In this document: piece after piece, positions 1 through 40,323 of the stretch
Layout of the letters: every line of letters starts with the position of its first letter
Numbering within the stretch: the first letter of the stretch is position 1
Source of the DNA: Actinomycetota bacterium
GTDB lineage: Bacteria > Actinomycetota > Acidimicrobiia > Acidimicrobiales > VFJN01
Length of the DNA: 40,323 nt
NCBI GenBank assembly: GCA_046734695.1
Contig: JBKPRS010000222.1
Span: 1-40,323, forward strand
Direction of reading: 5' to 3'
Program-made: the position numbers and the translations under genes
Notes under the pieces: model-generated
What the model was told of the DNA's origin: nothing
Seen by the model: only the letters and a program-made list of their open reading frames with translations
Databases searched by the model: none

Positions 1-31
1 GCTTCTACGGAACGAAAGTGGTGCTGTAACG

Positions 32-1069
32 ATGAGAGTGCTGGTCACGGGCCACAAGGGCTACATCGGCTCGGTCATGGTGCCGCTGCTCGTCGACGCA
101 GGTCACGAGGTGGTGGGGCTCGACACGGGCCTCTACGAAGCCTGCAGCTTCGGAGATCGCCGGCGTCAAGTCGCCGGCGTCCGGCTCGACATCCGGAATG
201 TCGAGCCCCACCATCTCGAAGGGTTCGAGGCCGTGCTCCACCTGGCTGCGCTGTCGAACGACCCATTGGGCGACCTCAACGCCCAGCTCACCTACGACAT
301 CAACCACCTGGCCTCGGTCAGGCTGGCCCGGGCAGCCCGCCAGGCCGGTGTCGAGCGGTTCCTGTTCGCCTCGTCGTGCAGCCTCTACGGCGCCAGCGGG
401 ACGGGAGAGCCGTTGACCGAGGACGCCCCGTTCAATCCGGTCACGCCGTACGGTGAGTCGAAGATCCTCGTCGAGCAGGACGTCACGCAGCTGGCCACCG
501 CGGACTTCAGCCCGGTGTTCTTCCGCAACGCCACGGCCTACGGGGTCTCGCCGCACCTGCGGGTCGACATCATGGTGAACAACCTCGTCGGCTACGCGGT
601 CACGACCGGCCAGGTCCTGATCAAGAGCGACGGGTCACCGTGGCGGCCGCTGGTCCACGTCGAGGACATCTGCCGGGCCTTCCTGGCCGCGCTCGAGGCC
701 GACCGCCCGCGCACGCACAACCAGGCGTTCAACGTCGGCATCACCGAGGAGAACTTCCGGGTGCGGGAGGTGGCCGAGATGGTCGAGGCCGTCACCGGCT
801 GCCAGGCCAGCTTCGCCGAGGGCGCCAGCGCCGACGCCCGGGACTACCGGGTGGACTTCGGCAGGATCCAGCGGGTGCTCCCGGAGTTCCAGCCGCGCTG
901 GACGGTCCAGAAGGGCGTCGAGGAGCTCTACGAGGCCTACCGGCGCTACGGCCTCACCGAGGACGAGTTCCTCGGCGGGCGCTACGTCCGGCTGAACGAG
1001 ATCAAGCGACTGCAGTCCGAGGGCCGCCTCGACGAGGAACTGCGCTGGACGGGAGTGAACGATGGCTAG
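32..1069 (+). CDS. NAD-dependent epimerase/dehydratase (extended SDR, nucleotide-sugar modifying)
   Basis: 345-aa ORF. It has an N-terminal Rossmann motif VLVTGHKGYIGS and a catalytic YGESK (YxxxK). It overlaps the next ORF by 8 nt. Confidence 0.9.
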   Translation: MRVLVTGHKGYIGSVMVPLLVDAGHEVVGLDTGLYEACSFGDRRRQVAGVRLDIRNVEPHHLEGFEAVLHLAALSNDPLGDLNAQLTYDINHLASVRLARAARQAGVERFLFASSCSLYGASGTGEPLTEDAPFNPVTPYGESKILVEQDVTQLATADFSPVFFRNATAYGVSPHLRVDIMVNNLVGYAVTTGQVLIKSDGSPWRPLVHVEDICRAFLAALEADRPRTHNQAFNVGITEENFRVREVAEMVEAVTGCQASFAEGASADARDYRVDFGRIQRVLPEFQPRWTVQKGVEELYEAYRRYGLTEDEFLGGRYVRLNEIKRLQSEGRLDEELRWTGVNDG

Positions 1070-2126
1070 CACCGCGGTGCAGATCCGGCCGGCGGCCTCG
1101 CGCGCCCGCCTCGACCTGAAGGTCGGGGACGTGGTCGTGGTCCGCTCGGAGGCCGAGATCCTGGCGACCCTGGACGAGCGGGGCGAGCTCGACGCCCTGC
1201 CCTTCATGCCCGAGATGCTCCAGTTCTGTGGCAAGCGGTTCACGGTCGACAAGGTCGCCCACAAGCTGTGCGACACGATGACCCGCAGCGGCATGCGCCG
1301 GATGCGCGACGCCGTGCACCTGGCCGGCGTCCGTTGCGATGCCGAGGCCCACGGCGGCTGCCAGACCGCCTGCCTCTTCTACTGGAAGGACGCCTGGCTC
1401 CGGCGGGCCGACACCGCCGTGGAGCCTGCGGCCCCGGCGGGCGAGCCGCAGGTCACGGCCGAGGACCTGTACGCGCTGGCGACCCGACCCGGCGAGACCG
1501 AGGGCGAGGTGCTGTACACCTGCCAGTCCACCGAGCTGCTCCGGGCCGCGCCCGAGCTGCTGCCGTTCAAGGACATGCGCCAGTACTTCGACGACGTCCG
1601 CTTCGGCAACGCCGGCGTGCTCGACGTCGTGCGGGCCTTCCTCGTCGGGCTGTTCAACCACCTCCAGGCGGTCAGCAGACGGGTGCTACCCCGGCGTCTG
1701 TGGTTCCGCGACGGCCTGCGGTGGCGGTTCGTCAAGGGCACGCTCACCAAGACCCCGACGGGCCACACCGATCTCCAGCCCGGAGAGCTCGTGCGCATCA
1801 AGTCCCAGGCCGAGATCGAGGCGACGCTCAGCAGGGACGGCCTGAACCGGGGTCTCGGCTTCGAGGAGGAGATGGCACGCCATTGCGGCCGTGAGGCGAG
1901 GGTGCTGCGCCGCGTGGACCGCTGCATCCAGGAGTCCACGGGCCGGATGCTGCAGATGAAGAACCCGTGCATCGTGCTCGAGGGCGTCATCTGCGAGGGC
2001 ACCTACACGGTGATGTGCCCACGCTCGATCTACGCGTTCTGGCGCGAGATCTGGCTGCAGCGTGTCGAGGAGCCGGCAGGCCCCCGGGCCGCAGGGGCGA
2101 GCGACCCCGCCGCCGAGACCGCCTGA
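1062..2126 (+). CDS. Hypothetical protein with an internally duplicated ~95-aa Cys-containing domain
   Basis: 354-aa ORF coupled to the epimerase. Two homologous segments share the pattern GD/E-V-V/I-S-AEI-ATL...G...F..EM...CG+...GV.C...C...W+..WL+R: LKVGDVVVVRSEAEILATLDERGELDALPFMPEMLQFCGKRF... and LQPGELVRIKSQAEIEATLSRDGLNRGLGFEEEMARHCGREA... I did not recognise a family. Confidence 0.75.
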   Translation: MASTAVQIRPAASRARLDLKVGDVVVVRSEAEILATLDERGELDALPFMPEMLQFCGKRFTVDKVAHKLCDTMTRSGMRRMRDAVHLAGVRCDAEAHGGCQTACLFYWKDAWLRRADTAVEPAAPAGEPQVTAEDLYALATRPGETEGEVLYTCQSTELLRAAPELLPFKDMRQYFDDVRFGNAGVLDVVRAFLVGLFNHLQAVSRRVLPRRLWFRDGLRWRFVKGTLTKTPTGHTDLQPGELVRIKSQAEIEATLSRDGLNRGLGFEEEMARHCGREARVLRRVDRCIQESTGRMLQMKNPCIVLEGVICEGTYTVMCPRSIYAFWREIWLQRVEEPAGPRAAGASDPAAETA

Positions 2127-2138
2127 CGGGGCCGCATC

Positions 2139-3065
2139 ATGTCCCGGATGGAGCCACTCGTCTCGATCGGTCTGCCGGTCCGCAACGGCGCGGGGACGGT
2201 CGGCCGGGCGATCCGGTCGGTGCTGGAGCAGGATCACGCCCGTCTCGAAGTCGTGATCTCCGACAACGCGTCCGATGACGGCACCGAGGCGATCTGCCGC
2301 GAGCTCGCGCGGTCCGACGAGCGGGTCCGCTACATTCGCCAGCCCGAGAACATCGGCCTGCTCCCCAACTTCTATGCCGTGCTCCACCAGGCGCGGGGCT
2401 CCTACTTCAAGTGGATGGGCGACGACGACTGGCTCACGCCGACCTTTGTCGGGCGGTGCGTCGCGATGTTCTCGGAAGACCCCGGGCTCCTCGTCGTCAC
2501 CACCCGGCAGGGCCACGTCCTGCCCGGGGGAGAGATCGAGTCGACCGGCTACGACCGCGCCGACCTGCGGTCGTCGCGGCCGCTGGAGCGGTTCAAGGGG
2601 CTGCTCTACGTGCTCGCCGAGAGCGATGTGGACCTCGACGTGCTGTACGGCATGGTGCGGCCCGGTCCCGTCGCTGCGCTGCCGCGGCCGGTAGTGATGA
2701 ACGAGGACCAGGTGTTCGCGGCGCGGCTGGCCCTGGCCGGCCCGTTCGGGCACATAGACGAGATCCTCTCCTTCCGCCACGCGCCGCCGTTCGGGACCCG
2801 CGCCGCGACGGCCCGCCGGCTCGGCATCCCGGTCTGGCAGGCGCGCGTGCCGAACCTCGTGATGTGCCGGGAGCTGTCCACCGCCGTGGCGGAGGCCAGG
2901 CTCGATCCCGGGGAACGTCGGGAGGCACGCGCGGCGATCAGGCACCTCTTCGTCCGCCGCCAGCAGATCACAGCCGCCCGCCGCGCCCGGAAGCTGGCCG
3001 GTCTGGTGGCGCGGCGCCCGGCGCGCGGGCTCGCGATCACTTCGGCATCACGCACCGGACACTGA
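2139..3065 (+). CDS. Glycosyltransferase family 2
   Basis: 308-aa ORF with the GT-A signature VSIGLPVRNGAGTVGRAIRSVLEQ...VVISDNASDDGT and a DxD-like WMGDDDW. Confidence 0.9.
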   Translation: MSRMEPLVSIGLPVRNGAGTVGRAIRSVLEQDHARLEVVISDNASDDGTEAICRELARSDERVRYIRQPENIGLLPNFYAVLHQARGSYFKWMGDDDWLTPTFVGRCVAMFSEDPGLLVVTTRQGHVLPGGEIESTGYDRADLRSSRPLERFKGLLYVLAESDVDLDVLYGMVRPGPVAALPRPVVMNEDQVFAARLALAGPFGHIDEILSFRHAPPFGTRAATARRLGIPVWQARVPNLVMCRELSTAVAEARLDPGERREARAAIRHLFVRRQQITAARRARKLAGLVARRPARGLAITSASRTGH

Positions 3066-3071
3066 CGCAGG

Positions 3072-3101
3072 GTCTCCAACTCTCACTCAGAGTGGCGAGA
3101 C
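3072..3101 (+). terminator. Candidate stem-loop after the GT2 gene (no T-tract)
   Basis: GTCTC(3072-3076) pairs with GAGAC(3097-3101) and ACTCT(3079-3083) pairs with AGAGT(3089-3093), starting 7 nt after the TGA. A second hairpin lies at 3121-3140 (atCACGAG-agtg-CTCGTGgt). It is not a canonical intrinsic terminator. Confidence 0.3.
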
Positions 3102-3150
3102 TCGACCGGGGTGACCAACGATCACGAGAGTGCTCGTGGTGACCACCGCA

Positions 3151-3204
3151 CTCAGCGCGGTTCTTCAGCCGCGGCTCAGCACTGCTTCAGCGGGCCTTTA
3201 AGCT
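3151..3204 (+). promoter_or_regulatory. Phased YTCAG direct-repeat array A plus a -10-like TAAGCT
   Basis: Sequence is CTCAGCgcggttCTTCAGCcgcggCTCAGCactgCTTCAGCgggccTTTAAGCT. TCAG cores sit at 3152, 3165, 3176 and 3187 (spacing 13, 11, 11). TAAGCT (TAnnnT) is at 3199-3204. The array lies in the 252-nt non-coding gap upstream of the flippase operon. Confidence 0.5.
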
Positions 3205-3317
3205 GGCGAGCCACACTGTGAGCACCGGATGACAAGTAAGGGCGGCCAGGTGTTCTCACCGCGACCAGCGACGCGCTCCCGCGTCGGCGCGAAGACAACG
3301 GCCCGGGCGGGCCAGGC

Positions 3318-5183
3318 GTGCCACGCCTCGTCGCGCCCCCGGTCCGGTGCTGCCCTTCCCGCAAGGGCGACAACGTGACAGCGGTGGTGCCGCGCGGCAC
3401 GCCGACGAGCCCTCCCGTCGCCGAGAAGCGCTCCTGGCCGGCCCCCGCTGCGCTCGACGCTGCGGTCGCGAGCGATCCCGCGCGACCCGCGCCGAGGGTG
3501 AGAGCGGATGCACGCGAGGCGGCACGCGGCCTGCACGATGCCGTGCAGGGGTCGGACCACAGCATCTACCGCGGCTCGCAATGGCGGCCCTTCACTGCGC
3601 CGGCCGAGCCCGATGGGGACGGCTCCACTCCCGAGCCGGCGACCGAGAGCATCGGGAAGGCCGCCGGCCGGGGGTTGCGCTGGAGCCTGATCGGTGCGTT
3701 CGTGGCGCGCGTCGGGGGCCTGGGTCTCGGCATGGTCCTGGCGCGGCTGCTCACCCCGGCGGACTTCGGGCTCTACGCGATCGCCCTGGGGGCGATGTAC
3801 TTCGTCATGCACGTCAACGACGTGGGGCTGATCGCCGCCACCGTCCAGTGGCGGGGCCGCATCGAGGAGATGGCACCGACCGCCACGACCCTCGCGGTGA
3901 CGTTCAGCGTCGTCATCTACGCCCTGTTCTTCGCGTTCGCCCCCGCGTTCGCGGGCCTGGCGGGGAACCCCGAAGCGGCGCCGATCGTCCGGTTGCTCAC
4001 GACCGTCATACTCATCGACGGGGTGACGGCCGTGCGGGCGGGTTACCTGGTGCGCACCTTCCAGCAGCAGCGCATCACCACCGCCAACCTGTTCGGGCTG
4101 ATGGCACAGGCCACGGTGGCGATCTCGCTGGCCGTGCACGGCGTGGGAGCGATGAGCTTCGCGGCGGGCCAGGTCAGCGGGGCGGTCGTCACCGGCGCGT
4201 TCGTCCTGTGGTCGGCGCACATGCCGTGGCGATTCGGCTTCGACCGCGCGATCGCCCGGCGGCTGATGACCTTCGGGATCCCGCTGGCCCTGGCCCTGGG
4301 CATCGAGGCCATCCTGATGAACGCGGACTACGTCATCGTGGGCCGCACCCTCGGGGCGACTGCGCTCGGGTTCTACCTGCTGGCGTTCAACATCTCGGGC
4401 TGGGCGCCCGGCGTGCTGGGCACCGCCATCCGCTGGGTCTCCATCCCGAGCTTCTCCCGGCTGTCCGAAGAGGAGGGCGCGCTGGCGCCGGCGGTGCACC
4501 GGTCGATCACGGTGCTGGTCAGCGCCGTCCTGCCCATCGGCTTCCTCACCGCCGTCCTCGCCCTGCCACTGATCCAGGTCCTGTACGGGCTGGAGTGGGT
4601 GCAGTCTGCGCCGGTGCTGCGCTTCCTGATCATCCTCGGCATCGCGCGGATGCTGACCCAGCTCTCGCTCGACATCCTGACCGGCGCCGGGGCGACGCGC
4701 GCCACCCTCTGGTTCAACCTCGGCTGGGCTGTGGCCCTGGTCCCGGCGCTCATCATCGGGACGCGGGTCGACGGGGTACGGGGGGCGGCGATCGCGCACT
4801 CCCTGGTGGCGCTGTTCGTGGCTCTGCCGCTCGCGTTCGCGGCGCTCCGGCGCATCGGGGTGACGCTCCTGCCGATCGCCCGCGGCCTGGTCCGCCCTCT
4901 GCTGGCGGCGGCGGCTGCCGCGGCGCTGAGCACCGCCGTCCGGGAACTGATCCCGGGATCGGCGTTCGTCCAGCTCGTCGCGACCGGCATCGTCGGTCTC
5001 GGCACCTATGCGCTGCTCGTCGTCCCGGCCGAGCAGCAGCGGAGGCTCGTGGACAAGGGTCGTGACCGGCTGCGGGCCCTGGGCGCACGCGGCGGCGTGA
5101 CCCCCGCGGTCGCGGGAGCGCCCGCCTCCGAGAGCGAGTACCGGCCGGCACACATGCGAAGCAGAGGAAGAGGTCGGCCATGA
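3318..5183 (+). CDS. Polysaccharide biosynthesis protein / Wzx-like oligosaccharide flippase (MOP superfamily)
   Basis: 621-aa ORF. From about residue 115 it is a multi-pass hydrophobic protein with the typical N-terminal pattern GLRWSLIGAFVARVGGLGLGMVLARLLTPADFGLYAIAL. The first ~110 codons are Ala/Pro/Arg-rich and may be leader. In-frame GTG alternatives lie at 3375, 3498 and 3543. Confidence 0.85.
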   Translation: MPRLVAPPVRCCPSRKGDNVTAVVPRGTPTSPPVAEKRSWPAPAALDAAVASDPARPAPRVRADAREAARGLHDAVQGSDHSIYRGSQWRPFTAPAEPDGDGSTPEPATESIGKAAGRGLRWSLIGAFVARVGGLGLGMVLARLLTPADFGLYAIALGAMYFVMHVNDVGLIAATVQWRGRIEEMAPTATTLAVTFSVVIYALFFAFAPAFAGLAGNPEAAPIVRLLTTVILIDGVTAVRAGYLVRTFQQQRITTANLFGLMAQATVAISLAVHGVGAMSFAAGQVSGAVVTGAFVLWSAHMPWRFGFDRAIARRLMTFGIPLALALGIEAILMNADYVIVGRTLGATALGFYLLAFNISGWAPGVLGTAIRWVSIPSFSRLSEEEGALAPAVHRSITVLVSAVLPIGFLTAVLALPLIQVLYGLEWVQSAPVLRFLIILGIARMLTQLSLDILTGAGATRATLWFNLGWAVALVPALIIGTRVDGVRGAAIAHSLVALFVALPLAFAALRRIGVTLLPIARGLVRPLLAAAAAAALSTAVRELIPGSAFVQLVATGIVGLGTYALLVVPAEQQRRLVDKGRDRLRALGARGGVTPAVAGAPASESEYRPAHMRSRGRGRP

Positions 5184-5319
5184 GCGTGCCGCGCGAGAGC
5201 CGTGAAAACGCAATGTGTGTGGGCCGCCGGGCCGCAGCCGGCAGCCCTATTGTCCGTTCAGCTGGGAAGACTTGCCGATGATCCCGGCCCCCGACTCCAT
5301 GTCCCACCAAGAGGAAGCC

Positions 5320-6366
5320 ATGTCTGCAACGAACCAGGATCCCGGAAGCCAGTCCTCCGGTGTGTCGATGGACCTGATGTCGCTGATGCGCCTGATGGCG
5401 CGTCACTGGCGCGTCACCGTCCCGGCCGCAGTGTTCACCCTCGTCGCGGTGGTGGGCGCCTTCGTCCTGAAGTCCCCGAGCTACGAGGCCGGCGCGTCGG
5501 TCGTGCTGTTCAGCCCCCCGTTGGTGTCGTCAGGGGAAGACGCCGTCCCCATCCCCGAGGGCTCCGGCGAGAACCCGTTCACCCGCTACGGGGACCTGTC
5601 CGTCGTGGCCGACATCGTGGCCCGGAAGATGAACGGCGAGGACATCGCAGCCGAGCTGAAGGCCGAGGGCGTCTCGGGCTACACGGTCGTCGCCAACAAG
5701 CTCCAGCGTGGACCGGTCATCGACGTCACCGGCACCGGACCGAACCCGGCTGCGGCCATCGGCTCGGCCAAGGCTGCGGTCGCCAAGTTCGACTCGGTGC
5801 TGACGGACCTGCAGGTGGCGGAGGGCGCCGATCCGAACTATCTCATCACCAGCGCTCCGGTCGAGCCGCCGGACACGGCGGTCGCCCAGGTCGGCAGCAC
5901 CGTGCGCACGGGCATCGCCCTGCTCGCTCTCGGCGGCCTGGGCACGCTCGGGCTCGCCGTCGCCGCCGAGGCGTTCAATCGCCGGCGCGGCGTCTCCGGC
6001 GACCCCGCATCGCTCCCTGAGGTCTCGTCCGATCCGGCACCGGTGACGGCGGACGATCACGCGCAGTCGCCCGGTGTCACGGTTCGTCCCGCCGTCTGGC
6101 GGATGCGCGACCCCGCGGACGAACTCGCCGACCCGCCCTCGCGCACGGCGTTCTCCGCGACGGAGCAGGCCTCTGATCCCGGCGGGGACGCCCCGACCGA
6201 CCTGGCCAACGGCGCGCGCCGGTCGGGCCCGCGGATCAAGGTGGTCCCGCCTGCAGAGCGACCCGCGGGGAGTCAACCGGGCTGGACTGTCTGGCGACCG
6301 TCAACGCTGGCGGTCGCACCTGACAGCAACGGGCACGAGAAGCCGGCGACCGACCGGAAGTCGTGA
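5320..6366 (+). CDS. Wzz-like chain-length determinant / polysaccharide co-polymerase (no kinase domain)
   Basis: The ORF track gives 5215..6366. I prefer the ATG at 5320, which is preceded by GAGGAAG (5311-5317). TM1 is WRVTVPAAVFTLVAVVGAFVL. A large extracytoplasmic segment follows, then a Pro-rich motif before TM2 (SAPVEPPDTAV...RTGIALLALGGLGTLGLAVAA), then a ~120-aa Pro/Ser/Asp-rich tail. Confidence 0.7.
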   Translation: MSATNQDPGSQSSGVSMDLMSLMRLMARHWRVTVPAAVFTLVAVVGAFVLKSPSYEAGASVVLFSPPLVSSGEDAVPIPEGSGENPFTRYGDLSVVADIVARKMNGEDIAAELKAEGVSGYTVVANKLQRGPVIDVTGTGPNPAAAIGSAKAAVAKFDSVLTDLQVAEGADPNYLITSAPVEPPDTAVAQVGSTVRTGIALLALGGLGTLGLAVAAEAFNRRRGVSGDPASLPEVSSDPAPVTADDHAQSPGVTVRPAVWRMRDPADELADPPSRTAFSATEQASDPGGDAPTDLANGARRSGPRIKVVPPAERPAGSQPGWTVWRPSTLAVAPDSNGHEKPATDRKS

Positions 6367-8513
6367 TCACCGTCGCGGATCGCCGTTCCGATCCCGCCAT
6401 CCTGACGGGAATCGTGCGTGATGGCTGGCGGGCCTTCACGCCCGTCATCGTCATCCAGCTGTACGTGATCCTGCTGGTCCTGATCCCGCCCACCGAGATC
6501 TTCGAGCCTCTGGGCGCGGCGGGAACGCCCGCGACCGTGCTCGGCTTCGTGGCGCTGCTGCAGTGGACCGTGGCGGTGCTGACGCCGGGCGAGGGCCTCG
6601 CCCGGACCGTGGTGCCCGTGCGCGTCGTCCTGGGTCTGCTCGTGACCACGTTCATGCTGCGGTACGCCCTGATGCACCTCAGCTACAACCCGATGGCCGC
6701 GATCACCGGTTCCGATGTGCTCCTGCTCCGGATCTTCTCGTGGGCAGGTATCGCCCTCCTCGCCGCCGAGGGCTTGCATGACAGAGCCGAGATCCAGCGT
6801 GTCCTGCGGACCTTGGTCGGGGCGGTCGCCGCCATGGCCGTCATCGGCTTCCTCCAGTTCCGGGCCGGGATCGATCTCACGACCTACCTGAGGAAGATCC
6901 CCGGCCTGCACGAGAACGCGGACCTCATCACGATCCAGGCCCGCGGGGGCTTCCGCCGGCCGTCCGGCACGGCCACCCACCCGATCGAGTTCGGCTGCGT
7001 CATCGCCATGGTGCTGCCGCTCGCCCTCCACCTGGCGCGCTTCGATTCCGTCCGGACGAAGGCCCGCCGCTGGTTCCCGGTGGCCATGATCGCGATCGGG
7101 ATCCCGGTGGCCGTGTCCCGGTCGGCGATCCTCGGCGCAGTCGTGGCCGGCATCGTCATCTTCCTCGGCCTGGAGCCGCGGCTCCGGCCCAAGGCGTTGA
7201 TGTCCGTCGCCGTCTTCCTCGTGCTGATCTACGCCACGACGCCGGGGCTGCTCGGCACGCTGCGAGGCTTCTTCCTCTCCACCGGGTCGGATTCCCGTAC
7301 CGACGACTACGGGCCCGCACTCGCGCTCATCCGGAAGGCAGTCTGGTTCGGGCACGGGCCCGGAAGCTTCATCGCGAACAGCGACATGGGCAACGTCCTC
7401 GACAACCAGGCCCTCGGGACCCTGATCGAGGTCGGGGTGATCGGCCTGGCGATCGTGGTCACCTACCTCCTCGCCGCTGCGTTCCTGGGCCGGGGCGCGC
7501 GCCATCGAGCCCCCGACCGGGCGACCCGCGACCTCGGCCAGGCGCTCGCCGCGGCGAGCATCTCCGGCACGGTCACGAGCTACACCTTCGACTCGCTCGC
7601 GTTCCGGATGTTCGCGGGCATCATCCCGCTCTGCCTCGGCATCGCCGGCGCGCTGTGGGTGATGACGCGGCTGGAGTACCCGAGCCCGGGGCGCGGCGGG
7701 ACCGTGGCGGCCCCCGCAGTGCCGGCAGTCGCCGCGGCCGCACCCATCGGCGTCGCACCGGCCGCGGCCGCACCCGCCGCGACGGTCGCACCCGCGGCGA
7801 CCGTCGGCGGCAACGCCCCGGACGAGCAGGCCGACCCGGTGCCGGCCTTGGCAGCCGCCCCGGAACCGACCGCCGACACGACGGTCATCGACCTCAGCGA
7901 CAGGATGGCGTTGCCTGAGCCGGGTCCCGAGGAGGCTCTGGACGACGACGCCATCCCCGAGCCCGACGGGGACGGCGGGACCGTCGACGATGCCGGCCCG
8001 GGCCTCGATCCGCCCTTGCAGCCCGTCCACCGCACCGGCACGGGTGACCTGCGCCGCGTCGCCAAGTTGATCTGGGCCGCGGGCGCGGTCATGGTGCTCC
8101 TGGGACTGCCGTTGTTCATCGAGCGGAGCGACGGCGGGCGGGTCGACCAGGTGGGCGTGCACGGCGGCGGATCCGGTGTCCTGCCGCCGGACGTGCCCTC
8201 GACGACGTTCATCGGCCAGCCGTCCGGCAAGGACGTCGGGTTGCAGGGAGGCGGGCAGTCGCGGGGGAGCACCACGGGCGGCGGGAGCCGGACGACGGTG
8301 AGCCGCGGGGCGACGACCACGGTTCCCACCCGTACGTCGGCCGGGGGAACGGTGCCCGGCGGACCGACCGCGACCACGGCGCCGTCGAGCCCGACCACCG
8401 CGCCGTCGACGCCGACGACGGAACCACCTCCCACGACGGAGCCGCCGCCCACGACCACCACGACGACGGAGCCGCCCACCACGACCACCACGACGACAGA
8501 ACCACCGCCCTGA
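6363..8513 (+). CDS. O-antigen ligase/polymerase-like (Wzy family) membrane protein with a long low-complexity C-terminal extension
   Basis: 716-aa ORF whose GTG overlaps the upstream TGA (GTGA at 6363-6366). It has many TM helices, Wzy_C-like segments (RSAILGAVVAGIVIFLG, FGHGPGSF), then an Ala/Pro-rich linker, one more TM (VAKLIWAAGAVMVLLGLPLFI) and a Gly/Thr/Pro tail. Confidence 0.8.
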   Translation: MITVADRRSDPAILTGIVRDGWRAFTPVIVIQLYVILLVLIPPTEIFEPLGAAGTPATVLGFVALLQWTVAVLTPGEGLARTVVPVRVVLGLLVTTFMLRYALMHLSYNPMAAITGSDVLLLRIFSWAGIALLAAEGLHDRAEIQRVLRTLVGAVAAMAVIGFLQFRAGIDLTTYLRKIPGLHENADLITIQARGGFRRPSGTATHPIEFGCVIAMVLPLALHLARFDSVRTKARRWFPVAMIAIGIPVAVSRSAILGAVVAGIVIFLGLEPRLRPKALMSVAVFLVLIYATTPGLLGTLRGFFLSTGSDSRTDDYGPALALIRKAVWFGHGPGSFIANSDMGNVLDNQALGTLIEVGVIGLAIVVTYLLAAAFLGRGARHRAPDRATRDLGQALAAASISGTVTSYTFDSLAFRMFAGIIPLCLGIAGALWVMTRLEYPSPGRGGTVAAPAVPAVAAAAPIGVAPAAAAPAATVAPAATVGGNAPDEQADPVPALAAAPEPTADTTVIDLSDRMALPEPGPEEALDDDAIPEPDGDGGTVDDAGPGLDPPLQPVHRTGTGDLRRVAKLIWAAGAVMVLLGLPLFIERSDGGRVDQVGVHGGGSGVLPPDVPSTTFIGQPSGKDVGLQGGGQSRGSTTGGGSRTTVSRGATTTVPTRTSAGGTVPGGPTATTAPSSPTTAPSTPTTEPPPTTEPPPTTTTTTEPPTTTTTTTEPPP
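8413..8510 (+). repeat. Coding tandem repeat (ACGACGGARCCNCC.../ACGACCACC) encoding TTEPPP/TTTTTTEPP
   Basis: The protein tail reads TPTTEPPPTTEPPPTTTTTTEPPTTTTTTTEPPP*. The DNA shows imperfect tandem copies of acgacggagccgcc(g)cccacgaccaccacg. Confidence 0.6.
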
Positions 8514-8569
8514 CGGGCTGAAGGCGGGCAGGCGAACTTGGAAGCAGGACGAGAGGGCGGAGGCTGACG

Positions 8570-9889
8570 GTGGCGAGCGGAGATCTGACAGGCGGCACGC
8601 GTCTGAACGGGTATGTGGGGGCCTACCAGGACGCCGCGATGCGGCCGCGCACCGCCCGGGCGGTCGTGGGCCGGACCGTGACGCACGTGAACCTCGCTGC
8701 CGGCCCCGTCGCCGCGCCGCCGCAGGCGAGCGAGGCCCCGGCGCCCGAGGCCCCGGCGCCCACGGCGCGGCTGGACTTCCTCGACGGCATCCGGGCGCTG
8801 GCCGCCCTCTTCGTGGTCCTCCACCACGTCTACCTGACGGTCTACGACGGGTTCCCCACCAACACCGGGCCGGCGGTCCTCACGCCGCTGCTCTACGGGC
8901 ACTTCGGCGTCGCCGTCTTCATCGTCGTGTCGGGGTTCTCGCTCGGCTTGGCCCCGGCGAAACGTGGCTGGGAGCTCGGTCGCGGCGGCTACTGGACGTT
9001 CATGCGACGGCGCGCCTGGCGGATCATCCCGCCCTACTGGGCGGCCCTGGCCGTCTCGGTGGCGCTCGTGGCCGTGCTGGGCATCCGCACCCACGATGCC
9101 GTCTCGTGGAAGGGCGTGGGCACGCATTTCCTCCTGGTGCAGGATCTCGTCCAGGGAGCCTCGCCGAACGGGGCCTTCTGGTCGATCGCGGTCGAGTGGC
9201 AGCTCTACTGGATCTTCCCGCTGCTGTTGGTGGTGCGGCGGCTCAGGGGCCCGGTGGTGCTCACGGCGCTGGCCGTGTCCGCAGCCGTGGCGGTCGGCAT
9301 CGCAGCCGACCACGGTGGGGGCGTGGTCGTCGACAAGTTGCTGGGCCTTTCGCCCCAGCTCGGGGCCCTCTTCGTGTTCGGGCTGGTGGCCGCAGCCGCC
9401 ACGTCCCGGCCTCCGAGCCTGGGCGCCGGGCGCATCTGGGGCGGCCTCGCCGTGGCTTCAGGCCTCGCCGCCGTGTTCGCGTGTGCCTGGTTCGGCACCG
9501 CGCGGGCCGTCGCCGACCTCTACTGGCTGGACCTCGTGGTGGGCCTGGCCACCGCCTGCTGCCTGGCCTACGCCACCGGGGCGGCGACCAGCCGCACCCG
9601 GCATCTGCTCGAGCACAAGCCGCTGCTGAGCGTCGGGCGGTTCTCGTACTCGCTCTACCTCGTCCACGCTCCGCTGCTGCTGGTGGCGTGGGTGTTCGTG
9701 GTCGAGCCGCTCGACATGCCGGCCGGCGCCGATCTCGCCACGATGATGGGTGTAGTGGTCCCGTTGATCATCGCGGCCAGCTACGCCTTCCATGTGGCGG
9801 TCGAGCGGCCGTTCATCGAGCACCGGTCGTGGGCCGAGCTGCGCACGCACCGGGCGCGCCGGCGACCTGCGCATCTCGCCCGGACGTAA
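8570..9889 (+). CDS. Acyltransferase family 3 (OafA/YrhL-like integral membrane O-acyltransferase)
   Basis: 439-aa ORF with the conserved start of the domain, LDFLDGIRALAALFVVLHHV, and about 10 hydrophobic helices. An alternative ATG start is at 8639. Confidence 0.85.
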   Translation: MASGDLTGGTRLNGYVGAYQDAAMRPRTARAVVGRTVTHVNLAAGPVAAPPQASEAPAPEAPAPTARLDFLDGIRALAALFVVLHHVYLTVYDGFPTNTGPAVLTPLLYGHFGVAVFIVVSGFSLGLAPAKRGWELGRGGYWTFMRRRAWRIIPPYWAALAVSVALVAVLGIRTHDAVSWKGVGTHFLLVQDLVQGASPNGAFWSIAVEWQLYWIFPLLLVVRRLRGPVVLTALAVSAAVAVGIAADHGGGVVVDKLLGLSPQLGALFVFGLVAAAATSRPPSLGAGRIWGGLAVASGLAAVFACAWFGTARAVADLYWLDLVVGLATACCLAYATGAATSRTRHLLEHKPLLSVGRFSYSLYLVHAPLLLVAWVFVVEPLDMPAGADLATMMGVVVPLIIAASYAFHVAVERPFIEHRSWAELRTHRARRRPAHLART

Positions 9890-9953
9890 CGGGCCTTAAG
9901 CATACTGAATCATGCGATAGCATATGAATAAACACGGGCGGACAAAGGGGAAA
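9890..9953 (+). promoter_or_regulatory. Short AT-rich island with a direct repeat upstream of or overlapping the start of the giant secreted protein
   Basis: ttaAGCATACTGAATcatgcgatAGCATATGAATaaaca. The repeat AGCATA(C)TGAAT occurs at 9899-9910 and 9919-9929. The island is sharply AT-rich relative to its surroundings. An A/G-rich stretch AAAGGGG (9944-9950) precedes the alternative ATG at 9954. Confidence 0.35.
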
Positions 9954-12900
9954 ATGGTGGGCGGAGGCGCGCCGAAGTTGCGCGAGCATCGCCGCGGCAC
10001 GCGGTGGTTGATCCCGCTGGTCGCGAGCATCCTGTTGGTGGGTCCCGGAGTGGCGTCCGCGCCGCGCGCGTCGGCCGCACCACCAGGGAACTTCCAGACG
10101 TCGCTCGTCATCGGTGACGGGCTGGACGGGTCCTCGGGGTTCGAGATCGCCCCGGACGGCCGGATCTTCATCCTCGAACGGGCCGGGAAGATCAAGATCG
10201 TGAAGAACGGGCAACTGCTGCCCACTCCCTTCGCCGACCTGCCCTCCGAGGACACCGGTGACAGAGGGCTCATCGGGATCGCCTTCGACCCCGAGTTCGG
10301 GGTCGCGAACCACTTCGTCTACTTCTATTACACCGGCCACGACCTGCTGAACCACCTGGTCCGCTTCAGCGCGGACCAGGACGTGGCCCAGGAGGCGCCC
10401 CTCGAGCTGTTCCGGACCTCGTCGCCGTCCCAGCTCCTGCACGTCGGAGGCAGCATCCGCTTCGGACCCGACGGCAAGCTGTACTTCGCGGTCGGTGACA
10501 ACGGCCAGGGCGACAACGCCCAGGATCTGAGCAACCCCCACGGGAAGATCCTGCGCATCAACAAGGACGGCTCGATCCCGGCGGACAACCCCTTCGTGGG
10601 GCAGCCCGGCAAGCTGGGGGCCATCTGGGCGTACGGCTTCCGCAACCCGTGGCGCTTCCAGTTCGACGGCGCGACGGGCGAGCTGTATGGCGGCGACGTG
10701 GGCAACTTCAGCTGGGAGGAGGTCAACCACATCGTCAAGGGTGGCAACTACGGGTGGCCGCTGAACGAGGGCATGTGCACGGCGAACTGCGCCGGGTACA
10801 TCGACCCGATCCACACCTACCCCCACGACGGCAGCTCGGCCGCGGTCACCGGCGGGCCGGTCTACCGGGCAGGCATGTTCCCGCCCGAGTACCAGGGCGA
10901 CCTCTTCTTCGCCGACTACGCCCGGGGCTTCATCAAGCACGCCAACCTCGATGCCACCGGTCATGTCACGTCCGTCGAGGACTTCGACGACCAGGCGGGC
11001 AGCGTCGTCGACATGAAGATCGCGCCGGACGGCTCGATGTACTACATCACCTACTTCCCGGCTGCGCTCTATCGCGTCACCTTCAACACGACGTCCCACC
11101 TGCCGGTGGCCAACGCCTCGGCCGACGTCACCAAGGGCATCGAGCCGCTCACCGTGCACTTCTCCAGCGCCGGCAGCAGCGATCCCGACGGCGACCCGGT
11201 GAGCTACCACTGGGACCTCGGCGACGGGACGACCAGCACCGAGGCGAACCCGACGAAGACCTACCCGAACATCGGCGTCTACACGGCGCGGCTCACGGTG
11301 TCGGCGGCCGGGGACGAGGTGCCGGCGCAGCCCATCGTCGTCCAGGTCGGGGTGCCTCCCCAGCTCACCGTGGCTCTCCCCACCGAGGGCCAGCTGTACC
11401 GGGCGGGCGACACGATCAGCTACAACGCGTTCGCGTCCGACGCCGCCGGCTTCGACCTCGACGACGGCGACATCAAGACGTCGGTCAGGCTGCACCACGG
11501 CACGCACTTCCATCCCTTCGCCGGGCCGCTCACCGGCCGGGCCGGGTCGTTCACCATCCCCACCACGGGTGAAGCCTCGGCCGACACCTCCTACGAGGTC
11601 ACGGTGACCGCCACCGACGGCAACGGCCTGTCGGCCAGCAAGGTGGTCAACGTCTTCCCGCAGAAGTCCGAGATCAGCCTCGCCACCTCGCCGTCCGGGC
11701 TGGGCCTGTTCCTCGACAGCATCCCCGTGAGCACGCCGCACGAGGTCACGGGCGTCGAAGGCTTCCAGCGTGAGCTCTCCGCGCCGCTCTATGCCGTGGC
11801 CCATGACGGCACTCCGCTCCAGTTCGCCGGCTGGTCGGACGGCAAGCCGATCCGCCACACGATCACCACGCCGGTCGACGACGTCACGTACACGGCCAGC
11901 TACGAGGAGAGGCAGGCGTGGACGGCGACGTACTACGACAACATCACCTTCTCGGGCGCACCGGTGGTGACGCGCGAGGAGGAGGACCTCAGCTTCGACT
12001 GGGGGGGCGGCTCGCCCGATCCGGCGCTGCCCGGCAACCTCTTCTCGGCCCGCTGGACCAAGACCCAGAACTTCGCGGCCGGTCGCTACACCTTCACGAC
12101 CGTGGTCGACGACGGCGTCCGCCTGTACATCGACGGCAAACGGGTGATCAACCGGTGGTTCGGTGCGCCGAGCACGGCGTCCAGCTACACCGTGGACCTC
12201 GGCGTGGGCCTGCACACGATCAAGCTGGACTACGTCGAGATCTTCGGTGGCGCCAGCGTGTCGCTCGCCGTCGAGGCGGCCCATGAGCAGCCCGTCGGCA
12301 CCTACCGGGCGGAGTACTGGAACTGGTCGAGCATCAACGAGTTCCCCGCCACGAGCGCCGACATGTCGCGCGACGAGGCCGCGATCGACCACGACTGGGG
12401 ACCCGACTCGCCGGGCCCCGGCATCGGCACCGACCGCTTCCTCGCCCGCTGGACCCGCACGGCGAGCTTCACTCCGGGTGACTACCAGTTCTCGGTCACC
12501 GCGGACGACGGCGTGCGCCTCTTCGTCGACGGCGCCAAGGTCATCGACCGCTGGATCGACGAGGGGGCCACGACCTACACCGCGACGCTGCCGCTCGACG
12601 GCGCTCCTCACTCGATCGTGATGGAGTACTACGAGAGCGGCGGGGGAGCGGTCGCCCAGTTGGGCATCCAACGGGTCGGCGACCTGGTGCCCGAGACGCC
12701 CTACCACGCCACCTACTGGAACCTGCCGGACGGCGCGGACATCCCGCCGAGCATCCCGAGCGGCTCTCCGGACCTGGAGCGCGACGACGGGACCCTCGAC
12801 TTCGACTGGGACGACGGCTCGCCCGGCGCCCCCATCGGGTCGAACCGCTTCGTCGCCCGCTGGACCAAGACCGTGTCGTTGTCGGCGGGCCTCTACCGGT

Positions 12901-13895
12901 TCAGCGGCGTCCACGACGACGGCATGCGCGCCTACGTCGACGACGTGCCGGTCGTCAACGACTGGAGCGCGGGCAACACCTCCTTCAGCGTCGACAAGCA
13001 GATGACCGGCGGCACCCATCAGCTGCGGGTGGAGTACTTCGAGTCCGGCGGCGGCGCCAAGGCAGAGTTCACCTACGACCGGATCGGCCCGGTGGGGACG
13101 TCGGCGCCGTCCGACGGCGGGTACCAGGCCGAGTACTTCGCCAACACCGACCTGTCCGGCACACCGGTGCTGACCCGGCAGGACAGCGCCGTCGACTTCA
13201 ACTGGGCCGACGGCGCGCCGGGCGACGGCGTGCCCGCCAACAACTTCTCGGCCCGCTGGACCAAGTCCCTCGTCGTGACGGAGGACATCTCGTACGAGTT
13301 CACCGTCACGGTCGACGACGGCGCCCGCCTCTACGTCGACGGGGTCAAGGTGCTGGACAAGTGGTTCGGCCAGGGAGGCACGTCCACGTCCACGGTCACC
13401 GTGCACCTGGCTCCCGGCACGCACCCGGTCGTGCTCGAGTACCTCGAGCTGGGTGGCGGCGCCGTCGCCCGGTTCGGCTACGAGACCAGCGCCGAACCTC
13501 CGCCCGACCCGCCACCACCGTTCGCGGCGGAGTACTTCGACAACCCCGAGCTGACCGGCACGCCGGTGCTCGCGCGGGTGGACGCCGAGCTCGACTTCGA
13601 CTGGGGAGGCGGCTCTCCGGACCCCGCCGTGCCCACCAACAACTTCTCGGCCCGCTGGACGAGGACCGAGTCCTACACGGAGGGCACCTACCGGTTCAGC
13701 GTCACCGGTGACGATGGGATCCGGGTGCTGGTCGACGGCGTCCTCGTCGTGGACGGCTGGTTCTACCAGGCCCCGACCACTTACTCCGCCGACGTGCCAT
13801 TGACGGCGGGACTGCATACCGTGGTCATCGAGTACTTCGAGTTCGCCGGAGGAGCGGTGGCGTCGTTCACCGAGACGAAGGTCGCCGATGGCTAG
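9924..13895 (+). CDS. Large secreted multidomain protein: glucose/sorbosone-dehydrogenase-type (PQQ-dependent-like) beta-propeller + PKD + Ig-like modules + five PA14 domains
   Basis: 1323-aa ORF. The signal peptide is [25 protein letters not shown]. The SGDH-like region includes [58 protein letters not shown] and NYGWP. The PKD motif is [30 protein letters not shown]. It is followed by five repeats of the PA14 pattern Y.AEYF.N......P...R....IDFDWG.GSP......N.FSARWT......G.Y.F....DDG.RL.VDG. An alternative start is at 9954. Confidence 0.9.
11919..13880 (+). repeat. Five tandem PA14-domain coding repeats (about 384-420 nt each)
   Basis: The units begin near 11919 (WTATYYDN), 12303 (YRAEYWNW), 12702 (YHATYWNL), 13122 (YQAEYFAN) and 13521 (FAAEYFDN). 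They are diverged at both protein and DNA level, so the duplication is not recent. Confidence 0.75.
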
Positions 13896-14559
13896 CGACG
13901 ACATCATCAACATCTCGTTCCACGGTGTGGGAGATCCGCTCGGGCCGCCGCGCGAGCCGGGTGAGCACGACTACTGGATCGGCCGTGACGCCTTCCTCTC
14001 GCTCCTGGACGAGGTGCAGGGTCGGGACGACGTCCGGCTGAGCTTCGACGACGGCAACGCGTCGGACGTGGAGGTCGCGCTGCCCGCCCTCGTCGAGCGC
14101 GGCATGACGGCCGACTTCTTCGTGGTGGCCGGCCGGCTCGGGAGCCCGGGCAACGTGGACGCCGCGGGCCTGGGCGCGCTGCGAGCCGCCGGCATGGGCG
14201 TCGGCACCCACGGCATGGAGCACCGGTCGTGGCGAGGCCTCGACGACGACGAGCTCGAGGTCGAGCTGGTCGAGGCCCGGCAGGTCATCGCCGAGGCGGT
14301 CGGGACGGCGGTCACCGCCGCCGCCCTTCCCCTCGGGCAGTACGACCGCACGGTCCTGGCCGCGCTGCGCAGGCATGACTACGAGGTCGTGTACTCCAGC
14401 GATGCCCGTCGTGTGCGGGAAGGCGCGTGGTTCCAGCCGCGGTACTCCGTGCGCGCCGGCGACACGCCGCGTTCGGTGCGCGAGACGGTCCTTGCGCCGC
14501 CCCGCGCCCACGAGCGCCTCCGGGGCCACCTCGCGGGGATCGCCAAGCGGTGGCGTTGA
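13888..14559 (+). CDS. Polysaccharide deacetylase (NodB homology domain, CE4-like)
   Basis: 223-aa ORF overlapping the upstream stop by 8 nt. NodB motif 1 is RLSFDDGNASD, followed by MTADFFVVAGRLG and GTHGMEHRSW. Confidence 0.85.
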   Translation: MASDDIINISFHGVGDPLGPPREPGEHDYWIGRDAFLSLLDEVQGRDDVRLSFDDGNASDVEVALPALVERGMTADFFVVAGRLGSPGNVDAAGLGALRAAGMGVGTHGMEHRSWRGLDDDELEVELVEARQVIAEAVGTAVTAAALPLGQYDRTVLAALRRHDYEVVYSSDARRVREGAWFQPRYSVRAGDTPRSVRETVLAPPRAHERLRGHLAGIAKRWR

Positions 14560-14562
14560 GCA

Positions 14563-15741
14563 ATGGCCTCAGGACCTGAGACGCCGGTGCGCCCTCATTG
14601 CCTGGTCTATGCGTCGTACTCGTTCAACGGCCACGGACCGTCCCAGAGCTGCGCGTCCATCGTGGCCAACTTTCCCGACGAGCTGTCGACGGAGATGGTC
14701 ATCGCTCGGGCCCGCACGCCGATGCCCGCCACGGTGCGGACCCTGCAGGCGTTGCCGCCCGTCGTGCGTGCCCTGCCGTGGCGGTTCGTCAGGAAGCACG
14801 CCGATGCTGCCGTCAACCGACGGTTCTCTGCTGCGCTCCGCCAGCACGATCCGGCCTCCACCGTGGTCTACATGTGGCCGGGTGCGCCCTTGTGGCTCAT
14901 CCGTGAGGCCCGCGAACGGGGCTTCCCGGTCGTCCGCGAGATGATCAACTGCACGTGCGCCACGCACGGCGAGATCCTCGACGCGGCCTACGAGGCGCTG
15001 GACATGCCGCCGGCTCATCTCGCGACGGCCCAGGTGATCGAGGACGAGATCCGGGAGCTCCACGAGTACGACTTCATGTTCGCCTCCAACCCCGAGGTGG
15101 AGGCGTCGCTGGAGCGCATCGGCATCCCGCATGACCGGATCCTGCCGGTGACGTTCGGCTGGACGTCGGACAAGTTCGCCCTGTCGGAGCCCGATCCGCG
15201 GCCGGAACGGGGAGTGCGGGCGCTTTTCGTGGGCATCATCGGCGTGCGCAAAGGGGTGCCTGAGCTGCTCGACGCGTGGCGCGATTCGGGCGTCGAAGGA
15301 GAGCTCGTCCTCGTCGGCAGCGTCGAGCCCGCCATCGCCGATCTCGTCGACCGCCATGTGCGCGACGGCCGGGTGAGGCTCACGGGGCACGTGAAGGACG
15401 TCGGTGCCAAGTACGGGAGCGCCGACATCTTCGTCTTCCCGACGCTGGAAGAGGGTGGCCCCCAGGTCACCTACGAGGCGGCCGGGTGCGGCCTGCCCAT
15501 CATCACGACGCCGATGGGCGCAGCCAGGCTCGTGGAGGACGGTCGCACGGGCATCGTCGTGCCCCCGGGGGATCGAGCGCAGTTGGCCGTCGCCCTGCGC
15601 ACGCTCGGCAACGACCCCGGGCTGCGGGCGCGCTACGGCGAAGCCGCCAGAGCGAGGGCCGGAGCGTTCGACTACCGCCACGTGGGCCTGGCCCGCGGCC
15701 GCCAGCTCGCCGAGATAGCGCTCAGCCGGCTGCCGAGCTGA
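14563..15741 (+). CDS. Glycosyltransferase family 4 (GT-B, Glycos_transf_1)
   Basis: 392-aa ORF with a C-terminal EX7E-type region, ADIFVFPTLEEGGPQVTYEAAGCGLPIITTPMGAARLVEDGRTGIVVPPGD. Confidence 0.9.
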   Translation: MASGPETPVRPHCLVYASYSFNGHGPSQSCASIVANFPDELSTEMVIARARTPMPATVRTLQALPPVVRALPWRFVRKHADAAVNRRFSAALRQHDPASTVVYMWPGAPLWLIREARERGFPVVREMINCTCATHGEILDAAYEALDMPPAHLATAQVIEDEIRELHEYDFMFASNPEVEASLERIGIPHDRILPVTFGWTSDKFALSEPDPRPERGVRALFVGIIGVRKGVPELLDAWRDSGVEGELVLVGSVEPAIADLVDRHVRDGRVRLTGHVKDVGAKYGSADIFVFPTLEEGGPQVTYEAAGCGLPIITTPMGAARLVEDGRTGIVVPPGDRAQLAVALRTLGNDPGLRARYGEAARARAGAFDYRHVGLARGRQLAEIALSRLPS

Positions 15742-15776
15742 GCCCCGATGCTACGTGCGGCCGCGCGGGCAGCGCG

Positions 15777-16844
15777 CTAGCCGTTGCACGGCTCGTCGGC
15801 CACGACCCCGGTCACCTGGTAGTTGGCATCGATGGTGACCAGCTTGGCCTCCCAGCTCGGGTGCCTGGAGCAGTCCACTCCGTCCATCGGGCCGTACACC
15901 CAGGCGTGGTCCACGATTCGGAGCCCCGTCACGTTGCCCGGCACCTCGTGCCGGAACGTGTAGCCGCCACCGCTGACGAGTAGTCGGTCCACGGTATAGG
16001 TCCCGGTGTTGACGGCGGGGTCCACCACGAACCAGGGCGCCGTGCCGCACGAGGTCTCGAAGATGATCGTGTTGTTGCGGGCGGTCGCGCCCACGCCGTA
16101 CACCGCCTGCACCCCGTCCGAGTGGACGTCGTCGCACGCCGCCGTGCCTTCGTCGGCTCCGTGGATGCTGATGAAGGAGTTCTCCAGCGTGACAGGCCCG
16201 CAATCCGACAGGCGCGGCCCCTCGCCGCGCCCCAGCACCTCGATGTTCCGGGCGGTGTAGGACCCCTCACCGATCACCGGATAGTCGCCGGCTGTGAACC
16301 CGCCGGGCGCCTGCTTGAACGTGACGTTCTCGACCAGCATGTTGTGGCCGCACCCGGCGGGGGCATCCCCGAACTGGTTGGTGATGAACCCGCCGAGCAT
16401 CTCCACCCTGCGGATCGTCACGTTGTCGGCGAAGACGCTGATGCTCGCCCCGTCCGTGAAGCGGACGTCCTCGACGACCGTGCCGGGCTGGCGGATCTCC
16501 ATGTCGGTCGAGACCGTCTGCGCGGGCGTCCATCCCGCCGGCACGCCGGTGCTCGCGGGGTTGGGGAAGCCGCCGGGAGGCGGCGGAGTCGACGACGACT
16601 CGGGGGCGCCGGTCGTCTCGGGGGGCGCAGTCGTCGCAGAGGTCGGAGGAGGCTTGAGGGCGGGCGTGGCGGCGGGGGGAAGAGTCGTTCCCGAGTCCGC
16701 GCCGGCGGTCGCGGAACCCGCCGCCTCCACGAGGCGCGGGTCCGAGTCGCCGCCCCGGGTGGCCGCCACCGCGACCGCGGCGGCCACGACCACGACCGCC
16801 CCGACCAGGCCCAGGACGAGCTTGCGAGATCTGCCTACCGCCAT
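15777..16844 (-). CDS. Secreted or membrane-anchored right-handed beta-helix-like protein (candidate polysaccharide lyase/epimerase/hydrolase)
   Basis: The ORF track gives 15777..16925. I prefer the ATG at 16844 (MAVGRSRKLVLGLVGAVVVVAAAVAVAAT is a signal or anchor). A Pro/Thr/Ala linker follows, then repeated PbH1-like strands: NVTIRRVEMLGG, MLVENVTFKQ, YTARNIEVLG, VTLENSFISIHG and ATARNNTIIFE. The coding call is solid. The function is inferred. Confidence 0.75.
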   Translation of the reverse strand: MAVGRSRKLVLGLVGAVVVVAAAVAVAATRGGDSDPRLVEAAGSATAGADSGTTLPPAATPALKPPPTSATTAPPETTGAPESSSTPPPPGGFPNPASTGVPAGWTPAQTVSTDMEIRQPGTVVEDVRFTDGASISVFADNVTIRRVEMLGGFITNQFGDAPAGCGHNMLVENVTFKQAPGGFTAGDYPVIGEGSYTARNIEVLGRGEGPRLSDCGPVTLENSFISIHGADEGTAACDDVHSDGVQAVYGVGATARNNTIIFETSCGTAPWFVVDPAVNTGTYTVDRLLVSGGGYTFRHEVPGNVTGLRIVDHAWVYGPMDGVDCSRHPSWEAKLVTIDANYQVTGVVADEPCNG

Positions 16845-17064
16845 CGTGATCGTCGTCCTCTCGTCAGTGCCAGCAGAGGGCGGAAGTCGGGATGCGACCC
16901 GCCCGCTGCAGGTCGTGATCCCCATCCGTCACCTGACGTGTCCCCATGCGACTGGGGGAGATCATGCCCTGCCAGGATGTTTCTCGCCAGTAGTGGGGAG
17001 CATCGGCCTCCGGTGACCACCGTCGGTGGCCCCGCCCTCGGCCCCTCCCATCGTCTGCCCGTCG

Positions 17065-17334
17065 TCAGCCGAGCTGCTCGTCCACGAACGCGGCCAGGCT
17101 GCCGAGCGTCTCGAACACGTCCGCCGTCACCTCGTCGCCGTCGACCTCGATGGCGAAGCGCTCCTCGAGGGCGTAGATGAGCTCGACCACCGCCATCGAG
17201 TCGAGCTCGGGCAGGCTGCCGAGCAGTTCGGTGGCGGCGTCCATGGCGCCGGCGCGGGCTTCGTCGATGCCGAGCGTGGCGGACACGACGGAACGTACCG
17301 CGTCGAGCGTGGTGGGGGCGGTGCCGGTGTTCAT
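17065..17334 (-). CDS. Acyl/peptidyl carrier protein
   Basis: 89-aa reading frame at the 3' end of track ORF 17065..18165. It carries the phosphopantetheine attachment motif LGSLPELDSMAVVELI. Its ATG at 17334 overlaps the upstream stop (ATGA, 17331-17334). Confidence 0.85.
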   Translation of the reverse strand: MNTGTAPTTLDAVRSVVSATLGIDEARAGAMDAATELLGSLPELDSMAVVELIYALEERFAIEVDGDEVTADVFETLGSLAAFVDEQLG

Positions 17335-18575
17335 ACGAGGACCTCGGGAGGCGAAGGGTGGCTGAGGAAGGCGGTCGGGCTGGCGGTCAGCCCGTAGGCA
17401 CCGGCCTGGAAGACGACGACGAGGTCGCCGATCTCGGCCGGAGGCAGAGCGACGGAATCGGCCAGCAGGTCGAGCGGCGTGCACAGCACGCCGACCACGC
17501 TGGCGGTCTCGCGGCCTGCGCCCGCCTCCCCGCCCATGCGGGTCCCGAGCGCGACCGGGTAGTTCCGCCGGATCACCTGGCCGAAGTTGCCCGAGGCGGC
17601 GAGCTGGTGGTGCAGGCCGCCGTCGACGACGAGGAACACCTTGCCGCGCGACTCCTTGCGGTCGATCACCCGCGTGACGTAGACGCCGGCCTCGCCGACG
17701 ATGTAGCGCCCGAGCTCGAGGTTCAGGCGGGCGTCCGGCAGTCGGGGGCGCACGAGCTCGTCCAGCAGTCCAGCCAGGTTGGCGCCGATGGGCGCGATGT
17801 CCAGCGGCTGGTCCTTCTCGCCGTAGGGGATGCCGAAGCCACCGCCCACGTTGAGGTAGCGCACCGGGAGCGGGGAGTCCTCCGCCAGGGCCAGCGCCAG
17901 CTCGACCGTCTTGCGCTGGGTCTCGCAGAGGATGTCGGCCCGCAGGTTCTGCGATCCCGCGAAGATGTGGAAGCCGAGGAAGTCGACCTCCGCGACGGAC
18001 AGCTCCTTCAGCAGCGCGGGGACGCGCTCGGAGTCGACGCCGAACTGCTGGGGACCCCCGCCCATCCGCATGCCGGACCCCTTGACCTGGAAGTCGGGGT
18101 TCACCCGGACCGCCACCCGGGGCCGGATGCCGAGCTCGTCCCCGATGGCGGCGAGACGCTGCCACTCGGTCTCCGACTCCATCTCCACGGTCACGCCGGC
18201 GGCCACCGCCTGGGTCAGCTCGTCCGGACGCTTGCCCGGCCCGGCGAAGCTGATGCGCTCCTCCGGCATGGCGGTGTCGAGCGCGACGCGCAGCTCGCCG
18301 GCGGAGGCGACGTCGAACCCGTCGACAAGGCCCCGGAGATGGTGGACCACCGCGGGCATCGGGTTGGCCTTGATGGCATAGCTGAGGTCGATCCCGCCGG
18401 GCAGCAGCCGCCGGAGCTCGCCGACGCGCTCGGCGATCTTGGCCCGGTCGTAGGCGAAGAACGGCGTGCCGCCGACCCGCAGGGCCAAGCGGTCGATGGG
18501 GATCCCACCGACTGCCAGCACGCCGCCGTCGACCTCATAGCCGGCGATCGTGGGATGCACGCGAAGCTCGGTCAA
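17331..18575 (-). CDS. PLP-dependent decarboxylase, Orn/DAP/Arg decarboxylase family (fold type III)
   Basis: This is the 3' part of track ORF 17331..20039. It has the PLP-lysine motif LSYAIKANP, the phosphate-binding NVGGGFGIPY, and HIFAGSQ. A TTG start at 18575 overlaps the ligase stop (TTGA). An alternative GTG start is at 18560. Confidence 0.9.
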   Translation of the reverse strand: MTELRVHPTIAGYEVDGGVLAVGGIPIDRLALRVGGTPFFAYDRAKIAERVGELRRLLPGGIDLSYAIKANPMPAVVHHLRGLVDGFDVASAGELRVALDTAMPEERISFAGPGKRPDELTQAVAAGVTVEMESETEWQRLAAIGDELGIRPRVAVRVNPDFQVKGSGMRMGGGPQQFGVDSERVPALLKELSVAEVDFLGFHIFAGSQNLRADILCETQRKTVELALALAEDSPLPVRYLNVGGGFGIPYGEKDQPLDIAPIGANLAGLLDELVRPRLPDARLNLELGRYIVGEAGVYVTRVIDRKESRGKVFLVVDGGLHHQLAASGNFGQVIRRNYPVALGTRMGGEAGAGRETASVVGVLCTPLDLLADSVALPPAEIGDLVVVFQAGAYGLTASPTAFLSHPSPPEVLV

Positions 18576-20140
18576 GCCGTGAGCTCCTGGCGGAGCAGCG
18601 TGCGGTCGAACTTGCCGTTGGGTGAGCGGGGCAGCTCGGCGCGGACCACGATCTCGCGGGGCACCATGTACAGCGGCAGCTGTCCGCGGAGCTCGTCGAG
18701 CAGGGATGCGGCCTCGAACGCGGTGTCCGCCTTCGGGCTGACCACGAGCACCACGGCCTGGCCGAGGCGGTCGTCGTCCACGCCCAGGGCCACCGCGTCG
18801 CGGACGAGCCCGGTGCCGTAGGTGACCTCCTCGATCTCCGTCGGGGCGACCCGGTAGCCCGAGGTCTTGATCATGTCGTCCTTGCGGCCGACGAAGTAGA
18901 GGAAGCCCTCCTCGTCCCGCGTGACGATGTCCCCCGAGAACACCGCAGGCTCCGTGGTGCAGAGGCCGTCCTCGCGGTTGGGTGCGGGCCGGAAGCGCTC
19001 CGCCGTGCGCTCCGGATCGTTCCAGTAGCCCATCGCCACCAGCGCGCCGCGATGGACCAGCTCGCCCTCCTCGTTCGGATCGCAGAGCGAGCCGTCGTCC
19101 CGGACCACGAGGATCTCGGCGTCGGGGATCGCCTTGCCGATCGAGTCGGGCCGCCGGTCGACCTCGGCCGGGTCGAGGTAGGTGGAGCGGAACGCCTCGG
19201 TCAGGCCGTACATGAGGAACGGCGCGGCTCCGGGGAAGATGGCCCGCAGCCGATCGAGGGTGGCCCGGGGCATGCGTCCGCCGGTGTTGGCGAAGTAGCG
19301 CAGGGACGCGGAGGCCTGCGGGGTCCAGCGTTGCTCCGCGAGCTGGATCCACAACGGGGGCACGCATGTGAGCCCGGTCACCCCGTGCTTGGCGCACAGG
19401 CGGACCACATCGCCGGGCAGCAGGTAGTTCATGAGCACGACGTGCGCACCGGTGGAGAAGGCGGTCGTGAGCTGGCTGAAGCCGGCGTCGAAGCTGAGCG
19501 GCAGCGCCGCCAGGATCACGTCGTGGCAGTCGTTGCCCAGGTAGTGGCTGACGCTCTCGGCCCCCACGATGAGGTTGCGGTGCGAGAGGACGACGCCCTT
19601 GGGCCGCCCGGTGCTGCCCGACGTGTAGAGGATGGCCGCCATGTCGAGGTCGATCGCCCCGGCCTCGGCCGGCTCGGCACCCGACGAGGCCACCGTGGCC
19701 CAGTCGGTGATCTCGTAGCGGGCCCCGGGGCGGGCGGCTCGACCGTCGCCGACCAGGACGACCCGTTCGATCGTCTTGCACTCGGCGAGCTGGTCCTCGA
19801 GCTGGTCGAACCGGTCGGCCGAGGTGACCAGCACGCGAGCGCCGGAGTCGTCGATGATGTGGCCGACCTGGCGGGGCCGCAGCAGCGGGTTGACGGGGAC
19901 GAAGACGCCCCCGGCGATCGAGGTGCCGAACACGGAGACGACCGTCTCGACCCGCTTGTCCAGGTAGATGGCGACGCGGTGGCCGCGGCCGAGGCCGAGG
20001 CCCTGGAGCCCGGCGCCCAGGGCCGTGCAGCGCTGCCACAGCTCCCCGTAGGTGAGCGTGGTGGCCTTGAACGTCAGCGCCGGGCCGTCAGGGCGCCACG
20101 AAGCTGTCTCGGCGAGGATGTGGTGAAGTTGGCTGCGCAT
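18572..20140 (-). CDS. AMP-forming acyl-CoA/acyl-carrier-protein ligase (adenylate-forming ANL superfamily)
   Basis: 522 aa from the ATG at 20140 (MRSQLHHILAETASWRPDGPALTF). The core motifs are ILYTSGSTGRPKGV, GELVHRGALVAMGYW, SGDIVTRDEEGFLYFVGRKDDMIKTSGYRV and PRSPNGKFDR. Confidence 0.9.
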   Translation of the reverse strand: MRSQLHHILAETASWRPDGPALTFKATTLTYGELWQRCTALGAGLQGLGLGRGHRVAIYLDKRVETVVSVFGTSIAGGVFVPVNPLLRPRQVGHIIDDSGARVLVTSADRFDQLEDQLAECKTIERVVLVGDGRAARPGARYEITDWATVASSGAEPAEAGAIDLDMAAILYTSGSTGRPKGVVLSHRNLIVGAESVSHYLGNDCHDVILAALPLSFDAGFSQLTTAFSTGAHVVLMNYLLPGDVVRLCAKHGVTGLTCVPPLWIQLAEQRWTPQASASLRYFANTGGRMPRATLDRLRAIFPGAAPFLMYGLTEAFRSTYLDPAEVDRRPDSIGKAIPDAEILVVRDDGSLCDPNEEGELVHRGALVAMGYWNDPERTAERFRPAPNREDGLCTTEPAVFSGDIVTRDEEGFLYFVGRKDDMIKTSGYRVAPTEIEEVTYGTGLVRDAVALGVDDDRLGQAVVLVVSPKADTAFEAASLLDELRGQLPLYMVPREIVVRAELPRSPNGKFDRTLLRQELTA

Positions 20141-20209
20141 GTGCCTGCTCGTGCGGGGGCCGGGGACCCCTCCGCCGGATCCCGGTCGGGGAACAGTCTT
20201 GCCGACCAG

Positions 20210-20250
20210 GCTGAAGTGGCGCTGAGGGGCGCCTGAAGTCAGCCTAAAGC
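20210..20250 (-). promoter_or_regulatory. Phased YTCAG direct-repeat array D (three units) plus an A/T element
   Basis: The plus strand reads GCTGAAGtggcGCTGAGgggcgcCTGAAGtcaGCCTAAAGC. CTGA cores sit at 20211, 20222 and 20233 (spacing 11, 11). The array lies in the divergent gap between the ligase operon (start 20140) and the GNAT gene (start 20310). Confidence 0.5.
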
Positions 20251-20309
20251 CCCGCCTCCGGGCAACGCCGAGTGGACAGGGCGTGAGTGGGAGGCAACAC
20301 AATGGGCGG

Positions 20310-21173
20310 ATGGCCGTGCGCGTGCAACCCATCAGCGACGACGACCTCGCCCGCGTGGCCGAGTTCTTCCACACCCACCTCAACCAGCGCGTGCCGGCAG
20401 CCGCGTGGGTCGCGGCCTTCACGCCGCCTTGGACCTTCGAGCAGCCCAACCATGGCTTCATGCTGCTCGACGACGCCGGGGCGGTCATCGGGGCCTACGC
20501 CGCGCTGTACTCCGAACGCACGCTCGCGGACCGGCAGGAGAGGATCTGCAACCTGGCGGCGTGGTGCGTGCGCGAGGACCAGCGGTTCCACAGTCTCCGG
20601 CTGCTCAAGGCGCTGCTCGCCCAGGAGGGCTACACGTTCACGGACCTCTCGCCCAGCGGGAACGTCGTGCCGCTCAACGCCCGCCTCGGCTTCACCGAGC
20701 TCGACCCCACCACGGTGCTCGTGCCCACGCTGCCCTGGCCGCCACGGCGCGGCGTCCGGGTGAGCTCGGATCCCGACGCCGTGAGCGCGGCGCTCTCCGG
20801 CGGCCAGCGGGACCTGTACCGGGACCACGCCGGCCTGGCGGGCGCCCGCCACGCCATCCTGGTCGAGGGCGACCGGTCGTGCTGGGTAGTGTTCCGCATG
20901 GATCGGCGCAAGCAACTGCCGCCGGTGTTCGCCTCCATCCTCCATGTCAGCGACCGGGACCTCTTCCGCCGGCGGATCCGCTCCGTCGCCAGCCACCTCC
21001 TGGTTCACCACCGGGCCGCCGCCCTGCTGATCGAACACCGGGTGACCGGCCCGCTCGCGGTATGGCCCCGGTTCACGGTGGGGGCGCCGAGGCGGAAGAT
21101 GGTCCTGAGCTCGACGATGCCCGCCGACCAGGTGGACTACTTCTACTCCGAGCTCATGTGCCTGTCGTGGTAG
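20310..21173 (+). CDS. GNAT-fold acyltransferase-like protein (two-lobed, ~287 aa)
   Basis: The track ORF is 20283..21173. I prefer the ATG at 20310 (MAVRVQPISDDDLARVAEFF). The N-terminal half is GNAT-like: GFMLLDDAGAVIGAYAALYSER...ICNLAAWCVREDQRFHSLRLLKALL...ARLGF. Its 3' end overlaps the convergent GT2 gene by 20 nt. Confidence 0.7.
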   Translation: MAVRVQPISDDDLARVAEFFHTHLNQRVPAAAWVAAFTPPWTFEQPNHGFMLLDDAGAVIGAYAALYSERTLADRQERICNLAAWCVREDQRFHSLRLLKALLAQEGYTFTDLSPSGNVVPLNARLGFTELDPTTVLVPTLPWPPRRGVRVSSDPDAVSAALSGGQRDLYRDHAGLAGARHAILVEGDRSCWVVFRMDRRKQLPPVFASILHVSDRDLFRRRIRSVASHLLVHHRAAALLIEHRVTGPLAVWPRFTVGAPRRKMVLSSTMPADQVDYFYSELMCLSW

Positions 21174-22203
21174 CGGGCCGGAGCCCGGCGAGCGCCCGGA
21201 CCTCCCGGTAGCGCTTCAGCACGCGCAGGAAGTGCTCGTGTCGGGCCGTGGCCTCCTGGCGGCGCTCGTCGTTGCGCGTCGTCGAGGCCACGGCCCAGAA
21301 ACCGGCCGCCCGGCTGGCGGCATGGGCCCACAGCAGGCCCGACATCGCCCAGCCCGCGAGATGCCCGTCGTGGTGGTCGGCGTAGCGGACCAGCCCGGCC
21401 ATGCCGAGGAGGTCCCGCCGCTCGCTGAGCTTGCGCCCGGCCACGCCGTCGAGATGGATGATGTCGCCCACCGGGGCGAAGCGCAGGACCCAGCCTCGGT
21501 CGCGCATCCTGCGGCACCAGTCCGCTTCCTCGCCGCAGAAGAAGTATCCGTCGTCGAGCAGCCCGACATCGTCGACCAGCTCCCGGCGCGTCGCCAGGTA
21601 GCAGCCCGTCACCACCTCGACGTCGCGCTCGCTGTCGCGGTGCCAGTGCGTCATGCGCTCCCGGCCGAGGAAGCGGGGCCACGGCAGCTTGGCCAGCCCG
21701 GTCAGGCCCAGGAAGGTGTTCAGGACGGACGGGTCGCGGAAGCACGAGGGCTGCAGGCTGCCGTCGGCGTTGAGGACCCGGCAGCCCAGCGTCCCGACGT
21801 CCGGATGCTCGTCGAGATAGCGGACCGTGGCGGCCAGCACGTCGTCGAGCACGATCGTGTCCGGGTTGAGGAGGAGGACGTAGCGACCCGTCGCCAGCTC
21901 GAGCCCCGCATTGCAGCCCGCGGCGAACCCGAGGTTCTCGGGGTTGCGGACGAGCCGCGCGTCAGGGAAGCGCTCCGCCACCATGTCGGCCGAGCCGTCG
22001 CCGGAGGCGTTGTCGACCACGACCAGCTCCGCCGAGATGCCCCGCACCCCGGCCACCACCGACTCCAGGCAGGCCTGGAGCTCGTCGCAGGTGTTCCAGC
22101 TGACGAGGATCACCGACAAGTCGGGGGACGACCACCGGGCCGCGCCGGGGGATGGCGCGGCCGCCGGTACGCGGGCGGATCGCACCGAGCTCGGTGGCGT
22201 CAT
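21154..22203 (-). CDS. Glycosyltransferase family 2
   Basis: 349 aa from the ATG at 22203, which overlaps the upstream stop (ATGA, 22200-22203). Motifs are LSVILVSWNTCDELQACLESV, VVVDNASGDGSADMV, NLGFAAGCNAGL and LLLNPDTIV. Confidence 0.9.
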   Translation of the reverse strand: MTPPSSVRSARVPAAAPSPGAARWSSPDLSVILVSWNTCDELQACLESVVAGVRGISAELVVVDNASGDGSADMVAERFPDARLVRNPENLGFAAGCNAGLELATGRYVLLLNPDTIVLDDVLAATVRYLDEHPDVGTLGCRVLNADGSLQPSCFRDPSVLNTFLGLTGLAKLPWPRFLGRERMTHWHRDSERDVEVVTGCYLATRRELVDDVGLLDDGYFFCGEEADWCRRMRDRGWVLRFAPVGDIIHLDGVAGRKLSERRDLLGMAGLVRYADHHDGHLAGWAMSGLLWAHAASRAAGFWAVASTTRNDERRQEATARHEHFLRVLKRYREVRALAGLRPATTTGT

Positions 22204-23843
22204 GGGCCCACTTCGGCGGTATGCCGCAGGGCCGCTGAGGGATCGGCCGGCGTCGGGGCGGTCGACGCCGACCGTCGCAGGGCGCTTAGGCCCCGGCGAA
22301 GGATGGCGGGCACGGTGTCGATCATGACTGCGATGTCCATCGCCACCGACCAGTTGTCCACGTAGAAGAGATCGAGCCGCCGGTACTCGTCGAACGAGGC
22401 CTTGTGGTTGGCCTCGACCTGCCACAGGCCGGTGAGCCCGGGCTTGACGATGTGCCGCCGCTTCAGCTCGTCGTCGAACTCGGCGATCTCCGACGGGAGG
22501 GCGGGGCGAGGCCCGACGATGCTCATGCGCCCGGTGAGCACGTTGATCAGCTGGGGCAGCTCGTCGATCGCGGTGGCGCGGAGCACGCTGCCGATCGGCG
22601 TGATCCGGGGATCGCTCGACACCTTGAACAGCGGGCCGTGGCGCTCGTTGCGATGACGCAGCTCGGAGAGCCGAGCCTCGGCGTCGACCTCCATCGTGCG
22701 CATCTTGACCAGCGTGAACGGCTCCCCGTCGCGGCCGATGCGGATCTGGCGGAACAGCACCGGCCCCCGGTCGTTCAGCTTGATCAGCAGGGCGGCCACC
22801 GCCATGACCGGAGCGGTCAGCACCAGGAGCAGCGCGGCCATCACGATGTCGAGCGCCCGCTTGACGGCGAGCTGCGTCCTCGAGTGGTGGGGCGGGCGCA
22901 CCAGCGAGAAGGGCTCGTGGGCCAGCGGTATCGTCTGGAGGCGGGCGCCGGAGACGCCGGTGAGGCCCGTGGACAGGTAGACGGCGGTGCCGGACGCGCT
23001 CAGCTCGACGACGAGCTGGTTCAGCGTGGGGCTTCCCAGCCCGTTCACCGCCACGAGGACCCCCGCAGCGCCGGTGCGGCGCACGACGTCGCCGGCGTGC
23101 TCGAGGCCGCCCAGGAACGGCGCGCTCACGGCGACGGTGCCGCTCGGCACGGGACGATCGCCGACGATCCCTATGGCGTCGAAGCCGGCCTCGGGGTTGA
23201 GCTCCAGGAACTCGACGAGCGCGGCGGCCTCGGCGGCCTCCCCGGCGACCACGACGGCGACCCGGAAGTCACCGCGTGCCCGCCTGCTCACGAGCCACAC
23301 GTCGAAGCAGTAACGGGCCGATGTGGCGACCACCAGCGACGCTGCCAGCGACGTCAGCACGAGCACCGGGGCCGTGTCACCCAGCAGCGCCTGCCCGGCG
23401 AGGGTGGCGAGCCCCGACAGGCCCAGGCTCAACAGCACGCGGCCGAGGGCGCCGGAGCGCACGCCGCTGAGCGGATGACGGTAGAGGTCGAGGGCTGAGA
23501 AGCAGAGGAGAGAGGAGACCACGCCGAGCGCGATCGTGGCGAGGACGGCGCCGGCACCCCAGGGGAGGTCCCGGCCCGCGCCCGCGAGGGCCCAGCCCAG
23601 CGACCACCCGAGGAGCAGGGACACGGCGTCGACGACGAGGAGCTGGCGACCGGGCGCGACGGGCACCCGCGCGGTCGTGTGCTCGGGCCGGTCTGCGCCG
23701 GCCGGGGCGAGGTCCGGGCCGCCCGCCGTCAGCGTCGCGGACGCCAAAGCGACGTGTGTGGCATGTCCCCGGGCGGGTATGGCCCGCGGCTCGTCCCGTT
23801 CGTGAAGGAGAAGCAATCTCGACTCTCGTGTACCGCCGCCCAT
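22200..23843 (-). CDS. Polyprenyl-phosphate glycosyl-1-phosphate transferase (WbaP/EpsB-type priming sugar transferase)
   Basis: 547-aa ORF with N-terminal TM helices and a central Rossmann-like region. The bacterial sugar transferase domain reads KRALDIVMAALLLVLTAPVMAVAALLIKLNDRGPVLFRQIRIGRDGEPFTLVKMRTM...DELPQLINVLTGRMSIVGPRP...KPGLTGLWQV. Confidence 0.9.
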   Translation of the reverse strand: MGGGTRESRLLLLHERDEPRAIPARGHATHVALASATLTAGGPDLAPAGADRPEHTTARVPVAPGRQLLVVDAVSLLLGWSLGWALAGAGRDLPWGAGAVLATIALGVVSSLLCFSALDLYRHPLSGVRSGALGRVLLSLGLSGLATLAGQALLGDTAPVLVLTSLAASLVVATSARYCFDVWLVSRRARGDFRVAVVVAGEAAEAAALVEFLELNPEAGFDAIGIVGDRPVPSGTVAVSAPFLGGLEHAGDVVRRTGAAGVLVAVNGLGSPTLNQLVVELSASGTAVYLSTGLTGVSGARLQTIPLAHEPFSLVRPPHHSRTQLAVKRALDIVMAALLLVLTAPVMAVAALLIKLNDRGPVLFRQIRIGRDGEPFTLVKMRTMEVDAEARLSELRHRNERHGPLFKVSSDPRITPIGSVLRATAIDELPQLINVLTGRMSIVGPRPALPSEIAEFDDELKRRHIVKPGLTGLWQVEANHKASFDEYRRLDLFYVDNWSVAMDIAVMIDTVPAILRRGLSALRRSASTAPTPADPSAALRHTAEVGP

Positions 23844-23889
23844 GTCCGCCCTTCCGCCCTTGCCTCGTGTCCGACTGTCGCAACCAGGT

Positions 23890-23929
23890 CTGAAGTGCTG
23901 CTGAAGCCGTGCTGAGGGTTGCCTTAACC
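23890..23929 (-). promoter_or_regulatory. Phased YTCAG direct-repeat array B (three units) plus an A/T element
   Basis: The plus strand reads CTGAAGtgctgCTGAAGccgtgCTGAGggttGCCTTAACC. CTGA cores sit at 23890, 23901 and 23912 (spacing 11, 11). The array lies 47 nt upstream of the priming-transferase ATG (23843). Confidence 0.5.
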
Positions 23930-23974
23930 GTGGCCGCCCCCGGAGTGGAGCCGGCCGGGCCCGCGGCCGCGCGC

Positions 23975-23996
23975 GAGCACCGACGGTGCCGTGCTC
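23975..23996 (-). terminator. Candidate stem-loop downstream of the response regulator gene (no U-tract)
   Basis: GAGCAC(23975-23980) pairs with GTGCTC(23991-23996). An alternative is GCACC-gac-GGTGC at 23977-23989. It lies 22-43 nt past the TAG at 24018-24020. The evidence is weak. Confidence 0.25.
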
Positions 23997-24017
23997 CGTC
24001 TGCGAGCCCGTTCCGCG

Positions 24018-24824
24018 CTAGATCAGCGCGAGCGAGCGCCGCCGCAGCGGCCGGAAGGCGCTGCTGTGCCGCGCCTCGCACCGGCTCCGGCGGTGTGCCC
24101 TGGTCCTCGCCGGCTTGGCCGCAGGCTCGACGCCCTCGACCGGCCGCAGTGCATAGCCCGCGCCGCGCACGGTGTGGATGATCCGGGGACCGGCACTCTC
24201 GAGCTTGCGCCGCAGCGCCGAGACGTGCACCTCGACCAGGTTCACCTTGTGCTGGTCGAAGCCCCACACCATGGTGAGGAGCTGGGTCTTCGACAGGACC
24301 TGGCTGCGGTGCCGGGAGAAGGTCGCCAGCAGGGCGAACTCGATGGCGGTCAGCTCGACGGGCGTACCGGCCCGCTCGACCGTGTGCGCCGCCTCGTCGA
24401 TCACGAGGTCACCCAGCTCGATGACCGGGGAGCTCGACCCGTTCCGCCGGGTCAGCGCGGTCACCTTGCAGGCAAGCTCGGACAGGACGAACGGCTTCGC
24501 CATCACCTCGTCGGCGCCAGCCCGCAACGCGACGAGCCGGTCCTCGAGCTGCGTCGCCGCACTGAGCACCACGAGAGGGATGTCGGTCACGATCCGGATC
24601 CGGTCGACGACCGGCCGTTCGTCCACACCTTCGCTCTCGGCGTCGATCACCAGCAGCTGCGGTCGCAGCTCCGGGAGCAGCCGTTCGGCCGAGCGCCACG
24701 ACGCCGTGCGCTCGACCACATGATTGTCATTTCGCAGAGTGTGCACGATTGCTTCTGCGAGAAACTCGTCCCCGCTTATCACGAGAACGCGCGCGCCATT
24801 AGCGCCTTGTCCGCCCGTTGACAT
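24018..24824 (-). CDS. OmpR/PhoB-family winged-helix response regulator (orphan, with no adjacent histidine kinase)
   Basis: 268-aa ORF. The receiver has RVLVISGDEF, the phospho-Asp context QLLVIDAESEG, VVLSA and MAKPF. The winged-helix region reads LGDLVIDEAAHTVERAGTPVELTAIEFALLATFSRHRSQVLSKTQLL...VEVHVSALRRKLE...IHTVRGAGYALR. A ~40-aa basic tail follows. Confidence 0.9.
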   Translation of the reverse strand: MSTGGQGANGARVLVISGDEFLAEAIVHTLRNDNHVVERTASWRSAERLLPELRPQLLVIDAESEGVDERPVVDRIRIVTDIPLVVLSAATQLEDRLVALRAGADEVMAKPFVLSELACKVTALTRRNGSSSPVIELGDLVIDEAAHTVERAGTPVELTAIEFALLATFSRHRSQVLSKTQLLTMVWGFDQHKVNLVEVHVSALRRKLESAGPRIIHTVRGAGYALRPVEGVEPAAKPARTRAHRRSRCEARHSSAFRPLRRRSLALI

Positions 24825-24886
24825 TGACCCGCCCTTCTAAAGCAAACGGTGTACCGCCGTTCGCAGGTGTCCCAACCAGCCCATGC

Positions 24887-24927
24887 CTGTGCCCTATGGA
24901 CTGTGGGCGGCAGCATAGAAGGCACAG
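24887..24927. promoter_or_regulatory. Imperfect 41-nt palindrome/stem-loop upstream of the response regulator gene
   Basis: CTGTGCC-CTATG-ga-CTG-tgggcgg-CAG-CATAG-aa-GGCACAG, giving 15 potential base pairs. It lies 63-103 nt upstream of the regulator ATG (24824). Confidence 0.35.
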
Positions 24928-25084
24928 CGCGGCCACACAAGTCACCTCGGTGTCGCGAGCTTGCCGAAACCGCTCCCCGTGCTGGATCGGCGGTGTCAGC
25001 GGGGCGATCGCCGCGAACGGTGGCAGACCCGTGTGGCCGGCGCAACCCGTACGACTCTCTGCGTCCGACGGTGCCCCCGGTCGG

Positions 25085-26005
25085 TCAGTCGGAGAACACC
25101 CTGGCGTGGGCGGCCCGCCGGACGTCCAGGGGCGTGTACGACTTCGCCGAGATCATGTACGCGACGTCATGCGAGCCCGCCGACGCGATCATCTCCGCCG
25201 CGCTGTCCACGGTGAGCGGGTCGCTGCCCCAATACGTGTGGCACTGCGAGTCAGATGTGGTGACCAGACCCTTGGCTTGCTCCATCTCGTCCGCGTACAC
25301 GCCGTACAGCATGCATTCGGAGAAATGCAGCTCCCTGCCCACCGCCGCCAGCCAGTCGCGCCCGGTCACCTCCTCGACTCGGGCCAGCATCCGGCCGACG
25401 ACCTCGCGGTCCCAGCTGTTGAGTGCGGTGACGTAGTCGGGCAGGGGAGGTGGCGGGGCGGCCGGCAGTCCGAGGAGCCGGCGCGAGACCGAGTGCCAGA
25501 GCACGTGGCGCGTGAGCGAGCTGTCGACGCCGTCGTCCAACCGGAACAGCCTCACGTGCCCCCCCGGAGCGAACGTCTCCTCCGTCACCGGGCGGATGAA
25601 CACGATGTCCGAGTCGGCGGTGACGACCACTCGCTCGGCTACCTGAGAGGCGACCGCCAGCTTGACCAGCTGCTGGACGATCCACCCCCGGAGGGGAGGG
25701 AGCGGCCGTCGCACGTTCAGCCACAGCTTGGTCCACGGCAGGGCCCGCACGGAGCCCGGCAGCACGTCGCGGACCCCGAGCACCTCGCAGCGCGGTCCGG
25801 CGAACCGGCGGAAGGGCGCCACGTCCGGCTGGGTGACGATGACCAGGTGGCGCACGTCCTCGGGGAAGCATCGCAGCACCGACGCGTGGAGGTCGGTGAA
25901 CAGCTCCAGGTCGGGGGCGTACGTCGGCGTGACGACGACCATCCCCCCGCCGGCGTCCTCCGAGCGGCCCGTGGTGATGCGGGATTCGGCGCGCTCTGCA
26001 GCCAT
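25085..26005 (-). CDS. Hypothetical protein, possible nucleotide-diphospho-sugar-transferase-like enzyme
   Basis: 306-aa ORF with a non-repetitive, enzyme-like composition: MVVVTPTYAPDLELF..., LRGWIVQQLVKLAVA, VVVTADSDIVFIRP. The GW..QQ..KL segment reminds me of uncharacterised DUF-type proteins in polysaccharide loci, but the family assignment is unverified. An alternative ATG is at 25942. Confidence 0.7.
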   Translation of the reverse strand: MAAERAESRITTGRSEDAGGGMVVVTPTYAPDLELFTDLHASVLRCFPEDVRHLVIVTQPDVAPFRRFAGPRCEVLGVRDVLPGSVRALPWTKLWLNVRRPLPPLRGWIVQQLVKLAVASQVAERVVVTADSDIVFIRPVTEETFAPGGHVRLFRLDDGVDSSLTRHVLWHSVSRRLLGLPAAPPPPLPDYVTALNSWDREVVGRMLARVEEVTGRDWLAAVGRELHFSECMLYGVYADEMEQAKGLVTTSDSQCHTYWGSDPLTVDSAAEMIASAGSHDVAYMISAKSYTPLDVRRAAHARVFSD

Positions 26006-26050
26006 CGACGCCGACCCTAACCCGCCTCGGGATCCGTGCCCGTTCCCGGC

Positions 26051-26096
26051 CTCAGGCTTCAGTGACGCCTCAGGTTTGCCTCAGGTGGCCTTCAGC
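26051..26096 (+). promoter_or_regulatory. Phased YTCAG direct-repeat array C (five units)
   Basis: CTCAGgCTTCAGtgacgcCTCAGgtttgcCTCAGgtggccTTCAGC. TCAG cores sit at 26052, 26059, 26070, 26081 and 26092 (spacing 7, 11, 11, 11). The array is flanked by CCCTAACCC (26015-26023) and by the inverted repeat GTCCGC/GCGGAC (26097-26117). It lies in the divergent gap between the 25085..26005 gene and the dehydrogenase gene. Confidence 0.55.
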
Positions 26097-26197
26097 GTCC
26101 GCGATCAGCATGCGGACCCGAGCGGCAGGAAATCGCGGACAGGGACTGCTCTCTCGGAAGGTGACTTGATGGCAGCCAGGGCGGACAGGGCGGCGAC

Positions 26198-27574
26198 ATG
26201 ACGGGTGGACGCGCATGGAGTGCGGTAAGGACGAACGAGGCGGCCGGCCCGAGGGGCCCACGCGTTGCCGTCTTCGGGCTCGGCTACGTGGGGACCGTAT
26301 CGGCGGCGTGCCTGGCGAGCCGTGGATATACGGTCATCGGCGTCGACGTGAGCCCCGACAAGGTCACGATGGTGGCCGAGGGGCGAACTCCGGTGGTGGA
26401 GGAGCGGATCGGTGACCTGATCGCGGAGCAGGTTGCTGCCGGCCGGCTCAGCGCCACCAGCGACGCGGCCGCAGCGGTCGCCGCGACGGACCTGGCGCTG
26501 GTGTGTGTCGGCACACCCTCGACGCCGAGCGGGAGCCTGCTCACCGCCTATCTCGAGCAGGTCGCCGAGCAGATCGGGGCGGCGCTGGTCGGGCGGACGG
26601 ACCGCTACACGGTCGTCATCCGCTCCACCATGCTGCCGACGACCTGCGAGGAGATCGTCGCCCCCCGCCTGGAGGCGGCGTCGGGACTGTGTGCCGGCGT
26701 CGACTTCGGTCTGGCGGTGAACCCGGAGTTCCTGCGCGAGGGCAGCTCCGTCCGTGACTTCTTCGACCCGCCCAAGACCGTGATCGGCGAGATCGACGAG
26801 GCCAGCGGCGACGCGGTCGCCCGGCTCTACGAGGGCCTGCCCGGCCCGGTGTACCGGGTGCCGCTCGGCGTGGCGGAGATGATCAAGTACGCCGACAACA
26901 GCTTCCACGCCCTGAAGACCGGCTTCGCCAACGAGATGGGCGCGGTGTGCAAGGCGCTCGGCCTCGACAGCCACGCCGTGATGGGGATCCTCACGGCGGA
27001 CACGAAGCTCAACATCTCCCCGGCCTACCTGCGTCCCGGGTACGCCTTCGGCGGCTCCTGCCTCCCCAAGGACCTCCGTGCGCTCGTCCACCGGGCCCGC
27101 CGGGCGGACGTGTCGATCCCGATCCTGGAGAGCATCCTGCCGTCGAACGAGGGCCAGATCGACCGGGTGTTCCGGACGATCGAGGCCACCGGCAAGCGCC
27201 GGGTCGGGCTGCTCGGACTGTCGTTCAAGCCCGGTACGGACGACCTGCGCGAGAGCCCCATGGTGGCCCTCGCCGAGCGCCTGCTCGGCCGGGGCTTCGA
27301 GCTCATGATCCACGACCCGCAGGTGGCGGTGTCCCGGCTGCTCGGCGCCAACCGCGCCTACGTGGACCAGCGCATCCCCCACCTGTCCCGGCTCATGGCG
27401 AGCTCGGCCCAGGAGGTCGTGGCCCACGCCGAGGTGATCGTGGTGGGAGCGGCGGACCCCGACGCGCTGGCCGAGCTGCGTGAGGCCGATGGCCGCATCA
27501 TCGTCGATCTGGTCCGGTTCCCCGGCTCCGAGGACTACGAGGGCGACGGGAGGTACATCGGTGTCGGATGGTAG
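26198..27574 (+). CDS. Nucleotide-sugar 6-dehydrogenase, GDP-mannose 6-dehydrogenase (AlgD)-like
   Basis: 458-aa ORF. Motifs are VAVFGLGYVGTVSAACLASRGYTVIGVDV, VCVGTPS, NPEFLREGSSVRDF, the catalytic-Cys motif FGGSCLPKDLRAL, and GLSFKPGTDDLRESP. The C-terminus ends in GVGW. From memory, length and motifs resemble AlgD more than UDP-glucose dehydrogenases. Substrate specificity is inferred. Confidence 0.9.
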   Translation: MTGGRAWSAVRTNEAAGPRGPRVAVFGLGYVGTVSAACLASRGYTVIGVDVSPDKVTMVAEGRTPVVEERIGDLIAEQVAAGRLSATSDAAAAVAATDLALVCVGTPSTPSGSLLTAYLEQVAEQIGAALVGRTDRYTVVIRSTMLPTTCEEIVAPRLEAASGLCAGVDFGLAVNPEFLREGSSVRDFFDPPKTVIGEIDEASGDAVARLYEGLPGPVYRVPLGVAEMIKYADNSFHALKTGFANEMGAVCKALGLDSHAVMGILTADTKLNISPAYLRPGYAFGGSCLPKDLRALVHRARRADVSIPILESILPSNEGQIDRVFRTIEATGKRRVGLLGLSFKPGTDDLRESPMVALAERLLGRGFELMIHDPQVAVSRLLGANRAYVDQRIPHLSRLMASSAQEVVAHAEVIVVGAADPDALAELREADGRIIVDLVRFPGSEDYEGDGRYIGVGW

Positions 27575-28871
27575 GCGCCGGCCCGGCCCCCGGGTCCTCA
27601 TCCTGGTGGAGAACCTCTCCGTCCCGTTCGACCGCCGGGTCTGGCAGGAGTGCCGCGCCCTGACCGATGCCGGCTACCGGGTCGAGGTGATCTGCCCGCA
27701 GGGCGTCAAGCAGGACACGGAGCCCTACGCCGAGATCGGCGGCGTGCGCATCCACCGCTACCCGCTCAAGGCGGCGACGGGCGGCCCTGCGGGGTACGTC
27801 CGCGAGTACGGCACCGCGCTCTGGCGCACGCTGCGCATCGCACGGCGCCTGTCCCGGGAGGAGCCCTTCGACGTCGTCCAGGCGTGCAACCCGCCGGACC
27901 TCCTCTTCCTGATCGCCCTGGCGATTCGCCACACCGGGGCGCGCTTCATGTTCGACCACCACGACCTCGTGCCGGAGCTGTTCGAGTCACGCTTCGCCTC
28001 CGGGCCCCGGGTGCTGCATCGGGTGTCGTCACTGCTCGAACGCCTGACCTTCCGGACCGCGGACGCGGTGATCAGCACCAACGACAGCTACCGCTGGGCC
28101 GCGCTGACGCGCGGGGGACTGCCGCCGGATCGGGTGCGGGTGGTCCGCAGCGCCCCGGACCTGTCGCGCTTCGTCCCGGTCGCCCCCGATCCCGCCCTCA
28201 AGCGGGGGAAGCGCCACCTCGCCTGCTACCTGGGCGTGATGGGGCCTCAGGACGGCGTCGACTACGCGCTCCGCGCCCTCGCCCACCTGCACGGCCCGCT
28301 GGGTCGCGACGACCTGCACACCACGTTCATCGGCAGCGGCGACGCCTTCGACGACCTGGTCGCGCTGGCCGGCCGCCTCGGCCTCGACGACGTCGTGGAG
28401 TTCACGGGGCGGGTGCCGGACGAGACCGTGCAGCGGTACCTGTCGACCGCCGACGTCTGCTTGTCGCCGGACCCGAAGAACCCGCTCAACGACGTGTCGT
28501 CGATGAACAAGGTCGTCGAGTACATGGCCATGAGCCGCCCCCTGGTCTCGTTCGACCTGCGGGAGGCCCGGGTCACGGCCTCCGATGCGGCTGTCTACGC
28601 GCCCGACAACGACGAGATCCGCTTCGCCGAGCTGACCGCCGAGCTGCTGGACGATCCCGAGCGCCGCGAGCGCATGGGGGCCATCGGCCGTCGCCGCGTG
28701 GAGGCGAACCTCTCGTGGGAGACCTCGCGCACCAACCTGCTGGCAGCTTACGAGGACCTGCTCGACAGCCCGATGCGCCGGCAGACGGACCGCCGGGCCA
28801 TCCCGCGTGTGCCCGAGGCCATCCCCCCGCAACCGATCGCGGCCGGGGCGGGCAGCTCCAGCGCTGCCTGA
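27561..28871 (+). CDS. Glycosyltransferase family 4 (GT-B)
   Basis: The track ORF is 27480..28871. I prefer the GTG at 27561, which follows GGGAGG (27548-27553). Motifs are RVLILVENLSVPFDRRVWQECRALTDAGYRVEVICP and FDHHDL, with a C-terminal Glycos_transf_1-like region DVCLSPDPKNPLNDVSSMNKVVEYMAMSRPLVSFDL. Confidence 0.9.
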   Translation: MSDGRRRPGPRVLILVENLSVPFDRRVWQECRALTDAGYRVEVICPQGVKQDTEPYAEIGGVRIHRYPLKAATGGPAGYVREYGTALWRTLRIARRLSREEPFDVVQACNPPDLLFLIALAIRHTGARFMFDHHDLVPELFESRFASGPRVLHRVSSLLERLTFRTADAVISTNDSYRWAALTRGGLPPDRVRVVRSAPDLSRFVPVAPDPALKRGKRHLACYLGVMGPQDGVDYALRALAHLHGPLGRDDLHTTFIGSGDAFDDLVALAGRLGLDDVVEFTGRVPDETVQRYLSTADVCLSPDPKNPLNDVSSMNKVVEYMAMSRPLVSFDLREARVTASDAAVYAPDNDEIRFAELTAELLDDPERRERMGAIGRRRVEANLSWETSRTNLLAAYEDLLDSPMRRQTDRRAIPRVPEAIPPQPIAAGAGSSSAA

Positions 28872-28918
28872 TGGACCCGTATCCTGCCTGGCGACGACGC
28901 CGGGGCACCGTGGCCGGC

Positions 28919-29779
28919 TCAGCCGGCGGCCACCGAGCGCGAGCTCTCGTCGCGCTCCCAGCGCGTCGACCGGCCGAACCGCGCGTAGATGCGGGCGGCC
29001 ACGGCGACCGATGCGTACGTCGCGGCGTCGACCGCGCCCCGCACGCTGCGGCATTGCCGCAGCAGGTCGCGCCGGGTCGACGGGGTGGTCTCCTTGACCA
29101 GCTCCGGGTGGTCTGCGGCGGCCCGGTTCTCGGCCACGCCGCGGTAAGCGCGTCGCCGCACCTTGAGGAGGTCCCGCAGGCGCGCCGGCGCCATAACGAC
29201 GACCGGCTCGTCGCCCACGATGTCGATCTCGGTCGCCGCGAAGTGCTGGTCGACCCAGTGGTCCTCGGCCGTGATGTCGGGATGGTCGCCGAACCGGGCC
29301 CGGCCGGCGGCCGTCAGGCCGTAGACGCCGGCGCCCCACAGCGATCGCATCACCGAGGGCATCTGCGCCCGGACCCGGAAGTAGCGGCGCACGATGCCCG
29401 AGGAGTGGGAGGTGTCGTAGCGGATCGGGGGCCGGGCCGCCACCGCACCCGGCCGCTCGAGGTGCTCGAGCACCCGGCGTGCGCTGGCGCCTCGCAGCAC
29501 CACGTCGGCGTCGAGGTAGAGGCGTGGGAAGTTCCGGAGCGCCCGGTCGCCGGCTCGGAGTGCCGCGGGCTTCGACGCCACATCCAGCTCGATCACCTGC
29601 ACCGGGTGGCCGCTGGCCCGGGCCACCTCCGCGGTGCGGTCGTGGCAGCCGTTGCACACCACGGCCACCTCGAGGCTCGCGGGGTCGATCCCGTCGAACA
29701 GGTGGTCGAGGCAGCGGCCGATGACCGCCTCTTCGTCGTGGGCGGGGATCAGCACCGAACCGGCCGGCTGGTCGCTCAT
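28919..29779 (-). CDS. Glycosyltransferase family 2
   Basis: 286 aa from the ATG at 29779 (MSDQPAGSVLIPAHDEEAVIGRCLDHL). Motifs are VVCNGCHDRTAEVAR and the DxD-like YLDADVVL. An alternative start is at 29824. Confidence 0.85.
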   Translation of the reverse strand: MSDQPAGSVLIPAHDEEAVIGRCLDHLFDGIDPASLEVAVVCNGCHDRTAEVARASGHPVQVIELDVASKPAALRAGDRALRNFPRLYLDADVVLRGASARRVLEHLERPGAVAARPPIRYDTSHSSGIVRRYFRVRAQMPSVMRSLWGAGVYGLTAAGRARFGDHPDITAEDHWVDQHFAATEIDIVGDEPVVVMAPARLRDLLKVRRRAYRGVAENRAAADHPELVKETTPSTRRDLLRQCRSVRGAVDAATYASVAVAARIYARFGRSTRWERDESSRSVAAG

Positions 29780-29916
29780 GACTGCTCGTCGCGTTGTGTC
29801 GTCACGTCGGCTCCGCCCCGTCATGCCCGCGTCCCCGCCCGGGGATCCGCCGGGGGCCACCCTACGGACCGGGGTAGCGGTCGGACAAGCGCAGCTCTCC
29901 GAACGGCAGGTCGACC

Positions 29917-30834
29917 GTGGACACGATGAGCCCGGCGCCTTCGCGGGCCCCGGCGCCCCCGCGGGCACCGGCGCCGCCGCCGGTCCGCACCCGCTTCGTG
30001 TTCGGCTTCGACTTCGTCGACGACGTCAGCATCGACGCCACCGTCGAGCGCCTGCTCGCACCCCAGCCCGACGACGGTCGGGAGCCGATCGTGTTCACCC
30101 CCAACGTGGACACCGTGGTGCACATGGGGGAGCTCGAGCGCTTGGGGATCGCCCGGCGCATGCGCAACTCCCGCTACATCCTCCCCGACGGGCAGCCGAT
30201 CGTGTGGGCCAGCCGCATGCTCGGCCAGCCGCTCCGCGCCCGCCTGGCGGGCAGCGACCTCGTGCCGCCGCTGTGGGACCGCCTGGTCGCCGAGGACCGG
30301 CGCGCGATGGTCGTCGTGTCGTGCCCCGAGGTGGCGGCACCCCTGCAGGCCGAGATGCCCTCGCTGGGCGTCTATGTCCCGCCGGTGTTCGATCCCGCCG
30401 ATCCCGTGGCGTTCGGCGAGGTCGTCCGGGCCGCGGCCGAGGTGCTCGAGCGGACGGCGCCGGAGTTCGTCTTCCTCGGCATCTCGTTCCCGAAGCAGCA
30501 GCTGCTGGCGCTCGCGCTCATCGACCACCTGCGACGCCGGGGGCGGCCGCTGCCCGTGTTCCTGTGCATCGGCGGCGCGATGGAGCTGCACGTCGGGCGC
30601 CACCGGCGGGCACCGCTGTGGGTGCGTCACGCGGGTGGCGAATGGTTCTTCCGCTTCCTGCTCGAGCCGCGCCGGCTGTTCCACCGGTACTTCGTCAGGG
30701 ATCTGCGGTTCCTGCCGATCATGCGCCTCGAGCTCCGCGCCGCCAGCGCGCTGAGACTAGGGCCGCGGCGCGGGCTCCGGCTGGCCGGGGCAGCCGGGTG
30801 GCTGTGGATCCTGGTCCCCCTGCTCAGCCTCTGA
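29917..30834 (+). CDS. WecB/TagA/CpsF-family glycosyltransferase (GT26)
   Basis: 305-aa ORF. Motifs are IVFTPNVDTVVHM, ILPDGQPIVWASRMLG, VFLGISFPKQQLLA, LCIGGAMELHVG and APLWVRHAGGEWFFRFLLEPRRLFHRYF. An alternative ATG is at 29926. Confidence 0.9.
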   Translation: MDTMSPAPSRAPAPPRAPAPPPVRTRFVFGFDFVDDVSIDATVERLLAPQPDDGREPIVFTPNVDTVVHMGELERLGIARRMRNSRYILPDGQPIVWASRMLGQPLRARLAGSDLVPPLWDRLVAEDRRAMVVVSCPEVAAPLQAEMPSLGVYVPPVFDPADPVAFGEVVRAAAEVLERTAPEFVFLGISFPKQQLLALALIDHLRRRGRPLPVFLCIGGAMELHVGRHRRAPLWVRHAGGEWFFRFLLEPRRLFHRYFVRDLRFLPIMRLELRAASALRLGPRRGLRLAGAAGWLWILVPLLSL

Positions 30835-30876
30835 CGGGCGGCCGCCCGCCCTGCGGCCATCCGGGCCACGCGCCAC

Positions 30877-30888
30877 TAACCTGACCGG
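30877..30888 (+). promoter_or_regulatory. Candidate -10 element with leaderless geometry for gatB
   Basis: TAACCT (TAnnnT) at 30877-30882 is followed by exactly 6 nt (gaccgg) and then the gatB ATG at 30889. No Shine-Dalgarno sequence is evident. Confidence 0.35.
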
Positions 30889-32319
30889 ATGGCCACGGAC
30901 TGGGAGACGATCGTCGGGCTCGAGGTCCACACCGAGCTGGCGACGGCGACGAAGCTGTTCTGCGGGTGCCCCAACCGCTTCGGCGACGAGCCCAACACCA
31001 ACGTGTGCCCGACGTGCCTCGGCCTGCCCGGGTCGCTGCCGGTCCTCAACGAGGCCGTCGTCGAGCTGGCCATCCGGCTGGGGCGGGCGCTCGGCTGCAC
31101 CGTGCGCCGCTCGGTGTTCGCCAGGAAGAACTACTTCTACCCGGACATGCCGAAGGACTACCAGATCAGCCAGTACGACCTGCCCATCAACGTGGACGGG
31201 TCGCTGGAGCTGCCCTCGGGGCTGACGGTGGGTATCGAGCGGGCCCACCTGGAGGAGGACACCGGCAAGTCCACCCACATCGGTGGCGGCGGCCGGATCA
31301 CCGACGCCGGCTACAGCCTGGTCGACTACAACCGGGCCGGCGTCCCCCTGCTGGAGATCGTGTCCCGGCCCGACCTGCGCTCGGCCGAGGACGCCCGGGA
31401 GTACGTGTCCGAGCTCCGGAGGATCCTGCTGGCCACGGGCGCGTCTGACGCCAAGATGGAGGAAGGGTCGCTGCGGGTCGACGCCAACGTGTCGGTCCGC
31501 CGCCCGGGCGAGCCGCTCGGCACCCGCTGCGAGATCAAGAACGTGAACTCGCTGCGCTCGCTGGGGCGCGCGATCGACTACGAGGCCCGGCGCCAGATCG
31601 AGCTGCTGGAGGCGGGCGAGGTCGTCCGCCAAGAGACCCGCCACTGGAACGAGGACGACGGCCGCACCCACACGCTGCGCTCCAAGGAGGAGGCGGAGGA
31701 CTACCGCTACTTCCCCGAGCCCGACCTCGTCCCGCTCGATCCGGGTGACGATTGGGTGGCGCGGGTGGACGAGGCGCTGCCGGCGCTGCCGGCCCAGCGC
31801 CGGTCCCGGTTGGCCGCAGCCGCGGGACTGGGCTCGACGGGCGGGGCGGTGGCCATCGCCGTCGAGCGGGACCTGGACGACCTGGCGGTCGACGCCATCG
31901 CCGCGGGCGGCGACCCGGCCCGGGTGCTGACCCACGTCGAGCACAACCTGGCGGTCGAGGGCGCCGACCGGCTGCCCGGCCCCCGCCTGGCGGCGCTGGT
32001 GGACATGGAGACCAGCGGCGAGCTGACCCCGACCCAGGCCAAGGCGGTCCTGGCCGAGATGGTGGAGACGGGCGCGCACCCCAAGGACATCGCCCAGGCC
32101 CGCGGCTTCGAGGCCATGGGCGCCGACGCCCTGGGCGCGGCTCTCGACGGCGTCATCGCCGCCCATCCCGACGAGTGGGCCCGCTTCCGCGAGGGCGACG
32201 ACAAGGCCCGGGGCCGGCTGATGGGGTTCTTCGTGGGCCAGGTGATGGAGGCCACGGACCGCAAGGCCGACGGCAAGGCGGTCACCGCCCTGCTGCGCGA
32301 GCGCGCCGCCGAGCGCTGA
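30889..32319 (+). CDS. gatB: Asp-tRNA(Asn)/Glu-tRNA(Gln) amidotransferase subunit B
   Basis: 476-aa ORF with the classic N-terminus WETIVGLEVHTELATATKLFCGCPNRFGDEPNTNVCPTCLGLPGSLPVLN, plus KNYFYPDMPKDYQISQYD and a C-terminal YqeY-like tail. Confidence 0.95.
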   Translation: MATDWETIVGLEVHTELATATKLFCGCPNRFGDEPNTNVCPTCLGLPGSLPVLNEAVVELAIRLGRALGCTVRRSVFARKNYFYPDMPKDYQISQYDLPINVDGSLELPSGLTVGIERAHLEEDTGKSTHIGGGGRITDAGYSLVDYNRAGVPLLEIVSRPDLRSAEDAREYVSELRRILLATGASDAKMEEGSLRVDANVSVRRPGEPLGTRCEIKNVNSLRSLGRAIDYEARRQIELLEAGEVVRQETRHWNEDDGRTHTLRSKEEAEDYRYFPEPDLVPLDPGDDWVARVDEALPALPAQRRSRLAAAAGLGSTGGAVAIAVERDLDDLAVDAIAAGGDPARVLTHVEHNLAVEGADRLPGPRLAALVDMETSGELTPTQAKAVLAEMVETGAHPKDIAQARGFEAMGADALGAALDGVIAAHPDEWARFREGDDKARGRLMGFFVGQVMEATDRKADGKAVTALLRERAAER

Positions 32320-32325
32320 GCGCCG

Positions 32326-32898
32326 TCAGCGCAGACCGAGCGCGGGGACCGTGCGCAGGTCCGCCTCGTCGGCCAGGAAGTAGTCCGCCCGGCGGATCCC
32401 GACGAGGGCAGCCACCAGCGACGACGGGATCGACTCGGCCCGCGTGTTGAGGGCCCGGACGTTGCCGTTGTAGAAGCGCCGGGCCGCGGCGATGCGGTCC
32501 TCGGTGTCGACCAGCTCGTCCTGCAGGGCCCGGAAGTGCCCGTCGGCCCGCAGCGCCGGGTAGCCCTCGGACAGCGCGAAAAGGTGGCGGAGGCCGGCGG
32601 TGAGCCGGGCCTCGTCCGCGCCCTGGTCGGCCACGGTGGGCGACGGCGCCACGGCCTGGGCCCGCTCCGCCGCCACCCGCTCGAACAGCGCCCGCTCGTG
32701 GGCGGCGTAGCCCTTGACCACGGCCACCAGCTGGGGGACCAGGTCGTGCCGGCGCACCAGCTCGACGTCGATCTGGCGCCACGACTCGGCCACCAGGTTG
32801 CGCTGGCGGACGAAGCGGTTGTAGCTGATCGCGGTCATGATCAGCAGGAGCCCGACCCCGGCCAGGATGGCCGCGCCCGCGATCTGCGCCGAGCTCAC
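32326..32898 (-). CDS. LemA family protein
   Basis: 190 aa from the GTG at 32898, which overlaps the upstream stop (GTGA). The N-terminal TM is IAGAAILAGVGLLLIMTAISYNRFV, followed by the LemA pattern ESWRQIDVELVRRHDLVPQLV...GYPALRADGHFRALQDELVDTEDRIAAARRFYNGNVRALN. Confidence 0.9.
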   Translation of the reverse strand: MSSAQIAGAAILAGVGLLLIMTAISYNRFVRQRNLVAESWRQIDVELVRRHDLVPQLVAVVKGYAAHERALFERVAAERAQAVAPSPTVADQGADEARLTAGLRHLFALSEGYPALRADGHFRALQDELVDTEDRIAAARRFYNGNVRALNTRAESIPSSLVAALVGIRRADYFLADEADLRTVPALGLR

Positions 32899-33668
32899 GC
32901 GGACCGCTTCCCGACCGTCGGTGGCTGGGTGCCGCGGTCGGTCCAGACGTAGTCGGGGAGGCGCTCGACCATCCCGACCAGCAGCCCGAGGTTGTAGTCG
33001 ACGCAGTCGAGGTCGAGGCCTCCGGCCAGCGTGGCCACCAGGTAGCGGTCCGCCACCTGCACGATCAGGGCCTGCGCCGGCAGCAGCGCCTCCATGGTGC
33101 GGGCGTTGAGCAGGTCGTACGCGAAACGCTCGTCGCCGGCCTGAACCCGGAAGGCGCGGTTGAACTCCTCGCTCTCCAAGTCGATGTCCTGGCCGCCGAA
33201 CAGGCGGGCGGCCTTGTCCAGCATGTTCTCGGAGCGGATGTGCACCCAGGGCAGGCCGGCCGGCAGGCCGACGGCGTACACGCCGGCCCGGTGGGTGCGG
33301 CGCTGGTTGCCCGTCCCCGTCACCCACTTGTAGTCGAACACCACCGACGTCAGGCCGGCGTAGGGCCCGCGCATGACGTAGCGGGCGGTTCGGCCGTGGC
33401 CCTCGCCGAAGGGCTCACCCTCGGCGATGTACGCCCAGGCGTCGTCCCCGGCCTCGAAGCTCCACCCCCGGCGCGCGGCGTACGCCCCGAGCGCCACCCG
33501 CCGGCGCCGCTCGAAGAGCTGCGACATGAACCAGGCCGCGACCGTCACCACCACGGCGAAGGCGGCGAAGACGACGAACCCCAAGCTGTCCAGCGTGACT
33601 CTCCAGGTCGAGTGCGTCAGATGATGGCAGAACCGCGCCGCGGCGGGACGACGCCCCGGCTGGTCCAC
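32895..33668 (-). CDS. LemA-associated membrane-anchored hypothetical protein (DUF3137-like)
   Basis: The ORF has an N-terminal TM (LGFVVFAAFAVVVTVAAWF) followed by a soluble domain, RGWSFEAGDD...VMRGPYAGL...HRAGVYAVGLP...LESEEFNRAFRV. It is translationally coupled to LemA. The start is uncertain and may lie downstream of 33668. The family assignment is from memory. Confidence 0.7.
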   Translation of the reverse strand: MDQPGRRPAAARFCHHLTHSTWRVTLDSLGFVVFAAFAVVVTVAAWFMSQLFERRRRVALGAYAARRGWSFEAGDDAWAYIAEGEPFGEGHGRTARYVMRGPYAGLTSVVFDYKWVTGTGNQRRTHRAGVYAVGLPAGLPWVHIRSENMLDKAARLFGGQDIDLESEEFNRAFRVQAGDERFAYDLLNARTMEALLPAQALIVQVADRYLVATLAGGLDLDCVDYNLGLLVGMVERLPDYVWTDRGTQPPTVGKRSA

Positions 33669-33960
33669 ACGTAGTCGGGGAGGCGATCCACCATCCGCGC
33701 CGGCAGCTCGATGGCGTAGACGCCGGCGCGGACGCGCGACGAGCCGGACCCGCCCGTGTAGCTGAACGCGAGCCCCAGTAGTGCAGCACGGGCCCGCGCA
33801 TCACGTCGTCCGCCAGGCGGTACAGGCCCGTGCCGAACGGGACGCGCGGCGCGATGCGGGCCCAGCGGTCGTCGCGGCCGGTGAAGGCCCAACCGCGGGA
33901 CACCGCGAAGCCGGCCAGCTCCGCCTTCCGTCTGCTCCTGGCCGAGATCCACCCTGCCAC
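33617..33960 (-). pseudogene. Decayed tandem paralog of the LemA-associated gene (5'-truncated, frameshifted, internally deleted)
   Basis: Two frames together rebuild a homolog of the neighbouring gene. Frame a gives SRRKAELAGFAVSRGWAFTGRDDRWARIAP..VPFGTG..DDVMRGPVLHYW. Frame b gives LAFSYTGGSGSSRVRAGVYAIELPA|RMVDRLPDYVWTSRGVVPP. The frames switch near 33770-33785. About 90 codons are missing between ...ELPA and RMVDRLPDYVW relative to the intact copy. DNA-level similarity is visible (ggtccaCacgtagtcggggaggcg...). Confidence 0.6.
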
Positions 33961-33999
33961 TGCCCACAGATGATCGCAGGGCGCCGGCCCGATGGGCCG

Positions 34000-34305
34000 T
34001 CAGGCGCCGCCCGACACGGCGGGGATGATGGCGACCTCGTCGCCCGCTGCGAGCGGCGTTGCCTGCTCGCCCAGGTCGCGGACGTTCTCGGTGCCCAGGA
34101 ACACGTTGACGTGGCGGCGCAGGCGCCGCTGCTCGTCGCGCACCCGGCGCTCCAGGTCGGGCAGGGTCGTGGCCAGGTGGTCGAGCAGCGCGCCCACCGT
34201 GGGGGCGTCGCCCAGCGCGGCCACGTCGACGTCGACGACCGGCCGGCCCCCGGTGTAGCCCCGGAGGCTGGCGGGCACCCGTACCTGCAGCGCCGCGGCG
34301 GTCAC
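34000..34305 (-). CDS. MoaD/ThiS-family ubiquitin-like small protein ending in -GGA
   Basis: 101 aa from the GTG at 34305, which overlaps the upstream stop (GTGA). The sequence is VRVPASLRGYTGGRPVVDVD...VNVFLGTENVRDLGEQATPLAAGDEVAIIPAVSGGA*. This is the 3' part of track ORF 34000..35427. Confidence 0.8.
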   Translation of the reverse strand: MTAAALQVRVPASLRGYTGGRPVVDVDVAALGDAPTVGALLDHLATTLPDLERRVRDEQRRLRRHVNVFLGTENVRDLGEQATPLAAGDEVAIIPAVSGGA

Positions 34306-35387
34306 GGCACCTGGGCGGCCCGCAGGCTCAGGATGTCGGGCAGGTAGCGGGCCACCGACCCCCACGTCTCGCCCTCGTCGGCGCTGCCGAACACGTCGCC
34401 GCCCCGGGTCCCGAAGTACACGCCCGCCGGCGTGGCATCGTCGGCGCAGAGGGCATCGCGCAGGACCGTGGCGTACGCCGGCTCCTCGGGCAGCCCGGCG
34501 TCGAGGGCGTGCCACGAGTCGCCGCCGTCGGTGGTGCGGTACACCCTCAGCCGGTCCTCGGGCGGCATCCGGTGGGCGTCGGCCACCAGCGGGAAGGCGT
34601 AGGCCGTGCCCGGGGTGTGAGGGTGGGCGACCATGGGGAAACCGAACGTGGCCGGCAGGCCGTTCTCGGCCGCCTCCCAGTGCCCACCACCGTCGTGGCT
34701 GCGGTACACGCCGCCGTGGTTCTGGAGGAACATCTCCTCCGGCTCGGCCGGGTTGCGGGCGATCTTGTGGACGCACTGGCCGAACTCGGGGAACGGGTCG
34801 GGCTGGTGCAGGGCCTGGATCCCCGCGTTGGATGCCTGCCACGACTTGCCGCCGTCCTCGGTGCGGTAGGCGCCGGCGGCGGACACGGCCACCAGCACGC
34901 GGTCGGCGTCGGTGGGGTGGGGGACGACGGTGTGGAGGCACAGGCCGCCACCGCCGGGCTGCCATTGCGGGCGGTGCGGGTGGTCCCACAGGCCCTCCAC
35001 CAGCGAGAAGCTGTCGCCCCGGTCGTCGGAGCGGAACAGCGCCGCGGGCTCGACCCCGGCGTACACGACGTCGGGCTGGTCCGGCCCCGCGGGCTGGAGC
35101 TGCCAGGCGCGGGTCAGCGCCGCTCCGGTCTCGACCGGGAAGCGCAGGGCGCCGCCTTCGCGCTCGTCCCAGGTGGCACCGAGGTCGTCGGAGTGGAACA
35201 CCGACGGTCCCCAGTGCTCGCTGTCCGCTCCCACCAGCAGCCGGGGCGTCTCCCGGCGGGTGTCCACGGCCACCGCGTACACGGCGTTCATGGGGAACGC
35301 CGGTCCTTCGATGGCCCAACCGGCCCGGTCCTCGCTGCGTGCCAGGAAAAGGCCCTTGCGGGTGCCGATCATCAGCAGCGTCGTCAT
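34302..35387 (-). CDS. BNR/Asp-box repeat beta-propeller protein (sialidase-superfamily-like, no signal peptide)
   Basis: 361-aa ORF with six Asp-box-like motifs: HSDDLGATW, RSDDRGDSF, RTEDGGKSW, RSHDGGGHW, RTTDGGDSW and GSADEGETW. Its ATG at 35387 overlaps the MATE stop (ATGA). Confidence 0.85.
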   Translation of the reverse strand: MTTLLMIGTRKGLFLARSEDRAGWAIEGPAFPMNAVYAVAVDTRRETPRLLVGADSEHWGPSVFHSDDLGATWDEREGGALRFPVETGAALTRAWQLQPAGPDQPDVVYAGVEPAALFRSDDRGDSFSLVEGLWDHPHRPQWQPGGGGLCLHTVVPHPTDADRVLVAVSAAGAYRTEDGGKSWQASNAGIQALHQPDPFPEFGQCVHKIARNPAEPEEMFLQNHGGVYRSHDGGGHWEAAENGLPATFGFPMVAHPHTPGTAYAFPLVADAHRMPPEDRLRVYRTTDGGDSWHALDAGLPEEPAYATVLRDALCADDATPAGVYFGTRGGDVFGSADEGETWGSVARYLPDILSLRAAQVP

Positions 35388-36733
35388 CGCCGTGAGGGTA
35401 GACCCCCGAGCACGACCCAGCGGTCACCCGCGAACCGGGCCCCGAGGGCGACGGCGCGGGACCCCATCAGCAGCCCGATGCAGGCCCACAGCCAGCCGAT
35501 CCCCAGGCCCAGCACGGCCACGGCCACCGCCGAGGGGACGAAGACGATCGCCGCGCCCACCATGGCCCGGGCCAGGAACGCCATGTCGCCGGCCCCGATG
35601 AGGATGCCGTCGAGCACGAACACGAGACCGTTGAGCGGCTGCAGCACGGCCACCCACACCAGCAGGAAGCTCGCCACCTCGATCACCGCGGGGTCGTCGC
35701 TGAAGACGTGGGGGAGCAGCGTGCGGGTCGCCAGCACCGCGATCCCCGCGGCCGCGCCCAGCGCCACGCCCCACTCGATCATGCGCCGGCCCGCACCCCG
35801 CGCCGAGCCCGCGTCCCCGCCGCCCAGCGCCCGGCCCACCATGGCCTGGCCGGCGATGGCCACCGCGTCGAGGCCGAAGGCGAGGAAGTTCCACAGCCCG
35901 AAGGCCACCTCGTGGGCGGCCAGGGACGTGGTGCCGAGGCGGGCGGCAACGGCGGTGGACACCGCCAGGGCCACCCGCAGCGCCACGGTGCGGACCAGGA
36001 GGTCGGCGCCCATCCGGCTGAGCCGGCCGATGCTGGCGGGGTGGGGGCGGACCTCCACGTGCAATGCCCGCGCGGTCCGGGCGATGAGGCGGATGTAGAC
36101 GGCCGCGGCCAGGCACTGCGCCACCACCGTGGACAGGGCCGACGCGCCGATGCCCTGGTCGAGCCCGTAGATGAGGACGACCTCGAGCACCAGGTTCAGG
36201 ACCGCGGTGCCCGCGGCCACGACGAGAGTGGTCCGGGTGTCCTGGAGGCCGCGCAGGTAGCCCGTGCCCGCCAGCACGGCCAGCATGGCGGGCACGCCGA
36301 ACAGGCTGATGCGGAGGAAGACCAGCGCGTTGTCCGCCACCGCGCCCTCGGCGCCGAACAGGGCCACCAGCGGGGTCGCCAGGGCGAGGCCCACCACGAC
36401 GATCCCCACGCCGATCGTCCCCGCCAGCCACAGGGACTGCACGGCCTGGTGGGCGGCTTCGGCCTCGTCGCCCGCACCCAGCAGCCGGCTGACGGTGGCG
36501 GTCGTACCGTAGGCGAGGAAGATGAAGACCGCGAACAGCGTGAGCAGGATCGACATGGCCACGGCCAGCCCGCCGAGCTGGGGAGTGCCCAGGTGGCCGA
36601 CGATGGCGGTGTCGGTCAGCAGGTAGATCGGCTCGGCGATCAGCGCGCCGAACGCGGGGATCGCCAGCCGGGCGATCTCCCGGTCGTATCGGCTGCGGCC
36701 GAACACAGCCAGAGGCGTACGCTTGCCGTCCAT
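35384..36733 (-). CDS. MATE family efflux transporter (DinF-like)
   Basis: The ORF has about 12 TM helices and the N-terminal pattern [33 protein letters not shown]. Start options are GTG 36757, ATG 36733 and GTG 36706. Confidence 0.85.
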
Positions 36734-38444
36734 GCCAGAGCCGTCATACCCCAGCACCAGCGAGACCGCCGTCGATATAAAGATCCGCAGCCGGGACGTG
36801 ACCGACGGCTACGAACGGGCCCCGGCCCGGGCCATGCTCCGCGCCATCGGCATGACCGACGACGACTGGGGCAAGGCGCAGGTGGGCGTGTGCTCGTCGT
36901 GGAACGAGGTCACGCCGTGCAACCTGCCGCTGGACCGGCTGGCCAAGCGGTGCAAGGAGGGCGTGCGGGCCTCCGGCGCCTTCCCGATCGAGTTCACGAC
37001 CGTGTCGGTCAGCGACGGCATCTCCATGGGCCACGAGGGCATGCGGGCCTCGCTGGTGTCGCGCGAGGTCATCGCCGACTCGGTGGAGACCGTCATGCAC
37101 GCCGAGCGTCTCGACGGCCTGGTCACCTTCGCCGGGTGCGACAAGTCGCTGCCGGGCATGCTCATGGCCGCGGCGCGCATCAACGTGCCCAGCGTGTTCC
37201 TCTACGGCGGCTCGATCCTGCCGGGCCACCACAACGGCGAGGCGCTCGACATCGTGAGCGTGTTCGAGGCGGTCGGCGCCCATGCTGCCGGCACGCTCGA
37301 CGACGCCGGGCTCGACGCCATCGAGCGCAACGCCTGTCCCACCGAGGGCTCGTGCGCTGGCATGTTCACCGCCAACACCATGGCGTCGGTGGCCGAGGCC
37401 ATCGGCATGTCGCTGCCCGGCTCGGCATCGGCCCCGGCGGTGGACCGCCGCCGCGACGATTACGCCTACGCCTCGGGCCAGGCCGTCGTCGAGCTGCTGC
37501 GCCAGGGCATCCGGCCCCGCCAGATCATGACCAAGGAGGCGTTCGAGAACGCCATCGCCGTGGTCATGGCCCTCGGCGGCTCCACCAACGCGGTGCTGCA
37601 CCTGCTGGCCATCGCGGCCGAGGCCCGGGTCGAGCTGGCGCTGGACGACTTCAACCGGGTCGCGGCCCGGGTGCCCCACATCGCCGACACCAAGCCCGCC
37701 GGCAAGTACCACATGACCGACGTCGACCGCATCGGCGGCGTCCCGGTGGTCATGCGCCACCTGCTGGACGCCGGCCTGCTGCACGGCGACTGCCTGACCG
37801 TCACCGGCCGCACGATGGCCGAGAACCTGGCCGAGATCGACCCGCCGGAGCCCGACGGCGACGTGATCCATCCGCTCGACCGGCCCATCCACGCCCTCGG
37901 CGGCATCGCGGTGCTGACCGGCTCGCTGGCCCCCAAGGGCGGAGTGGTCAAGGTGGCGGGCATCAGCTTCGACCGCTTCGAGGGCACGGCCCGGGTGTTC
38001 GACGGCGAGGACGGCGCCATGGAGGCGATCCTGGCCGGCTCCATCGAGCCCGGCACCGTCGTGGTCATCCGCTACGAGGGGCCCAAGGGCGGCCCCGGCA
38101 TGCGGGAGATGCTGGCCGTGACCGGGGCCATGAAGGGCGCGGGCCGCGGCGGCGACTGCGCGCTGGTCACCGACGGTCGCTTCTCGGGCGGCACCCACGG
38201 GTTCTGCATCGGCCACGTGGCCCCCGAGGCCGTGGACGGCGGGCCGATCGCGTTCGTCGCCGACGGCGACCGCATCGTCATCGACGTGAACGCCAAGACG
38301 ATCGACCTCGACGTGGACGAGGCGACGCTGGCCCGCCGGCGCGGCGAGTGGAAGCTGCCCGCGCCCCGCTACACGAGCGGCGTGCTGGCCAAGTACGCCC
38401 GCCTGGCTGCGGGGGCCGAGCGGGGTGCCATCACCGAGGCGTGA
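36732..38444 (+). CDS. ilvD: Dihydroxy-acid dehydratase
   Basis: Motifs are [65 protein letters not shown] and [21 protein letters not shown]. The track start is TTG 36723. The ATG is at 36732. Confidence 0.95.
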
Positions 38445-38832
38445 GCGCCCCGGCCAGGCGGCGCACGAAGTGCTCCCAGCCCACGCCGTGCTTGGCGACC
38501 TCCTCCGGCGGGAGGTCGCGGTGCACGAGCTGGACGACGGTGCCGTCGCCGTCGGGCGCCAGCGTGATCTCGACCGTGGACGACCCGGCCGGGATCACGT
38601 CGTTCCCGGGCACGCCCCAGCTGAACACGACCCGGTTCGGCGGCTCGACCACCCGGTACTCGCCGCGCACCGGGGTGCCGTCGATGTCGACGGCGAACGC
38701 CCCGCCCGGCTCGGCGGCGAGGTCGGCCCAGTCGCCCATCCAGCGCACCATCAGCGACGCGTCGGTGAGGTAGGGGAACACTTCATCCGGTTTGGCCTCG
38801 ATGCGGATCGAGGTCGTGTACTGGTCGGTCAC
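38431..38832 (-). CDS. SRPBCC/AHSA1-like (START fold) protein
   Basis: 133 aa from the GTG at 38832, which overlaps the ArsR stop (GTGA). The sequence is [26 protein letters not shown]...VVFSWG...[24 protein letters not shown]. Its 3' end overlaps ilvD by 14 nt (convergent). Confidence 0.85.
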
Positions 38833-39137
38833 CGGCCCTGCTCCTTCTCGACCGCGTCCTTGAGCCGCTGCAGCGACGCCGGCCACAGCTCGTCGAGGAA
38901 GTCCCGCACCTGGTCGAGCGCCTCCGGGCGCAGGGCGTAGAGGCGGCGGGTGCCCTCGCGGCGCTCGCGCAGCACCCCCGCGTCCTTCAGGACCCGGAGG
39001 TGCTGGGAGACCGCCTGCGGCGTGATGTCGAACTGCCGGGCGATCTCGCCCGCGGGCAGCTCGCGGTCCCGCACCACCGCCAGGATCCGGCGGCGTTGGG
39101 GCTCGGCCAGAGCGTGCAGGACCGCGTCCGTACTCAA
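38829..39137 (-). CDS. ArsR/SmtB-family transcriptional regulator
   Basis: 102 aa from the TTG at 39137 (TTGA overlap with the upstream stop). The HTH region reads VLHALAEPQRRRILAVVRDRELPAGEIARQFDITPQAVSQHLRVLKDAGVLRERREGTRRLY. Confidence 0.85.
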   Translation of the reverse strand: MSTDAVLHALAEPQRRRILAVVRDRELPAGEIARQFDITPQAVSQHLRVLKDAGVLRERREGTRRLYALRPEALDQVRDFLDELWPASLQRLKDAVEKEQGR

Positions 39138-39706
39138 GGGGTGCGGCCCATGAAGGCGACGAGCCGGTCGATCGCCGAGGCGGACGCCCCATCCGGGGCG
39201 GGGACCTCGGGCCCGATGCGGGGGGCACGGGTGTCGTCGCTGATCGTCTGGCGAGCGAAGCCGAGGATCTCGCCGGCCAGCGCGTCGTCGAAGCCCACGG
39301 TCTGGCCGGTGGCCCGGGCCAGGTCCCAGCCGTGCACGAGGACGTCGACCGCGGTGAACCCCGCGACCATCGCGCCCGGCATCTCGCCGAACGGTGTCGC
39401 ATGCGCCCGGTCCACGGCATCGCCGGTGGCCGCGGCGAGCAGGGACTCCATGCCGACACGGTAGGCCTTGGCCGGGTCGTCGCCGGCCAGGTCGGCGCTC
39501 GGCACCTCCCCGGGGCCGGCGTCGGTCTCGGGGGCCGTGTCGGAGAACAGGGCCCGGCCCAGCTCCAGCGTCGCGAGCAGGTGATTGACCAGGTCGTGGA
39601 CGTCCCACCCCGTGCACGGGGTGCGATTGGCGTAGTCGGCCGGCGTCACCTGCTCGACGATGGGCTCAGTGGCGGCGCAGGCCCGTTGCAGCATGTATGC
39701 ATCCAT
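39134..39706 (-). CDS. DinB/MDMPI-like metal-binding protein (mycothiol-dependent maleylpyruvate isomerase N-terminal domain family)
   Basis: 190-aa ORF with the pattern TPCTGWDVHDLVNHLL...VDVLVHGWDLARATG. Confidence 0.8.
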   Translation of the reverse strand: MDAYMLQRACAATEPIVEQVTPADYANRTPCTGWDVHDLVNHLLATLELGRALFSDTAPETDAGPGEVPSADLAGDDPAKAYRVGMESLLAAATGDAVDRAHATPFGEMPGAMVAGFTAVDVLVHGWDLARATGQTVGFDDALAGEILGFARQTISDDTRAPRIGPEVPAPDGASASAIDRLVAFMGRTP

Positions 39707-39753
39707 GCGCTTACTAAAGCCGTAGCTTGTTAAAGCGTCAAGCGAAACTTAGA
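39707..39753 (-). promoter_or_regulatory. Candidate sigma-70-type promoter with leaderless geometry
   Basis: On the minus strand the layout is TTGACG (39741-39736), a 17-nt spacer, TTTAGT (39718-39713), 6 nt, then the ATG at 39706. The gap is AT-rich. Confidence 0.4.
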
Positions 39754-40323
39754 TCAGAGGAACGCCAGGGCCGGAAGGGCGTCGACGACCGCCGCGGCCA
39801 GGCCCGTATCCCCGGTCGCCTGGTACTCGCGGGTACCGCCCGCGGGCCGGTTGCTGACCGCGCGGCAGAAGGCCAGGCTGTCCATGGCGATCTCGGTGTC
39901 GACCTCCGCGTCGCTCGCCGGCCGGACGCCGCCGATCGTGCCGAGGTCGATGTCCCACGCCGCGTCAGGCCCGAGGTCCTCGAACCGGATGCGCACCACC
40001 CGGCCGGGATGGTGCACCTCCCGGGCGGCCAGCAACGCGGGCACGAAGCCGCAGGCGGCCGAGGTCATGGTGTGCAGCGACTGCTCCGGCGGCGCCACCA
40101 TGGGGCGGCCGGCGGCCCGGCGCACGTCCTCGGCGTGGGTCCAGGTCTCGAACGCCCGCACCAGCAGGGCGACCCGGATCGCCGTCGGCCCGTCCCACCA
40201 CTCGACCCGCTCGTCGAGGCGGGCCTCGCCCCGGGCCTGCACCTCGGCGTCGACCGCCTCGGCCGCCGCCTCCAGCTCGCCCACCGCGGCGGCGGGCGGC
40301 AGCTCGCGGTGGCGAGCCTGGGC
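39754..40323 (-). CDS. Maleylpyruvate isomerase family mycothiol-dependent enzyme-like protein (partial, N-terminus beyond the window)
   Basis: The frame is open to the window edge (…AQARHRELPPAAAVGELEAAAE…). It contains ETWTHAEDVRRAAGRP and a C-terminal domain, IRFEDLGPDAAWDIDLG. The track start at 40284 is probably internal. Confidence 0.75.
   Translation of the reverse strand, partial: AQARHRELPPAAAVGELEAAAEAVDAEVQARGEARLDERVEWWDGPTAIRVALLVRAFETWTHAEDVRRAAGRPMVAPPEQSLHTMTSAACGFVPALLAAREVHHPGRVVRIRFEDLGPDAAWDIDLGTIGGVRPASDAEVDTEIAMDSLAFCRAVSNRPAGGTREYQATGDTGLAAAVVDALPALAFL

Follow-up and report, generated by a model that had tools for sequence, protein, structure and literature searches.

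The cassette studied here sits in a Wzx/Wzy polysaccharide locus within a 40,323 bp stretch of actinobacterial DNA, the whole of which we call the window. All four of its genes were found where the original prediction had placed them, as were the sequence motifs it quoted. The features needed below are:

17065..17334, minus strand: carrier protein, 89 aa, ATG start, Pfam PP-binding
17331..18575, minus strand: fold-III PLP decarboxylase, 414 aa, TTG start, TIGR03099
18572..20140, minus strand: ligase, 522 aa, TIGR03098, Pfam AMP-binding and AMP-binding_C
20141..20309, no strand: intergenic region, 169 bp, from which the ligase and GNAT genes diverge
20310..21173, plus strand: tandem GNAT-fold protein, 287 aa, divergent, assigned by predicted fold and neighbourhood
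13888..14559, plus strand: NodB-like polysaccharide deacetylase, 223 aa, Pfam Polysacc_deac_1 at 67 bits
8522..9889: gene for an Acyl_transf_3 membrane protein

The TTG start of the decarboxylase gene overlaps the TGA stop of the ligase gene (TTGA), and the carrier ATG overlaps the TGA stop of the decarboxylase gene (ATGA); the three genes are translationally coupled. With a GC3 of ~0.9, the called genes look as real genes should in a genome of 71% G+C. The divergent ORF was called as 20283..21173 (+), with the true start probably the ATG at 20310, because all homologues begin MAV(R/S)V. The divergent ligase/GNAT arrangement recurs in the two closest relatives, and the intergenic region presumably holds the promoters for both directions; no sigma-70-like promoter, terminator pattern or Rfam match was found in it. 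Consistent with the original description of a Wzx/Wzy locus lacking a visible exosortase, there is none among the scanned genes of the window and no PEP-CTERM tail was found; the module needs no exosortase. PKS, NRPS and lipid genes are likewise absent from the window.

Ligase and decarboxylase belong to the 'exosortase A system-associated' families to which they had been assigned, with scores of 760 bits against TIGR03098 (cutoff 592) and 584 bits against TIGR03099 (cutoff 478), respectively. Occurrence of these families in actinobacteria is already known as annotation; NCBI gives this name to the Micromonospora and Phytohabitans orthologues. Pfam supports the domain classes first proposed for ligase, decarboxylase and carrier.

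In the ligase, Pfam detects AMP-binding (284 bits) and AMP-binding_C (44 bits), and the motifs YTSGSTGRPKG, YGLTE and GKFDR are present. In the PDB it matches enzymes that adenylate amino acids and not acyl-CoA ligases. It aligns without gaps to VinN (3wvn; 222 bits, 35% identity) through the substrate pocket, with VinN D230, S299 and R331 matched by D218, T286 and R318, and both enzymes have a shortened beta13-beta14 loop. Among 64 family ligases D218, N285, M310, F317, R318 and K510 are invariant, and the position of VinN S299 is Thr or Ser in every one. In adenylation domains the counterpart of Asp218 binds the amino group of the substrate, and the VinN pocket residues are credited with binding Asp-type substrates as beta-amino acids (PMC11253843). 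Judged by this alignment, the ligase carries the VinN pocket signature (Asp, Ser/Thr, short loop with Arg), and it is predicted to charge the carrier with an Asp-type acidic amino acid, attached by the side-chain carboxyl. Some observations weaken the choice of aspartate: (i) the best PDB match is the second A domain of LgrA, an NRPS adenylation domain that activates Gly (278 bits), with VinN second; (ii) VinN K330 is replaced by an invariant Phe in the family, and the position of VinN F231, Tyr in 32 of the 64, is Ala in the window's ligase. With these two pocket differences the ligase may accept a different chain length.

The decarboxylase, with its AIKANP and GGGFGIPY motifs, matches Pfam Orn_Arg_deC_N (119 bits) and Orn_DAP_Arg_deC (62 bits). 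Its best PDB match is BtrK, the L-glutamyl-[BtrI ACP] decarboxylase (247 bits, 37% identity), followed by SbnH (166 bits, 31%), while DAP decarboxylases score 158 bits or less and identity to E. coli LysA is 25%. Its CTPLD motif resembles CTPED of BtrK and CTPKD of SbnH, where E. coli LysA has CESGD. A neighbour-joining tree places the family beside BtrK and Streptomyces decarboxylases, one of which (L083) adjoins a VinN-like ligase (383 bits against VinN). One 70%-identical decarboxylase, from Amycolatopsis, has no ligase within 10 kb, which counts against the pathway proposed below. Searching neighbourhoods across phyla, as originally suggested, we found ligase and decarboxylase genes adjacent in ~64 loci from at least 6 phyla. 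The two are fused as ligase-decarboxylase in P0299, P0332 and P0334 and in the reverse order in P0342, and P0340 (Vallitalea pronyensis) is a decarboxylase-PP-binding fusion. These fusions, and BtrK being the nearest solved relative, support on-carrier decarboxylation, and the PLP enzyme is predicted to act on a carrier-tethered amino acid. There is precedent for this order of events: BtrK, CtaF, FlvO or VinO decarboxylates a Glu or Asp that has first been ligated by its side chain to an ACP (PMC11350588; PMC11284099).

It is very improbable that these are enzymes of ordinary metabolism, with the PLP enzyme a diaminopimelate decarboxylase for lysine (or one that converts tethered DAP to Lys-S-ACP) or with the ligase a fatty acyl-CoA ligase. 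JGI pipelines do call homologues 'diaminopimelate decarboxylase', the NCBIfam name of the ligase is 'acyl-CoA ligase (AMP-forming)', and long-chain fatty-acid-CoA ligase models score as high as 314 bits. However, the lysA model scores 230 bits where 298 is required, and the CESGD motif has been lost; the fatty-acid ligase models all stay far under cutoffs of 476 or more, and Asp218 is invariant. The genes, moreover, are coupled to a dedicated carrier inside a glycan locus.

The same on-carrier logic could instead run on L-glutamate, tethered through the gamma-carboxyl, so that a 4-aminobutanoyl (GABA-type) rather than a beta-alanyl group is transferred; we consider this unlikely. BtrK acts on gamma-L-glutamyl-S-BtrI, and its use of Glu rather than Asp counts against aspartate; the ligase's departures from VinN at K330 and F231 also leave room for glutamate. 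Yet VinN and FlvN, the ANL ligases with a known role in ACP loading for such chemistry, take Asp-type substrates, and the ligase here keeps both the Arg of VinN and the length of its loop. BtrJ, the known Glu-loading enzyme, is an ATP-grasp ligase, unlike the ANL ligase here. A free 4-aminobutanoyl thioester can also cyclise to a lactam, and the module lacks a second ligase; butirosin biosynthesis, going by the title of a 2005 paper by Li et al., reportedly uses a protecting gamma-glutamyl group.

The carrier protein matches Pfam PP-binding at 27.7 bits (cutoff 20.8), and the Ser of its LDSM motif is the phosphopantetheine attachment residue; Asp-Ser is kept in at least 90% of 44 aligned homologues. 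Our comparison covered 84 related loci, 47 of which have a carrier homologue. The best PDB match is 2lki (70 bits), with ordinary ACPs at 27 bits or less, and the carrier falls under the cutoff of every named ACP and DltC model in NCBIfam.

A parallel with teichoic acid D-alanylation had been drawn, in which D-alanine or some other simple amino acid would be provided by the PLP enzyme, acting like a racemase, loaded on the carrier by the ligase and carried over the membrane by the Acyl_transf_3 protein to esterify the glycan outside. A ligase with a small carrier is indeed the DltA/DltC pattern, an Acyl_transf_3 gene is present in the window, and the PLP enzyme has a weak Ala_racemase_N match (24 bits). 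The likeness proved superficial, and we give this scheme almost no credence. The carrier scores 17-24 bits against DltC models with cutoffs of 52-68 (23.5 bits on one with a cutoff of 68), DltA structures are distant from the ligase (124-129 bits), and genes like DltB (MBOAT) or DltD are absent. The PLP enzyme has a decarboxylase C-terminal domain and is nearest BtrK, not a racemase. The membrane acyltransferase, proposed for the trans-membrane step, has its gene in 0 of 13 related GNAT-type loci; the partner that these loci do conserve is a GNAT, and a cytoplasmic one.

That partner had been described as a two-lobed GNAT-like protein. Sequence models gave this no support, with no Pfam or NCBIfam match even at E=5, while structure prediction did: AlphaFold2 with 36 sequences gave pLDDT 87.3 and pTM 0.82, and the best Foldseek matches in the PDB are tandem GNATs (E 5e-10 to 1e-7), headed by 2ozg (E 5e-10, TM 0.61) and including MAB_4324, Eis2, N-myristoyltransferase and VipF. 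A tandem GNAT fold is thus predicted with confidence. Membership of the PEP-CTERM FemAB family, to which the original prediction had linked such proteins, was ruled out by the same NCBIfam search. NCBI names all 1455 homologues 'hypothetical'. The protein has no signal peptide or membrane segment, which predicts a transfer step in the cytoplasm. It is a candidate for the transferase that moves the aminoacyl group off the carrier. Reading by eye, we did not see the usual Gly-rich R/Q-x-x-G-x-G/A CoA-pyrophosphate loop in either lobe; R92-F-H-S-L-R stands there.

Among the 84 loci, the GNAT gene adjoins the ligase in 13, and in 28, all proteobacterial, the ACP is flanked by a hydrolase-1/hydrolase-2 pair, two alpha/beta hydrolases. 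The two arrangements are nearly mutually exclusive, Zoogloea alone having both; the actinobacterial module is an architectural variant with a tandem GNAT in place of the proteobacterial pair. A NodB-like deacetylase gene is found no more than 10 kb away in 10 of the 13 GNAT-type loci but in 0 of the 28 hydrolase-type loci; it was recognised as a homologue with 41-53% identity or, for two loci where gene tables were read, by its Pfam Polysacc_deac_1 domain. These counts are not independent events because GNAT/deacetylase co-occurrence is limited to one clade. It directly follows the carrier gene in the two closest relatives, and is missing from Phytohabitans, Zoogloea and the planctomycete locus. 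The window's deacetylase has no N-terminal signal or membrane segment, and is probably an accessory enzyme exposing a sugar amine for acylation. Every GNAT-type neighbourhood inspected has Wzx or Wzy, glycosyltransferases or a priming transferase.

A further reading, which we find rather doubtful, is that the aminoacyl-carrier is made as proposed but does not end as an N-acyl group on a glycan, or that the GNAT only N-acetylates the carrier intermediate and another enzyme transfers it. The acceptor could then be a small molecule, lipid, peptidoglycan or protein, and the GNAT donor could be acetyl-CoA instead of the ACP, acetylation of the aminoacyl-ACP serving, for example, as protection. The glycan acceptor is indeed suggested by neighbourhood alone, the usual GNAT donor is acyl-CoA, the proteobacterial loci have two hydrolases in the GNAT's place, and the related decarboxylases L081-L084 occur in secondary-metabolite contexts. 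Against this, the GNAT-type loci inspected are all polysaccharide loci, the window offers no PKS, NRPS or lipid genes, and the usual CoA loop was not read in either lobe.

Decoration of a surface glycan with an amino-acid-derived group, as originally proposed, is still the best reading. Specifically, we infer, with a probability of roughly 0.55, a pathway that depends on the carrier protein to make an omega-aminoacyl group for attachment to the glycan, its substrate and acceptor assigned from homology and context. (i) By homology, the ligase would adenylate the side-chain carboxyl of an acidic amino acid, in all likelihood L-aspartate, and then join the amino acid as a thioester to the carrier's phosphopantetheine arm. 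(ii) The decarboxylase would remove the free alpha-carboxyl from the carrier-bound amino acid, yielding beta-alanyl-S-ACP (4-aminobutanoyl-S-ACP if the substrate is glutamate). (iii) In the weakest step, suggested by gene neighbourhood and fold, the tandem GNAT would pass the aminoacyl group in the cytoplasm, before Wzx flips the repeat unit, to the amine of a sugar intermediate linked to a nucleotide or to undecaprenyl; the cytoplasmic deacetylase that co-occurs with the GNAT would probably expose this amine. The polysaccharide would thereby gain a free primary amine, and so positive charge. A crude search of the library used found no report of a natural glycan with beta-alanyl or 4-aminobutanoyl groups, a point against the pathway. 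In line with the original statement, we came across no paper establishing the chemistry of the ligase/decarboxylase/ACP family. The proposed pathway gives this widespread family, whose annotation goes no further than "exosortase A system-associated", a chemistry that can be tested.

The enzymatic logic of the proposed module is that of VinN/VinL/VinO, FlvN/FlvL/FlvO and BtrJ/BtrI/BtrK, and its scheme of deacetylation followed by reacylation would parallel that of NodB and NodA with NodF.

The four genes are arranged as the original prediction described, with the trio translationally coupled on the minus strand, the fourth gene divergent from it, and the domain assignments backed by Pfam; a spacer of 169 bp separates the ligase operon from the GNAT gene. 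Real genes in the window, which is 71% G+C, are marked by a GC3 of ~0.9. Pfam gene scans delimit a polysaccharide locus from 1 to ~30.8 kb, beyond which lie the housekeeping genes gatB and ilvD and a MatE transporter gene.

Main features of the cassette and the surrounding polysaccharide locus
20140..18572, minus strand: ligase, 522 aa; Pfam AMP-binding and AMP-binding_C
18575..17331, minus strand: decarboxylase, 414 aa; TTG start overlaps the ligase TGA stop; Pfam Orn_Arg_deC_N and Orn_DAP_Arg_deC
17334..17065, minus strand: carrier protein, 89 aa; ATG overlaps the decarboxylase TGA stop; Pfam PP-binding
20310..21173, plus strand: tandem GNAT, 287 aa, divergent; ATG start at 20310 taken from homologues
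3240..5183: Wzx
6324..8513: Wzy
8522..9889: Acyl_transf_3 protein
13888..14559: polysaccharide deacetylase (NodB-like)

Other genes of the locus encode an epimerase, several GT2/GT1/GT4 glycosyltransferases, WecG, a UDP-glucose dehydrogenase, a Bac_transf priming transferase and a response regulator. The regulator, of OmpR type, adjoins the priming transferase (22200..24836, minus strand), a pair kept in both of the closest relatives; the window scans showed no histidine kinase. Some further genes stand out: (i) A secreted protein of ~1300 aa is encoded mid-locus (9921..13895, plus strand), with a glucose/sorbosone dehydrogenase (GSDH) beta-propeller, PKD and five PA14 domains. The end of its gene is overlapped by the deacetylase start (13888) by 8 nt, and at similar positions two of the related loci (L001 and L003) encode large Big_5/DUF4082 surface proteins. 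(ii) Two conserved-looking genes with high GC3 (1059..2126 and 5206..6366, both plus strand) fall outside the families of Pfam and NCBIfam; the second matches the Wzz chain-length determinant faintly (E 0.13) and shows 25% identity to an L003 protein. (iii) A DUF6492 protein is encoded at 25085..26080 (minus strand). Rfam and tRNA scans of the window gave no match to a regulatory RNA or a tRNA, and a promoter and terminator pattern scan was empty.

The trio had been assigned to families associated with exosortase A, and this proved right. The ligase scores 760.4 bits against TIGR03098 (ligase_PEP_1; curated cutoff 592.35), with residues 5-519 aligned to profile positions 2-517, and the decarboxylase scores 584.2 bits against TIGR03099 (dCO2ase_PEP1; curated cutoff 478.45). 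Both are hypothetical-equivalog models named 'exosortase A system-associated', a name that NCBI also applies to Micromonospora and Phytohabitans orthologues (72-75% identity), so that actinobacterial membership is already annotated and not new; the closest named relatives are Micromonosporaceae, with a decarboxylase identity of ~73%. The carrier protein matches Pfam PP-binding at 27.7 bits, conserves the Asp-Ser that holds the phosphopantetheine-attachment Ser, and falls below cutoff on every named ACP and DltC model. Its best PDB match is the structural-genomics ACP 2lki (70 bits, with ordinary ACPs at 27 or less), which we take to be Nitrosomonas europaea protein NE2163; the window carrier belongs to the same subfamily as the exosortase-A-associated ACP, and homologues of it occur in 47 of 84 related loci.

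The module is a true member of TIGR03098/TIGR03099 that fails the features of an exosortase A system: exosortase, PEP-CTERM proteins and hydrolases 1 and 2 are all missing. As the first reading of the sequence had it, no exosortase is visible (0 Pfam matches among ~30 window genes), and no PEP-CTERM-like or LPXTG tails were found among the window proteins. PEP-CTERM is reported to be absent from Actinomycetes (Haft 2006). That study makes no mention of the trio genes, and a literature search on the chemistry of the trio found nothing relevant.

Comparison of the 84 loci by BLAST and a GNAT-family HMM, with NCBIfam run on one reference operon, separated two architectures. In the proteobacterial type, an ACP-hydrolase 2-hydrolase 1 set (TIGR03101, TIGR03100) lies near the ligase-decarboxylase pair; hydrolase 1 was found in 28 proteobacterial loci and hydrolase 2 in 20. 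The GNAT type has the order GNAT, ligase, decarboxylase, ACP, and lacks the hydrolases in the window and in 12 of its 13 related loci. Besides the window, it includes loci of Phytohabitans, Micromonospora, two Actinoplanes, Nocardioides, Flexivirga, a Solirubrobacterales MAG and two metagenomic relatives, with decarboxylase identities to the window enzyme of 88% and 82%. It also appears in MAGs labelled Mesorhizobium sp. (L009) and Planctomycetota (L072), with decarboxylases 67-69% identical to the window's; these may reflect horizontal transfer or mis-binned contigs, and MAG binning may be unreliable. In Flexivirga alba (L024), two GNAT paralogues (7546..8394 and 12195..13280; 377 and 325 bits with the family HMM) flank the ligase-decarboxylase-ACP genes.

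The one exception to the separation, among the 84, is Zoogloea sp. LCSB751 (L025), where, alone of the 28 hydrolase-1 loci, a GNAT homologue (32% identity) accompanies the hydrolases. The gene order there is ACP, fused E1 alpha/beta, E2-like, hydrolase 2, hydrolase 1, GNAT homologue, 416-aa protein, ligase, decarboxylase. This stretch (573..11218) is a canonical exosortase-A-type operon, and its 2-oxoacid dehydrogenase-like E1 alpha/beta fusion (663 aa) and E2-like lipoyl/acyltransferase (395 aa) are unique among the 84 loci. The near mutual exclusivity of GNAT and hydrolases suggests that the two act analogously on the carrier-bound product. In the decarboxylase tree, a simple neighbour-joining one, the GNAT-type loci group in one clade inside the proteobacterial diversity, with Kiloniellaceae and Stellaceae as neighbours, which suggests that the GNAT type arose by a single transfer and an exchange of the off-loading enzyme.

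Could the decarboxylase simply serve ordinary lysine metabolism? It does score 230.5 bits against the LysA model TIGR01048, below the cutoff of 297.9, and the CESGD motif of Escherichia coli LysA reads CTPLD in the window enzyme, CTPED in BtrK and CTPKD in SbnH; LysA membership thus fails on both score and motif. The best solved relative is BtrK (247 bits, 37% identity), followed by SbnH (6knh; 166 bits, 31%), with true DAP decarboxylases at 158 bits or less (E. coli LysA 25% identical). The tree places the family beside BtrK and Streptomyces decarboxylases, one of which (L083) adjoins a ligase scoring 383 bits against VinN. Homologues number more than 8000 at E < 1e-20. All 50 aligned diverse representatives match TIGR03099 at E < 1e-100, and among them the PLP lysine (AIKANP), His203, the GGG phosphate loop, Glu287, Cys365, Asp369 and Tyr394 vary little or not at all.

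The best PDB matches of the ligase are amino-acid adenylation enzymes (LgrA, through its second, Gly-specific, A domain, 278 bits; VinN, 222; SlgN1, 179), with acyl-CoA ligases in the PDB list at 184 bits or less and DltA structures at only 124-129 bits. VinN accepts Asp and 3-methyl-Asp in the manner of beta-amino acids and thereby activates the side-chain carboxyl; in its pocket D230 holds the amino group, and GrsA has smaller residues in place of F231 and S299 (review, PMC11253843). We looked for this signature (D230, a bulky residue 231, S299, and K330/R331 in a shortened loop) in the window ligase. The ligase was aligned to the VinN sequence rebuilt from the PDB search alignment. The two ligases are 35% identical, with a gapless pocket alignment and a beta13-beta14 loop of the same short length.

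Pocket residues of VinN and their counterparts in the window ligase
VinN D230: window ligase D218
VinN F231: window ligase A219
VinN S299: window ligase T286
VinN K330: window ligase F317
VinN R331: window ligase R318

In a set of 64 family ligases spanning many phyla, D218, N285, M310, F317, R318 and K510 are invariant and position 286 is always Thr or Ser; at position 219, 32 have Tyr and 31 have Ala. Departures from VinN are the family-wide replacement of K330 by Phe and, in the window ligase, of the bulky F231 by Ala. Given this conservation of pocket residues, the whole family probably has one substrate class in common, and its signature is probably closest to the Asp type.

Several lines of evidence tie the enzymes together. 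The ligase adjoins the decarboxylase in ~64 of the 84 loci, which span Actinobacteria, Alpha-, Beta-, Gamma- and Deltaproteobacteria, Planctomycetota and Acidobacteriota. Among 1.84 billion cluster representatives searched, there were natural fusions of ligase to decarboxylase (P0299, P0332 and P0334, the P0332 cluster having three members including a Polyangiaceae MAG), of decarboxylase to ligase (P0342), and of decarboxylase to PP-binding (P0340, Vallitalea pronyensis). In other fusions, TIGR03099-like decarboxylases carry a C-terminal Pfam Sulfotransfer_3 domain (P0358, WP_229156797 of Aestuariibacter/Fluctibacter halophilus; P0383; P0374), which hints that the pathway is tied to sulfation in some marine Gammaproteobacteria, and one (P0354) has a 2OG-Fe(II) oxygenase fragment at its N-terminus. 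An exception to the ligase-decarboxylase pairing is Amycolatopsis sp. CM201R (L007, 9908..13658), where a decarboxylase 70% identical to that of the window is followed by an 818-aa regulator-like protein. No ligase, ACP or GNAT gene was found within 10 kb, the upstream 10 kb being without confident GC3-filtered gene calls; an assembly gap was rejected as the cause of the missing ligase, since the locus has no runs of N.

The divergent protein had been called a two-lobed GNAT, and here only structure prediction settled its assignment. Neither it nor two orthologues matched any Pfam or NCBIfam family at E up to 5, save for a trace of Acetyltransf_9 (E=0.17) in one orthologue; a search of PDB sequences with the window protein gave no match, and it does not match the HMM for PEP-CTERM system-associated FemAB-related proteins. 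Its 1455 homologues are all named 'hypothetical' by NCBI. The AlphaFold2 model from a 36-sequence alignment (pLDDT 87.3) was matched by Foldseek to tandem GNATs, namely 2ozg, MAB_4324, Eis2, N-myristoyltransferase and VipF (E 5e-10 to 1e-7), which supports the call. Neither a signal peptide nor a membrane segment is present in the protein.

In known pathways, BtrJ, CtaD, FlvN or VinN attaches Glu or Asp to an ACP through the side-chain carboxyl, and BtrK, CtaF, FlvO or VinO then takes off the alpha-carboxyl on the carrier to give GABA- or beta-alanine-type thioesters (PMC11350588; PMC11284099; PMC7857480). We propose an equivalent scheme for the module, and put the probability of the whole pathway at roughly 0.55: (i) The ligase would load Asp onto the carrier by its side-chain carboxyl. 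Glu is the less likely substrate, although the closest solved decarboxylase, BtrK, acts on Glu, which speaks against Asp. (ii) The BtrK/VinO-like enzyme would decarboxylate the loaded amino acid on the carrier to beta-alanyl-S-ACP (or 4-aminobutanoyl-S-ACP). (iii) The cytoplasmic tandem GNAT would pass the aminoacyl group on to an amine of a sugar in the growing glycan, which would then carry a free primary amine. The first two steps are suggested by homology, pocket residues, gene fusions and precedent, and the third, the least secure, by fold and gene neighbourhood; the GNAT could use acetyl-CoA instead.

The proposed transfer to a sugar amine calls attention to the NodB-like deacetylase, whose N-terminus has no export signal. 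Of the 13 GNAT-type loci, 10 have a homologue within 10 kb, against none of the 28 hydrolase-type loci, counted at 41-53% identity where DNA was compared and as a Pfam Polysacc_deac_1 gene in the gene tables of two loci; these counts all come from one clade and are not independent events. In the two closest relatives the deacetylase gene directly follows the ACP gene. Phytohabitans lacks it and has two DegT-type sugar aminotransferases adjoining the module. Deacetylase and aminotransferases are both predicted to supply a free sugar amine in the cytoplasm, in keeping with N-acylation of an amino sugar, nucleotide- or lipid-linked, ahead of export by Wzx. A crude literature search for natural beta-alanyl or aminobutanoyl glycans found nothing useful.

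Two other proteins were considered for the transfer. The Acyl_transf_3 membrane protein had been suggested as a trans-membrane transferase, and its gene is absent from all related GNAT-type loci, so we do not count it as part of the module. A 355-aa protein, encoded 139 bp downstream of the carrier gene (15777..16844, minus strand), was rejected as an extracytoplasmic transferase: it is a membrane-anchored right-handed beta-helix, with an N-terminal anchor, a Pro/Thr-rich linker and the helix at its C-terminus. It belongs to no Pfam family; 118 homologues were found, some with TSP3 repeats, and homologues of 38-44% identity lie near the module in L003, L008 and L044. Its AlphaFold2 model (pLDDT 81.8) has weak Foldseek matches (E 0.04-0.4) to capsule depolymerases, pectate/alginate lyases and AlgG, and the protein is probably a glycan-processing enzyme outside the acyl-transfer chemistry.

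TIGR03098 and TIGR03099 have thousands of members, annotated for years only as exosortase-A-associated hypothetical equivalogs. The link to the experimentally established VinN/VinO/BtrK logic gives this common and opaque annotation a specific, quickly testable chemistry: Asp or Glu on the carrier, a loss of 44 Da, and an aminoacyl group on a sugar. If true, the module would function independently of exosortase and be a widespread route to free amines on bacterial surface polysaccharides, with relevance to the matrix properties of biofilms and flocs, to resistance based on charge and to immunogenicity, and the unannotated tandem-GNAT family and the hydrolase-1/2 pair would be alternative off-loading enzymes. 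A speculative extension, which we consider improbable, draws on the analogy of sortase and the lipid II amine. The cassette would place a primary-amine handle, beta-alanyl or 4-aminobutanoyl, on exopolysaccharide, in Gram-negatives the long-sought nucleophile for PEP-CTERM attachment by exosortase A; actinobacteria would have borrowed it, exchanging the hydrolase pair for the tandem GNAT, simply to give the glycan a cationic or zwitterionic character. Such a history would account for genes that accompany exosortase A in Proteobacteria and yet function here in its absence.

Among known systems, the proteobacterial exosortase-A set (TIGR03098-TIGR03101) has in common with the window the HMM membership of ligase and decarboxylase, the ACP subfamily and the ligase-then-decarboxylase order. 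It differs in that its ACP flanks the hydrolases, whereas the window ACP follows the decarboxylase and the conserved partners of the GNAT type are the tandem GNAT and the NodB-like deacetylase. The parallel originally drawn with DltA/DltC holds for the pairing of an ANL ligase with a small carrier and for the likely positive charge on a cell-surface polymer, and otherwise breaks down: the carrier fails the DltC models (23.5 and 17.3 bits; cutoffs 68 and 52), MBOAT (DltB) and DltD domains are absent from the window scans, the ligase and DltA are distant relatives, and the module, unlike Dlt, includes a decarboxylase and a cytoplasmic GNAT. In Nod-factor synthesis, the cytoplasmic PF01522 deacetylase NodB frees a sugar amine that is then N-acylated from a dedicated ACP. 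The likeness of NodB/NodA/NodF to the window module is one of logic, with a sequence relationship in the NodB domain alone; NodA is not a GNAT, and what is transferred in the Nod system is a fatty acid made by NodE/NodF.

The butirosin aminoglycoside side chain is made by BtrI/BtrJ/BtrK, in which BtrK is the L-glutamyl-[BtrI ACP] decarboxylase and has the CTPxD motif in common with the window enzyme; as there, the final transfer proposed for the module is to the amine of a sugar-like acceptor. BtrJ is presumably an ATP-grasp enzyme and not an ANL ligase, and the transferase BtrH presumably not a GNAT; the gamma-glutamyl protecting group and hydroxylation of butirosin have no counterpart in the window. 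In the macrolactam starter-unit cassettes VinN/VinL/VinO (vicenistatin) and FlvN/FlvL/FlvO (fluvirucin B2), as proposed here, an ANL enzyme loads an Asp-type amino acid by its side-chain carboxyl on a stand-alone ACP, and a PLP decarboxylase then acts on the loaded amino acid. The window ligase has VinN's D230, S299 (as Thr), R331 and short beta13-beta14 loop, and the nearest outgroup of the window decarboxylase family is the Streptomyces decarboxylases, one of them beside a VinN-like ligase. The context differs, a Wzx/Wzy polysaccharide locus instead of a PKS cluster. The window also lacks VinM (the second, aminoacylating ligase), a VinK-type acyltransferase and the amidohydrolase VinJ, so the module would have no protecting-group cycle, and its candidate for off-loading is the tandem GNAT. 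By analogy with these systems, the best explanation is that the module works like the VinN/L/O and BtrI/J/K cassettes, in the context of a glycan instead of an antibiotic.

Follow-up and report, generated by a model that had tools for sequence, protein, structure and literature searches.

Operators of the PHO box, PhoB and PhoP kind are built from head-to-tail units of 11 bp, in which seven positions are conserved and four are free (PMC4415409, PMC4832192). For PhoP of Mycobacterium tuberculosis the 4-bp spacer is obligatory and cooperative binding can extend to trimers and tetramers; in the crystal structure of this regulator with DNA, N212 and E215 contact C7, A8, G9 and C10 of the TCACAGC site, and V213, Y217 and Y220 read T4 and C5 at its 5' side (PMC4832192). 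Cryo-EM studies of the same protein found it as a dimer, tetramer and hexamer on two, four and six units, respectively, the downstream sites displacing the contact of sigma-A region 4 with the −35 (PMC11825685). Repeats with an 11-bp period are also found in SARP systems (ActII-ORF4, DnrI, AfsR), in which a cluster-situated activator drives several operons through at least three sense-strand heptamer direct repeats overlapping the −35 (PMC10972967).

The exopolysaccharide (EPS) locus analysed here lies in a stretch of DNA of 40,323 bp with 72% G+C, called the window in the following. It carries four arrays of a short repeated word, and their unit of seven conserved plus four free positions matches the definition given for PhoB and PhoP sites (PMC4415409, PMC4832192), as expected from the original prediction of an OmpR/PhoB-type direct-repeat architecture. 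The arrays and two nearby additional words are the following (scores were obtained with a four-unit PWM; L002 and L003 are related loci):

3162..3201, plus strand: array A, four phased units, with TCAG at 3165, 3176 and 3187 and a degenerate TTAA at 3198 (35.1 bits).
20211..20250, minus strand: array D, with TTAG (T at 20247) and then three TCAG (T at 20236, 20225 and 20214) (41.2 bits).
23890..23929, minus strand: array B, with TAAG (T at 23926) and then three TCAG (T at 23915, 23904 and 23893) (40.8 bits).
26056..26095, plus strand: array C, with four TCAG, at 26059, 26070, 26081 and 26092 (42.5 bits).
3152..3155, plus strand: an extra TCAG of uncertain status, off phase and 13 nt on the 5' side of array A.
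26052..26055, plus strand: an off-phase TCAG, 7 nt ahead of unit 1 of array C and unconserved (GCAG in L003, CGGG in L002).

TCAG, or CTGA for the minus-sense arrays D and B, was present at every core coordinate that had been proposed. The number of units had to be corrected. Instead of three to five, each array has four phased units, the fourth slot being filled by a degenerate TAAG in B, TTAG in D and TTAA in A, and the core at 26052, which had been counted as the fifth of array C, is 7 nt off phase and is not conserved in the orthologues.

The 11-bp phasing of TCAG is beyond chance. Both strands of the window contain 208 TCAG words, and chains of at least three of them at exact 11-bp spacing were found four times, which correspond to arrays A to D only. 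All the pairs (9/9) and all the triples (5/5) at this spacing were inside the four array gaps, and the other spacings from 5 to 33 gave 0–5 pairs each across the window. The null model consisted of 500 dinucleotide-preserving shuffles, which contained on average 0.84 pairs and 0.004 triples, and never more than one triple, against the nine and five observed; the exact phasing claimed for the four sites is therefore confirmed. When the window was scanned with the four-unit PWM, arrays A–D scored 35–42 bits and the runner-up site anywhere in it only 4.6 bits, and therefore there are no partial arrays elsewhere in the window. The same scan detected no array in its housekeeping third, in agreement with the original prediction. 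In addition, none was detected in the promoter gap of the regulator (24825–25084) nor in the divergent GT2/WecG gap (29781–29935), so that, contrary to what had been proposed, the arrays do not occupy all the promoter gaps of the cluster.

The strand of the YTCAG word is always that of the downstream operon, which had been correctly noticed, and each array faces an EPS operon. Annotation with Pfam and NCBIfam gave the following target operons, together with a regulatory gene beside array B:

3252..15741, plus strand: operon 1 (array A), encoding a Wzx flippase, a Wzz-like protein, Wzy, an acyltransferase, a PA14/GSDH/PKD protein of 1323 aa, a polysaccharide deacetylase and a GT1; its start codon could be the GTG at about 3251 or that at 3318.
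15777..20140, minus strand: operon 2 (array D), encoding an AMP-dependent ligase, a PLP decarboxylase (TIGR03099, exosortase-A-associated type, 584 bits), a carrier protein and a 382-aa protein of no known function.
21154..23843, minus strand: operon 3 (array B), encoding a priming polyprenyl glycosylphosphotransferase (TIGR03025) and a GT2.
26198..28871, plus strand: operon 4 (array C), encoding a UDP-glucose/GDP-mannose dehydrogenase and a GT4.
24018..24824, minus strand: orphan response regulator of the OmpR/PhoB family (receiver plus winged helix), the candidate array-binding protein.

Gaps C and D are divergent, with a DUF6492 gene beside array C and a 296-aa gene of no known function beside array D, and in both gaps the distal end of the array and the start codon of the opposite gene lie just about 50 nt apart. 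Apart from the regulator, neither a histidine kinase nor a recognisable DNA-binding protein, including SARP/BTAD proteins, was found among the ORFs of the window with Pfam and NCBIfam.

The closest genomic relatives of the regulator are from metagenome-assembled genomes of Acidimicrobiales and not from Streptomyces. Scans of genome and metagenome collections, together with look-ups of more distant homologues, provided a comparison set of 41 loci (445 kb; about 10 kb around each regulator) whose regulators are 56–100% identical, and 18 unrelated loci (204 kb, mostly with 62–72% G+C) were used as controls. With the four-unit PWM and a threshold of 30 bits, 36 of the 41 regulator loci yielded a total of 62 arrays, although the scores of those loci used for training are partly circular. 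All 62 are placed ahead of EPS operons. Five loci outside the training of the PWM (L052, L053, L055, L057 and L058), with regulators 56–68% identical, gave 34–44 bits. On the other hand, no array of 24 bits or more was present in the 204 kb of controls, where the best site reached 16. Phased arrays are thus absent both from the remainder of the window and from the unrelated DNA analysed, and orthologous clusters keep them. The two outcomes which would have contradicted the original interpretation were not observed, and this interpretation is supported.

Alignment of orthologues of one promoter type showed conserved cores with drifting spacers; for instance, the spacer after unit 2 of array C is GTTTG, GAGAG, GTGAG, GATCG or CAGAG. 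All four units of array C were kept in L003, L007, L019–L022 and others, array D is conserved in L001, L003, L020, L021 and L024, array B is the most widely conserved of the four, and an A-type array is also found ahead of the Wzx gene in L007. Moreover, rearrangement of the locus does not separate the arrays from their genes. The dehydrogenase gene of L004, L029 and L030 has been relocated downstream of the priming transferase and still has an array, L007 contains a second priming-transferase paralogue with an identical array, and L052, L053 and L058 have a single array facing a divergent fused EPS operon. A sublineage formed by L005, L032, L033 and L038 encodes a regulator with the same recognition helix and showed no array in the 4–10 kb examined. 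Downstream of the regulator, and on its strand, these loci have genes for Wzz/PCP, Wzx, Wzy, a GT2 and the priming transferase, and the promoter of the last of these is canonical (TTGAAT-17-TATTTT). Finally, a deletion in L031 fuses the end of the regulator gene to the start of the transferase gene.

The anatomy of the unit was studied in a logo of 140 units from 35 distinct arrays, which were aligned on the last unit and in the sense of the downstream gene. Information was concentrated at −2 (C), −1 (Y) and the T, C, A and G of the core, with a weak G at −3, and was about 0 bits in the spacer (+4 to +7). The consensus is gCYTCAG plus four free bases, that is, 7+4 = 11 bp. The C or G that had been included after TCAG stays at the background level of information, the informative flank being the upstream C (−2) and Y (−1). 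The content of the slots is TCAG TCAG TCAG TTAA in array A, TAAG TCAG TCAG TCAG in B, TTAG TCAG TCAG TCAG in D and four times TCAG in C. As TAAG and TCAG are swapped at the same phased slots among orthologues, the core can be written as T-(C/A)-A-G. The units of each array are all on one strand, as direct head-to-tail repeats with none inverted, and four phased slots were occupied in every array, an even number such as tandem dimers would need, the A-type array of L007 having five.

Past the last unit, each array of the window is followed by a −10-like hexamer:

3212..3217, plus strand: CACACT, 10 nt past array A (GACACT at the same offset in L007).
20195..20200, minus strand: AAGACT, 10 nt past array D (GAGACT in orthologues).
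23874..23879, minus strand: GACAGT, 10 nt past array B.
26106..26111, plus strand: CAGCAT, 10 nt past array C (kept in orthologues).

A weak nAnnnT hexamer at exactly 10 nt from the last unit (+14 to +19) was found in 35 of 35 distinct arrays and, considering the total of 62, in all the 61 which are not cut by a contig end. The five loci outside PWM training have the same 10-nt gap. Most of the hexamers of the relatives are GAGACT, CAGCAT or GACAGT, and T is never found at position 1. Promoter B, the only one checked in this respect, showed by eye no TTGACA-like −35 at spacers of 16–18 nt. A consensus promoter and terminator scan of positions 19900–26400 did not report any promoter; this silence is uninformative for promoters which depend on an activator or have a high G+C content. 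The arrays end 47–105 nt ahead of the start codons. For array A, a distance of about 50 nt is more probable than the earlier value of about 125 nt, provided that translation starts at the GTG at about 3251, which is preceded by AGGGCGG. The phased arrays, conserved and at a fixed distance from a −10-like hexamer, are linked exclusively to this clade of regulators and to EPS promoters.

The product of the regulator gene has 268 aa and contains a receiver (Pfam Response_reg, 41 bits) and a C-terminal winged helix (Trans_reg_C, 80 bits). Both domains, as well as the absence of a histidine kinase gene from the window, support its previous description as an orphan OmpR-family regulator. Its best relative with a solved structure is PrrA of M. 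tuberculosis (1YS6, E = 6e-42), and it could be aligned over its full length to the PrrA and PhoP structures. The scores with the NCBIfam equivalogs were 150.2 bits for MtrA (cut-off 300), 112.6 bits for CseB (cut-off 350) and 137.5 bits for PhoB (TIGR02154, cut-off 296). Its assignment as an MtrA, PrrA or CseB equivalog was discarded, the NCBIfam scores being far under every equivalog cut-off.

The recognition helix, VNLVEVHVSALRRKLE, does not vary among the orthologues, nor among homologues with as little as 50% identity. The repeat word is likewise unchanged in every locus whose DNA was analysed, down to 56% identity of the regulator. The helix segment NLVEVHVSAL aligns with N212-V-V-E215-S-Y-V-S-Y220-L of M. 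tuberculosis PhoP, so that N212 and E215 are kept and three positions are changed (S216V, Y217H and Y220A). By analogy with PhoP, these kept and changed residues fit a unit which shares CAG and differs in its 5' part (CYT-CAG versus TCA-CAG-C). As both the motif and the helix are invariant, there is no co-variation linking the protein to the site, and the relationship between regulator and arrays is based on linkage and analogy.

Concerning the receiver, the lineage of the regulator has replaced the first acidic residue of the pocket, giving the motif S-(G/N/K/R/Q)-D-(E/D), whereas more distant homologues have A-D-D-E or T-E-D-D at the same place. The regulator has kept its phospho-acceptor Asp together with the Ser/Thr and the Lys; several distant homologues have lost this conserved Lys. 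Regulators at least 70% identical also share a C-terminal tail of about 40 aa ending in RPLR(R/S)RSLAL-x. No kinase was found within 10 kb of the regulator in L055, L057 and L058.

Judging from the sequence, we consider it probable that the arrays are PHO-box-like operators which replace the −35, each of them receiving two tandem dimers of the cluster regulator, and that the four EPS operons are activated in this way. Each array would be the operator of an activator-dependent promoter, its four head-to-tail units covering roughly −60 to −22; if the conserved hexamer is the −10, the units would lie at about −59, −48, −37 and −26. Two dimers of the regulator encoded at 24018–24824, forming a tetramer, could then be placed across the four units, all on the same face of the DNA, and the promoter-proximal dimer would substitute the contact between sigma region 4 and the −35 and recruit RNA polymerase, as in PhoP complexes. 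The resemblance of the four-unit arrays to the cryo-EM arrangement of PhoP suggests this by analogy. One regulator might thus turn on in parallel the operons for export and polymerisation (wzx-wzy), for the ligase, decarboxylase and carrier protein, for the priming transferase and GT2, and for the sugar-nucleotide dehydrogenase and GT4, while being itself expressed from an ordinary −35/−10 promoter lacking the array. We infer the binding of the arrays by the cluster regulator from linkage, helix conservation and analogy; the transcription start sites, the tetramer stoichiometry and the preference for activation over repression should be taken as deductions as well.

The arrays could also be true phased operators for a different winged-helix protein encoded elsewhere, either an OmpR-family regulator with its kinase or a SARP-type protein, and the cluster regulator would then have a different job. 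We find this doubtful. The L033 sublineage, which has the regulator and no arrays nearby, would agree with such a binder, and so would the second OmpR-family regulator that L055 carries 4 kb away and the fact that SARPs too use 11-bp-periodic heptamer repeats overlapping the −35 (PMC10972967). However, 36 of 41 loci have their arrays no more than a few kb from the regulator, and this holds down to 56% identity and across rearrangements. In addition, the helix of the cluster regulator is as invariant as the motif, its conserved Asn and Glu match a helix reading CAG (PMC4832192), and the 40-kb window contains no SARP (BTAD) gene or other DNA-binding gene. A further question is the sign of the control, since the arrays span the region that RNA polymerase has to occupy and PhoP-type regulators repress as well as activate (PMC11825685). 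The cluster regulator could be a repressor for the most part or have a dual role, either occluding RNA polymerase over −60 to −22 or controlling the divergent DUF6492 and 296-aa genes. The latter is compatible with the structure of the divergent gaps C and D, where the opposite promoters must overlap the arrays because only about 50 nt separates these from the opposite start codons. Nevertheless, we regard predominant or dual repression as improbable, although less clearly so for the divergent genes of gaps C and D. With poor −10 hexamers and, at B, no −35 match, both judged by eye, these promoters would be weak enough without any repressor. The −10-like hexamer is always 10 nt away and the array always points to the EPS operon, a geometry which matches class II activation, and loci lacking the array have a strong canonical promoter instead. 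For these reasons, namely the weak −10, the missing −35 match at B, the fixed geometry and the canonical promoter in loci without an array, we favour activation over repression.

Strict phasing by an 11-nt helical turn, combined with free spacers, makes no sense in RNA, and the −10-like hexamer conserved downstream indicates that the arrays are probably untranscribed. For this reason, it is highly improbable that the repeats act as an RNA leader element for an RNA-binding protein, in spite of being strand-specific relative to the downstream gene and of lying 47–105 nt ahead of the start codons, and no Rfam family matched them. The same low probability is given to a duplicated or mobile promoter cassette, as the four arrays do not resemble each other in their spacers and flanks and are consequently not copies of one cassette.

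Coming back to activation by the cluster regulator through the arrays, the gene of this protein has a promoter of a different type:

24912..24940, minus strand: promoter of the regulator, TTGTGT, 17 nt, TATGCT (canonical −35/−10), with no TCAG array.

The leader of the regulator mRNA was analysed by single-sequence folds and direct arm search. Among regulators at least 70% identical, it forms a hairpin whose stem occurs in at least four different sequence versions, each with compensating changes, and whose invariant GGGCACAGG loop is about 50 nt ahead of the regulator start codon. A second leader hairpin is located between the GGGCACAGG hairpin and the ribosome-binding site. Rfam gave no match at the gathering threshold anywhere in the window; in positions 24780–25120 there was none even when E values up to 1 were admitted. 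A speculative reading of these data, to which we give little probability, is that the regulator is a kinase-less and possibly phosphorylation-independent master switch, whose level and not its phosphorylation sets EPS production. It would be transcribed from the canonical promoter through the conserved hairpin leader, its tail RPLRRRSLAL-(A/T/I) could be a degron or a site for a Ser/Thr kinase, and the input would come from an undescribed RNA element in the leader and/or from controlled proteolysis. The four tetramer operators might then merely report the concentration of the regulator.

A full-text literature search retrieved no prior description of the regulon or of its motif, and the arrays are found only ahead of EPS operons, both in agreement with the original proposal of an undescribed regulon signature of the cluster. 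The predicted novelty consists of the 7-bp word gCYTCAG and of a four-operon EPS regulon with an orphan OmpR-family candidate regulator in uncultured Acidimicrobiales. For an uncultured soil lineage of this order, the sequence by itself yields a full prediction of EPS control, in which a single regulator reads one 7+4-bp word in four operators and thereby controls four operons, and the evidence is unusually clean for a prediction of this nature. The PWM can be used for annotating the same regulon in dozens of metagenome-assembled genomes. Besides, the locus offers a natural example of activator-dependent promoter modules that move with their genes or are swapped for canonical promoters.

Comparison with the known systems places the regulator among the actinobacterial OmpR-family proteins, with PrrA and MtrA as its best sequence matches. 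Both of them have partner kinases (PMC12757749), unlike the orphan regulator of this locus. The recognition helix is also different, being NVVDVFIGYL in PrrA and NLVEVHVSAL here. We know of no EPS role for PrrA or MtrA. As regards MprA, the M. tuberculosis box might contain CTCAG. The motif of the Corynebacterium glutamicum MprA is TKTTAAGAAM.

The locus has in common with the SARP systems a cluster-situated candidate activator for several operons and sense-strand heptamer direct repeats of 11-bp period at or near the predicted −35 region. In SARPs, however, the winged helix is N-terminal and is combined with BTAD, whereas in the regulator of this locus it is C-terminal and the N-terminal domain is a receiver. 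The SARP repeat word is TCGAG-like. The word of the present arrays is CYTCAG, and they belong to a polysaccharide cluster from a member of Acidimicrobiia, whereas SARP systems are from Streptomyces antibiotic clusters. The identity of the 268-aa regulator as a small SARP was discarded by Pfam, which found the receiver and the C-terminal winged helix and no BTAD.

With respect to the PHO box and its regulators, the word of this locus, CYTCAG, differs from the known GTTCACC, CTGTCAT and TCACAGC, and the arrays precede an EPS locus whereas the known Pho targets are phosphate genes. The regulator scores far under the PhoB, MtrA and CseB equivalog cut-offs, and it differs from PhoP and PhoB in lacking an adjacent kinase and the first acidic residue of the pocket and in having the conserved 40-aa tail. 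A Pho regulon in the strict sense was ruled out by the PhoB score (137.5 versus 296 bits), the EPS targets and the different core word (PMC4415409). The type of site is nevertheless that of the PHO box and OmpR/PhoB operators, with 11-bp head-to-tail units of seven conserved and four free positions and an OmpR-family regulator, with receiver and winged helix, encoded in the cluster. The proposed mechanism is a conventional one, which would confirm rather than extend the knowledge on PhoB and PhoP, as tandem dimers on two, four or six units, the promoter-proximal ones replacing the −35 upstream of the −10, are already described (PMC11825685). The likeness extends to details of M. tuberculosis PhoP, whose TCACAGC site shares CAG with gCYTCAG and whose N212 and E215 are both kept in the regulator of this locus.

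Among the related loci that encode the same regulator clade, four (L033 at 10560-10620, and L005, L032 and L038) form a sublineage that carries the regulator with its recognition helix unchanged, and no TCAG array is present in their available flanks. In this sublineage the EPS genes lie downstream of the regulator on the same strand, and the priming transferase is preceded by a canonical TTGAAT-17-TATTTT promoter at the place occupied by array B in its relatives. In the related locus L031 (2919-2990), array B was removed by a deletion that leaves the regulator stop codon almost directly abutting the priming transferase at its conserved opening codons, and the C-type array is retained before the dehydrogenase, at 6718 (-). 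In locus L007, two identical B-type arrays with their -10-like hexamer (10956-11020 and 17532-17596) occur in one genome, each preceding a priming glycosylphosphotransferase paralogue. This is a joint duplication of the promoter and the priming transferase gene.

A conserved hairpin lies in the regulator gene's 5' leader, about 50 nt ahead of the start codon:

24860-24910 (-), conserved hairpin in the regulator 5' leader
24886-24894 (-), its invariant loop, GGGCACAGG

The stems, of 6-9 bp, have lineage-specific sequences that retain complementarity (CAGTCCAT/ATGGGCTG, CGGTCCAC/GTGGACCG, TGCGGTC/GACCGCA and GCGGTT/AACCGC). A second hairpin and then a T-rich run are located upstream of the ribosome-binding site. 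The leader hairpin had no match in Rfam. It was not found with the 56-68% identical regulators of L052, L053, L055 and L057, and a related hairpin with a GGGCACACGG loop was identified 171 nt ahead of the start codon in L058, whose regulator is 60% identical.

Two further features concern the regulator protein itself, at the receiver pocket and at the C-terminus:

24785-24800 (-), end of receiver beta1, VLVISGDEF
24018-24140 (-), conserved C-terminal extension beyond the winged helix, last ~40 codons

Throughout the lineage (at least 70% identity) the first acidic position of the receiver metal-binding pair has lost its acidic residue and varies between G, N, K, R and Q. The canonical DD/ED pair is present in more distant homologues, but several of these lack the conserved receiver Lys, AKPF being changed to VTPF, AIPF or ALPV. 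No kinase gene was found near the regulator in any locus examined. The C-terminal extension follows the pattern ...GRC(E/D)xR...(F/Y)RPLR(R/S)RSLAL-(A/T/I), and the C-termini of more distant homologues read ...VVA, ...LAS or ...RTA. Such an extension is unusual among OmpR-family proteins, and it could act as a degron-like hydrophobic C-terminus or as a basophilic Ser/Thr-kinase site.

In addition, the motif (A)GGGCGG recurs 4-6 nt before the probable translation starts of four genes (wzx, priming transferase, regulator and dehydrogenase), and it takes the same place in their orthologues:

3241-3247, (A)GGGCGG site
23851-23865, (A)GGGCGG site
24829-24838, (A)GGGCGG site
26186-26192, (A)GGGCGG site

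The Shine-Dalgarno sequence may take this variant form locally, or the motif may have a more specific meaning.

In both the window (30889-40323) and L058 (10710-19700), the EPS locus adjoins one and the same block of housekeeping genes (gatB, LemA, dihydroxy-acid dehydratase and an MDMPI-like gene). As the two lineages share this border although their regulators are only 60% identical, the EPS locus has an old position in the chromosome.

Finally, two features of the cluster gene content were identified:

9924-13895 (+), 1323-aa protein encoded inside the wzx operon
17065-20140 (-), ligase / PLP decarboxylase / carrier-protein triad (NCBIfam TIGR03099)

The 1323-aa protein combines a glucose/sorbosone-dehydrogenase beta-propeller, one PKD domain and five PA14 domains, and fragments of its gene are also present in L057. 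No exosortase was recognised in this actinobacterial cluster. The TIGR03099 match in the triad scored 584 bits (cut-off 478), and NCBIfam links triads of this type to exosortase A (PEP-CTERM) EPS systems.
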